A DNA stretch of 38,134 nucleotides from a virus, in the IMG/VR virus record IMGVR_UViG_3300047673_000075, positions 1-38,134 of that record. One strand, 5' to 3'. Below are positions 1 through 38,134 of this stretch, piece after piece. Both the position numbers and the translations under genes were made by a program. How positions within the stretch are numbered: the first letter of the stretch is position 1; each line of letters begins with the position of its first letter. The notes under the pieces were generated by a model. It made no database searches. It was not told the origin of the DNA and was given only the letters and a program-made list of their open reading frames with translations.

Positions 1-127
1 TTCTGCAGGACGAGTACGACTCGATCCTTTCGGCCGTGATGGGCGCAGAGCAAGGCGCGCCGATGCTATCGATGGCGCCGCGACTTTCAAATATCCTGCT
101 CGGGCCTGAGAATATTCCCGACAGCAA
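1..127. repeat. Terminal direct repeat copy 1 (identical to 38008..38134)
   Basis: Base-by-base comparison of both ends gives 127/127 identity. The repeat lies inside a coding frame. Confidence 0.97.
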
Positions 128-146
128 TTACGGCGTATCGCAATGA
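1..146 (+). CDS. 3' end of the junction-spanning virion gene that starts at 37224 (bases 1..127 duplicate 38008..38134)
   Basis: The frame entered from 38134 continues ...PENIPDSNYGVSQ and stops at TGA 144..146. That stop overlaps ATG 143 of the next gene (ATGA coupling). Confidence 0.75.
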   Translation, partial: LQDEYDSILSAVMGAEQGAPMLSMAPRLSNILLGPENIPDSNYGVSQ

Positions 147-1942
147 CGAACGTAACCGGCATCGCTGCGGCCGCACAGAGGCGCAGGCGTCAGGCGCAGG
201 GGCAGCGCTCGCAGACGGTCAACATGCCCGCGCCTATCGGCGGATGGAACGCTCGCGACTCGCTCGCAGAGATGGCGCCGCAGGATGCTGTTTCGCTCAC
301 GAATTGGTTCCCGACGACATCCGATGTGATGGTTCGCTCCGGCTTCACGAAGTTCGCGACGGGCCTTCCGGGACAGGTCAACACGGTCATGCCGTACAAC
401 GCTGCATCCGGCTCGAACAAGCTCTTCGCGGCCTCTGGGGCATCTATCTATGACGTAAGCGGCGGGGGCGCTGTGGGCGCTCCTGTATTGACCGGGCTGA
501 CTAGCGACAAATGGGCGTACACGAACTTCGCGACGCTCGCCGGCCCGTTTCTCGGCATCGTGAATGGTCAGGACGGCTATTACGTTTATAACGGTAGCGT
601 CTGGCAGTCGATCGTAAGCGGTACCGGACAGGCCATTACCTCGATCACGAACTCGGGCACGACGGCGACGCTCACGACCGGCGCTCCGCATGGGCTCGTA
701 ACGGGCAACTCGGTCACGATCAGCGGCGCCACGCCGGCAGCCTACAACGGGACCTTCTCGATCACGGTTACGGGCGCATCGACGTTCACCTATGTGATGG
801 CGTCGAATCCCGGAGGCAATGCGACGGTCGTCGGAACCTACACACTCTCGACGAACATCTCAGGCGTCAATCCGAACACGTTCTCCTTCATCATCCTGTT
901 CGCGAGCCGTCTTTGGTTCACGCAGAAGAACAGCCTGAAGGCGTGGTATCTGCCGGTCGGTCAATTCGGGGGAGCTGCGCAGTCTCTGGATCTCAGCCCA
1001 ATCTGTCGCCGCGGCGGCTCGCTCGTCTCGATGGGCGTTCTGACGATGGACGGCGGTTACGGTGTTCAGGATCAACTCTGCTTCGTCACGAGTGAAGGCG
1101 AAGTGGTGATCTACCAGGGTACCGACCCGTCGCAATCGAGCACGTTTGCCCTGGTTGGCGTCTACCAGCTCGGCACGCCGATGGGCTTCCGGTCGTTCAT
1201 GAAGTACGGCGGCGATCTGCTCTACATCGGAAAGGACGGACTCGGGCCGATCTCACAGTTGCTCGCTTCGACACGGGTAAATACGGCCGTCAACATCAGC
1301 GGCAAGATTCAAGGCGCCATATCTCAGGCGACGAGTCTCTACCCGAACAACTACGGCTGGTGCATGGTCCTGTTTCCCATTGAGAACATGATCATTCTGA
1401 ATGTCCCGGTCGGCGCCGATGTTCAGCAGCAGTACGTCATGAACACCATCACCGGTGCGTGGTGCAACTTCACCGGCTGGGGCGCGAATCACTGGGAGCG
1501 CTTCAACGATCAGATTTACTTCGGTGCAAATGGCTATGTGGGCCTCGCCTGGAATGGCGCGAACGATAACGGCTCCAACATCAACGCGATAGCGCAGCAG
1601 GCCTTCAGCGAGTTCGGAACGCCGCTTCAGAAGCGTTTCACGATGATGCGGCCCATTCTTTGGACGAACGGCTCACCGGCGATTGCAGCCGGGATCAATG
1701 TCGACTACGACCAGAATATCCCGCAATCGACGCTTTCATTCCTGCCGATCGGCTATGCGGTGTGGGACACGGGCGTGTGGGACACGGCATTGTGGGGCGG
1801 CTCCCTGCAGATCGCGAAGGCATGGCAGGGCGTGACCGGCCTAGGCATGACCGGCTCTCCGACGCTGAAGGCTGCGGCCAACGGCAATGAAATTCATTGG
1901 GCCGCGTCGGATATCGTCTTCGAGACAGGCTGGACCATCTGA
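143..1942 (+). CDS. Large tail/virion protein, 599 aa (tail tubular B / nozzle-like, putative)
   Basis: Long ORF with high GC3, coupled by ATGA to the upstream virion gene. It sits between the head genes and the internal virion proteins. It has a small inserted beta domain (TATLTTGAPHGLVTGNSVTISGA..YNGTFSITV). The function is assigned by position only. Confidence 0.55.
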   Translation: MTNVTGIAAAAQRRRRQAQGQRSQTVNMPAPIGGWNARDSLAEMAPQDAVSLTNWFPTTSDVMVRSGFTKFATGLPGQVNTVMPYNAASGSNKLFAASGASIYDVSGGGAVGAPVLTGLTSDKWAYTNFATLAGPFLGIVNGQDGYYVYNGSVWQSIVSGTGQAITSITNSGTTATLTTGAPHGLVTGNSVTISGATPAAYNGTFSITVTGASTFTYVMASNPGGNATVVGTYTLSTNISGVNPNTFSFIILFASRLWFTQKNSLKAWYLPVGQFGGAAQSLDLSPICRRGGSLVSMGVLTMDGGYGVQDQLCFVTSEGEVVIYQGTDPSQSSTFALVGVYQLGTPMGFRSFMKYGGDLLYIGKDGLGPISQLLASTRVNTAVNISGKIQGAISQATSLYPNNYGWCMVLFPIENMIILNVPVGADVQQQYVMNTITGAWCNFTGWGANHWERFNDQIYFGANGYVGLAWNGANDNGSNINAIAQQAFSEFGTPLQKRFTMMRPILWTNGSPAIAAGINVDYDQNIPQSTLSFLPIGYAVWDTGVWDTALWGGSLQIAKAWQGVTGLGMTGSPTLKAAANGNEIHWAASDIVFETGWTI

Positions 1943-1943
1943 A

Positions 1944-2399
1944 ATGAAGCGCATCGTGTGGCACGAGTCGGAGCGAGTAATGCGCTTCGTGGCTAAGCAC
2001 GTCGGTGCGGAAACCTTCAAAGACTATGCCGCGATCGGCCTTGAGAAAGACGGCGAGCTGATCGCGGGCGTCCTCTTCGACAACAAGAGCGGCGCAAACA
2101 TTCACATGCACGTCGCCTCGAACGGAACCCGTCACTGGATGACGCCGGCCTATATGGCTGCGTGTTTCCGCTACGCGTTCGTTCAGGAGAAGTGCGCCCG
2201 AATCACTGGCCTAGTGCGGGCCGATAACGCAGACGCACAACGCTTCGACGAACACCTTGGGTTCAGACGCGAGGGACAACTCCGCGCGGCTTGCACCGAT
2301 GGAACGGATCTCATCATCTACGGCATGTTGAAAGACGAATGCCGATACATCTCGGGCAAATACCATGCGGCACTATTGGCTGACCTCGGACTTTCCTGA
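1944..2399 (+). CDS. GNAT-family N-acetyltransferase-like protein (151 aa)
   Basis: ATG lies 2 nt after the upstream stop. The C-terminal pattern ARITGLVRADNADAQRFDEHLGFRREGQLR....DLIIYGMLKDE resembles the RimJ/RimL-type GNAT core. Confidence 0.65.
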   Translation: MKRIVWHESERVMRFVAKHVGAETFKDYAAIGLEKDGELIAGVLFDNKSGANIHMHVASNGTRHWMTPAYMAACFRYAFVQEKCARITGLVRADNADAQRFDEHLGFRREGQLRAACTDGTDLIIYGMLKDECRYISGKYHAALLADLGLS

Positions 2400-3555
2400 C
2401 CTTCCTGCCGGTGCGTTTCGCAAGTCGGTCCTCCGTGATCGTCCCGCAACGCTCGAAGGCGGCAAGGGCGGCTCCGCGCCTGCGGCTCCTGATCCATATC
2501 AGACCGCGCAGGCTCAGACGCAGACGAACACTCAGACGGCGGCCTACAACAAGGCGCTGAACCTTAACAACTACACGAACCCGTTCGCCTCTCAGCAATC
2601 GTCTATCGTCGGCACTGACCCATCGACAGGCGCACCGATCTACAACACGACGGTACAGGCGGGATCGCAGCTTCAGAGCAACATCAACGATTCCCTGCTG
2701 GCCGCAGCCAACAGCAACGGCATCAACAGCAATTCGCTCTCCGGCCTGCAGCAACTCAATAATCAATACTCGGGCCTGAATTCGAGCCTCGGCGGCCTTC
2801 AGGGGCAATACCAAGGGCTGAATTCCGGCATCAGCGGGCTCGGCAACCAATACTCGAATCTTCAGAGCCAACTCGCCGGAATCAATTCGTCGATCGATCC
2901 GCTGGCCGGGAAGAGCGCGCAGACGGCGGGGCAGAACGCCGCATATGCCGCGCAGACTCAGTATCTCGACCCGCAGTTCTCGCAGCAGAAGGAATCGCTC
3001 GACGCGCAACTGGCTAATCAGGGCCTCACGCCCGGTTCGGAGGCATACAACAATGCCATGACGAACTACAACAACCAGAAGCAGCAGGCGTATAGCAACG
3101 CGCAGAATCAGTCGATCCTCACCGGCTCGCAGATCGGCGCGCAAAGCCTTCAGAACCAACTGAACGCGGCAAACGCCAAAGCCGGTCTGGTGGGGCAGCA
3201 AGGCAGCCTCGTCGGGAATCAGGCGGGGCTCTTCGGGCTTCAGAGCCAGAATCTCGGGCAGCAAGCGGGGCTGTACGGTCAGCAGGCGTCGAACCTCGGC
3301 CAGCAGGCAGGGCTTTACGGGCAGCAGGTCGGCATCGGACAAACGCCATATTCGAACCTTGGATCGCTCGCGCAATTGATTCCGGGCTATACCGGTCTGT
3401 CGAGCGCAAGCGCGAACCCTGCCGATATTTCTGGCGCCATCAACAACAATTATCAGGCGCAACTCGCGAACCATAACGCCGATGTGCAGAGCGCGAATTC
3501 GACCACGGGTGCCGTCGCGGGCCTCGCCGGCATGGCCGCTTTGGCGTTCTTCTGA
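2365..3555 (+). CDS. Internal virion / ejection protein, Q/N/G/S-rich with a C-terminal hydrophobic anchor (396 aa)
   Basis: Low-complexity repeats (GLNS.., NLGQQAGLYGQQ x2) and the C-terminus TTGAVAGLAGMAALAFF. It lies upstream of the SLT-containing protein. ATG 2365 is the only ATG and overlaps the GNAT 3' end by 35 nt. Confidence 0.6.
   Translation: MRHYWLTSDFPDLPAGAFRKSVLRDRPATLEGGKGGSAPAAPDPYQTAQAQTQTNTQTAAYNKALNLNNYTNPFASQQSSIVGTDPSTGAPIYNTTVQAGSQLQSNINDSLLAAANSNGINSNSLSGLQQLNNQYSGLNSSLGGLQGQYQGLNSGISGLGNQYSNLQSQLAGINSSIDPLAGKSAQTAGQNAAYAAQTQYLDPQFSQQKESLDAQLANQGLTPGSEAYNNAMTNYNNQKQQAYSNAQNQSILTGSQIGAQSLQNQLNAANAKAGLVGQQGSLVGNQAGLFGLQSQNLGQQAGLYGQQASNLGQQAGLYGQQVGIGQTPYSNLGSLAQLIPGYTGLSSASANPADISGAINNNYQAQLANHNADVQSANSTTGAVAGLAGMAALAFF
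3250..3333 (+). repeat. Imperfect 42-nt tandem duplication (2 copies) encoding NLGQQAGLYGQQ(AS/VG)
   Basis: Copies at 3250..3291 and 3292..3333 align at about three quarters of positions. Most differences are synonymous. Confidence 0.7.
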
Positions 3556-4145
3556 TGAAGCGAGATCAACTCATGCAGGCGCTGCACGACGTGCGCGCCA
3601 CGTACCCGGCGATCGATCTTTCGAAACGTGATGTCTTCCTGCGAAACCTGATCTTCATTCACAACGTCATCGCGGCGAGCGAAAGCCTTCTGCGCGCGGC
3701 GTGCGATCGGTCGATCAGCGAGCTCAAGGCGTATTTCGCTGATCACCTGAAGGAAGAGGCGGGGCACGAATTTTGGCTCCGGCATGACCTCGCGACCGCT
3801 GACATCAACGTCGCGTCTCTGCCGGTTTTGCCCGAAGCTGTCGCAATGGCGGGCTCGCAGTATTACCTGATCCATCACGTCGACCCGGTCGCGCTGCTCG
3901 GCTACATGGCGGTGCTGGAGTGCTTCCCGATCGATATCGAGACGCTTGAAAAGCTCGAAGAGCTTCACGGCAAGCAGCTTTGCAGGACGCTGCGTTATCA
4001 CGCTGAGCATGACATTTCGCATGGCTCTGACGTGCTCGACGAGATCGACCTTCTCGACGAAAAACAGTTTCAGTTGGTGATACAGAACGCGGTTCAGACC
4101 GCTCTCTATATCGGTTCTGCAATCTCTAAATTCGGGGTTCAATAA
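3555..4145 (+). CDS. Haem-oxygenase-like di-iron oxidase/oxygenase (HDO, iron-containing redox enzyme)-like protein, 196 aa
   Basis: All-helical-looking sequence with HLKEEAGHEFW (E68-x-x-H71), LECF (E122) and RYHAEHDISHG (E151, D153-x-x-H156). Its start overlaps the upstream stop and its stop overlaps the downstream ATG. The CDS call is firm; the family call is tentative. Confidence 0.5.
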   Translation: MKRDQLMQALHDVRATYPAIDLSKRDVFLRNLIFIHNVIAASESLLRAACDRSISELKAYFADHLKEEAGHEFWLRHDLATADINVASLPVLPEAVAMAGSQYYLIHHVDPVALLGYMAVLECFPIDIETLEKLEELHGKQLCRTLRYHAEHDISHGSDVLDEIDLLDEKQFQLVIQNAVQTALYIGSAISKFGVQ

Positions 4146-6100
4146 TGGCCGGCTCGACTCCATTTGTGCTGCCGCAGTATCAAGGCAGCATGTACGATTT
4201 GCAGCGCCAACAGGCGCTCGCAAACGCTCTCATGCAAGGGGCCTTGACTCAGCCGCAGGCCCCGCAGCCGGGCGCTTCCGGGCAATATCAGGTCGCGGCG
4301 CGCACGTCGCCGCTCGCACCGGTAAGCAATCTCGCGCAGGGCTTGCTCGCGAACAAGATCGGGCAGCAGGCCGGCCAAGGCTTGAACCAACTCGGTCAGA
4401 ACCAGTGGCAATCGCTGATCGGCGCACTTGGGGGAGGGGCCGCCGCGCAGTCCCCACAGCTCAACCCCGGCTCTGCCGATGGCGGGGTCGGGGTCGCAGG
4501 GAGCGTCGTTAACCCCTTCAATGGGGCTGATGGGAGCAATGGGACTCCAGGCGCCGCAGCAGCCGGACCCGTCAATGGCGTCTCTGCTGGGCCTCAACTG
4601 GCAAACAACGTAGGCGGCAACGCGCCGCTGAACCCGCTCGGCATGAATCCGCAGTTGGCTGCGATGATGCTGATGCAGTCGCCTGACAAGTATTTCGAGA
4701 GTCAGGCGGCGGCATACAAGCAAGCCGAAATCGTTCCGCAGCTTCGTGCGGCCGGCATCGATCCGAACAGCGATCAGGGGCATGCGCTCGCGAAAGCGCT
4801 CATCGAGAAGAACAACTACATCGCGCCGATCACCGGGACGGGCACATTTCGAGACCCGCGCACGATGCAGCCGGTCGCGTTCAATCCGGACGTTCCGGCT
4901 GGCTCGACGCCCCTTTTCGATGCGACAGGAAATGTCGCTGCGGTGCGGCCGATTCAGGGGGCGCAGGCTGCGATGCAGGGCAATGCGGCGGCTACGGCAG
5001 CCGGTGGCGCTCAATTCAAGCCGGTGCAGGTGTACAACCCGCAGACGCAGCAGATGGAGTTCACCAACGAGGCGCAGGTGACGAATCCGGTTCATGCGGC
5101 GATCGTGCAGACCGAGAGCAACGGAAATCCGAACGCCGTCTCGCCGAAGGGCGCTCAGGGCGCGTGGCAGATTATGCCGAATACGAAATCCGACCCCGGT
5201 TTCGGCGTGCGTCCTGCTGCGAACAATTCGCCGGCCGAGCTCGATCGTGTGGGGCGCGATTACTACGATGCCATGGCGCAGCGCTATGGCAGCCCTGCGC
5301 TCGGCGCAATCGCCTATAACATGGGACCCGGCGCGACCGATACGTGGCTCAAGAACGGCGCTCAGTTCGAGAAGCTTCCGGCGGAGACTCGCAACTACGT
5401 CGGCAAGGTGGTTACGCTGACGGCACTTAATAGTGGGGCAGGAAACCAAGGAGCCGCGCCGACTCAGCAGCAGCCTGCTCGGTTCGCGGCAGGCGCTCCG
5501 ATGGGAGCGCAAGCCAGCGCGGAGTCGCTTGCGAAGGGTCAGGTAGATACGATGCAGAAGTCGTATCAGAACCTGCAAACGGTGCGCTCCGGAGCTCCGG
5601 CTGCGCTTCAGGACGTGGACAACATGTCGAAACTCGCGGCCGGCGCATCGCCGCTCACGCTGGGCGCATCCGGTGCGAAGTTCGCCGGTCTTTTCAGCCC
5701 GAACGCGGCGGAATACGAAAAATCGCGAGACAACCTCGTGACGAACCTCGGCTCGCAACTCGGCATTAACTCCGACGCTGCGCGCGATCTTGTGTATGGC
5801 TCGATTCCGTCCTACGGCGCTCCGAAACAGGCTGTGCAGAACGGGCTCGAAACCTTACGCGGCCAGATTCAGACGCGTCTTCTCAAGTCCGACTACCTGT
5901 CGGATGCATACGGTTCCGGCGATGCTAAGACGTACAACCAGAAGGAAAACACGTTCGATCAGCACATGTCGCCCGCCACGGCAAACCAAATCGCAAGAAT
6001 CAACGCGATGCCGGCCGGTCAGCAAAAGGCTGATGCGCTTCGAGCCTTGAAGGGTAATGCTAACTTTGAATGGGCCGCCTCGAACGGGATTCTGAAATGA
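4145..6100 (+). CDS. Internal virion protein with soluble lytic transglycosylase (SLT) domain, 651 aa
   Basis: The motif AIVQTESNGNPNAVSPKGAQGAWQIMPNT matches the SLT catalytic E-S...GLMQ-type signature. The size and context are typical of podovirus ejection proteins. Confidence 0.8.
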   Translation: MAGSTPFVLPQYQGSMYDLQRQQALANALMQGALTQPQAPQPGASGQYQVAARTSPLAPVSNLAQGLLANKIGQQAGQGLNQLGQNQWQSLIGALGGGAAAQSPQLNPGSADGGVGVAGSVVNPFNGADGSNGTPGAAAAGPVNGVSAGPQLANNVGGNAPLNPLGMNPQLAAMMLMQSPDKYFESQAAAYKQAEIVPQLRAAGIDPNSDQGHALAKALIEKNNYIAPITGTGTFRDPRTMQPVAFNPDVPAGSTPLFDATGNVAAVRPIQGAQAAMQGNAAATAAGGAQFKPVQVYNPQTQQMEFTNEAQVTNPVHAAIVQTESNGNPNAVSPKGAQGAWQIMPNTKSDPGFGVRPAANNSPAELDRVGRDYYDAMAQRYGSPALGAIAYNMGPGATDTWLKNGAQFEKLPAETRNYVGKVVTLTALNSGAGNQGAAPTQQQPARFAAGAPMGAQASAESLAKGQVDTMQKSYQNLQTVRSGAPAALQDVDNMSKLAAGASPLTLGASGAKFAGLFSPNAAEYEKSRDNLVTNLGSQLGINSDAARDLVYGSIPSYGAPKQAVQNGLETLRGQIQTRLLKSDYLSDAYGSGDAKTYNQKENTFDQHMSPATANQIARINAMPAGQQKADALRALKGNANFEWAASNGILK

Positions 6101-7833
6101 GCTCTCTCGACGATCTGATCGCACAGAATTCCGCGCAGCAGGCCCCGAGCGCGATCGACTCCCTGATCTCCAAGAACGCGGGAGTTCAGGGAGTGCCGCA
6201 ACAGCAGCCTGCCGCGCAGCCCCAGACACAGCAATCCACGCAACAGGGCGCGCAGCCGGCCAATTGGCAGGTTCCGAATTCCGTCGTCATGGGGATGGGC
6301 GATTCAGTTCGCGGCTACGGGCAGTCGATTGTGCATGGCCTGTCGTGGCTCGCTGACAAGGTCGCGCCAGAATCTCAGTTCGCGAAGGATGCGCGCGCGG
6401 CGCTGCCTCAGATCCAGCAGACCATCGATCAGCAGAACGCGCAGTATGCCGCGGCGAATCCGAACGCGGGAACCGATTGGGGGCGTATTGGCGGGCAGGT
6501 AGGAGGGATGGCGCTTATCGGTGGGGGCGGTGCTGCTGCGCCTGAAAGTCTCGCTGGTAAGGCGGTTATGGGCGCGCTCTCCGGCCTCGGCGGAACGGCT
6601 GCGCAACCCGTCGCGAACCTGCAACCGGGCCAAACCTATGCCGATGCGAAGCTCGATCAGGCGAAGACGAACGCGCTCATCGGCGCGTTCGCAGGACCGG
6701 CAACAGGAATCGTGGGGAGTGCCATTTCTGGCGTAGGTGGCGCCGCTCAACGTCGCCTCGCTGATGCGGGCGTGACTATGACGCCGGGGCAGATTCTCGG
6801 ACCCGCTGCCGCGCGTACAGAGGAAAAGCTCACCAGCGTTCCTATCATCGGGGATTTCATCAAGAACGCTCAGAATCGCTCAGTTCAGAGCTTCAACCGA
6901 GCGGCATACGACAACGCTCTGGAGCCGGTCGGGCAAGCTCTACCGCGCAATACCGCGATCGGCTCTGATGCCGTCGCCGCAGTGCGGGACCGCATCGGAC
7001 AGGTCTATAACTCCATCGAGCCGCGCGCTTCGTTTGTCGCAGATCAGAACTTCAATGCCGATGTGAACGCGATCCGGAACAACCTCGCGCAGAACGCGCC
7101 GGGAACGCTTCAGCAATTCGACAATATCGTTGCCAATCAGGTTACGAACAAGCTGCAACACGGCTACGTGCTCGACGGGCATCAATGGGGCGCGACGCGT
7201 TCCGAGATTTCGACGATGGCGCGCAATCAGACGCTCGGCAATGCGACGCCTGACAATCGCGCGCTCGCCGGTGCGCTAGGCGATCTGAACGACGCGATCA
7301 ATTCTGGCGTCGCTAGGTCAAGTCCCCCGGATGTGTTGCAGGATCTCGGGCGCGCCAACGCCGCGTGGGCTCGATACAAGCAGATCGAGAATGCAGCGGG
7401 ATCGGCTGGCGCGTCGAATAACGGAAATGTCTTCACGGCCGCGCAGTTTCAGAACGCGATCCGGCGCGGCTCGACGAGCGGCCAGAAGGCGACGAACTCC
7501 GGGCTCAACGGGCAATTTGGTGCCGATGCTCAGGACATTCTCGGCGGTGCATATCCGAACAGCGGAACGCCCGGACGAGCGGCTTTGATGGCGGCGCTCG
7601 GTGCGCTCGGTGGGCATGCTGTGCTGCCTCCGAATGTTGCGGCACCTGCAATCGGAGCTGGCGCGGCGGCGGCTCTCCCGTACACAGCATTGGGCCAGCG
7701 TGCGACGCAGGCATTACTTATGTCGCGTCCTGCTGGGTTTGCTCCAGTAGGGGATGCGCTTTCGCGCTACGGGGTCCCATTCTCCGCTGCGCTTGGCGCT
7801 GCGCTCGTCCCATCTGTCAGCGGCGGCCAATAG
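6097..7833 (+). CDS. Internal virion / ejection protein, 578 aa, Gly/Ala-rich with hydrophobic segments
   Basis: ATGA overlap with the SLT gene at 6097..6100. Glycine-zipper-like stretches (GGMALIGGGGAAAP, GALGALGGHAVLPP). It is the last gene before a terminator. Confidence 0.6.
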   Translation: MSSLDDLIAQNSAQQAPSAIDSLISKNAGVQGVPQQQPAAQPQTQQSTQQGAQPANWQVPNSVVMGMGDSVRGYGQSIVHGLSWLADKVAPESQFAKDARAALPQIQQTIDQQNAQYAAANPNAGTDWGRIGGQVGGMALIGGGGAAAPESLAGKAVMGALSGLGGTAAQPVANLQPGQTYADAKLDQAKTNALIGAFAGPATGIVGSAISGVGGAAQRRLADAGVTMTPGQILGPAAARTEEKLTSVPIIGDFIKNAQNRSVQSFNRAAYDNALEPVGQALPRNTAIGSDAVAAVRDRIGQVYNSIEPRASFVADQNFNADVNAIRNNLAQNAPGTLQQFDNIVANQVTNKLQHGYVLDGHQWGATRSEISTMARNQTLGNATPDNRALAGALGDLNDAINSGVARSSPPDVLQDLGRANAAWARYKQIENAAGSAGASNNGNVFTAAQFQNAIRRGSTSGQKATNSGLNGQFGADAQDILGGAYPNSGTPGRAALMAALGALGGHAVLPPNVAAPAIGAGAAAALPYTALGQRATQALLMSRPAGFAPVGDALSRYGVPFSAALGAALVPSVSGGQ

Positions 7834-7930
7834 CCATGCGTATCCCGCACGAATCGCCGGCAAAAGAACGACCAGAAGGACGGTCGCGAGCGTGTTGCGG
7901 ATAGTTTGATCATCCATCTCATTCCCCTTC

Positions 7931-7956
7931 GGGCCGCCAAGTGCGGCCCTTTTGTT
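7931..7956 (+). terminator. Intrinsic terminator
   Basis: GGGCCGC-caagt-GCGGCCC followed by TTTTGTT. Confidence 0.7.
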
Positions 7957-7988
7957 GATACTGCCATTTAACGTACCGGAGAATCAAA

Positions 7989-9443
7989 GTGAGCTTCAAC
8001 GGATCAGGCGTTTTTCAATTAGTTGCTGGAAATCCTGTGGTCACGGGGACCGTTATCAGTTCCACGTGGGCCAACAATACATTAAGCGACATCGCGAATA
8101 ACGGCCTGACGAACTGCATCACGAAGGACGGGCAGCAGACGCTTACCGCGAACATTCCCTTTGGCGGCTTCCGCGCGACCGGCCTCGGCGATGCGGTGAA
8201 TCTTCAGGACGCGACCACGGCGAAGCAGATCCAGAACGGTGGGCTGGTCACGCTTGCATCCGTCGCTGGCACCGACACGATCACGGCATCAACCGCGCCA
8301 GCGATTGGCTCTTACGTGAGCGGCCAGACGTTTCGCTTCGTCTCGGCCGGCGCGAACACGACGAACGCAGTCACGCTGAACATCGGCGCTCTTGGTGCGA
8401 AAGCCCTGATGAAGATCGGCCCGAGCGGCCTCGTGCAGCTTTCCCCAGGCGATCTGAAGACGGGGCAAGTCGTTGAAGTCTTCTACGACGGCACGCAATT
8501 CCAGATGGCTGTGCCCGTCGCACCGAACGTCCCCATCCCGTACACAAATGATCTTCTGAACGGCAATTTCGACGTCTGGCAGTCGCAGACGAGTAACGGG
8601 AATGCAACCAACGGGACCACCGCCTATCTGGCTGACGGCTGGCAGATTTACCGCAATTCTTTTTCGAACAACTACACGGCGTCGCAGCAGACGGGGCCTA
8701 CGGGCTCATCCTTTTGCCTTCGAGTGCAGCGCACGGCCGGCGATACGCAGGTCAGCGGCATCATCGTTTCGCAGTCGTTCGAGACGGTCGACATCAAAAA
8801 ATGGCAAGGGCAGCAACGCTGCTGGTCCGGTCAGCTTCTCGCGAATGGCGCGTTCATCGGAGCGACTTTCACGGCTCAGGTGCTGTTCGGTACCGGCACG
8901 GACGGAAACCCTGCTGCCGGCTTTACCGGACCATTTGGCGCGCTATCCGCCTCGTTCACCGGTACCGGCGCGTATCAGCAGATCTCGCTTCCGTTCGTCG
9001 TCCCGGCCAATGCAACGCAGATGGCCGTGCAAGTTCAGATCGTGCCGTCTTCGACCGCGGCCGGCGCCTCCGATTACTTCCAAGTCGCGCAGATGATGCT
9101 GAACGCCGGCGCGTCGCCGCTTCCTTTTGCATCGCGCCCGTATGGCGTGGAGCTCGCCGAGTGCCAGCGGTATTGGGAAACCGGCAACGAGCCATATTCG
9201 TTCATGAATAACTTGGCTGGCAATACCGCCGCATACGGAGAAGTTCGCCTTTCCGTGAACAAACGCGTCTCGCCGACGATCACGTTTTCAGGATGGCAAT
9301 ACTTTTCCGGCGGGGCGAACACGGTTTTCACGCCGACCATTTCAGCTTCGTTGGTCGATTCGTTCCGCTTCCAGGCAACGGGCCTCACCAACTGGCAAGG
9401 CTGGGCAGGCGCCGGTCTGTGGAACGCAAACGCACGTCTCTGA
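7989..9443 (+). CDS. Tail fibre protein (484 aa), GTG start
   Basis: GGAGA lies 7 nt upstream of GTG 7989. The N-terminus MSFNGSGVFQLV..TVISSTWANNTLSDIANNGLTNCITKDGQQ is the common phage tail-fibre N-terminal pattern. Confidence 0.7.
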   Translation: MSFNGSGVFQLVAGNPVVTGTVISSTWANNTLSDIANNGLTNCITKDGQQTLTANIPFGGFRATGLGDAVNLQDATTAKQIQNGGLVTLASVAGTDTITASTAPAIGSYVSGQTFRFVSAGANTTNAVTLNIGALGAKALMKIGPSGLVQLSPGDLKTGQVVEVFYDGTQFQMAVPVAPNVPIPYTNDLLNGNFDVWQSQTSNGNATNGTTAYLADGWQIYRNSFSNNYTASQQTGPTGSSFCLRVQRTAGDTQVSGIIVSQSFETVDIKKWQGQQRCWSGQLLANGAFIGATFTAQVLFGTGTDGNPAAGFTGPFGALSASFTGTGAYQQISLPFVVPANATQMAVQVQIVPSSTAAGASDYFQVAQMMLNAGASPLPFASRPYGVELAECQRYWETGNEPYSFMNNLAGNTAAYGEVRLSVNKRVSPTITFSGWQYFSGGANTVFTPTISASLVDSFRFQATGLTNWQGWAGAGLWNANARL

Positions 9444-9454
9444 GGGCATAGCAC

Positions 9455-9589
9455 ATGTACAAGATCATCAACGAAGACGTCGTTCTGCGCCTGTCTGACG
9501 GCGCTTTTATCCCGACAACCGATCCTTTGAACCAGGACTATCGCGACTATCTGAAGTGGCTCGAAGCGGGTAACACGCCGGAATCCTGA
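9455..9589 (+). CDS. Small tail-fibre-associated protein (44 aa), absent from the ORF track
   Basis: MYKIINEDVVLRLSDGAFIPTTDPLNQDYRDYLKWLEAGNTPES. I recall this motif type occurring immediately downstream of tail-fibre genes. Confidence 0.5.
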   Translation: MYKIINEDVVLRLSDGAFIPTTDPLNQDYRDYLKWLEAGNTPES

Positions 9590-9647
9590 GGCCTCGACGC
9601 ATCGGGTGATCAACACAATAAATCCGAAACACACGGGGAACTACTGA

Positions 9648-10031
9648 ATGGGTGCAGAACGTATGCGGTACTCAGAAAATCCCCCGCATACCGAAGGCGA
9701 AGGATTGAGAGCAGTCGCGGATGCTCTAGACCGGCTCCGCGACGAGATAGGCCAAAGGCATGTCGAAAATACGAGTTCATTGGAAGTCATCGAGAAGGAC
9801 ATCAAAGTGCTTACCGATCGGGTTGACGATCTCACGAAGGGTTTTCCCAACGGAGATCCAGATGGGCATCGGCTTTATCACGAAGCCACCATCAAGAAGA
9901 TAGAGGCGCGCGCGAGGTTCTATGAGGATCTGCGTGGCGAGCTGGCGAAGAAGGGGATCTGGTCGATGATCATCCTCATCGGCGCCGCGCTCTGGTTCTA
10001 TACGAAAGCGAAACTCAGTGAGGGGAGGTGA
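9648..10031 (+). CDS. Tail-anchored coiled-coil membrane protein (127 aa), lysis-cassette associated
   Basis: Single C-terminal TM segment (IWSMIILIGAALWFY). Its stop overlaps the endolysin start region. GC looks lower than in its neighbours. Confidence 0.5.
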   Translation: MGAERMRYSENPPHTEGEGLRAVADALDRLRDEIGQRHVENTSSLEVIEKDIKVLTDRVDDLTKGFPNGDPDGHRLYHEATIKKIEARARFYEDLRGELAKKGIWSMIILIGAALWFYTKAKLSEGR

Positions 10032-10033
10032 AT

Positions 10034-10513
10034 ATGAGTTCTTTCGATGATGCGTTCACCGCGCTCATGGGGAACGAGGGGTCTTACGTGAACAACCCTG
10101 CCGATCCCGGTGGAGCAACCCGATGGGGCATTACTGAACGCGTTGCGCGCGCAAATGGGTATGTGGGGGAGATGCGCGCGCTCCCTCTTGAAACGGCTCG
10201 CGATATTTTCAAGCGGCTGTATTGGGACCCATTGCACCTCGACGAGTTTGACTCGCGCATCGCGTTCCAGATGGCCGATAGCAATTTCAACGGCGGTCAA
10301 ACCGTGCGATGGGCTCAGGCTGCTGCCGGCGCTGCGGTTGATGGAAAGATGGGACCGATGACGATCGCGGCGATCCGTATGGCTGACCCGCACAGCTTCA
10401 TCATGGCGTTCCTGTCGCAGCGCCTCACCTATCTGACGAACCTCGCTACGTGGTCCACGTTCGGGAAGGGATGGACCCGGCGAATCGCCAACAACCTGCA
10501 GCGGGGTGTCTGA
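10034..10513 (+). CDS. Endolysin, GH108 N-terminal domain plus PG-binding-3-like C-terminal domain
   Basis: FDDAFTALMGNEGSYVNNPADPGGATRWGIT is the GH108 signature. The RBS GGGGAGG precedes ATG 10034; GTG 10028 is an alternative start. Confidence 0.85.
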   Translation: MSSFDDAFTALMGNEGSYVNNPADPGGATRWGITERVARANGYVGEMRALPLETARDIFKRLYWDPLHLDEFDSRIAFQMADSNFNGGQTVRWAQAAAGAAVDGKMGPMTIAAIRMADPHSFIMAFLSQRLTYLTNLATWSTFGKGWTRRIANNLQRGV

Positions 10514-10514
10514 T

Positions 10515-11171
10515 ATGGATTGGTCCGATCTGAAAGGGATCGTCGGGAAGGCTGCGCCGGTGGTCGGGACTCTTCTTGGCGGTCCGGCCGGCGCCGCTGT
10601 GGGCGGTCTCATTGCTGCTGCGCTCGGCACCGACAGCACGCCGGATGCCGTCTCCGCTGCGCTCATCGGGAATCCAGACGCCATCGTGAAGGTTCAGGAG
10701 CTGCAGACCAACGCGAAGATTCAGCTTCAGCAACTCGCAGTCACCGCCGAAGCCAACCGACTCGCGGACGTGCAGAGCGCTCGGGCTCGGCAGTCGGCGA
10801 ATCCGAACGACAAGACGCCTCAGTTTCTTGCGTGGGGCGTCACGATCGGATTCTTCGGCACGCTGCTGCTGGTCGCATTTGCCCGCATGGAGCCCGCGAC
10901 ACAGAATCTACTGCTCGTGATGACTGGGACGCTCTCGACCGCATGGGTGGCGATCATCTCGTATTATTTCGGGTCGTCGAAGGACAGCACGAATCAGACG
11001 AAGATGATCGCGGACGTCGGGTATGCCGCCGCCAACGCCCCGATCAATATTCAGGCTCCGACCGCGCAATCTCATGCCATGCCGGTGCCGATTGCGCAGC
11101 CTATCGCCCCGCAGCCAGTCGACGGCAACACGCCGGTTCCGGGCCTACAGGGCGACATCTACAAGGGCTAG
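10515..11171 (+). CDS. Holin, GTA-type 3-TM holin family-like
   Basis: MDWSDLKGIVGKAAPVVGTLLGGPAGAAVGGLIAAALG...AVSAALIGNPDAIVKVQELQ matches my memory of the GTA_holin_3TM pattern, and further TM segments follow. ATG lies 2 nt after the endolysin stop. Confidence 0.65.
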   Translation: MDWSDLKGIVGKAAPVVGTLLGGPAGAAVGGLIAAALGTDSTPDAVSAALIGNPDAIVKVQELQTNAKIQLQQLAVTAEANRLADVQSARARQSANPNDKTPQFLAWGVTIGFFGTLLLVAFARMEPATQNLLLVMTGTLSTAWVAIISYYFGSSKDSTNQTKMIADVGYAAANAPINIQAPTAQSHAMPVPIAQPIAPQPVDGNTPVPGLQGDIYKG

Positions 11172-11836
11172 AACCGGTAATTCAAGGTCACGGTGTGCGC
11201 GCCCCCGGCCAGTCCCGGGACGCCGTTCGACCAATCCTGCTTCACGTCGTAATAGCGGTATGAGAGGCTGAGCGGGCCGCGCTCCACGCGCGCGCCCACC
11301 ACATACCCGACATGCATCGTGCGGGACGTCTGGAGGTTGTAATCGCCCCACGACGTCTGGGCGTACTGGTTCCACGACTGGCGATACACCCAGGCACCTC
11401 CCTCCAGCGCGAACCGATACCCGCTGTAGGTGTATCCGACGTCCAGCGTCGCCGCAACGCCGTTCAGATGCCCGTGGCCCGCATAATATCCGAGCGCAGG
11501 ATCTGCGACCTTCATGCGGTGCTTCTGCGTGTCGTAGTCCTCGTCGTGCTCCGCACAATTGCACGAGGACGAATATTCCCCGATGTACACGTAATCGACG
11601 TGATACCGGACGTTCCAGTTCGCGCGCGCCCACACTTCGCCGGTGAAGCCGAGATTGACGGCGGCCGTCGTCAGGTGCTGTTTGTTATTCGGAGCGCCGT
11701 ACTGTGTCCACGTACCGTCGCCGATATCTTTGACGTGTCCGACGCCCAATCCGGCCTCGATCTGGAAAAATGATTCGGCGTGCGCGGATGCGCAGGCGAG
11801 TGCAAAAGTGATTGCAGCCAAGGTATAGGCGCGCAT
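11168..11836 (-). CDS. Outer-membrane beta-barrel protein (Ail/Lom/OmpX-like moron), 222 aa
   Basis: Signal peptide MRAYTLAAITFALACASAHA, alternating aromatic beta-strand pattern and C-terminal ...VTLNYRF. It is convergent with the holin gene and next to the attP-like gap. Confidence 0.75.
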   Translation of the reverse strand: MRAYTLAAITFALACASAHAESFFQIEAGLGVGHVKDIGDGTWTQYGAPNNKQHLTTAAVNLGFTGEVWARANWNVRYHVDYVYIGEYSSSCNCAEHDEDYDTQKHRMKVADPALGYYAGHGHLNGVAATLDVGYTYSGYRFALEGGAWVYRQSWNQYAQTSWGDYNLQTSRTMHVGYVVGARVERGPLSLSYRYYDVKQDWSNGVPGLAGGAHTVTLNYRF

Positions 11837-12038
11837 GATTCCCTCGTGATTAAAACAAGGTGCTAAGTGATTGATTTGGTTGAGACGAGAATCGACATTT
11901 CGCGACGTTTTTAACGGGCGAAAAGATGACTGAAGTATTTGATTTAAAACGGAAAACCGCTGATATTAGGTATCAGCATGTCCGAGTAAACGACGATCTC
12001 CTCGCGTCCTTATCTGGCAAGGCTTTGAGGCGAGGCGT
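11837..12038. promoter_or_regulatory. AT-rich non-coding gap beside int: candidate attP plus OMP promoter region
   Basis: This is the most AT-rich stretch of the window. It contains the 7-bp inverted repeat GCTGATA-ttagg-TATCAGC (11959..11977) and repeated TTAAAAC words. The core site is not identifiable without the host sequence. Confidence 0.4.
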
Positions 12039-13157
12039 TCAACCGGTGTGGTTAATTCGTTCAGAATTATTTGTGGCGATCGTCACCTTTATCGGCGCGA
12101 TTCCGCGGCTGTCGGAGTACATTTCAGCCATCGCATCGGTCATGTGACCGAGCAACGCCTTGGTGTCGATGCCACCTTGAGCGTCATAGAGCCGCTTCGA
12201 CAAACTGCGAATCTCGTGAAAAGTCGGCGCATAATCGTCGTTCGTAATGCCAGCGAGCGTGCGCGCATTTGCGAATGATTGACTGATACTTCCTAGCTTC
12301 ACATGAGTTCCAGTCTTCGCACGGCCCTGATTCCTGATGTGGTGAATCAGATACTTGCTCACGACTCCGGTCGATTTGCACTTTGCGATGACATCGCCGA
12401 GAGACATGCCTATCGCGTCGAGACGCAGCGCCATCGGAATTTCTATCTTGATAGACGTTTTCGAGCGCTGAAGAAGCACGACATCTCCAGACGAGAACGA
12501 GCGCTGCCAGCGGCCGATTGTCGATCGGTCCTGTCCTGATACGAGCGCCAACAGCATCGCGTTCTGGAGCCAGTCATTGACCTCCGGTGCCTTGTCGTAG
12601 ATCGTCTGGAACTCTTCGAGCGTCAGTCGGCGGCGCTTCGTCTTCGGAACCGGGCGCGACGTTTCCTTGGCCGGGTTCATCGTCGTGATCAGCCCGAGTT
12701 CCATCCCGCGCCGGCAGATTGTCACGAGGCGATTTCGGATCGATTGCGCCCAGCGCTTCTTTCCTTCCTTCACGATCGGCTCGATGAAGTCGGCGATATG
12801 CTTCGTCGTCAGCTTGTCGCACTCGATTGTGCCGAGCGCTTTCACGATGGCGCCGTCGACATAGCTGCGCGTCTTGAGCGTGGATGCCTTGACGCCTTCG
12901 GTCGGCATGCGGTCGATCAGATCAGCGATCGTCTTCTGCTGTTCCGTCAGTCGCTCGGCAAGTGTGCGTGTAACCTTAGCATTCGCCACGATCACATTCG
13001 CTTCCTGAGCCTGATAGATGGCCTCGGCAAGCGAGATTCGACCGAGTACATGCGTCTTTCCGTCACGCGGATCGCGCCAGACATAATAGCCGGGTCTCGG
13101 CTCGTGCAGATGCTCAGGCCAGTTTGCGCGTTTGCGGATGCGTGGTCGTGCAGCCAT
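12039..13157 (-). CDS. int: Tyrosine integrase, lambda-Int type (372 aa)
   Basis: The N-terminal arm-binding pattern PGYYVWRDPRDGKTHVLGRISLAEAIYQAQEAN resembles lambda Int. The C-terminal part carries FHEIRSL (HxxR) and LLGHMTDAMAEMYSD (H..Y). ATG at 13157 is chosen over the longer track ORF. Confidence 0.9.
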   Translation of the reverse strand: MAARPRIRKRANWPEHLHEPRPGYYVWRDPRDGKTHVLGRISLAEAIYQAQEANVIVANAKVTRTLAERLTEQQKTIADLIDRMPTEGVKASTLKTRSYVDGAIVKALGTIECDKLTTKHIADFIEPIVKEGKKRWAQSIRNRLVTICRRGMELGLITTMNPAKETSRPVPKTKRRRLTLEEFQTIYDKAPEVNDWLQNAMLLALVSGQDRSTIGRWQRSFSSGDVVLLQRSKTSIKIEIPMALRLDAIGMSLGDVIAKCKSTGVVSKYLIHHIRNQGRAKTGTHVKLGSISQSFANARTLAGITNDDYAPTFHEIRSLSKRLYDAQGGIDTKALLGHMTDAMAEMYSDSRGIAPIKVTIATNNSERINHTG

Positions 13158-13159
13158 GA

Positions 13160-13357
13160 TTACCTCGGGATGCGGGAAGCCAGCGACGGTCGCGTCTGGC
13201 GGTCCTGAAAGGTTGCATTCTCGTCGACATAATAAGCGCGGCCGACCTTCTGCGGTGGAGGGTATATGCGGCCGTCGCGAATCCAGCCGCGAGCTGTGGC
13301 GATTGCTGGAGGCGGATCGAACTGGCGCTCCAGCCATTTTTCGAGTCTGAGTTTCAC
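13160..13357 (-). CDS. xis: Excisionase, lambda Xis-like (65 aa), GTG start
   Basis: VKLRLEKWLERQFDPPPAIATARGWIRDGRIYPPPQKVGRAYYVDENA parallels lambda Xis LTLQEWNARQ..VRRWVRECRIFPPPVKDGREYLFHESA. GGGAGGAAAC precedes the GTG. Confidence 0.75.
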   Translation of the reverse strand: MKLRLEKWLERQFDPPPAIATARGWIRDGRIYPPPQKVGRAYYVDENATFQDRQTRPSLASRIPR

Positions 13358-13542
13358 GTTTCCTCCCGAATCAACAGCCAATGCGCGAACTCGACATAGC
13401 GGTACGCGTCGAGCGTCATGCGCCGGGCGATGTTCTGCTGGGCGTATTCTGGCTGACCCTCGGTGCGCGCCGGGATCGCCTCCAGCGAGTAGATCGCCGC
13501 GTCTATTTGATGCTCGATGCGATGGGCGGTGGATGGCTTCAC
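13354..13542 (-). CDS. Hypothetical protein (62 aa), GTG start
   Basis: GTGA overlaps at both ends (13539..13542 and 13354..13357). The upstream part of the track ORF is Arg/His-rich and looks non-coding. Confidence 0.45.
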   Translation of the reverse strand: MKPSTAHRIEHQIDAAIYSLEAIPARTEGQPEYAQQNIARRMTLDAYRYVEFAHWLLIREET

Positions 13543-13991
13543 GATTTCCCTTCCTCCCCGGATTGCCTTGCTCGGTCGATGGCGGCGTCGATGGCTTCGC
13601 GGAGAGTCTTGCAGCCGTTGAAACCTTCGTTGATGTTCGCGGTGATGTGGTCGATGTTGTAGAAGAAGCCCATTTCGTCTTCCTGTTCGAGCCAGTTGAT
13701 GCGATTCGCATCCTTCTCCATCCCCGCGATCCGCTCGCGCAGCGCGGCTATCTCGGTGTCTTGCGAGCGCATGCACTTCGCGGCGTAGAACTGCATCGAC
13801 AGACGATCGAATAGCGGGCCTACCTTCTCATGCTGAACGACGGCATGCGGCATCGGCGGAAACACGAAGCCATCCGCCTGCCCCTCACTCGCGCCCGCTG
13901 CGCGCGGATGGTGGCACTTACCTTCGCTGCGGCACTGGCCGGGCAGATCGCATTCGCGGAACTGGCAGTTGCTAAACGGCGCGTCAGTCAT
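13539..13991 (-). CDS. Hypothetical Cys-rich early protein (150 aa)
   Basis: ORF within the coupled operon. N-terminus CQFRECDLPGQCRSEGKCHH. Confidence 0.6.
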   Translation of the reverse strand: MTDAPFSNCQFRECDLPGQCRSEGKCHHPRAAGASEGQADGFVFPPMPHAVVQHEKVGPLFDRLSMQFYAAKCMRSQDTEIAALRERIAGMEKDANRINWLEQEDEMGFFYNIDHITANINEGFNGCKTLREAIDAAIDRARQSGEEGKS

Positions 13992-14493
13992 TGTCGGACT
14001 CCATGCCTCGCGGTACAGGTTGAAAAGGGTGCATTGCCGCCTTTGCAGCCAGATAGGCTGCGCTCGCTTCTTCTGCAGTTTTGAACAGACCGAGGTTAAT
14101 GATCTTTCGGTTCAGCTTGATCTTCGCGCGCCATTTCCCGATGTCCTTTCGGAAGTGCACGCCGAGATAGCCGCTCTTGTTATGAGCGGGGAGAGCATAG
14201 TTTTGCCCGTTCTCAACACTCGTTGCTTCGCGGAGGTTCAAGAAACGGTTGTCATCATGGACTCCGTTTCTATGGTCAATCAGGTTTTGAGGCCAATCGC
14301 CTGTCATATACAGCCACGCTAGGCGATGCTCGCGATAGTTGCGTCCACCGATGCAGATCATCCGATAACGACGTGTTGTATAAGAACCCGCTACCTTTAC
14401 TAACCTGCCGGCTTTATACCGAGGTACCACCCATGTAAAAACGCCAGTCTCGGGATCGTAATGAACGATCTTCTTCAGTTCTTCGGATGTCAT
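13984..14493 (-). CDS. HNH homing-type endonuclease with AP2 DNA-binding domain (169 aa)
   Basis: EHRLAWLYMTGDWPQNLIDHRNGVHDDNRFLNLREAT (HNH_3 type) followed by SGYLGVHFRKDIGKWRAKIKLNRKIINLGLFKTAEEASAAYLAA (AP2). Its GC is visibly lower than the flanks. Confidence 0.8.
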   Translation of the reverse strand: MTSEELKKIVHYDPETGVFTWVVPRYKAGRLVKVAGSYTTRRYRMICIGGRNYREHRLAWLYMTGDWPQNLIDHRNGVHDDNRFLNLREATSVENGQNYALPAHNKSGYLGVHFRKDIGKWRAKIKLNRKIINLGLFKTAEEASAAYLAAKAAMHPFQPVPRGMESDND

Positions 14494-15200
14494 TTCCCCG
14501 ACTCCTTTGCGATGGCGTTGAGTTCGTCTCGCAATCCGGCGAGCGCATTTACATCAAGCCCTGCCGATGCCTGCCCGTTCCACAGCATCAGGCACTCGAT
14601 CAGGTCTTTGGTCACGGTGGCGATCTGCGAGTCACGCTCACTCGCCCCCGCCGCATCGGCTACCGAAGGCGCGGGAGTGTCGGCGTCCGCACGCTCAGGC
14701 ATAGGGGCGGCGTCTCGACCAAGCGTCACGCATTCGGGTCCGGTCACACACTTGTCATCGACGCACGATCGGCACTCGCCGTCGTTACGCAACCGTTCAA
14801 TAGCCTCCAAGATAGGCGCCGCTCCTCCTGCCTCATCCGGATCGATCCCAAGCGCGTTGTCGATTGCCGCCAGCGCGGAAACTGCTTCCTCAAACATTCG
14901 CTTGTAATCCGCTGTGTCGGCGATGCTCTCAGGCTTCATCGTCTCCGGCACTTGCTCGATGTCGAACCCGCCGCAGTCGTTGCAACGAAACACGGGCGCT
15001 GTGTCGGCGATGCTCGCTTCGAGTTCGGCTTGCTTGCGGCCGATCTTCCAGAAGGGCGCGAGCCAGTGATCGTCGCTCGGTGGCGGGTTCGTGTTCTGGT
15101 AGCCGAAAGCCATCGCGCCGTCGATCGCTTCGCAGGTCAGCCTGCGTTCAAGTTGGATCTGTTCGGACGTCATGCTCGCGCGGATTTCTTTTTCGTTCAT
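14490..15200 (-). CDS. Hypothetical acidic protein (236 aa)
   Basis: ATGA coupling to the HNH gene. Coding-like composition. Confidence 0.6.
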   Translation of the reverse strand: MNEKEIRASMTSEQIQLERRLTCEAIDGAMAFGYQNTNPPPSDDHWLAPFWKIGRKQAELEASIADTAPVFRCNDCGGFDIEQVPETMKPESIADTADYKRMFEEAVSALAAIDNALGIDPDEAGGAAPILEAIERLRNDGECRSCVDDKCVTGPECVTLGRDAAPMPERADADTPAPSVADAAGASERDSQIATVTKDLIECLMLWNGQASAGLDVNALAGLRDELNAIAKESGK

Positions 15201-15224
15201 GCTTTCCTCAAAATTGAAGGGTGG

Positions 15225-15557
15225 CTAGGCGGCACGGCGCGACGTGCGTTGGCAGAATCCGAAAGCGACGTATTGCCCTGACGTTACAGAGTCTCGCCAA
15301 TTGAAGAAGGCCTTTACGGAGCCGATTGGAAGGTCTTCCGGCGCATCCATGCCACCGCCAGAGACACGCACGAACTGATCGTCTGCAAGCGCCTCTTCAA
15401 CACAGCGCACGGCAGACACCGAGTAGTGCCAGCGCGACCCTTGTGCATCGCGGATGCCGTGCGTGGTCCGCATGTTGGCGGGTCGGATGCTCGATGCCAG
15501 CGAGTAGTTCACTCGCGGCTCATCGGACGCGAATAGTGCGAATTGGAGTTGATTCAT
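15225..15557 (-). CDS. Hypothetical protein (110 aa)
   Basis: ATG at 15557 preceded by GAGAG. The 15584 start in the track is a TTG. Confidence 0.5.
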   Translation of the reverse strand: MNQLQFALFASDEPRVNYSLASSIRPANMRTTHGIRDAQGSRWHYSVSAVRCVEEALADDQFVRVSGGGMDAPEDLPIGSVKAFFNWRDSVTSGQYVAFGFCQRTSRRAA

Positions 15558-15738
15558 GTTCTCTCGCAATAACAGTCTGTCCAATCACCATCGTCACGCG
15601 CTGCTGCTCGATCTCCGCGACCATCTCCACGAATCTCTGACAGAGCGCGTGCGTCTGTTGTGTCGTCGGCTTCCGAGCGAGCCCGAGAGATTCGAGTGCT
15701 TCGAGCAGGGCGAGGTAGGGGCGGGATAGGCGGATCAT
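15520..15738 (-). CDS. Hypothetical protein (72 aa)
   Basis: ATGA coupling with the upstream ORF at 15735..15738. Its 3' end overlaps the next ORF by 38 nt. Confidence 0.45.
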   Translation of the reverse strand: MIRLSRPYLALLEALESLGLARKPTTQQTHALCQRFVEMVAEIEQQRVTMVIGQTVIAREHESTPIRTIRVR

Positions 15739-16061
15739 GTTCCTCTCGCAGCGAGCATCGCGTCTGCCAGCTTGTATGCGGAGATCGCGTAGGTATCGAC
15801 GAGGTTTTCGTCTTTCGTGATCGAGAATGCAGTGGCCGGGGTGTTTCCCATCAGCGGCTCAGACATCAAGCCGATCAGAGCCCTCGCCGCGAAGTAGTCG
15901 CGCAGCGTCATGCCGGACGCAGCGCGGCGCGACGCCTCGATGTAGATCCGATCTCGCTCAGCCGAATCACTGACGCCTTGAATGGCGGCGGCAGCCACCG
16001 TATGCACCATCGCGGCATCGTTGATCGGAAACGCCGGGCCACCGCTGTTCTTCTCGCTCAT
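15735..16061 (-). CDS. Hypothetical protein (108 aa) with GGPAFP motif
   Basis: The N-terminus MSEKNSGGPAFP recurs in small phage early proteins, from memory. Confidence 0.6.
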   Translation of the reverse strand: MSEKNSGGPAFPINDAAMVHTVAAAAIQGVSDSAERDRIYIEASRRAASGMTLRDYFAARALIGLMSEPLMGNTPATAFSITKDENLVDTYAISAYKLADAMLAARGT

Positions 16062-16106
16062 GCTGTCCTCTTTAATCGTTATCCGGCGCAGGGCGCCGGT
16101 CGGGGG

Positions 16107-16694
16107 TTAGGCGTCGATGCGGGTGTCGTCTTGGGCGAGATCACTCGATTCGAAGGGGTCTCGCTCGTCGTCCTGTTCGTCGTCTTGGTCGAACAAATCA
16201 GGCACCTTGTCAGGAGGTGAGAGCGTGATGATCATTTCCTGCTGGAGACGCGTCGCGACCTTGCCGTGATCGATCTCGTCCTTCGGATGCGCGGTGATCT
16301 TGAAGCCGATGCCGACGCTCCCGCCTTCCTGCGCGACGAAGCGAACGTCTCTCAGACCGCACTCGGCAAGCAGAACGTCTTCTGAGCCGGTCGCGCCGAT
16401 GTGGATTCGAAGGAGATAACCGGCGTATTTGCGGTCCCATGCGAGATTGCGCATGAAGGGGAAGCGCAGTTCGGTGAGGTCTTCTTCGCCTTTCTCCGGC
16501 TCGAACAGTCCGGGCGCGGCTAGTGGCTTGCGATAGAGCATGGGGCGAAGCGCCGGGTCGAATTGGTCGAGCGTCCTGCTCGGCACGACGAGATACCAGC
16601 CGATGGACAAGGCCGGCACTCTATCTTTCCCATGCTTCTCGCTGACATTCGTGCAGGAGACGATCTTCGCGAGTTGGTCGTTGAGACTGAACAT
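16107..16694 (-). CDS. Hypothetical protein (195 aa) with strongly acidic C-terminal tail; candidate ssDNA-binding or recombination accessory protein
   Basis: It lies immediately downstream of recT and ends in DLFDQDDEQDDERDPFESSDLAQDD. The functional call is positional only. Confidence 0.45.
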   Translation of the reverse strand: MFSLNDQLAKIVSCTNVSEKHGKDRVPALSIGWYLVVPSRTLDQFDPALRPMLYRKPLAAPGLFEPEKGEEDLTELRFPFMRNLAWDRKYAGYLLRIHIGATGSEDVLLAECGLRDVRFVAQEGGSVGIGFKITAHPKDEIDHGKVATRLQQEMIITLSPPDKVPDLFDQDDEQDDERDPFESSDLAQDDTRIDA

Positions 16695-16721
16695 TCAGGG
16701 TTCTCCGGGGTGAGGAAGTGG

Positions 16722-17729
16722 TTACGCGCCGAGCAGCAACTCGCGGCGGTCTTCGAATGCCTGCGTGAGCTTCGCCAGTTCATTCGCCGGCAGATCGCGC
16801 GCGCTGTCCATCACCATCGCGAGCGTGTCGACGTCGTTCGCCTTCTGGATCTGGCCGAGCAGCGTGCTGTAGTCGACCGTCATGTCCTGCTGCTGCGCGC
16901 GCTGGTCGGTGATCTCGCCGGTGGAGCGGTCGATCTCTTCGCCATATCGCTGCTCGTCGTCGACCTCGGTGAAATTCCCATCGATGACCGCGTTGTTGTC
17001 TTGCGGCAGTCCCATCTCCGCGCGCTCGTCGATTCCGACAGCGGTCTGCATCTCGATCGATACCGGTAGGAACTTGAACAGGCGACGAACGACCGTCTTC
17101 AGTGCCATCGCTTGATAGTCAGTCTTCCACGGTCCATTGTTGCCGGCCTTGCTTCGCGAGCGGATGCCCTCGACCTCGGCGCGGCTCATCACGTCGAACT
17201 GAATGCCGCCGTCCTTCAGCTTTGCCACGGCGTAGACGAACTGGAGCTTTTCGCCCTTCGTGCGGTTCGGATTCGACCAGTCCGGCTCGTGCTCGATGTG
17301 AGGATCAAGACCGAGTCGACACTCGAAGCGATCGCCCTCGTAGACAGCGCGTGCATCGATGCTGACGATCTGACCGGAGCGGCGCGCCAAGTCGATCATG
17401 CCTCGATAGCCGATGATCAACTGGACGTCGCGGCCGTAGGGCAGGAGGTACGCATGTCCGAGCGCGTTGCCCGGTTCCAGCCCGAGCTGCGCGCACTGGA
17501 TGACCGCGCCGAAGAACGAAACCGGCGTGCATTCGGCCAGCTTCGGCACCTTGCGGATCTCGGTCGTCACGATGCGCGCAAGGCGCTCAGGCGTCATATG
17601 GCGCGGCAGAGCGGCTTTGATCTGCGCCTGCATGCTCGGGCTGGCGAGCAGCGCTGCGACCTTGTCGACGGGCGTCTTCGCGACGTTGCCGGATTTGATG
17701 TTGCTGATGCTGGTCTGAGTCACGTTCAT
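16722..17729 (-). CDS. recT: RecT-family single-strand annealing protein (335 aa)
   Basis: SFFGAVIQCAQLGLEPGNALGHAYLLPYG....IIGYRGMIDLARRSG is the RecT core. ATG 17729 overlaps the exonuclease stop (ATGA). Confidence 0.9.
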   Translation of the reverse strand: MNVTQTSISNIKSGNVAKTPVDKVAALLASPSMQAQIKAALPRHMTPERLARIVTTEIRKVPKLAECTPVSFFGAVIQCAQLGLEPGNALGHAYLLPYGRDVQLIIGYRGMIDLARRSGQIVSIDARAVYEGDRFECRLGLDPHIEHEPDWSNPNRTKGEKLQFVYAVAKLKDGGIQFDVMSRAEVEGIRSRSKAGNNGPWKTDYQAMALKTVVRRLFKFLPVSIEMQTAVGIDERAEMGLPQDNNAVIDGNFTEVDDEQRYGEEIDRSTGEITDQRAQQQDMTVDYSTLLGQIQKANDVDTLAMVMDSARDLPANELAKLTQAFEDRRELLLGA

Positions 17730-18559
17730 TCCTCGTTGTGTAGCGCCCATTCCGGGAGCCTGATCAAAGTGATGCCGTCCGAGTAACCGGGCCAGCGTTC
17801 GGTCTTCATGCATTCCGCGTAGGTGCGCAGATTGCGTTTGTAGTGCTGGCGGCCGGCTTCGAGGCTGTCTGGATCGAGCATCGTCGCGGAGGCCGCATAG
17901 GGGTACTCGGTGGAAACTGCGACGAAGATGAACGCCAGCACACGCCGTCCGCTCGCCTTCTCGTATCCGTCCGAGTACATGGCAGCCTGTTTTGCGTAGG
18001 CCTTGCGCGCGCACTGCCGGGCGAACTCGCGCGGGCTCGCGTCGGTGTAGGTTTTAACGTCGAGCAGGATGGCCGCGTCATCGCCTACAGGATGTGTCCA
18101 GTCCGGACGGCAGCGGCACTCGACGCCCGTCTCTTCATCGACCCAGAAGGCCGATAGTTCCGGCCATCCTTCGGCCAGCGCTTCGCGGATCTCGCCGAGC
18201 CGATTCACCGATGCCGCCTGCCGAATCGCGACCTCGTACTGGTCGTGCTGGATCGCAGTGCGGCCGGCGTGCGTCTCGACGAACTCCTTCCACGCCTTGG
18301 TGTTGCGGTTCAGCGTCGGCCCGACGACGTAGCGCTTCTCGAACTCTTCGGGCTCTAGGATCGCGCAGTGCGCCATATTCCCTTCGAGTTGCCCCTGCTT
18401 TTCCTTCGGCGCCGGCCGCAGCGGATCGCGGTGCCGCGCGTAGAAGATCGCAGGCGAAAGGTCGATCGAGTCGAGGCCCGACTTACTGACCGGCTCCATC
18501 GCGTGGTAAGCCTCGATGTCGAGGCCATGCACGATGCCGGGGATGAATTCGCGCTTCAT
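17726..18559 (-). CDS. PD-(D/E)XK exonuclease (RecE/exonuclease VIII-like, DUF3799-type), 277 aa
   Basis: YHAMEPVSKSGLDSIDLSPAIF...GNMAHCAILEPEEFEKRY and LLDVKT motifs. Paired with recT. Confidence 0.85.
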   Translation of the reverse strand: MKREFIPGIVHGLDIEAYHAMEPVSKSGLDSIDLSPAIFYARHRDPLRPAPKEKQGQLEGNMAHCAILEPEEFEKRYVVGPTLNRNTKAWKEFVETHAGRTAIQHDQYEVAIRQAASVNRLGEIREALAEGWPELSAFWVDEETGVECRCRPDWTHPVGDDAAILLDVKTYTDASPREFARQCARKAYAKQAAMYSDGYEKASGRRVLAFIFVAVSTEYPYAASATMLDPDSLEAGRQHYKRNLRTYAECMKTERWPGYSDGITLIRLPEWALHNEE

Positions 18560-18963
18560 GCCGCTGCCCCTTCAAACATCGCCCAAATCAGCGGGTCCTT
18601 GAACGGCCTGATGTGCTTCAAAAGCTCATCCCGCCGCTTGCGCTCGCGTGCATCGTCGATCGCCTCGATCTGCTCTTCGGAAAGGCGCATGTGACGCTTG
18701 TCGTCGATGTCATCGAAACCGTGATCAACAGTGCCGTCCTTGCTCGCGTCAGGATGATCGCCGACCGCCCAGATGCGCGTGTGCGTCTTGCTGCGCTCTT
18801 GAGAGAAGCTATGCACATAGGCGCGCTTCTCCGCTCGAAGCTGCTGAATCTGCCAGCCAACGGTCGACGGCAGCATGTTTAGCTTCTGCGCGAGGTGAGG
18901 AACCGAGATGGGCGCGTGCTTCTTCAGCATTTCGAAGATCAGTTCGCGTGTTTGAAGGCTCAT
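18556..18963 (-). CDS. Winged-helix-like DNA-binding protein (135 aa)
   Basis: ATG 18963 (ATGA coupling). RELIFEMLKKHAPISVPHLAQKLNMLPSTVGWQIQQLRAEKRAYV looks MarR/wHTH-like. Confidence 0.5.
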   Translation of the reverse strand: MSLQTRELIFEMLKKHAPISVPHLAQKLNMLPSTVGWQIQQLRAEKRAYVHSFSQERSKTHTRIWAVGDHPDASKDGTVDHGFDDIDDKRHMRLSEEQIEAIDDARERKRRDELLKHIRPFKDPLIWAMFEGAAA

Positions 18964-19142
18964 CGGATGCTCCCGCCTTTCTTCGTCAGTTCCGGCACGT
19001 AATGGCCGCTGTAGTTCGGCGAGAGCAGCCATTTGTCGCCGAGCATCTCCTTTGCACGAGCGAGGCGCTCTTCATGGCTGTCGACGTATTCGTAAAGCTG
19101 CCTGAGCATCGCCTTGCGTTGCTCGGTGTAGTGATCGAACAT
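18960..19142 (-). CDS. Hypothetical protein (60 aa)
   Basis: Internal ATG of track ORF 18960..19367. The upstream part of that ORF overlaps a better small ORF in another frame. Confidence 0.4.
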   Translation of the reverse strand: MFDHYTEQRKAMLRQLYEYVDSHEERLARAKEMLGDKWLLSPNYSGHYVPELTKKGGSIR

Positions 19143-19147
19143 GATGG

Positions 19148-19273
19148 TCAAGACCCCACAAAAGACATGAACACGGCAACGCTCGAAAGAACGCCAATGC
19201 CCGCAGCAACCACCCAAGCCGTGAAATCGTGGAAGGAGCGCAGATCCTGAAGCTGTGCGTCGGAGACGTTCAT
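19148..19273 (-). CDS. Small membrane protein (41 aa), absent from the ORF track
   Basis: MNVSDAQLQDLRSFHDFTAWVVAAGIGVLSSVAVFMSFVGS. ATG 19273 overlaps the upstream stop (ATGA). Confidence 0.35.
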   Translation of the reverse strand: MNVSDAQLQDLRSFHDFTAWVVAAGIGVLSSVAVFMSFVGS

Positions 19274-19662
19274 GCTTGCTCTCCGGTTGCTCTGCCGCGG
19301 GCTGCGCGCGTTCCGTAATCGTCTTGAACGTCCTGCTCACTTCGGCCCGTTGCTTTAGCAATGACATCGCGCATCCGGCCTAGGCGAATCTGGCCGCTCG
19401 GCATGTTGCGCCCGGGCCATTCGTGCCAGTAATCCGCGAGCCACGTGTATAGGCTTTCAAGCTGCTCAAGCAGTTCAGGCGCAGCGGCGATCAAGAGGGC
19501 GTCCGGCCCCGTGAATCCACCATTCGGGAATAACAGGTCAGGGTGCCCATCCCGTTGCACGCTTCCGGTGACAACCTCTTTCCCCGTCGTGTCACTGCCG
19601 ATCCTGCGATACGAGTTGCTCGTCCAGATCGACCACGGTCCCGGCGTGTGTTTCGTGTTCAT
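19270..19662 (-). CDS. Hypothetical protein (130 aa) with HTPGPW ... LIAAAPELLEQL motifs
   Basis: This motif pair is common in small phage early proteins of unknown function. Confidence 0.6.
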   Translation of the reverse strand: MNTKHTPGPWSIWTSNSYRRIGSDTTGKEVVTGSVQRDGHPDLLFPNGGFTGPDALLIAAAPELLEQLESLYTWLADYWHEWPGRNMPSGQIRLGRMRDVIAKATGRSEQDVQDDYGTRAARGRATGEQA

Positions 19663-19826
19663 CGCACAGCCTCCTTCCCGATTTCCCTGTTGATCTGCGA
19701 AAGCCGGAACTGAACCACCGCAGCGGTCAATTCCATCTCTTCGCGAGGGAGGTTTGTCGTCAGCGCTCTGAGAGCCATCGAGAGCGCCTCGCCGATGGCG
19801 TTGAGGAATTGGTTCTCTAGGCTCAT
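19659..19826 (-). CDS. Hypothetical protein (55 aa), absent from the ORF track
   Basis: MSLENQFLNAIGEALSMALRALTTNLPREEMELTAAVVQFRLSQINREIGKEAVR. ATGA overlap at 19659..19662. Confidence 0.4.
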   Translation of the reverse strand: MSLENQFLNAIGEALSMALRALTTNLPREEMELTAAVVQFRLSQINREIGKEAVR

Positions 19827-19828
19827 CC

Positions 19829-20125
19829 TCAACCCCGCTTATTCAGTTCAAACGAAGCCCGACGCTTCGCGATCTTCTCGACGGCGTCGGTGAACAGGTT
19901 TTCGAGCTGATACGCGAAGTGGCGTCGATCGGTTTCGAGCGTGCTCATCACATACGCCTTCTTCCTCGAGTCGAGATCGGCCAGTTCTTCGATCACGTCA
20001 TCGAAGGTCACTTCCTTCGCGGCCGCTTCCTTCGCATCTTCGAACGCGAGCTCGTCGCGCTCTTTCTTGGCCAGTGCCAGATCGGTCATGAAGTCGTACA
20101 GGCGGGAGGTTTGGGTGAGGTTCAT
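19829..20125 (-). CDS. Hypothetical acidic protein (98 aa)
   Basis: ORF in the operon with coding-like composition. Confidence 0.55.
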   Translation of the reverse strand: MNLTQTSRLYDFMTDLALAKKERDELAFEDAKEAAAKEVTFDDVIEELADLDSRKKAYVMSTLETDRRHFAYQLENLFTDAVEKIAKRRASFELNKRG

Positions 20126-20129
20126 GGTT

Positions 20130-20261
20130 TCAGCACCACACGATCAGGTCATAGGGAACGGTATGAACGCCGTCAGTCGGCAACCGACGCCCGGATGACG
20201 TCACGTATTCGCGCCAGTAGAGATATGCGTAGCGAAGGACGCAGCCCGTGGTTTTGTACAT
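20130..20261 (-). CDS. Hypothetical small protein (43 aa), absent from the ORF track
   Basis: ATG 20261 preceded by GGAGA. MYKTTGCVLRYAYLYWREYVTSSGRRLPTDGVHTVPYDLIVWC. Confidence 0.35.
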   Translation of the reverse strand: MYKTTGCVLRYAYLYWREYVTSSGRRLPTDGVHTVPYDLIVWC

Positions 20262-20276
20262 GTTGGTCTCCTGCGC

Positions 20277-20597
20277 TCAGATGGCGAGTTCGATTTCGGC
20301 CTTCACTTGTTCTTCCGTATCGCCTGCCCGAACGCGCCACGCAGCAACGTTCAGATTGACGAGACGCCATTTCGATGACTCATTCACCGTCGTGCCAACC
20401 TTCGGCTTCAGCGTCACGATGTTCAGCATCTGTAGCTTGCAAACCGCCTCGCGAAGTGCAGGACGGCTCACGTTGAGTTGCTTCGCCAGAACGTCTTGCG
20501 ACGGCAGCTTGACGAGGTCAGTCGCGATGATCAGATCGACGATGCGTTCGAGCGTGTGATCGACGACGGATTGGGTGTGCATAAAGGTGTGTTTCAT
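20277..20597 (-). CDS. Short GntR-like winged-HTH protein (106 aa), first gene of the early-left operon
   Basis: LPSQDVLAKQLNVSRPALREAVCKLQMLNIV matches the GntR N-terminal HTH consensus. ATG 20597 is preceded by GGAGAG. Confidence 0.6.
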   Translation of the reverse strand: MKHTFMHTQSVVDHTLERIVDLIIATDLVKLPSQDVLAKQLNVSRPALREAVCKLQMLNIVTLKPKVGTTVNESSKWRLVNLNVAAWRVRAGDTEEQVKAEIELAI

Positions 20598-20787
20598 GGT
20601 CTCTCCGTGTGCTTTAGCGGTGGGTCGTTCACACACGGCCCACTGGTAAAGCTCTTCCCCTCTGTCGCCTCGCCACCTGGGGTTTCAGTGGGTCTACGGG
20701 TCGGCACGATTGCAGCTCGGGCTAGGCATTCCCACCTCACGCTGGTGGGCTACTCGATGCGCTGGTGTTCGTTCCAGCCATGAGGTA

Positions 20788-20816
20788 ATACTACACAGAA
20801 CGTTGGTTAAAGACAA
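20788..20816 (-). promoter_or_regulatory. Early-left promoter (PL-like): -35 TTGTCT, 17-nt spacer, -10 TAGTAT
   Basis: Read on the minus strand as TTGTCT-ttaaccaacgttctgtg-TAGTAT. It shares extended blocks with the PR-like promoter. Confidence 0.55.
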
Positions 20817-20890
20817 ACAGAATGTGAGTCGAGCGCGCGTGATTTTTTTAATCGGATCGATATACCCGATAGCTTCGTTTCGTGTGGACG

Positions 20891-20914
20891 AAAAAAATCC
20901 CGCCGAAGCGGGAT
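20891..20914 (-). terminator. Intrinsic terminator ending the repressor-lipoprotein operon
   Basis: Minus strand ATCCCGC-ttcg-GCGGGAT followed by TTTTTT, 18 nt after the lipoprotein stop. Confidence 0.75.
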
Positions 20915-20931
20915 CTAGGGAGAGGCGGGGA

Positions 20932-21246
20932 TCAGTAGCTGGTGCAGTTCGTCGTCGATCCGGACGAGTAGCAATGAGTCTGAATTGGCGGTGGCGCCGG
21001 TGGAAGGGGGCGCACGTCTGGCACGGGCCCAGCCGGCACCATAACCGCCTGCAGGAAACTTGATTTCACGCCATAGACGCATTTATTGAAGTCTGGCGTA
21101 CCGGGCTGATAGCCGGATTTGGCACAGCGCGACTGAGCAGCCGCATCGAGCTGCTTCATGTCTTCGCTCGCGTCAGGGATAGGAACCTGATGCACGCACG
21201 CGGCAAGAGCGGCGCATCCGACGAGTGCCAGGAGCTTATTTTTCAT
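20932..21246 (-). CDS. Small Cys-rich lipoprotein (104 aa), co-oriented with the repressor
   Basis: MKNKLLALVGCAALAAC has lipobox candidates LVGC and LAAC. There is a Pro-rich C-terminal half. Confidence 0.75.
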   Translation of the reverse strand: MKNKLLALVGCAALAACVHQVPIPDASEDMKQLDAAAQSRCAKSGYQPGTPDFNKCVYGVKSSFLQAVMVPAGPVPDVRPLPPAPPPIQTHCYSSGSTTNCTSY

Positions 21247-21248
21247 GG

Positions 21249-21440
21249 TCAGTGTTTCCCCTTTTGGCCGGCGATCGTGCGCGCGGCCATCAGCAGATAG
21301 TAAGAGACCTTGGTTAGAACTTCGTCCTCCGTGCGCTCGCCGGTTTCCTCGGCCGCCGTCGCACGATTGGTCTTCGCCTTCCTATATTCGTTGAGGTCAA
21401 TTACTCGACGATCTTTTTTGGCGGTGTGTGGCTGCATCAT
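21249..21440 (-). CDS. Hypothetical protein (63 aa) in the immunity operon
   Basis: ORF between the repressor and the lipoprotein. Its start overlaps the repressor 3' end by 44 nt. Confidence 0.5.
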   Translation of the reverse strand: MMQPHTAKKDRRVIDLNEYRKAKTNRATAAEETGERTEDEVLTKVSYYLLMAARTIAGQKGKH

Positions 21441-21933
21441 GGGTTCCTGTGGCTTCTGCGAGGGCCGTTAGCAAATCATCGATTTCCTCAGTCATTTGCC
21501 CTCTGTCCATATATTGCACGCCCCATCCTTCTGCTGCAATTTCCATCGTCGAAAGCTGGTTTGCGAACAGTTTCCTCGCCTGTTCCCCGAAGCCGTCCAG
21601 ACGGGTGACACATAAGATCAGCGCCTGCGCTTCATGGGAAAGATGCCTTTTCTGGACTCTTTTCAGAGTTTCGTTCGGGCCATTTCCCAACAGTTGGTCG
21701 ACTGGCATATCGAATATCTGCTGCAGTTCCCACGCCCGAGAGGCCGGCGCACCGCCGCGCTGCTTCCAATTCGTGACCACGTTCGTGTGCACGCCAAGCT
21801 GACGCGCAAGCCAAGCCTGATCCCGCTCTAGGCGGTCCAGATTCGCCTGGATAACAGGCCATGTGATTTTGGTTTTCATGCGCGCCACGCTATCAACACG
21901 GTCTGTTTGACTCAACTCTTTTTCTGTTTGCAT
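21397..21933 (-). CDS. Phage repressor (CI-functional analogue), HTH N-terminal domain, with no recognisable S24 peptidase domain
   Basis: It is divergent from the Cro-like gene. HTH LARQLGVHTNVVTNWKQRGGAP. The start is uncertain: ATG 21933 overlaps the PR -35, and ATG 21879 is an alternative. Confidence 0.65.
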   Translation of the reverse strand: MQTEKELSQTDRVDSVARMKTKITWPVIQANLDRLERDQAWLARQLGVHTNVVTNWKQRGGAPASRAWELQQIFDMPVDQLLGNGPNETLKRVQKRHLSHEAQALILCVTRLDGFGEQARKLFANQLSTMEIAAEGWGVQYMDRGQMTEEIDDLLTALAEATGTHDAATHRQKRSSSN

Positions 21934-21956
21934 TCAACACTCATTTTGTGTAGTAT
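21928..21956 (+). promoter_or_regulatory. Early-right promoter (PR-like): -35 TTGCAT, 17-nt spacer, -10 TAGTAT
   Basis: TTGCAT-tcaacactcattttgtg-TAGTAT, 34 nt upstream of the Cro-like ATG. Confidence 0.6.
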
Positions 21957-21989
21957 GGGTCTGTCATCCACGCAACTCTGAGAGCAGAC

Positions 21990-22208
21990 ATGAAAGGACT
22001 TGCCAAAGCCGTAGAGCTCGCCGGTGGAACCGCTGCGCTGGCCCGAAAGATCGATGTTCATCCGAACCTCGTGACCAACTGGAAATCGCGCGGCGTTCCG
22101 CCTGAGCACTGCCCGAAGATCGAAAAAGCCCTCAACGGCGCTGTTCGCTGCGAAGAGCTCAACGACACGGTCGATTGGGCCTACGTCCGCGGCACTGTCG
22201 CCGCCTGA
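21990..22208 (+). CDS. Cro-like (YdaS/Cro family) HTH regulator, 72 aa
   Basis: LARKIDVHPNLVTNWKSRGVPPEHCPKIE. First gene rightward from the divergent promoter region. Confidence 0.75.
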   Translation: MKGLAKAVELAGGTAALARKIDVHPNLVTNWKSRGVPPEHCPKIEKALNGAVRCEELNDTVDWAYVRGTVAA

Positions 22209-22244
22209 TCCCAATACAAACCCAACAAAAACCGGGGTAGTGAC

Positions 22245-22472
22245 ATGGCTCGACGAGCTGAGTACCGCAACGAAGTGAAGACCCGACTACGCGATGAGGT
22301 CTACACGCGCCTTCAGGACTTCAAGCAACTCCACTTCATCGACAGCGATTCGGCTGCGCTCGCGCGTCTTGCCGAAATGCTGTTGTGTGGAATTGTCCCG
22401 GCTCAGCGCGTAGCGGTCAGTGACGACTCTGGCAATCGGTCCCCAAGTGGGACGTTCAGGGACGCTGCATGA
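22245..22472 (+). CDS. Ribbon-helix-helix-like small protein (75 aa) in the cII position
   Basis: VKTRLRDEVYTRLQDFKQLHFIDSDSAALARLAEMLL fits a strand-helix-helix pattern. Confidence 0.45.
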   Translation: MARRAEYRNEVKTRLRDEVYTRLQDFKQLHFIDSDSAALARLAEMLLCGIVPAQRVAVSDDSGNRSPSGTFRDAA

Positions 22473-22666
22473 ATGCCAAAAACAAGAACTACACGATCGA
22501 AGTCACCGAGGAAGAAGCAGAAAGACTCGATCAGGCCGCTAAGACGCAAGGTGTTTCCACCCCCGACTACCTGCTTTATTGGATTCGACACCTCTGTTTC
22601 GGCATGAATTACGCCGTCAGAAGGCTGGCCGAAACGGGACAAGTTGGGAAACGTGAGAAGGAGTGA
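22469..22666 (+). CDS. Ribbon-helix-helix-like small protein (65 aa)
   Basis: YTIEVTEEEAERLDQAAKTQGVSTPDYLLYWIRHL. ATGA coupling to the upstream ORF. Confidence 0.45.
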   Translation: MNAKNKNYTIEVTEEEAERLDQAAKTQGVSTPDYLLYWIRHLCFGMNYAVRRLAETGQVGKREKE

Positions 22667-22668
22667 TC

Positions 22669-23010
22669 ATGGCTGTTAAACGCTTGACCCTGACCAAAGA
22701 GCAGCCTCCGCGCGATTGCGCGCGTTGCTCAAATCCGCTTCCTCTGCTGCGCCATTACAAACAGGTAATTTGCACGCCTTGCGCGGAAGAGCGCGGCCGC
22801 GCGAAGACTGGATGGGAAGCCGGGCGCATGGTCGGCCTCGCAGTTCGTCTCGGATATCTGAAGCCCATCTCGGAATGCTCATGCGTCGATTGCGGCGCAC
22901 CTGCCACCGATTACGACCACCGCGACTACAACAAGCCGCTGGAAGTTGAGCCTGTTTGCCGCTCCTGCAATTTCAAGCGTGGCCCAGCGATTCTGAAGCG
23001 TGAGGAGTAA
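22669..23010 (+). CDS. Zinc-binding / HNH-like protein (113 aa)
   Basis: AAGGAG lies 5 nt upstream of ATG 22669. CxxC pairs (CARCSN, CTPCAE, CVDCG, CRSCN) and DYDHRDYNKPLEVEPVCRSCNFKRG. Confidence 0.55.
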   Translation: MAVKRLTLTKEQPPRDCARCSNPLPLLRHYKQVICTPCAEERGRAKTGWEAGRMVGLAVRLGYLKPISECSCVDCGAPATDYDHRDYNKPLEVEPVCRSCNFKRGPAILKREE

Positions 23011-23013
23011 GCG

Positions 23014-23094
23014 ATGAATGCCTCCGACTTCGTGTGCCTCTTCATGCTGGCCCTGTTCATCCTCTCCGGCGTCTGCGCATGGAAGGCGGTTTGA
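23014..23094 (+). CDS. Possible 26-aa hydrophobic peptide
   Basis: MNASDFVCLFMLALFILSGVCAWKAV fills the gap before the replication gene. It is too short to be sure. Confidence 0.25.
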   Translation: MNASDFVCLFMLALFILSGVCAWKAV

Positions 23095-23095
23095 G

Positions 23096-23962
23096 ATGGC
23101 CAAATCCGAGGATAAAGCCGACGTCTGGATGCCGCTCTACATCGGCGATTACCTCGCCGATACGAGCCGTCTAACGACCGAGCAACACGGTGCCTATCTG
23201 CTGCTGTTGATGGATTACTGGCGCAATGGCCCCCCTCCAGACGACGAAGAAATTTTGCAAAACATCACTCGTTTGTCGAAGTTTCTTTGGAAGAAACACG
23301 GCCCCATTCTCAGAAAATTTTTTACGGTCGAAGAGGGCGTTTGGAAGCACAAGCGGATTGACGAAGAAATGACCAAAGCCTTATCCGACAAGGCTTTGGC
23401 ATCGGAGAAGGGGAAGAAGGGTGCAGAGGCAAGATGGGGAAAGAAGGATGCCACAGGCAATGCACAGGCATTGCCCGACGAATGGCCATCATCGTCACCA
23501 TCACCATCACCTATTCCTACTACTACCTCTACTGGTCAATCAATCGTCGTAGGTGCTAAAGCGCGTGCGAGCGATGACTCGATCCCGAAGAACGAGGCGG
23601 AATGGCTGCGGCACCTGTCGGCAAATCACGGCGTTGTCGCTGACCCGACGAGCGTCCATGACCGCAAGCGCTACTGGACGACTTTCGCCGCATGGGTCAA
23701 TGCCGGCGTTTCGACAGCGCAGGTCGATGCAGCCATTTCGAAGGCCTACCGCGAAGCGACAGAGCCGATTTCGAACATCGTCGCCTACGCGTCCAGGGTT
23801 CTGGATTCAATGACCGCCCCAACACAATCGCGACCTCGCAGCTACCACGACGAGCGCGCAGACACCATCGCAGGCCTGACCGGCAGGAGCCGAAACCATG
23901 AACCAGACGACGAACGCATCATCGATGTCACCGCAACAACCGTCGCAAGACTGGCCGGCTAA
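23096..23962 (+). CDS. Replication initiation protein with DUF1376 (YdaU-like) N-terminal domain, 288 aa
   Basis: VWMPLYIGDYLADTSRLTTEQHGAYLLLLMDYWRNGPPPDDEE...WKHKRIDEEM matches the DUF1376 pattern. Confidence 0.8.
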   Translation: MAKSEDKADVWMPLYIGDYLADTSRLTTEQHGAYLLLLMDYWRNGPPPDDEEILQNITRLSKFLWKKHGPILRKFFTVEEGVWKHKRIDEEMTKALSDKALASEKGKKGAEARWGKKDATGNAQALPDEWPSSSPSPSPIPTTTSTGQSIVVGAKARASDDSIPKNEAEWLRHLSANHGVVADPTSVHDRKRYWTTFAAWVNAGVSTAQVDAAISKAYREATEPISNIVAYASRVLDSMTAPTQSRPRSYHDERADTIAGLTGRSRNHEPDDERIIDVTATTVARLAG

Positions 23963-24545
23963 CGCCATCCCGCAGAAGTGGGTCGAAGTGCTCTTCGAAA
24001 AAATGACGGCGTTCTACGGCGCACGCTTCGCGGATCTCTGGCGCGGCGCCGATTCGAATGTGGTCAAGCGCTCATGGGGCATTGAACTCGCGAAGCTCTC
24101 CGGTTCGCAGATGAAGGCTGGTAGCGACAACCTCGCGCAGCTTGGCAGGGCTCCGACCCTTCCCGAGTTCATCGCTCACTGCAAGCAATGCCGCGTCGAA
24201 GCAGCGGCCCATGAAGCTCCCCAGATCGCTCACAGCCCATCGATCACGCCGGAGCAGGCTGCCGAGAACATCTCGCTCCTGAATCGGACGCTCGCGCGTA
24301 TGCAGCAGGCTTCGGCATCAGCCGAGTGGGCTTTTCGACTGATTCTCCGCGGCAAGTCGGCCTCCGGGCATTCGCTCCCCTTCGCCGTAGCGAAGTGCGC
24401 AACCGACGCAATCACGTCCTCAGCCGGTAAAGCCGTCGTCGAGGACTGCACCGATCCCGATCTCAAGACGCAATACGCCGAAATCCGGCAAACCATCGTC
24501 AATAACTACCGCATGCGCGGCCAACGCCTCTGGGAGACCCCGTGA
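23898..24545 (+). CDS. Lambda P-like replication protein (helicase loader), 215 aa
   Basis: WVEVLFEKMTAFYGARFADLW ... GRAPTLPEFIAHCKQCR parallels lambda P ...RPFLPSPGQFVAWCR. It overlaps the upstream gene by 65 nt; ATG 23925 is an alternative start. Confidence 0.6.
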   Translation: MNQTTNASSMSPQQPSQDWPANAIPQKWVEVLFEKMTAFYGARFADLWRGADSNVVKRSWGIELAKLSGSQMKAGSDNLAQLGRAPTLPEFIAHCKQCRVEAAAHEAPQIAHSPSITPEQAAENISLLNRTLARMQQASASAEWAFRLILRGKSASGHSLPFAVAKCATDAITSSAGKAVVEDCTDPDLKTQYAEIRQTIVNNYRMRGQRLWETP

Positions 24546-24652
24546 TGACCCTCGCAAACAACCCTGACGCAATGCGCGTCGTTTTCGTGATCGTTTGGAC
24601 GGGGCTCTGCCTCGCGGCTATGGCGGGGCTTTCGATGAGAGGAGAAGCGTGA
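24545..24652 (+). CDS. Possible small membrane protein (35 aa)
   Basis: MTLANNPDAMRVVFVIVWTGLCLAAMAGLSMRGEA. Start and stop overlap the neighbouring genes. Confidence 0.3.
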   Translation: MTLANNPDAMRVVFVIVWTGLCLAAMAGLSMRGEA

Positions 24653-24861
24653 TGGTGAAGGTCGGACAACGTTGGAAGGAAAACGATGGGCGATTCAATC
24701 GGACCGTCTCGATCGTTGATGTCGATTCGAAGCGCGGTAAGGCAGCGATCCGAACGATTGACCGGTACTACGGCACCGTGAGCGGCCGCAAGTCATGGGC
24801 GTCGATCGAACGCTTCAACGGGAAGAGCAACGGCTACACGCTGATTCAGGAGGCGAAATGA
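24652..24861 (+). CDS. Hypothetical protein (69 aa)
   Basis: Internal ATG of the track ORF. MVKVGQRWKENDGRFNRTVSIVDVD. Confidence 0.55.
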   Translation: MVKVGQRWKENDGRFNRTVSIVDVDSKRGKAAIRTIDRYYGTVSGRKSWASIERFNGKSNGYTLIQEAK

Positions 24862-25127
24862 GCGCGTGCAAGGGCATGAACTGCGGGTGTACGGATGGGA
24901 CGAATCATTCGGTGGAGTGTCGGGCGGAACACGCTGCTGCTGTGGCGAGTGGGCTGTTCCTCTCGCGTGACGAGTTCCAATCGATCAAGCGCGCTCTCGA
25001 AATCGCCGTGTTTCACATGCACCAGGACACCACAGCCCGCGGCAAAGCGGATTACTCGGTCGTGAGAGACGCGATGCGCTTTGTCACAGTCACCGCTACG
25101 CGCGCGTGCGGAGGCTCGGAATGCTGA
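24858..25127 (+). CDS. Hypothetical Cys-rich protein (89 aa)
   Basis: ATGA coupling at 24858..24861. Confidence 0.55.
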   Translation: MSACKGMNCGCTDGTNHSVECRAEHAAAVASGLFLSRDEFQSIKRALEIAVFHMHQDTTARGKADYSVVRDAMRFVTVTATRACGGSEC

Positions 25128-25612
25128 TCGGCATCGATCCTGGCATCAAGGGCGCGCTGGCCTTTTTCTACGACGACGGCCGTCAGGTTGTGCTCGACGT
25201 GCCAGTGCGTGAGAAGCGCGGCGGTGGCAACGAGGTCGATCCTCGCGTGTTGCAGCAGATGCTTCGCAACTACGTGCCGGCCGATGAGAAAGGTCTGGTC
25301 GTGATGGAGAGCGCGCACGCGTTCATGGGCGGCGGTGGCAAGCGTGTTGGTTCGATGGCTTCGCAGGCATCGCTGGCCGCAACCAAAGCCGTCATAGCGG
25401 CCGTATGCGAGTTGAGCGGCATGGACATAGCCTACGTGACGCCGCAGGCGTGGCATGCGTTCTTTGGCATCCGCAAGACGGATCGCGAGGACACCAAGGA
25501 TCAGAGCCTGCGCATCGCTCGCCAACTCTATCCGGACGTGAAGATCACCAAGACCAGCGGCCGGCCTGATGCGCTGCTGATCGGACGTTACGGACTGAGG
25601 AACCTCGTATGA
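25121..25612 (+). CDS. RuvC-like Holliday junction resolvase (163 aa)
   Basis: MLIGIDPGIKGALAFF (first catalytic Asp), VVMESAH, and C-terminal DALLIGRYG. Confidence 0.75.
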   Translation: MLIGIDPGIKGALAFFYDDGRQVVLDVPVREKRGGGNEVDPRVLQQMLRNYVPADEKGLVVMESAHAFMGGGGKRVGSMASQASLAATKAVIAAVCELSGMDIAYVTPQAWHAFFGIRKTDREDTKDQSLRIARQLYPDVKITKTSGRPDALLIGRYGLRNLV

Positions 25613-26040
25613 AAATCATTCGACAAGGCATGGTCCCGGAGAAGCGCGTATATCGCGCCACGTGCAAGCGTTGCGACACCGAAATCGAGTTCGAGAGGCA
25701 CGAAGCCACCTATGTCCCCGATCATAGAGACGGTGACTATCTCGTGATCTCCTGCCCGACGTGCATAGCTCAGATCATCGAAGGCGGTGCGTTGATGAAC
25801 CTCTACCTGATCTCGCAGAGCCAATGGACAGGCTACGACACGTTCGATTCGGCTGTCGTGTGCGCCGAGTCCGAAGAGCAAGCGCGCGACATGCATCCGC
25901 GTGGCGGCGCTCCTGTGAGCGTACGCGGTCGCGATGGCGATTGGGCCAGTTCGCCGGATCGAGTGCGCGTTCGATTTCTCGGGGTCGCATCTCCTGACCT
26001 TCCTCGGTGCGTCGTCTGCGCCTCTTTCAACGCGGGGTGA
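25609..26040 (+). CDS. Hypothetical protein (143 aa): N-terminal Zn-ribbon (CKRC...CPTC) plus a conserved phage C-terminal domain
   Basis: ATGA coupling to the resolvase gene. An internal ATG (MNLYLISQSQWTGYDTFDSAVVCAESEEQARDMHP) could also be used. Confidence 0.55.
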   Translation: MKIIRQGMVPEKRVYRATCKRCDTEIEFERHEATYVPDHRDGDYLVISCPTCIAQIIEGGALMNLYLISQSQWTGYDTFDSAVVCAESEEQARDMHPRGGAPVSVRGRDGDWASSPDRVRVRFLGVASPDLPRCVVCASFNAG

Positions 26041-26044
26041 TGCG

Positions 26045-26323
26045 ATGAACGCGATCCGTCAGCAGGGCAAGAGCCTCTTGGGCGTACTGCAACTCGCGGG
26101 AGCGCTCCCGAAGGATCCCGAGTTCCGCGCCTTCGTCGGCTACTTCATGGTCCCGCCGCGCGACGACCTGAGCGTTGATGAGGCAGCAACGTTCATTCGA
26201 ACCGCATGCGAAATCGAATCTCGGCGAGAACTTGCCACGAACGAGGAGGCGCAATGGCGCTTTCACAACCGAATTCGAAGGATGTTTCTCGCATGGAAGG
26301 AACGGCAGGAGGAGATCGCGTGA
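26045..26323 (+). CDS. Hypothetical protein (92 aa)
   Basis: Internal ATG of the track ORF, 4 nt after the upstream stop. Confidence 0.55.
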   Translation: MNAIRQQGKSLLGVLQLAGALPKDPEFRAFVGYFMVPPRDDLSVDEAATFIRTACEIESRRELATNEEAQWRFHNRIRRMFLAWKERQEEIA

Positions 26324-26712
26324 GCAACAAGGGCAAGGTAATGCACGAAGCCATGAAACGGCTATTCGAGCGGACCGGCCGGATCGGGGTCATCGATTAC
26401 GACCTGATCCGTGATCTTCTCGCAGAGGCATACGACGCCGGCACGCTCGCGGCTCCCGATATCGACGCTGCCCGCTGGCGCATGTTTTGCAAGGAGTTCG
26501 GCACATATGCAGCTCGCCAGATTGGGCGCTTCTACTTGCCGCCTCTTCCTGTGCGCGCCATCAGCTTCGATGCTGCAGATGAACTCGTCGTGCGAACAGG
26601 CGCGAGATGGCGTCTTGTCTGCGAATGGGCGGAACGCACCGGAGAAGCCGACACCATTCCGAAGTTCATCGACGTGATGCTTCGAGAGCATCGCAACGAC
26701 AGCAGCGAATAA
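26320..26712 (+). CDS. Hypothetical protein (130 aa), GTG start (ATG 26341 is an alternative)
   Basis: GTGA overlap with the upstream stop. Confidence 0.55.
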   Translation: MSNKGKVMHEAMKRLFERTGRIGVIDYDLIRDLLAEAYDAGTLAAPDIDAARWRMFCKEFGTYAARQIGRFYLPPLPVRAISFDAADELVVRTGARWRLVCEWAERTGEADTIPKFIDVMLREHRNDSSE

Positions 26713-26741
26713 GTCAACACATCAACACAACGGGGAAGCGC

Positions 26742-27185
26742 ATGGACCTGAACGCATTGGAATCACGGCTCGACAACTGGGCCCGCGCGCAACGCTCATC
26801 CGGCTTCGTAGGCGGCCGCGCATGCTCAGCGGAAGGCATGTTCCGCACCGGCTATCGCGAGTCGAGAGCAGCGCCCATTCCGCCCGACTATGCCGACGCT
26901 CAGATCGTCAACGACGCCTGGAAGCGGCTCTATCCGCTCGACAAGGATGTGCTGTGCATGCACTACGTCTGGCGCGCGCCGTCATCGTTCATCTGCCGCA
27001 GGCTTAAGCTGAAGCAGGGAAGGGGCAACGAGCACATTTGGACGTTCGCGCTCTGGCACGCGCAGCAGGCCATAGCACATGCCTTGGAGAAAATCGAGGG
27101 GGAATTTGTAAACCGGCCAAATTTGGCATATACTCGCGCGCATTCGATGACTAATTCCGGCGATTGCCGAGTGAGCGTGGCCTGA
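26742..27185 (+). CDS. Late-gene antiterminator, phage 82/21 Q-like (147 aa)
   Basis: LESRLDNWARAQRSS, DYADAQIVNDAWKRL and DVLCMHYVWRAPSSFICRRL parallel LERWGAWA, DDDAMIICGCMARL and LLVDYYVVGMTFMSLA of Q82-type proteins (from memory). It is followed by a promoter-plus-terminator unit. Confidence 0.6.
   Translation: MDLNALESRLDNWARAQRSSGFVGGRACSAEGMFRTGYRESRAAPIPPDYADAQIVNDAWKRLYPLDKDVLCMHYVWRAPSSFICRRLKLKQGRGNEHIWTFALWHAQQAIAHALEKIEGEFVNRPNLAYTRAHSMTNSGDCRVSVA
27106..27134 (+). promoter_or_regulatory. Late promoter (PR'-like): -35 TTGTAA, 17-nt spacer, -10 TATACT, inside the 3' end of the Q-like gene
   Basis: TTGTAA-accggccaaatttggca-TATACT, about 85 nt upstream of a strong terminator. Confidence 0.55.
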
Positions 27186-27218
27186 AGGTCCGGGCCTCGC
27201 TTACTCCAAGCCACACCG

Positions 27219-27257
27219 AGCCCCGCGCAGAGCAATCTGCCGGGGCTTTGTCGTTTC
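27219..27257 (+). terminator. Intrinsic terminator (tR'-like) downstream of the late promoter
   Basis: AGCCCCG(C)GCAG-agcaat-CTGCCGGGGCT (11 bp, one bulge) followed by TTGTCGTTTCT. Confidence 0.7.
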
Positions 27258-27270
27258 TGGAGCCTTTCCC

Positions 27271-27576
27271 GTGATTCCCTCCGTCAAATGCGTTGCGATC
27301 GTCAGCTTCGAGCAGGACGTCCGCAACGCGAAGATGTTCGTCGGCCTTGGCCATCCGGTGCCGCGCGTCGTGCAGTACTCGGTGACGCTCGATCCAGAGC
27401 GCCTCTCGCCTTCCGGTGAGCACATCCGCTTGGGCCAATGGGGCGACGGCAAGGGCTCTGGCGACGAAATCACGGGCTGGATTGCAGTCGCAGACATTCA
27501 TCTCGTCGAGCTGCTCGCGCAGTGGGACGGCCAGCAGTTCGTACCGATTCAACACAGCGCCGAGCGCGCAGCATAG
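27271..27576 (+). CDS. First late ORF, hypothetical (101 aa), GTG start
   Basis: GGAG lies 8 nt upstream. About four fifths of codons end in G/C (hand count), so this strand is coding and not the 183-aa antisense ORF. Confidence 0.55.
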   Translation: MIPSVKCVAIVSFEQDVRNAKMFVGLGHPVPRVVQYSVTLDPERLSPSGEHIRLGQWGDGKGSGDEITGWIAVADIHLVELLAQWDGQQFVPIQHSAERAA

Positions 27577-27584
27577 GAGCATCG

Positions 27585-27974
27585 ATGACCACCATCGCCA
27601 ACCTGATGGGCGCAGGCGTGCCCGCATCGCAGGCCCAAATGACCGTAGGAAAGCCGGTAACGGGTCTTTCCGGAGCAGGCACGTCGAGCCAAGGAGCCGC
27701 AACGGCGATCACGGCCGATGTGTCGGTCTTCTCGACCGTTGCCTTGAACTCGGGCGCTCGGCTCCCCGCGCAAAACGCTGCGAGCATGACCGCTCTCGCC
27801 GGTGACATCTACGTCGTCGCGAACTTCGGTGCCAACCCGCTGCTCGTATATCCGCCGACGGGAGGCAACATCTCGAATGCCGGCGTGAATACTGCGGTCA
27901 GCATCCCAGTCAACAAGACGGCCGATTTTTATTGCCTCGGTGGGAACATCTGGGCGGCAAGCATCGGTTCCTGA
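27585..27974 (+). CDS. Small beta-rich protein of unknown function (129 aa)
   Basis: AGGAG RBS. GDIYVVANFGANPLLVYPPTGGNISNAGVNTAVSIPVNKTADFYCLGGNIWAA. Confidence 0.65.
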   Translation: MTTIANLMGAGVPASQAQMTVGKPVTGLSGAGTSSQGAATAITADVSVFSTVALNSGARLPAQNAASMTALAGDIYVVANFGANPLLVYPPTGGNISNAGVNTAVSIPVNKTADFYCLGGNIWAASIGS

Positions 27975-27976
27975 AC

Positions 27977-28378
27977 ATGACCGCGACGACTTTCGACCAG
28001 AAGCTTTTCGACCGCATCTGCGAGCGAATGGCCGAAGGGGAGAGCCTGCGCGCCATCTGCAAGACGAAGGACTATCCCGCCAAGCGCACTGTGCTTCGGT
28101 GGGTCGCGAAGGATGAGAAGCTCGCCGCGCAGTATGCCGAAGCGCAGAACATGCGCGCCGAGCATTACTTCGACGAGATCATCGACATCGCGGACAAGGG
28201 CGCGGACCCGGCGAAGACTCGCGTTCAGGTCGACGCGCGCAAATGGGTTCTCGCCCGCATGAACCCGAAGAAGTACGGCGACAAGTTCACGCAGGAACTC
28301 ACCGGTGAGGGTGGCGGCGCACTCCAGGTGCAGATCGTTCGGTTTGGGGCTCCAGATGCCGACGATTCAGCTTCCTAA
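27977..28378 (+). CDS. terS: Terminase small subunit (133 aa)
   Basis: FDQKLFDRICERMAEGESLRAICKTKDYPAKRTVLRWV...AQYAEAQNMRAEHYFDEIIDIAD...VDARKWVLARMNPKKYGDK is the common HTH-type TerS pattern. Confidence 0.7.
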   Translation: MTATTFDQKLFDRICERMAEGESLRAICKTKDYPAKRTVLRWVAKDEKLAAQYAEAQNMRAEHYFDEIIDIADKGADPAKTRVQVDARKWVLARMNPKKYGDKFTQELTGEGGGALQVQIVRFGAPDADDSAS

Positions 28379-29819
28379 CGGCTGGAGGCCGCGCCCGTAT
28401 CAGCGTCCCGCGTGGGACTACATGGAGCGCGGCGGTCGGCATGCCGAGTTGATCTGGCATCGGCGAGCAGGCAAGGACGAATTGTCGCTTCACATGACGG
28501 CGTGCAAGAGCTTCGAGCGCGTCGGAACGTACTGGCACATGCTGCCGCTGGCATCGCAGGCGCGTAAGGCGATCTGGAACGCGGTGAACGGCCACACCGG
28601 CAAGCGCCGGATCGACGAAGCATTTCCACCGGCTCTGCGCAAGCGCACGAACGATCAGGAGATGTTCATCGAGTTCATCAACGGCTCGACGTGGCAGGTT
28701 CTCGGATCGGACAACTACAATGCGATGGTTGGTGCGCCTCCGGTTGGCCTCGTCTACTCGGAATGGGCTCTCGCTAACCCGGCCTCGCGCGCTTACCTTC
28801 GCCCGATCATCGCGGAAAACAAGGGCTGGGAAATCTTCATCACCACGCCCCGCGGCAAGAACCACGCATACCGCACGCTGAACGCGGCGCGCACGGAGTC
28901 AGGCGCATTCGCTCAGGTGTTGTCGGCCCGCGAGACTGGCATTTTCAACACCGAGCAGCTCGACAAGCTGCGCACGGCCTACATCGCAGACTTCGGCGAA
29001 GACATGGGCGTGGCGCTGTTCGAGCAGGAATATCTCTGCTCGTTCGATGCCGCGATCATCGGCGCCTTCTACTCGTCGGAGTTTCGGAAGGTCGATCAGG
29101 AAGGCCGCATCTGTCGTGTCCCGCATGATCCTGAGTTCCCGGTCTATACCGCTTGGGATTTGGGGCGCACGGATGATACGTCGATCTGGTGGTTTCAGAT
29201 CATCGCAGGCGAGATCCGCGTTATCGACTTCCACACGTCATCCGGAAAGAAACCGGGCTATTACGCGTCGCATATCATGGGCAGAGAAGTCGAGATCGAC
29301 CTTGTTCGCGATGATCTGATCGTCACAAAGGGAGACATTCTTCCCGAATGTGCTCACCGCATGGCGTATGACTACGGCACGCACTATCTGCCGCATGACG
29401 CGCGTGCGAAGACGCTGGCGGCCAAGGGCAAGTCTCTGATCGAGCAATACGGTGCCGCTCTCGGCACGGGCAAGATGGCGATCGTCCCGGACATCGGTGT
29501 TCTCGACGGCATCCAGGCTGCACGGACGATGTTTCCTCGCGTCTATTTCGACGAGGACCGCTGCTCAGAGGGCACCGATGCGCTGCGCGAATATCGCCGG
29601 CAGTGGGATGAACTGAAGAAGGTTTTCAGCCCCACGCCACTGCACAACTGGGCTTCGAACCCGGCAGATGCATTCCGCATGATGGCCGTCGCATGGAAAC
29701 ACGAGCAGGCCAAGCCGATCCCGCAGGAACCAGACTGGAACAACCTTGAAACCATCGGCACGCTCAATGACGCGTGGATGGATCACTCGCGCACGGTAAC
29801 TGCGCATCGGAGAATGTGA
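28356..29819 (+). CDS. terL: Terminase large subunit (487 aa)
   Basis: RPYQRPAWDYMERGGRHAELIWHRRAGKDE (Walker A-like), LVYSEWA (Walker B region), a C-terminal nuclease region, and its position next to terS. Confidence 0.85.
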   Translation: MPTIQLPNGWRPRPYQRPAWDYMERGGRHAELIWHRRAGKDELSLHMTACKSFERVGTYWHMLPLASQARKAIWNAVNGHTGKRRIDEAFPPALRKRTNDQEMFIEFINGSTWQVLGSDNYNAMVGAPPVGLVYSEWALANPASRAYLRPIIAENKGWEIFITTPRGKNHAYRTLNAARTESGAFAQVLSARETGIFNTEQLDKLRTAYIADFGEDMGVALFEQEYLCSFDAAIIGAFYSSEFRKVDQEGRICRVPHDPEFPVYTAWDLGRTDDTSIWWFQIIAGEIRVIDFHTSSGKKPGYYASHIMGREVEIDLVRDDLIVTKGDILPECAHRMAYDYGTHYLPHDARAKTLAAKGKSLIEQYGAALGTGKMAIVPDIGVLDGIQAARTMFPRVYFDEDRCSEGTDALREYRRQWDELKKVFSPTPLHNWASNPADAFRMMAVAWKHEQAKPIPQEPDWNNLETIGTLNDAWMDHSRTVTAHRRM

Positions 29820-30142
29820 TGTTTCTCGGACCTTTCACGGCACAGAGCAACACGATCAACATGGCGGTGACGACGACCAGCGGCGCAACGTCTGTCGTTC
29901 TTCCGGGTCGAGGCGAGACGATCCGCATCATCAATGAAGGGCCGAATATCGCGTATTTGTCGATCGGCGTCGGCGCTCAGACGGCGACGCTGCCGAGTGC
30001 ATCAGCTAAACCGACATCGACACCGGTGCTTGCCGGCACCGATGTGACGTTCAGCCTCCCAGATGTCGCCGGCTTGCAGATCGCAGCCATCTGCGGAACG
30101 GGTACGGCGACGCTCGACATTCAAGTCGGAAACGGCGTCTAA
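29819..30142 (+). CDS. Small beta-rich protein of unknown function (107 aa)
   Basis: Its start overlaps the terL stop. TSVVLPGRGETIRIINEGPNIAYLSIG...IAAICGTGTATLDIQVGNG. Confidence 0.6.
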   Translation: MFLGPFTAQSNTINMAVTTTSGATSVVLPGRGETIRIINEGPNIAYLSIGVGAQTATLPSASAKPTSTPVLAGTDVTFSLPDVAGLQIAAICGTGTATLDIQVGNGV

Positions 30143-30173
30143 CCATTCGGGAACAGGCGAACGGAGTTTAAAC

Positions 30174-31211
30174 ATGGTATTGCGCGCGTCATCGGGGGCT
30201 TCCAGCCCTAAAAGCGATTTTTGGGGCGTGAATGGACACATCACCTGGAATTGGACTCCCAATGCGCTTGGCTATTTGAAAGCGAATTGGGCGTTTGCAT
30301 GTCTGCGCATGCTCGAAATGGGCGTGCGCAGTTATCGAAACGGGTACGGGTTCTCGGAAGACGCATCCGGAAACGTGACCGGTTCGGACGGCGCCACGTT
30401 CGTAGATTTCATTACGAACTGCGCTCAGCCGTGCGGAATCAAAGTATCTCCCGTCTTGCTGATGACGTATTACCACGCGTCGATCACCAATGAAACGACC
30501 GCGTATAACTTCGGTTTTTCCCATGGCGCGGAGGCTGCGACCAAGCTGAAAGGTTTGGTGCCCTACTACGAAATGGCGAACGAGCTTGAAACGTGGTCGA
30601 TCACCGGTCGCGGCAACTGGCGCGGCGACTACGACATCCCGAAGTTCCGAATCAGCCGCGGTCTTTTGCGCGGCACGGTCGCAGGTATCCGCTCTGTAGA
30701 TCCTGTCACGCCAATCATGGGCGGTAACGGAACGTGGATGCATACCGCGTTCTATAAGAACCTGTTGATCGGCATGGAGCCTGATGGCACGACCGGTTAT
30801 CCGCTGCTCGATTGGGATCTCACGGGCTGGCACTGGTATGACAGCAATTACCCCGGCAACGACGACATCGAGAACGCCACGGCGCAGGGCAACTACAACA
30901 CGATTGCTGAAGTCTCAAGCTGGGGCAAGCCGGTCTACATCAACGAATGCGGTTGTCAGTGGGACAGCTATTCCAGCACTGAATCGCTGGTTCAGGCGGC
31001 ATTCGCTGCGAGGCTAGCCAAATTCTGGGCGATCCGTAAGACATATAACATCGTCCAGGTTTCGCCATATCAGTTGTTCGATGCGGCGAGCGCAGGCACG
31101 GCGGGCACGGCGCGGGAAATGAACTTCGGTTTCATCCAGAGCGATGGCGCGACCAAAAAGTCCCGTTATACGGACTTCCTGAACTTCATCAAGCTGCATC
31201 AGAACGCTTAA
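30174..31211 (+). CDS. Glycoside hydrolase, clan GH-A (GH5-like TIM barrel) moron, 345 aa, no signal peptide
   Basis: YYEMANELE (acid/base NE) and KPVYINECG (nucleophile E) lie about 115 residues apart. GGAG RBS. Its third-position GC is markedly lower than in the neighbours. Confidence 0.6.
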   Translation: MVLRASSGASSPKSDFWGVNGHITWNWTPNALGYLKANWAFACLRMLEMGVRSYRNGYGFSEDASGNVTGSDGATFVDFITNCAQPCGIKVSPVLLMTYYHASITNETTAYNFGFSHGAEAATKLKGLVPYYEMANELETWSITGRGNWRGDYDIPKFRISRGLLRGTVAGIRSVDPVTPIMGGNGTWMHTAFYKNLLIGMEPDGTTGYPLLDWDLTGWHWYDSNYPGNDDIENATAQGNYNTIAEVSSWGKPVYINECGCQWDSYSSTESLVQAAFAARLAKFWAIRKTYNIVQVSPYQLFDAASAGTAGTAREMNFGFIQSDGATKKSRYTDFLNFIKLHQNA

Positions 31212-31259
31212 CGTTTTCCAGTTCCGCAAATCCAATAACATCTGGTACAAATTCTCGGG

Positions 31260-33467
31260 ATGACCATGAGCGCAGAAGTCGAACGTTACCTCGGGTACAT
31301 CTCCGCCTACGACAAAGCGTTTGCGAAGTGGGTCGATCGCACGCAAAAGATCGTAAAGCGCTATCGCGACGACGCCAAGGATTACACCTATGGCAACGAG
31401 GCTGCGCGTTTCAATGTCCTGTGGTCGAACGTTCAAACTCTGGTTCCTGCCACATTCAGCCGCCTTCCGCAGCCCGACGTGTCGCGACGGTTCCGTGACT
31501 CTGACCCTGTCGGTCGTGTGGCTTCGCTCATATTGGAGCGTGCACTTGAATTCGAAGTGAGGCATTACCCGGATTTCCGGGAGGCCATGAAGAATTCCGT
31601 GCTCGATCGATTCCTCGGCGGTCGTGGCGTGGCTTGGGTGCGTTACGAGCCGAAGACCAGCGTTCAGGAGCCGATCAGCCCGGACTACGAAGACAGCGAA
31701 GCCATCGTCGAAGGCGCGGGCGCCGCGCAGGTCAGCGACGATCAGCCGATGGAACAGATCGACGACGAGACGGCTCCGATCGATTACGTCCACTGGCGCG
31801 ACTTCGGCCATGTGCCGGCGCGCACGTGGGAAGAAGTGCCGTGCGTGTGGCGCCGTGTTTATCTCGACTATGCCGTCCTTTGCGAGCGCTTCGGCGAAGA
31901 GAAGGCCAAGCTGATTCCGCTCGACGCATCGCCCTACGCGAAGTCGGAAGAGGCGGCTGGAGCAGGGCGCACCGCGACCGGCCAACAGCAGCGCGACAAG
32001 CAAGCATGCATCTACGAGATCTGGGACAAGACGACGCAAAAGGCCGTGTGGCTGAACAAGTCGCTCGGCATGATCGTCGATGAGAAGGATGACCCGCTCG
32101 ACCTCGATGGCTTCTGGCCCTGCCCGAAGCCCCTCTACGGCACGATCACGAGCGATTCTCTCGTCCCGGTTCCGGACTTCATCCAGTATCAGGATCAGGC
32201 AAACGAGCTCGACACGATCAGCGACCGCATCGACGGGCTGATCAAGGCGCTGAAGGTGCGCGGCGTCTACAACGCGGAATTCAAGGAACTGCAGCGGCTC
32301 TTTACCGAGACGGGCAACAACGATCTCATCCCGGTGAAGAGTTTCGCTGCGCTGGCGGAGAAGGGCGGCTTGAAGGGCGCAATCGATCTGGTCGACCTTT
32401 CGCCGATTGCTCAGGCTTTGGACATTGCCTTTCAGGCTCGCGAGAACGTCGTCAACCAGATCTATGCAATCACCGGCATCAGCGACATCATGCGCGGCGA
32501 GAGCGACGCTGCCGAGACTGCGGCGGCTCAGGGGATCAAGGCGCGTTTCGGGTCCGTCCGCCTTCGCAATACGCAAGATGACGTGGCGATCTACGCGACC
32601 GAACTTCTGCGTCTGAAAGCAGAGGTCATCTGCGGGAAGTTCACGGATCAGACGATCATCCAGATGTCGTCTGCCGCGCAGCTTCTGCCGACCGATCAGG
32701 CGCTCGTTCCGCAAGCGCTGGCGATGCTCCGCAACAACGTCTCGCGCAGCTTCCGCATCGAGGTCGACGCCGATTCACTCGTGCAGATCGACGAGGACGC
32801 GCAGAAGAAGGATCGTGTCGAGTTCCTCACGGCAATCTCTGGCTTCCTTCAGCAAGCCGTTCCCGCGGCTCAGCAGACGCCTGAAATGGCCCCCGTACTG
32901 CTGGAGATGATGAAGTTCGGCGTCTCGGCGTTCAAGGCCGGCAAGACGCTGGAGGGCATGCTCGATACGACGCTCGAAGGGCTTCAGAAGCAGATTCAGG
33001 CGCAGGCCGGTCAGCCGAAGCCGCCTCCCGTCGAAATTCAGAAGGTGCAGGCCGAATCGCAAGCGCGCATGCAGGAGAAGCAGGGGCAGGCGCAGATCGA
33101 CATGCAGATGAAACATATCGACGCTCAATTGAAGCGTGAAGAGAACCAGCAGGATGCGCAAATTGAGATCCTGAAGGCTCATCTGAAGCAGCAATCCGAC
33201 GAGTTCGCGCAGCGCGCGCAGGCCCAGCAAGCGGCGCAGGAAACGGCCATGGAGATTCATCGGGACGAACTCGATCGACGGGCACAGCAGCAGACCGAGA
33301 CCTTCAAAGCGATGCTCGAGCAGGAGCGTGCCGAGCGCGACCGCCAATTCCAGATGCTGATCGCGGCCATGAACAATCAGGTCAAGCTCGAAGTCGCTGA
33401 GATCGGCGCGCAGACGACGCTCGACGCGGCACAGATCAGCGCGGCCAAGCAAGGGAGTGCCGAGTAA
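31260..33467 (+). CDS. Portal protein (735 aa) with Q/E-rich coiled-coil C-terminus
   Basis: Assigned from its size and its position after the terminase. The C-terminal part is helical and Q/E/A-rich. Confidence 0.8.
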   Translation: MTMSAEVERYLGYISAYDKAFAKWVDRTQKIVKRYRDDAKDYTYGNEAARFNVLWSNVQTLVPATFSRLPQPDVSRRFRDSDPVGRVASLILERALEFEVRHYPDFREAMKNSVLDRFLGGRGVAWVRYEPKTSVQEPISPDYEDSEAIVEGAGAAQVSDDQPMEQIDDETAPIDYVHWRDFGHVPARTWEEVPCVWRRVYLDYAVLCERFGEEKAKLIPLDASPYAKSEEAAGAGRTATGQQQRDKQACIYEIWDKTTQKAVWLNKSLGMIVDEKDDPLDLDGFWPCPKPLYGTITSDSLVPVPDFIQYQDQANELDTISDRIDGLIKALKVRGVYNAEFKELQRLFTETGNNDLIPVKSFAALAEKGGLKGAIDLVDLSPIAQALDIAFQARENVVNQIYAITGISDIMRGESDAAETAAAQGIKARFGSVRLRNTQDDVAIYATELLRLKAEVICGKFTDQTIIQMSSAAQLLPTDQALVPQALAMLRNNVSRSFRIEVDADSLVQIDEDAQKKDRVEFLTAISGFLQQAVPAAQQTPEMAPVLLEMMKFGVSAFKAGKTLEGMLDTTLEGLQKQIQAQAGQPKPPPVEIQKVQAESQARMQEKQGQAQIDMQMKHIDAQLKREENQQDAQIEILKAHLKQQSDEFAQRAQAQQAAQETAMEIHRDELDRRAQQQTETFKAMLEQERAERDRQFQMLIAAMNNQVKLEVAEIGAQTTLDAAQISAAKQGSAE

Positions 33468-33817
33468 TGCCGATCTACGGAACATGCTGCCAGTCGTGCG
33501 GCGAGGAAGATTCGATTTACCGGCTGGTTGCCGAGCGCGATCTGAATATCCCTGAATGCCTGCATTGCGGCGGCGAAATGAAGCGCGTCATCAGCGCGCC
33601 CTATGTGGCCGCCGACATGACTCCCTACCAATCGATGATCGATGGCTCCTGGATCACCTCACGTTCGCGCCACAACGAGCACCTGAAGGCGCACGGCTGC
33701 ATCGAGATCGGCAACGAAATGCATCACCTGAAGGCGAAGCAAAAGCCGGAGCTGAGCAAGGAGTCTCGCGCGGCCCGGAAGCAAGCCATCGTCGAACAAG
33801 TCAACGCTCTCAAGTAA
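33467..33817 (+). CDS. FmdB-type zinc-ribbon protein (116 aa)
   Basis: MPIYGTCCQSCGEEDSIYRLVAERDLNIPECLHCGGEMKRVISAP matches the CxxC...CxxC zinc-ribbon regulator pattern. Confidence 0.7.
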   Translation: MPIYGTCCQSCGEEDSIYRLVAERDLNIPECLHCGGEMKRVISAPYVAADMTPYQSMIDGSWITSRSRHNEHLKAHGCIEIGNEMHHLKAKQKPELSKESRAARKQAIVEQVNALK

Positions 33818-33842
33818 GCCGCGACATCCACCCGCAGAAACG

Positions 33843-33866
33843 AGCCCCGCGAGGGGCTTTTTTATT
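33843..33866 (+). terminator. Intrinsic terminator
   Basis: AGCCCC-gcga-GGGGCT followed by TTTTTATT. Confidence 0.8.
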
Positions 33867-33877
33867 GAGAAAACGCC

Positions 33878-34951
33878 ATGTCGACACGTAGAGAAGGACT
33901 CGAAGAAGCGCTCGATGCACTGGAGGCGAACACGCTTGAAACCGTGCATGAGGTCGTCGTAGATGCGCCGAGCGGCGAGAACGTCAGCACAGAGCCGGTC
34001 GAGAGCGAAAGCCGCGCTAGAGATGAAGCCGGCCGCTTCTCGAGAAAGGAAGCGATCGAGGCGAACGCAGATGCTCATAAGCTGACGACGGACGTTCAGA
34101 AGCCCGTTGACGAGGCTCAGACGGCTTCGACTGTAGAAGTTCAGCGCCCGGAGCCGCCGAAGTCATGGAAGGCCGAGAAGCGCGCCGTATGGGACAAGCT
34201 GGATCCGGATACAGCCGCATATCTGCATCAGCGCGAGGAAGAGCAAGCGCGCGGCTTCGAGGAATATCGTTCTACGCGTGATCCGATCTTCAAGGAAGTT
34301 GAGCCCTACGTTGCCGAAATACGCAGCGCTGGCGGTTCTCCTGAGGCCGTCGTTCGCGATGTGATGTACACGTTCAAGCTGCTGCGCTCGGGCGACGAAG
34401 CCACGCGCATTCAGACGATCGTGAACGTCGCGCATTCGGTCGGTATTCCCCTTCAGCAGATGCTCCAGCAGAGCGCGGCGCTGCCGCAGCACATGCAGCA
34501 GCATCTCGATCCGCAAGTGATGGCCGCGAACCAGCGCGCCCGCAATGCGGAGCTTCAAGCGAACCAGCTTCAATCGCAACAGCAGGCCGAGCAAAATGCC
34601 GCTGCTGTTGCTCAGGTGGAAGCGTTCAAACAGACGCATCCCCACGTTGACGAACTCAGGACGGAAATGCAACGCCTCCTACAAACGGGCATGGCATCCG
34701 ATCTCGAAAGCGCCTATTCGAAGGCGCTCCGCCTCAATGACAAGCTGTTCGAACAGACGCAAGCGACACAACGCGAAGCGTCCGAAAAGCAGCGCCGAAT
34801 TGAGGCGGATAAGGCGGCGAAAGCTGCCAAAGCGAACGCAGTAAGCACGCGATCGGCCACACCCGGCACAGCGGCGAACGGCGTGGCACCGAAAGGGCGG
34901 CGAGCAGCGCTGGAAGACGCATTCGACAACATCTCTGCAAACCGTATTTGA
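33878..34951 (+). CDS. Scaffolding protein (357 aa)
   Basis: Acidic, helical and Q/A/E-rich. It lies immediately upstream of the major capsid gene. Confidence 0.6.
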   Translation: MSTRREGLEEALDALEANTLETVHEVVVDAPSGENVSTEPVESESRARDEAGRFSRKEAIEANADAHKLTTDVQKPVDEAQTASTVEVQRPEPPKSWKAEKRAVWDKLDPDTAAYLHQREEEQARGFEEYRSTRDPIFKEVEPYVAEIRSAGGSPEAVVRDVMYTFKLLRSGDEATRIQTIVNVAHSVGIPLQQMLQQSAALPQHMQQHLDPQVMAANQRARNAELQANQLQSQQQAEQNAAAVAQVEAFKQTHPHVDELRTEMQRLLQTGMASDLESAYSKALRLNDKLFEQTQATQREASEKQRRIEADKAAKAAKANAVSTRSATPGTAANGVAPKGRRAALEDAFDNISANRI

Positions 34952-34972
34952 TTTTTCTGATAGGAGCTAGAC

Positions 34973-35977
34973 ATGCCTTTTGCAAATAGCGCCATCAGCG
35001 ACATCATCGCTACCACCATTCAAAGCCGTAGCGGCGAACTCGCTGACAACGTAACGAACAACAACGCGCTTCTGATGATGCTGCGCGAGCGTGGGAACGT
35101 CCGGCCGTTCGGCGGCGGCAACGTGATTTTGGAAGAAATCATGTACACCGACTCGACGACGACGAACGTCAACTCGTACTCGGGCTATGAAGTGCTGAAC
35201 ATAAGCCCGAACAGCCCGATCTCGGCGGCTCAGTTCTCGATCCAGCAGTACGCGGCGGCCGTGACCATCTCGGGTCTGGAAATGCTCCAGAACTCGTCGA
35301 AGGAAGCGATCATCGATCTGCTCGACTCGCGCATCGACATCGCCGAATCGCAGCTGATCAACCGCATCGCGGCCGACATCTATCTGGACGGCACCGGCAA
35401 CAGCGGCAAGAACATCACCGGTCTTGCTGCGGCTGTTCCGGACTCGCCGACCTCGGGCACGTATGGCGGCATCTCGCGCTCGGCATTTCCGTTCTGGCAA
35501 TCGCAGGTGTTCTCCGGCGTCACGAACGGCGGCGCACCGGTGTCGGCAGCGAACATCCAGAACTACATGACGCAGCTCGCGCTGAAGGCAGTGCGCGGCC
35601 GCGATCGTATGGATCTGTTCGTCGCGGACAACAACTACTACTCGATGTACGTCGCATCGATGCAGGCCCAGCAGCGCGTGACGTCGGAAGGCAACACGAA
35701 GCTTGCCGGTGCCGGATTCCCGGCGCTGAAGTTCTACGGCGGCGGCATGGCTGCGGATGTGGTGCTCGACGGCGGTATCGGCAACAACGCGACCGCCAAT
35801 CACATGTGGGGGCTGAATACGAAGTACATCAGCTTCCGCCCGCACCGTGACCGCAACTTCGTGCCGATCGGCGGCGATCGTCAGGCAGTCAACCAGGACG
35901 CTGTCGTGAAGCTCATCGGCTGGGCGGGCAACCTCACGTCGCGTGGTCCGCAGTTCAACGGCGTCCTCATCGCCTAA
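34973..35977 (+). CDS. Major capsid protein (334 aa)
   Basis: Assigned from its position after the scaffold gene, its size, and the most extreme G/C-ending codon usage in the window. Confidence 0.8.
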   Translation: MPFANSAISDIIATTIQSRSGELADNVTNNNALLMMLRERGNVRPFGGGNVILEEIMYTDSTTTNVNSYSGYEVLNISPNSPISAAQFSIQQYAAAVTISGLEMLQNSSKEAIIDLLDSRIDIAESQLINRIAADIYLDGTGNSGKNITGLAAAVPDSPTSGTYGGISRSAFPFWQSQVFSGVTNGGAPVSAANIQNYMTQLALKAVRGRDRMDLFVADNNYYSMYVASMQAQQRVTSEGNTKLAGAGFPALKFYGGGMAADVVLDGGIGNNATANHMWGLNTKYISFRPHRDRNFVPIGGDRQAVNQDAVVKLIGWAGNLTSRGPQFNGVLIA

Positions 35978-35987
35978 AGGAGCAATC

Positions 35988-36281
35988 ATGCCTTTCTCGG
36001 TAACTCCGCAGATCGGTTTCGATCTGAATAACACCGTCCTCGGTACCGACATCACGGCGGGCATCCGGACGGTTCCCGCCAACCTCGGCGAACAGGTCTT
36101 CGGCAGCGACGGCAAGCGCTACGTCCTCGCCAAAGCCAACGCGTCGATCTCCGCAAGCACGGCCGTCTGCACGGTCAGCCCGACCACGTTCCTCGCGACG
36201 GCCTCGGGCGGCTCCTACACCTCGCCGGCAACGGCGATGTCGTCGGGCGACTACGGCTGGTTTGCTGCTGCATCGGTGTAA
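35988..36281 (+). CDS. Head decoration / cement-like protein (97 aa)
   Basis: It lies immediately after the capsid gene. It is small and beta-rich, ending in GDYGWFAAASV. Confidence 0.5.
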   Translation: MPFSVTPQIGFDLNNTVLGTDITAGIRTVPANLGEQVFGSDGKRYVLAKANASISASTAVCTVSPTTFLATASGGSYTSPATAMSSGDYGWFAAASV

Positions 36282-36307
36282 CAGGGTTCTCCTGCGGGTG
36301 TCTCTTT

Positions 36308-36332
36308 CCGGGGCTTCGGCCCCGGTTTTTTT
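36308..36332 (+). terminator. Intrinsic terminator
   Basis: CCGGGGC-ttcg-GCCCCGG followed by TTTTTTT. Confidence 0.8.
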
Positions 36333-36344
36333 GGAGGTTTTGAG

Positions 36345-36596
36345 ATGGAACTGATCAAGGACATGGAAGCGTTCATTCACCTCGTTGCGCAGGCCTTTGC
36401 CCGTGCGCGCGGTGACGAACAACCGCACATCTTTGCCGACGTCGTTGTCGGTCACGCTCGCGACATCGCGAAGCAAGACGACGAGACGGGCGAGATCACC
36501 GAAGCGGTCCAGAAGGACGATGAAGCGCTGAAGGCTGCCGCACCCGTCGAACAGCCGGCCGCAGAGTCGGAAGAGCATCACGACGACCAACAATAA
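36345..36596 (+). CDS. Hypothetical acidic protein (83 aa)
   Basis: GGAGG RBS directly after the terminator. Confidence 0.5.
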   Translation: MELIKDMEAFIHLVAQAFARARGDEQPHIFADVVVGHARDIAKQDDETGEITEAVQKDDEALKAAAPVEQPAAESEEHHDDQQ

Positions 36597-36620
36597 ATCC
36601 CGCAAACCAAAGGAGAAACC

Positions 36621-37220
36621 ATGTACTCACTCGAAAGCGACGAGAAGAATCCGAAAGCCGGCCTCTGGATCGAGTTCTACCCCGGCAAGCGTTACAACGA
36701 GTTCCGCTCGAAGGAGAGCGGCAAACCCGAGTTCGATCTCATCACGTTCATCAAGAAGTGCAATCCGGGCGACCCGACGAACATCATCGAGCGTCCCGCG
36801 AATGACGGCGACAAGGACGAATGGCCGCAGCAATGGGCTGCCTTCGAGCGCCGCACGTCATACCGTCCCGAAAGCGGAACGCCGCTCGAAGACTGGCCGC
36901 GCCTCGATGTCGCGACGGTCGCGAAACTGAAGGCACTCGAATTCCATACGGTCGAGCAGCTGGCGGAGAGTTCGGACCAACAGTGTCAGCGGATCGGTAT
37001 GGGCTGCTTCGAACTGCGCACGAAAGCAGCGGCATATGTCAAAGCCGCCAAGGATTCATCGCTGGTGCAGAAGCAGGCTGAAGACCTCGCGCTGAGAGAT
37101 CAGGAGATCGCAGATTTGAAAGATGCCGTCCTGCGTCTCGGATCTCAACTTGAAGCCATGCAATCGATGCAAGGCGGCGAAGTGAAACGCGGCCCCGGCC
37201 GCCCCCCCAAAGAGGCGTAA
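36621..37220 (+). CDS. Hypothetical virion-module protein (199 aa) with coiled-coil region and AT-hook-like C-terminus
   Basis: AGGAGA RBS. C-terminus GGEVKRGPGRPPKEA. Confidence 0.55.
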   Translation: MYSLESDEKNPKAGLWIEFYPGKRYNEFRSKESGKPEFDLITFIKKCNPGDPTNIIERPANDGDKDEWPQQWAAFERRTSYRPESGTPLEDWPRLDVATVAKLKALEFHTVEQLAESSDQQCQRIGMGCFELRTKAAAYVKAAKDSSLVQKQAEDLALRDQEIADLKDAVLRLGSQLEAMQSMQGGEVKRGPGRPPKEA

Positions 37221-37223
37221 TCC

Positions 37224-38134
37224 ATGACAACGATGTTGCAGTTGGTACAGCAGGCGACCGGCGAGCTTGGGCTTTCCGTCCCTGCCTCGGTGGCTGGAAG
37301 TACGGCGCAGGACACGATGCAGCAGCTCGCGCTTCTGAACGCCGTAGGGTACGAACTGCTTCGAGCGCCTGCCGATCATCCCGAATTCAATTGGCAGGCG
37401 CTCACATCGGAATATCGCTTCACAACGCAATTCGTCATCCAGACCGGCAACGTCACGGTCGGTTCAGCGGTGATCACCGGCATTCCGAGCACGACAGGAA
37501 TCGTCGCCGGCACGTATATGGTGACGGGAACGGGCATCAATCAGGATACTTACGTCGTCTCGGTCGACTCGTCGACGCAGGTAACGATGTCGCAAGCCGC
37601 GGCATCGAGCGCCACCGGTACGACGCTCAGTTTCGTGCAGACGAAATATTCAATGCCGGCCGGTTTCCAGCGCCTGATCGATCGGACGCAATGGGACAAG
37701 TCGAAGCATTGGGAAATGCTCGGACCTGAGTCGCCGCAGCAGTGGCAATGGCTGAAGTCCGGCTACATCGCGACGGGCCCGCGCATCCGCTGGCGCGTGC
37801 TCGGCAACTACTTCCAGATCTGGCCCGGTGTCACGACGGCCGAATATCTCGGCTTCGAGTACGTCTCGAAATATTGGGTGACGGATGCGGGCGGCACGGC
37901 GAAGGGCAGTTTCACAGCCGACACCGACACGTGCCTTTTCGACGATCGTGTGATGGTCGCGGGTCTGAAGCTCAAGTATTTCGCGACGAAGGGATTCGAG
38001 ACGCAGCTTCTGCAGGACGAGTACGACTCGATCCTTTCGGCCGTGATGGGCGCAGAGCAAGGCGCGCCGATGCTATCGATGGCGCCGCGACTTTCAAATA
38101 TCCTGCTCGGGCCTGAGAATATTCCCGACAGCAA
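37224..38134 (+). CDS. Junction-spanning virion/tail protein (tail tubular A / adaptor-like, putative). 309 aa once circularised (stop at 144..146). Not in the ORF track.
   Basis: ATG 37224 lies 3 nt after the upstream stop. I read the frame codon by codon to 38134 with no stop and high GC3, and it continues into 1..146. Confidence 0.75.
   Translation, partial: MTTMLQLVQQATGELGLSVPASVAGSTAQDTMQQLALLNAVGYELLRAPADHPEFNWQALTSEYRFTTQFVIQTGNVTVGSAVITGIPSTTGIVAGTYMVTGTGINQDTYVVSVDSSTQVTMSQAAASSATGTTLSFVQTKYSMPAGFQRLIDRTQWDKSKHWEMLGPESPQQWQWLKSGYIATGPRIRWRVLGNYFQIWPGVTTAEYLGFEYVSKYWVTDAGGTAKGSFTADTDTCLFDDRVMVAGLKLKYFATKGFETQLLQDEYDSILSAVMGAEQGAPMLSMAPRLSNILLGPENIPDS
38008..38134. repeat. Terminal direct repeat copy 2 (identical to 1..127)
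   Basis: Same comparison. The repeat ends exactly at the window end. Confidence 0.97.

Follow-up and report, generated by a model that had tools for sequence, protein, structure and literature searches.

Haem-oxygenase-like dimetal oxidases/oxygenases (HDOs) are a fast-growing family of O2-activating enzymes. To our knowledge, they have so far been described from natural-product and cofactor pathways, with none tied to virus morphogenesis, and their substrates are small molecules or, in CADD, their own side chains, not other proteins. The family is defined by a helix scheme and by six metal ligands on three core helices (PMC13133933). The seven-helix bundle, the three core helices and the six ligands are common to CADD/CT610, UndA, SznF, RohS, HrmI and AetD. 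A seventh carboxylate on auxiliary helix 2 is found in subgroup 1 (substrate-independent O2 activation) and is missing from subgroup 2 (substrate-triggered). A separate body of work concerns the ejection proteins of podophages. IVP-A (T7 gp13, P22 gp14) is needed for infectious particles, and we know of no demonstration that it is catalytic, its acetyltransferase-like fold having no assigned reaction. The internal-virion-protein (IVP) operon has been defined, and within it IVP-A matches acetyltransferases and acts in T7 as a non-structural assembly protein that does not stay in the virion; the gene at the IVP-A position in the phiRIO-1 group is likewise non-structural (PMC4819975).

The HDO gene described here lies in a window of 38,134 nucleotides (the whole stretch of DNA that was analysed, from IMG/VR virus record IMGVR_UViG_3300047673_000075). 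The surrounding genes are a T7-type IVP operon, running directly downstream of tubular tail B in the order tubular tail B, IVP-A (GNAT fold), IVP-B (Q/N-rich), HDO, IVP-C (SLT) and IVP-D (Table 1). Tubular tail B was matched by tblastn to proteins of Sulfitobacter, Brucella Tb-like, Rhizobium and Mx8/Mx9 podophages, whose annotations name tubular tail B, a phage stabilization protein or a structural protein; the PHROG label 'amidase' on this gene is a legacy misnomer. IVP-A occupies the T7 gp13/P22 gp14 position, is syntenic with an 'acetyltransferase' or 'head assembly protein' in two relatives (L003, L004) and matches Pfam Acetyltransf_8 below the cut-off (E=1.7e-5). Its mechanical ORF begins at 1887, the ATG at 1944, one base past the tubular tail B stop, being the likelier start. 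The slot of the IVP-B-position protein is the same in at least 43 related loci. IVP-C carries its lytic transglycosylase domain at residues 310-409 and has PHROG matches to 'internal virion protein with endolysin domain' and to lytic tail proteins. No family was found for IVP-D in Pfam or PHROGs; its position and size are those of the second large injection protein in L003, L004 and other loci. The mechanical ORF of IVP-D begins at 6070, and the ATG at 6097 overlaps the IVP-C stop (ATGA).

Table 1. Features of the IVP operon and its downstream border, in window coordinates.
Feature	Coordinates	Strand	Basis and remarks
Tubular tail B / nozzle protein, 599 aa	143..1942	+	phrog_5107 (E=4.6e-122); marks operon start
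IVP-A, GNAT-fold 'head/IVP assembly' protein	1944..2399	+	phrog_4470 (E=3.9e-47), from residue 20
IVP-B-position protein, Q/N-rich, structural/ejection, 396 aa	2365..3555	+	phrog_6121 'virion structural protein' (E=2.3e-41)
HDO gene, 196 aa	3555..4145	+	PF14518; predicted ligands E68, H71, E122, H149, D153, H156
IVP-C-position internal/ejection protein, 651 aa	4145..6100	+	PF01464 SLT (E=1.1e-15)
IVP-D-position internal/ejection protein	6097..7833	+	Position and size
Strongest terminator-like hairpin of the region	7931..7949	+	7 G-C pairs then T-run; after IVP-D; consensus match
Promoter-like site	7955-7984		Follows hairpin, precedes tail-fibre gene; consensus match

As an earlier note on this DNA had described, the HDO ORF overlaps both of its neighbours. 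Each overlap is one base long: the ATG overlaps the upstream TGA (TGATG, 3553-3557) and the TAA overlaps the downstream ATG (TAATG, 4143-4147). The neighbours themselves were also found as named there, a Q/N-rich protein upstream (Q+N = 24.7%) and an SLT protein downstream. A consensus search found no promoter-like site within 143-7833, and the terminator-like matches inside the operon (5670-5688 on the plus strand and a few on the minus strand) were weak and not commoner than in shuffled sequences. Because of the stop/start overlaps and the lack of a promoter or convincing terminator within the operon, HDO is assigned to it, and is predicted to share a transcript with IVP-B and IVP-C, its translation being coupled to theirs. 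Packaging of HDO does not follow from co-translation with internal proteins. The composition of HDO is globular and enzyme-like (Q+N 6.6%, A+G 14.8%), as is that of the GNAT protein; in the IVPs, Q+N is 15-25% and A+G 25-31%.

A profile search placed the protein in Pfam PF14518 (Haem_oxygenas_2) over residues 29-173, with 33.8 bits (E=3.7e-8) against a curated gathering score of 28.9 bits, and the same family was already assigned (precomputed) in most of its homologues. The motifs pointed out in the earlier note lie where it had placed them (H64-L-K-E67-E68-A-G-H71, L121-E122-C-F and A150-E-H152-D153-I-S-H156). Their likeness to the HDO enzymes, as read from sequence, is not due to chance, since PF14518 scores above its cut-off and the family shows no variation at the motif residues. 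The AlphaFold2 (AF2) model was confident (pLDDT 96.3, pTM 0.91), with helices at residues 2-14, 25-52, 55-80 (kinked), 93-108, 111-122, (128-138), 144-165 and 169-193. These follow the order aux1-aux2-core1-aux3-core2-core3-aux4 of the seven-helix haem-oxygenase-like bundle. A Foldseek search with this model returned TM scores of 0.7-0.82 across 3dde, CADD, UndA, TenA and HmuO, with 0.79-0.82 to 3dde and CADD; HrmI and PqqC were also matched. The nearest folds were those of 3dde, CADD and UndA, the haem oxygenases being weaker structural matches only.

In the model, E68 and H71 are on core helix 1, E122 is on core helix 2, and H149, D153 and H156 are on core helix 3, where they form an H149-x3-D153-x2-H156 motif with i/i+4/i+7 spacing. 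The earlier note had listed E68, H71, E122, D153 and H156, all of which are conserved, and had omitted H149, the residue that completes the predicted canonical 3-His/3-carboxylate set. All six are present in every phage-context homologue (46/46), and gaps at H149 and D153 in a single sequence were the only departures among 77 cellular ones. In an alignment with 3dde, the ligands fall on its H..EE..H, E and H-x3-D-x2-H motifs. Moreover, a second shell (H64, E67, W74, D78, Q102, Y103, Y104, H108) is conserved across the phage and cellular clades at 30-45% identity. Profile, predicted fold, invariant ligands and conserved synteny all agree with the haem-oxygenase-like di-iron signature that had been proposed within the ejection-protein operon, and the first three establish the protein as a genuine member of the HDO superfamily with an intact predicted 3-His/3-carboxylate metal site. 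A candidate for the seventh carboxylate, E43 on auxiliary helix 2, is conserved in 35/46 members of the phage clade and is Val in the cellular relatives. It stands 25 residues before E68, the corresponding spacing in SznF and RohS being 26, a comparison of spacing and not of geometry (PMC13133933).

Two other members of the fold were considered and rejected as identities. TenA/thiaminase II conserves a catalytic cysteine and lacks the dimetal ligands; here the only Cys near the site, C123, varies (C/G/A/F) and the dimetal ligands are invariant. Canonical haem oxygenases (HO-1, HmuO) conserve a proximal histidine on the N-terminal helix; here there is no invariant His ahead of H64, and the N-terminal helix shows little conservation.

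Compared with the described HDO enzymes, the phage protein is shorter (~195 aa versus 215-260), is only 9-17% identical in sequence to the solved structures, carries a signature of its own (H-x2-E-E-x2-H-x2-W-L-x2-D and G-x-Q-Y-Y) and comes from a morphogenesis operon, not a biosynthetic cluster. The best match in both sequence (E=0.014, family profile) and structure (TM 0.82) was 3dde (Sden_3740), a cellular protein of 239 aa deposited by structural genomics as a 'DUF with haem-oxygenase-like fold'. Its function is not known and it is therefore of no help on the chemistry. A cellular sister clade, 32-42% identical, has the same ligands and second shell but lacks the phage-clade residues E43, E135 and H152. 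Its genes lie in conserved signalling-type cassettes, with a Ser/Thr-kinase-TPR protein in Acidobacteriota, and with radical SAM, cyclase-AAA and subtilase genes in Actinomycetota. These neighbourhoods offered no hints on chemistry, and those examined contained no phage genes. For the kinase and cyclase found next to these genes, PADLOC gave domain-level matches only. As far as we know, the cassettes are uncharacterised.

Among phage-context homologues, the IVP context is kept in ~46/50, and the operon position recurs down to ~36-45% identity and in L027, a podophage with a different structural-protein family. HDO follows IVP-B, and is not beside IVP-A, in ~39 loci. Where HDO is lacking (L003, L004), IVP-B is directly followed by IVP-C. 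One copy (L017) lies away from the IVP block, just upstream of the large terminase gene, and thus HDO is not linked to the IVPs without exception. Nearly all of these podophages have IVP-A, whereas only a subclade has HDO; since the IVP-A and IVPs of most podophages function without it, HDO is an accessory. These data show it to be a lineage-specific extra gene of the IVP operon in one group of related temperate podophages, the majority of them from Burkholderiales. Some apparent fusions of IVP-B and HDO (437-491 aa; L031, L033, L036-38, L041) were rejected as artefacts of out-of-frame long ORFs, which arise in high-GC DNA; the true genes at these loci encode a Q/N-rich protein of ~300 aa and a separate HDO of ~189 aa. 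Two homologues, P0047 and P0146, are long through N-terminal extensions that look like mis-called starts, and P0159 has an unexplained Cys/His-rich C-terminal tail.

No HDO homologue was found by tblastn in 50,697 GenBank phage records, and thus no cultured phage among them has the gene. Foldseek searches of BFVD with the HDO and fusion models returned no viral HDO-like fold at E<=1e-3. PHROGs gave no virion or other family for the protein at E<=0.01, and NCBIfam and PADLOC gave none either. Nor was any relation to known IVP-B, IVP-C or IVP-D families seen in PHROGs, in tblastn against the same 50,697 records or in BFVD structures. In the literature searched we found no link between an HDO and a phage; the view that such an enzyme is without described precedent in a podovirus ejectosome therefore stands for the databases and literature covered.

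Fusions and gene order link HDO to IVP-A. Four distinct, diverged HDO::GNAT (HDO::IVP-A) fusion proteins of 327-330 aa were found (54-100% identity), one of them identical on four contigs from four samples. The fusion replaces the separate IVP-A in its loci, and all six ligands are intact in it. Three further loci have the order tubular tail B, HDO, IVP-A; this group and the fusion group are not sisters in a rough neighbour-joining tree. The AF2 model of the fusion shows two good domains (pTM 0.64) and no confident interdomain interface. Like T7 IVP-A (gp13) and P22 gp14, HDO is a small globular protein from the IVP operon, although the folds are unrelated. The earlier note had offered modification of virion components as one possible role, and it is this role that gains support from fusion to a non-structural assembly protein. 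The fusion suggests that the ejection proteins undergo a chemical maturation step not described before.

Taken together, our best explanation, to which we give a probability of roughly 0.45, is that this genuine HDO, an accessory of the IVP operon, is an O2-activating enzyme that acts late with IVP-A, probably on the ejection machinery. HDO would activate O2 late in infection, with the GNAT-fold assembly factor IVP-A as its partner, and would probably carry out an oxidative modification, for which hydroxylation, N-oxygenation and C-C cleavage are candidate chemistries. Its target would most likely be the internal/ejection proteins, or a ligand that these need, the modification taking place before these proteins enter the procapsid or as they do so. 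Action on proteins would depart from the known HDO substrates, and we count this against the explanation, together with the ~39 loci where HDO follows IVP-B, the L017 copy and the working of IVP-A and the IVPs without HDO in most podophages. HDO probably does not belong to the channel-forming ejection proteins. A bolder form, which we regard as speculative and unlikely to hold, makes IVP-A and HDO two enzymes of one system by which podovirus ejection proteins mature post-translationally. HDO would oxidise an IVP side chain or terminus (for example by N- or C-hydroxylation) and IVP-A would then acylate the oxidised group; at its extreme, and by analogy with the N-hydroxylase and GNAT pairs of siderophore pathways, the product might be a hydroxamate-like metal-binding group.

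Alternatively, in line with the option that the earlier note named first, HDO could be housed in the capsid core with IVP-B, IVP-C and IVP-D and delivered at infection to the periplasm or cytoplasm, much as IVP-C carries its SLT domain. There it would oxidise a host molecule, for example a metabolite, a signalling molecule, or a lipid or fatty acid of the envelope. The majority arrangement, in which the genes on both sides encode ejection proteins and stops overlap starts, is in keeping with this, and UndA, a fatty-acid decarboxylase with a similar E-x-x-H spacing on core helix 1, is among the Foldseek matches. Enzymatic IVPs have a precedent in the SLT of the next gene and of T7 gp16 (PMC8954989). 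The SLT is likewise a catalytic function in an ejection-protein operon, but as a domain it belongs to a large ejected protein and has peptidoglycan as its obvious substrate, whereas HDO stands alone, has no obvious envelope substrate and is predicted to depend on O2 and metal. Against packaging, HDO is fused with or adjoins IVP-A, which T7 virions do not retain; its composition is unlike that of the low-complexity IVPs, none of the PHROG virion proteins is homologous to it, and the L017 copy adjoins the terminase gene. Moreover, passage through the tail channel would presumably require a compact metallo-bundle to unfold and give up its metals. Because of the HDO::IVP-A fusions and the reported role of IVP-A as a non-structural assembly factor, we favour an O2-dependent enzyme working with IVP-A in morphogenesis over a packaged effector, which we consider doubtful, although neither is proven.

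It is also unlikely that HDO is a late auxiliary enzyme (a moron or auxiliary metabolic gene) unrelated to the virion and merely parked in the late operon, having, for example, a CADD-like pABA/folate activity, a cofactor activity, or the making or breakdown of a small molecule that matters in host defence or lysogeny. In favour of this reading, the gene's place in late operons varies (it takes three different ones inside the IVP block, besides the terminase-proximal one in L017), its closest cellular relatives lie in signalling-type and not structural contexts, and the PHROG of the neighbouring GNAT is filed under 'moron/AMG'. Such a passenger would not be expected to sit, tightly coupled, inside the IVP block in nearly all phage-context copies, or to maintain a fusion with IVP-A down to 54% identity, and no phage-context copy was seen in an early or lysogeny region. 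The degenerate scaffold without metal raised in the earlier note, a catalytically dead bundle reused as a structural element of the capsid core, is very improbable. HDO is all-helical, small and located among core proteins, and its length equals that of T7 gp14 (PMC8954989). The invariance of the ligands disfavours this reading, and their conservation together with the second shell, across phage and cellular clades, points to selection on the active site and not only on the fold.

The enzyme family is already known; its setting in a phage ejection-protein operon is new. A ligand-intact oxygenase in the IVP operon, repeatedly joined to IVP-A, gives a concrete and testable handle, and experiments can be done with prophages of cultured Burkholderia, Caballeronia, Ralstonia and Herminiimonas strains. 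Prophages with the gene occur, for example, in Burkholderia ambifaria, Caballeronia udeis GAS109, Ralstonia insidiosa and Herminiimonas contaminans Marseille-Q4544. Should the two-enzyme system be real, the long-enigmatic IVP-A would gain a catalytic role, and covalent chemistry would enter the ejection machinery. If HDO acts in assembly, ejection proteins would be covalently modified in an oxygen- and metal-dependent manner; if it is packaged, an oxygenase would enter the cell along with the genome. In both cases the result would be new to phage biology, and a new HDO subfamily would gain a biological context.

The 196-aa ORF shares one base with each neighbouring gene, its ATG with the upstream stop (TGATG) and its TAA with the downstream ATG (TAATG). 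These overlaps were as the earlier note had described them, and so were the Q/N-rich upstream neighbour (Q+N = 24.7%), the SLT internal protein downstream, in which an SLT domain was found, and the sequence motifs at the residues named. The note's assignment to the haem-oxygenase-like dimetal oxidases/oxygenases (HDOs) was borne out by Pfam, where PF14518 (Haem_oxygenas_2, 'iron-containing redox enzyme') matched at 33.8 bits, above the curated cut-off of 28.9 bits. A search of 5.8 billion proteins returned 152 relatives, mostly of ~195 aa; several of these are encoded in genomes of Caballeronia, Burkholderia, Ralstonia and Herminiimonas and already carried the NCBI name 'iron-containing redox enzyme family protein'. 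An exhaustive profile search matched 1,312 clusters (50% identity) at E<=1e-3 and 174 at E<=1e-30. Residues H64, E67, E68, H71, W74, D78, E122, E135, H149, D153 and H156 were invariant in an alignment of 37 sequences (40-86% identity). HDOs are defined by six ligands, of which core helix 1 supplies E and H, core helix 2 a further E, and core helix 3 the H-x3-D-x2-H motif (PMC13133933). Judged from sequence, E68/H71, E122 and H149-x3-D153-x2-H156 are exactly this set; the five ligands proposed earlier (E68/H71/E122/D153/H156) are thus all invariant, but H149 had been missed.

The AlphaFold2 model is all-helical (pLDDT 96.3, pTM 0.91) with helices in HDO order, and Foldseek recovered haem-oxygenase-fold proteins exclusively from the PDB, the best match being 3dde (TM 0.82), followed by CADD (0.79-0.81) and by UndA, HrmI, TenA, HmuO and PqqC. 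The three ligand motifs of the family profile align with those of 3dde. In the 37-sequence alignment the dimetal ligands are invariant, Cys123 varies and no N-terminal His is conserved, which argues against a function of the TenA or haem-oxygenase type. The window protein is confidently predicted to be a ligand-intact HDO. A 344-aa metagenomic representative (P0159) is an HDO homologue extended at its C terminus by ~110 residues rich in Cys and His, which may form a zinc-binding module; the protein had no PHROG match.

The window is a ~38-kb temperate podophage genome with integrase, RecT, TerL, portal and major capsid protein (MCP) genes, and positions 1-38134 look like a complete, circularly permuted genome broken near the adaptor/nozzle junction. 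No close relative was found among GenBank phages, the sole match being 500 bp at ~75% identity to the exonuclease region of Burkholderia thailandensis phages. In T7, P22, epsilon15 and phiRIO-1-like phages, the internal virion (ejection) protein operon, IVP-A to IVP-D, directly follows tubular tail B, and IVP-A, which has an acetyltransferase match, is a morphogenesis protein not kept in the virion (Hardies et al., PMC4819975). The window order can therefore be read as tubular tail B (TTB, the nozzle), IVP-A, IVP-B, HDO, IVP-C and IVP-D. The strongest terminator-like hairpin lies 3' of the IVP-D gene, and a tail-fibre gene is next. PHROG and several RefSeq records label the nozzle protein 'amidase'. 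Its homologues are tubular tail B / nozzle ('phage stabilization') proteins of Brucella Tb-like, Sulfitobacter, Rhizobium and Mx8 podophages; we therefore rejected this identity, which seems to be an annotation error passed on between records. The mechanical start of IVP-A is probably too far upstream; its most likely initiation codon is ATG 1944, which lies one base past the TTB stop and coincides with the beginning of the PHROG alignment. The mechanical IVP-D start is probably also too far upstream, and this gene may begin with ATG 6097, in an ATGA overlap with the stop of IVP-C.

Features of the window, of homologue loci and of two cellular example loci (L051, L067)
Locus	Feature	Position	Strand	Length	Family or domain
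Window	TTB / nozzle homologue	143-1942		599 aa	phrog_5107
Window	IVP-A, GNAT fold	1887-2399 (mechanical ORF)		170 aa	phrog_4470
Window	IVP-B, 'virion structural protein', between IVP-A and HDO				phrog_6121
Window	HDO	3555-4145	+	196 aa	PF14518
Window	IVP-C, directly after HDO			651 aa	SLT
Window	IVP-D, after IVP-C	6070-7833 (mechanical ORF)		587 aa
Window	integrase	12039-13337	-
Window	RecT	16722-18014	-
Window	TerL	28305-29819	+
Window	portal	31260-33467	+
Window	MCP	34973-35977	+
L017	HDO	8001-8591
L017	TerL	8588-10069
L017	portal	10017-12314
L036	extra small ORF	8559-8924		121 aa
L126	extra small ORF	9838-10119		93 aa
L027	extra small ORF	8642-9103		153 aa
L051	cassette 1	7872-8564 / 8565-10931
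L067	cassette 2	6730-7905 / 7518-8564 / 8197-11997 / 11994-12827

The locus set comprised 41 IMG/VR loci, a few prophages and contigs from exact protein look-up. Iterative HMMs found a nozzle homologue adjoining HDO in 46 of 50 phage-context loci; among those 46, GNAT was present in 44 and the IVP-B family in 43. Gaps around HDO were mostly -1 or -4 nt. GC content ranged from 44 to 66%, and the hosts are therefore diverse. A more divergent podophage (L027) follows the same arrangement logic with a different structural-protein family. The arrangement shows HDO to be conserved in position and, as read from the sequence, co-expressed with the IVPs. In bits per residue against the window proteins HDO outscored MCP, nozzle, GNAT and the IVPs, a biased comparison since the loci were retrieved through HDO. 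The exceptions were L017, L040, which was ambiguous, and L048, which was too short. In L017, a 40-kb viral contig, HDO lies outside the IVP block: it immediately precedes the large terminase gene, with which it overlaps, and takes up approximately the place in which a small terminase could be expected. Three loci carry an extra small ORF inside the operon, adjoining HDO or IVP-B (those of L036 and L027 matched no family), and the module seems tolerant of small accessory genes. The closest annotated relatives of the window nozzle, MW202489.1 and Sulfitobacter phage phiGT1, both encode TTB, an acetyltransferase/'head assembly protein', a ~300-aa structural protein and two injection proteins but lack HDO, which is therefore an extra gene of a subclade.

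Moreover, HDO has repeatedly been joined to IVP-A. One 328-aa protein (P0149) consists of HDO (residues 1-190), a few-residue linker and a phrog_4470 GNAT domain (residues 201-327; E=1.8e-33; 27% identity to the window IVP-A). Identical copies occur on four contigs from four samples, always in the order adaptor, nozzle, HDO::GNAT, IVP-B and onward to the SLT-IVP and fibre, and a separate IVP-A gene is absent from all four loci. Three further full-length fusions, at 87, 67 and 54% identity, retain every ligand. In three other loci the nozzle gene is followed by HDO and then GNAT as separate genes; these loci are not sisters of the fusion clade in a rough NJ tree. The AlphaFold2 model of the fusion has two good domains at a pTM of 0.64, and thus says nothing firm about their interface. 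Searched against BFVD, its GNAT half alone was matched, by RimL-like phage proteins, one 'Internal virion protein A' and DUF2824. Apparent fusions of HDO to IVP-B in some loci were rejected as ORF-calling artefacts.

Genome scans identified 77 more distant cellular HDOs (32-42% identity), with no phage genes nearby. These share the ligands and a second shell (H64, E67, W74, D78, Q102, Y103, Y104, H108). Residues E43, E135, R147 and H152 are conserved in 35-45 of 46 phage-clade sequences, whereas E43, E135 and H152 are missing from the cellular proteins (replaced by V, A and L); at position 147, 33 of the 77 cellular proteins have R and 34 have L. On core helix 3, H152 points to the side that bears the ligands; E43, on auxiliary helix 2, may be a seventh ligand. 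Given the differences at E43, E135 and H152, the metal site or the substrate pocket may be altered in phage HDOs. The cellular genes fall into two strongly conserved cassettes. In one (41 loci, mostly Acidobacteriota) HDO is directly followed by a Ser/Thr-kinase-TPR protein; the other (~30 loci in Actinomycetota, including Streptomyces and Lentzea) runs radical SAM, HDO, adenylate/guanylate-cyclase-AAA_16 and subtilase, often with DUF6895 upstream. Besides the two examples tabulated, ~70 further genome loci (L049-L125) were covered. To our knowledge these cassettes are undescribed and uncharacterised; their role may lie in signalling or conflict, and neither yielded a substrate clue.

We tentatively favour, at a probability of about 0.45, an O2-dependent assembly-phase enzyme working with IVP-A. 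HDO would then be the partner of a non-structural assembly factor in morphogenesis, and the ejection proteins would be a plausible target of its modification. Packaging of HDO in the virion and its ejection as an effector appears unlikely, and we are a little more doubtful of a late auxiliary enzyme unrelated to the virion. That HDO is a dead structural bundle is very improbable, because its metal ligands are invariant. A small remainder of the probability was assigned to none of these four readings.

The enzyme family itself was already known, its bacterial copies being named automatically by RefSeq. No HDO homologue was found in 50,697 GenBank phage records, no PHROG family corresponds to it, no similar structure is present in BFVD, and no paper in the literature searched ties HDOs, PF14518 or 'iron-containing redox enzyme' to phage virion modules. 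What is new is that a short HDO subfamily has been recruited into the podovirus IVP operon, and is sometimes fused within it.

Follow-up and report, generated by a model that had tools for sequence, protein, structure and literature searches.

The window, by which we mean the whole stretch of DNA analysed here (38,134 bp), is given in its IMG/VR record as a complete phage with terminal repeats at its ends. On the minus strand, the order of features is a repressor gene, a 63-aa ORF, a lipoprotein gene, a terminator, the promoter PL, a leader and a gene encoding a GntR-type wHTH protein. Exonuclease and RecT genes lie downstream of the latter in the early-left operon, which is 8.5 kb long and reaches a 432-aa ORF (12039-13337) that is probably the integrase. 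The features needed to follow the locus are these:

21397-21933, minus strand: YdaS/Cro-type HTH repressor
20895-20916, minus strand: strong intrinsic terminator just 5' of PL, closing the immunity operon (repressor, 63-aa ORF, lipoprotein)
20788-20816, minus strand: PL, with -35 TTGTCT (20816-20811), a 17-nt spacer and -10 TAGTAT (20793-20788)
20737-20781, minus strand: 14-codon mini-ORF, with AUG at 20781-20779 and UGA at 20739-20737, the latter in the loop of hairpin A
20595-20606, minus strand: Shine-Dalgarno sequence GGAGAG and ATG of the first early-left gene
20277-20597, minus strand: first early-left gene, encoding a 106-aa GntR-type wHTH protein (PF00392, E 6e-9)

Transcription from PL is predicted to begin with the A at 20781. 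PL scores 8/12, which is under the cut-off of our promoter scan. An alignment revealed a block common to PL (20845-20770, minus) and PR (21899 onward, plus), comprising TTCTGTTTG, a -35-like hexamer and TGTGTAGTAT. A sequence-only reading of this DNA had claimed a PL-like promoter with a start at about 20781, and this claim is now backed by homology to the PR block, the promoter of the cro-like gene, the start itself being a prediction. TCTGT(T)TG repeats are found in the promoter-operator block at both places (20770-20845, minus; 21899-21960, plus). The leader of the PR operon is only 35 nt long.

Relatives of the leader

Relatives were found by a protein-anchored search and with DNA patterns derived from the leader. 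Three close relatives carry the same leader (L002, L003 and L041). L003 and L041 have the order terminator, promoter, motif seen in the window, with promoters and repressors unlike the window's, and each of the four phages has a different first gene. The more distant phages are L080, L078/L107 (a Pararobbsia alpina prophage), L016/L076/L110/L111, L075 and L108. Five more distinct members came from a covariance model (R1), for which nine sequences were used, together with two less stringent patterns. These scored about 83 bits each (L114 and L115), about 29 bits (L116 and L122, group D) and 25.9 bits (L117, group E, with a genome GC content of 40%) with R1; L119, L120 and L123 carry identical copies of the L117 element. 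In total, the family comprises about 20 records and 14 distinct sequences, which form five groups (A to E) in genomes with a GC content of 40-66%.

A search of the bacterial genomes of 185,579 species returned a single pattern match, which was the Pararobbsia alpina prophage, and none of 150 genomes scored from the family of that Pararobbsia genome gave a match except itself, in a search of limited sensitivity. No similar DNA was found in GenBank phages or E. coli genomes, and plasmids yielded a 21-nt chance match only. Broader pattern searches returned mainly coding or chance matches. Neither the window nor 12 loci gave a match in Rfam 15 at gathering scores, and at E values up to 10 the element of groups A, D and E retrieved only noise. 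Searches of the open-access literature and of Rfam revealed no description of the motif, an absence that is no proof of its being unpublished. The RNA family is new to the catalogues searched.

Fold and covariation of the leader RNA

The first ~140-165 nt of the PL transcript very probably constitute a conserved, tertiary-structured non-coding RNA domain belonging to an uncatalogued family and present once per genome. The minus-strand RNA from ~20781 to ~20645 comprises the hairpins P0, P1 and P2 and an arm, P3, which is pseudoknotted to the 3' tail; the consensus element spans 110-165 nt. Its parts, with the adjoining hairpin B, are as follows:

20757-20781, minus strand: P0, 5'-terminal hairpin of variable sequence that includes the mini-ORF AUG (from per-sequence folds and alignments)
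20731-20749, minus strand: P1, the same as hairpin A (6/6 pairs doubly changed, 73% of cells paired)
20704-20722, minus strand: P2, 6-bp hairpin (6/6 pairs compensatory, 98.6% paired)
20692-20702, minus strand: GACC-N4-GAC, putative bulged strand of a kink-turn-like loop (kept in 14/14 sequences)
20673-20691, minus strand: P3, 5-bp hairpin with a loop that begins GAA (3/5 pairs doubly changed, 97% paired)
20660-20672, minus strand: near-invariant CGAGGC followed by GACAGAG; CGAGGC is the putative non-bulged strand of the kink-turn-like loop plus a short C-stem
20682-20679 with 20660-20657, minus strand: pseudoknot between the P3 loop and the 3' strand (3/3 pairs doubly changed)
20620-20643, minus strand: hairpin B

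The fold is supported by covariation. In a nine-sequence MAFFT alignment, 90% of the cells were paired and 16 of the 21 pairs were changed on both sides, a result equalled by none of 500 shuffles; slid partners, used as the control, were paired in 25-43% of the cells. The alignment of 14 sequences, which was fitted to the covariance model and is thus biased towards structure, gave 89% paired cells and compensatory changes in 18 of 20 pairs (0/500 shuffles equal). The slid controls, which pair far less (24-43% for both alignments together), argue for a specific structural signal. The proposal from the sequence-only reading that a structured, cis-encoded leader RNA begins at the PL start is thus supported, and has been strengthened by covariation in 14 sequences. 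Both of the hairpins named in that proposal exist; A (P1) covaries and stays paired in the relatives, whereas the sequence of B is not conserved. Most of the covariation is carried by P0, P2, P3 and the pseudoknot, all of which lie beyond the earlier description.

The individual elements differ in how they vary. P0 is present in groups A, B and C, absent in group D and was not seen in group E; in group D, the RNA starts with GAAG immediately 5' of P1. The three closing pairs of P1 covary, with CCC/GGG replaced by CGG/CCG (B2), UCC/GGA (C1) or UCU/AGA, and the helix is longer in group A. Its loop is GNRA-like (GUGA or GUAA) in groups A-C. The heptaloop of P2 is conserved, reading RCUGNAA in groups A-C. 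Variants of CGAGGC occur in L114 and L115 only, and groups D and E have an extra 7-9 nt ahead of CAGAG. The pseudoknot pairs are C-G, G-C, A-U and U-A across groups A, B and E, the A-U of group E lying in the predicted register. A hairpin is found at the position of hairpin B in every relative, each time with a group-specific sequence, and group B has three hairpins there that covary within the group.

Between P2 and the 3' tail, GACC is paired with GGC(G) in the RNAalifold consensus, leaving GA opposite GA beside a 3-4-nt bulge. This arrangement fits the kink-turn pattern (CC, N3-4, GA versus GA, GG), and the residues are invariant, hence no covariation signal is possible for them. Because of the tandem G.A pattern, the GACC/CGAGGC loop can be read as a kink-turn-like bend, which would bring the P3 loop to the 3' strand.

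Folded on its own, the window leader is unexceptional in energy (z = -1.19). Its minimum-energy fold has P3 and hairpin B replaced by stems over the Shine-Dalgarno sequence and the start codon. One alternative stem in the window, CCGUGUG/CACACGG (20637-20631 with 20611-20605), overlaps the Shine-Dalgarno sequence; a stem of this kind is missing in L002 and L003.

The leaderless 14-codon mini-ORF pointed out earlier is present, with its AUG 7 nt past TAGTAT and its UGA in the loop of hairpin A, but it is not conserved. It is reduced to AUG-CGC-UGA (2 codons) in L002 and L003, and it has 9 codons in L041, 8 in group E and ~48 in group C. The 5' AUG is missing in groups B and D, and the stop falls in different elements in different groups. 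From these comparisons, the mini-ORF does not appear to be a functional part of the leader; the AUG simply belongs to P0 or, in group A, to a possible pairing with the first gene's start codon. The two CACCAGCG and two GACCCAC words of the leader, also listed in the earlier reading, are likewise present, but they are missing in close relatives and are not above shuffles, being equalled in 11/100 and 20/100 shuffles of the window; these repeats are specific to the window's lineage.

The whole motif is spanned in group C by an ORF of 48-88 codons that opens at the 5' AUG (L075:10199-10465, minus; likewise L016 and L078). This ORF is probably spurious, although dual use is conceivable, and a protein-coding reading of the motif based on it was rejected, since the helices change by pair-preserving double substitutions and indels shift the frame between groups. 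Three other candidates were set aside as well. A C4/CI-like self-target was considered for L080 and L016, where a downstream GCCUCG complements CGAGGC, with no covariation in L114. The resemblance to boxA in the tails of groups A and D is not conserved, and CUGAUGA, taken as a sign of a hammerhead within the motif, is confined to group C.

Copy number, promoters and neighbouring genes

The motif is present in exactly one copy per record in 11 of 11 phage records searched with R1. A second, weak R1 match in the window (14 bits; 23670-23774, plus) lies within the DUF1376 replication gene of the early-right operon and has GCGACAGAGCCGAU; as a second copy it was judged a chance match, the GACC/P3 core being missing. 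A low-GC viral contig (L129:1464-1548, minus; 11.9 bits) has GACCC, a perfect 5-bp P3 and GGCGAGGCGA, with several hairpins upstream, and on these sequence features it may be a distant sixth group.

The position of the motif relative to the promoter is also shared. It lies 0-30 nt behind a sigma-70-like promoter, the promoter assignment for group C being not clear-cut. When five regions of 450 nt were scanned, each had one sigma-70-like promoter on the correct strand, against 0.1-0.4 expected, and the -10 hexamers of these five end 5-8 nt upstream of the first helix; in the window, P0 begins 7 nt after the end of the -10 hexamer. Sigma-70-like promoters, of which there are at least six different sequences, would put the start 0-5 nt ahead of the first helix in the window and in L003, L041, L114, L115, L116 and L122. 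The promoters of the relatives have other sequences and are stronger than the window's PL, and they stand at an equal distance from the motif.

Groups A and D, together with the group C members L075 and P. alpina, have the motif immediately after the repressor gene (with or without morons). The same site is occupied by nutL in lambda and by putL in HK022. In groups A and D, and in P. alpina and L016 of group C, the operon headed by the motif reaches RecT-type recombination genes. In group E, the motif heads a run of small early genes that diverges from the terminase genes. The first genes downstream are unrelated: some phages have a gene for a GntR-like protein or for a pentapeptide-repeat protein, others one of several small ORFs. 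The slot that the leader heads takes exchangeable accessory genes. For example, L041 has a pentapeptide-repeat protein gene (L041:6188-6877, plus) in place of the GntR-like gene behind the same leader. The flanking proteins are unrelated between groups, with the exception of RecT, and a BLASTP comparison of whole genomes at 1e-5 found no ORF family common to all five groups. The RNA is far better conserved than anything surrounding it. It follows that no conserved phage protein within reach of BLASTP at 1e-5 can be required by the RNA, and, as the groups span a GC content of 40-66%, its partner should be host-universal. Two giant ORFs similar to each other were noticed in group B (G159:C1:26911-37911, plus, ~3,660 aa) and group E (G152:C1:9778-17886, plus, ~2,700 aa).

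There is no enrichment of intrinsic terminators in the operons downstream, nor any obvious one in the window's early-left operon. L041 and L117 have strong same-strand terminators ~4.2 kb downstream of the motif.

The group E motif is followed, at a distance of 7 nt, by a type III hammerhead-like element (L117:5070-5124; also in L119, L120 and L123). It scores 34.3 bits, versus the Rfam gathering score of 48.5, with E = 7e-6 for the region. Its CUGAUGA and GAAA cores and its GUA cleavage site are intact, its minimum-energy fold is a three-way junction, and its stem II opens with a U.U mismatch. The four group E contigs are identical, and thus offer no covariation on this element. If active, the hammerhead would separate the motif from the mRNA, which argues against purely cis translational roles, at least in group E.

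Possible modes of action

The data fix the identity of the element, not its action. The nearest known parallel is the put RNA of phage HK022, which binds the beta-prime zinc-binding domain of RNA polymerase and suppresses termination. To our knowledge, no other phage RNA that modifies RNA polymerase in the absence of a protein has been well characterised. put is ~70 nt long, consists of two stem-loops with a short triplex (stem I) and occurs twice per genome; putL begins at +3 of PL and works untethered (PMC9378689). The leader RNA resembles put in being a cis-encoded RNA at the very start of a lambdoid PL transcript in the absence of an N protein and of any apparent phage protein partner, and it is conceivable that its function, too, survives separation from the mRNA. 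It differs in its size (110-165 nt), its four or five helices, its pseudoknot and kink-turn-like loop, and its single copy: put is found behind both PL and PR, whereas the leader RNA is found behind PL only. With R1 and filters off, the best match in the whole HK022 genome was 11.5 bits in a tail gene, with nothing at PL or PR, and the first 3.5 kb of T7 and the first 5 kb of phiKMV gave no match.

Other structured RNAs are also comparable in part. The EAR RNA of Bacillales eps operons and the antiterminator RNAs of conjugative elements (conAn, Tn916) are complex structured RNAs that promote read-through, and they resemble the leader RNA in serving long operons of accessory or mobile DNA; they differ in belonging to other hosts, with no homology expected, and in being internal or, for conAn, protein-requiring. 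In SAM-I-type aptamers, a hairpin loop is brought into pairing with a strand further downstream by a kink-turn bend, and the junction is invariant; the leader RNA, in contrast, has no Rfam match and no gene association pointing to a ligand, and is located at +1. Long structured leaders heading early or immunity-controlled operons are also seen in the lambda N leader (nutL and an RNase III hairpin) and in the P1 c4 and P4 CI RNAs, but the leader RNA lacks the boxA, boxB and N of the former, and neither a match to the C4/IsrK families nor a downstream complementary target was found for it.

We tentatively favour a put-like action, while considering its chances to be well below even. The RNA would fold on emerging from host RNA polymerase and would act via a host-conserved partner, most likely that same transcribing polymerase, such that elongation across the long early operon withstands pausing as well as termination, whether Rho-dependent or intrinsic. 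A covalent tie to the mRNA would be unnecessary, which fits the hammerhead-like ribozyme 3' of the group E motif. This reading is favoured because the element sits at +1 of PL, depends neither on promoter type nor on the downstream genes, has no phage partner, heads a long operon and is compatible with release by a ribozyme. A put-like element was among the possibilities raised from the sequence at the outset; what survives of it is the position and, as an analogy, the possible mechanism, since the fold is another one. Against it stand the single copy per genome, whereas HK022 needs putL and putR, the lack of sequence or structure similarity to put and of enriched intrinsic terminators downstream, and the architecture itself, in that a kink-turn with a pseudoknot and ~25 invariant junction residues are at least equally typical of riboswitch aptamers and ribozymes.

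That architecture leads to the idea of a riboswitch-like sensor, which we regard as a serious alternative, somewhat less probable than the put-like action, in which the P1-P3/pseudoknot domain would bind a small molecule or ion reporting the state of the host and would control the early operon via the variable hairpins 3' of the domain or, in group E, gate the adjacent hammerhead. A conserved multi-helix domain with covarying helices, a kink-turn-like bend and an invariant junction is what is seen in aptamers such as SAM-I, the element is located in a 5' UTR without a phage protein partner, and the minimum-energy fold of the window covers the Shine-Dalgarno sequence and the start codon. However, the window's alternative pairing is missing in L002 and L003, no expression platform or alternative pairing is common to the groups, and the downstream genes have no common function; moreover, a sensor has no need of a fixed +1 position, and in group E the ribozyme would cut it from the mRNA. 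Such a cut is what would be expected if the element were a separate small RNA of the early phase that works in trans or as a decoy, sequestering or mimicking a host factor or defence component, and is freed by the hammerhead where there is one (group E) and by host RNases in the other groups. The hammerhead-like ribozyme directly 3' of the motif in four group E contigs, the single copy per genome, the transcription of the element before anything else, its place ahead of hypervariable accessory-gene cassettes and the lack of a phage protein common to the groups all agree with this. We regard this, too, as a serious alternative, with a probability close to that of the sensor. Against it, groups A-D have no terminator or recognisable processing site after the motif, in group A the first gene's ribosome-binding site is 40-60 nt away, and no complementary target was found in the window. 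The same neighbourhood could point to a new self-cleaving ribozyme class or to one half of a ribozyme pair; the size, pseudoknot and invariant core would fit, and Weinberg et al. reportedly discovered new ribozyme classes in 2015 through the neighbourhood of hammerheads. We consider this improbable, given that the hammerhead accompanies one of the five groups only, that Rfam ribozymes gave no match, that the CUGAUGA of group C is not conserved elsewhere, and that an RNA starting at +1 would gain nothing from being cleaved at its 5' end.

Three further explanations would give the leader a local or protein-dependent role. In the window, the 5' UCAUGG (20776-20781) can pair with CCAUGA at the start codon, and this recurs in L002 and L041. 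RNAalifold closes the group A leaders with a 5-bp helix that joins the 5' end to the start codon, UCAUG(G) with CAUGA, and one compensatory change, from U-A to G-C, is seen in L041; a 5' stabiliser or translational operator could be built on such a helix. CAUG is self-complementary, however, so that the pairing comes cheap, the first genes differ, the RNA would be cut off in group E, and the invariant junction residues would be unnecessary, all of which leave this role with a small probability. The position, which is the same as that of lambda nutL, would suit a nut-like site on which an antiterminator protein of the phage acts. This suggestion from the initial reading is now very improbable: there is no N-like gene, boxA and boxB are not conserved (the likeness to boxA being limited to unconserved tails in groups A and D), the first gene is different in every group, and the five genomes share no protein at BLASTP 1e-5. 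The other mechanism then suggested, in which termination at the leaderless mini-ORF melts hairpin A and thereby couples attenuation to translation, has in its favour that groups A, C and E carry an AUG at their 5' end or close to it. It hardly deserves credence, because the ORF is conserved neither in length (2, 2, 9, 14, 8 or ~48 codons, with stops in different elements) nor in sequence, groups B and D have no AUG, and P1 covaries as an RNA and not as codons.

To return to the put-like reading, the element may, with the reservations set out above, represent a new autonomous class of phage RNA that would reprogram a machine universal to hosts: either a second protein-free antiterminator riding on the polymerase, unrelated to put in structure, or a phage-borne sensor, spread by modular exchange. 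Its carriers would then be temperate Burkholderiaceae phages and unrelated low-GC phages of lytic appearance, in one lineage of which the RNA is freed by a hammerhead, a picture that is as tentative as the reading itself. A family backed by covariation, absent from Rfam and with defined predicted 5' ends is tractable by experiment, and the kink-turn-like loop with its pseudoknot offers a compact target, small enough for structural work. Were the leader a sensor or decoy, it would have few counterparts among phages in using RNA to read or block host physiology within the first seconds of infection. If, instead, a second, larger and unrelated RNA does act as put does, at the same position and across hosts, RNA-only control of early transcription would be a general strategy of phages.
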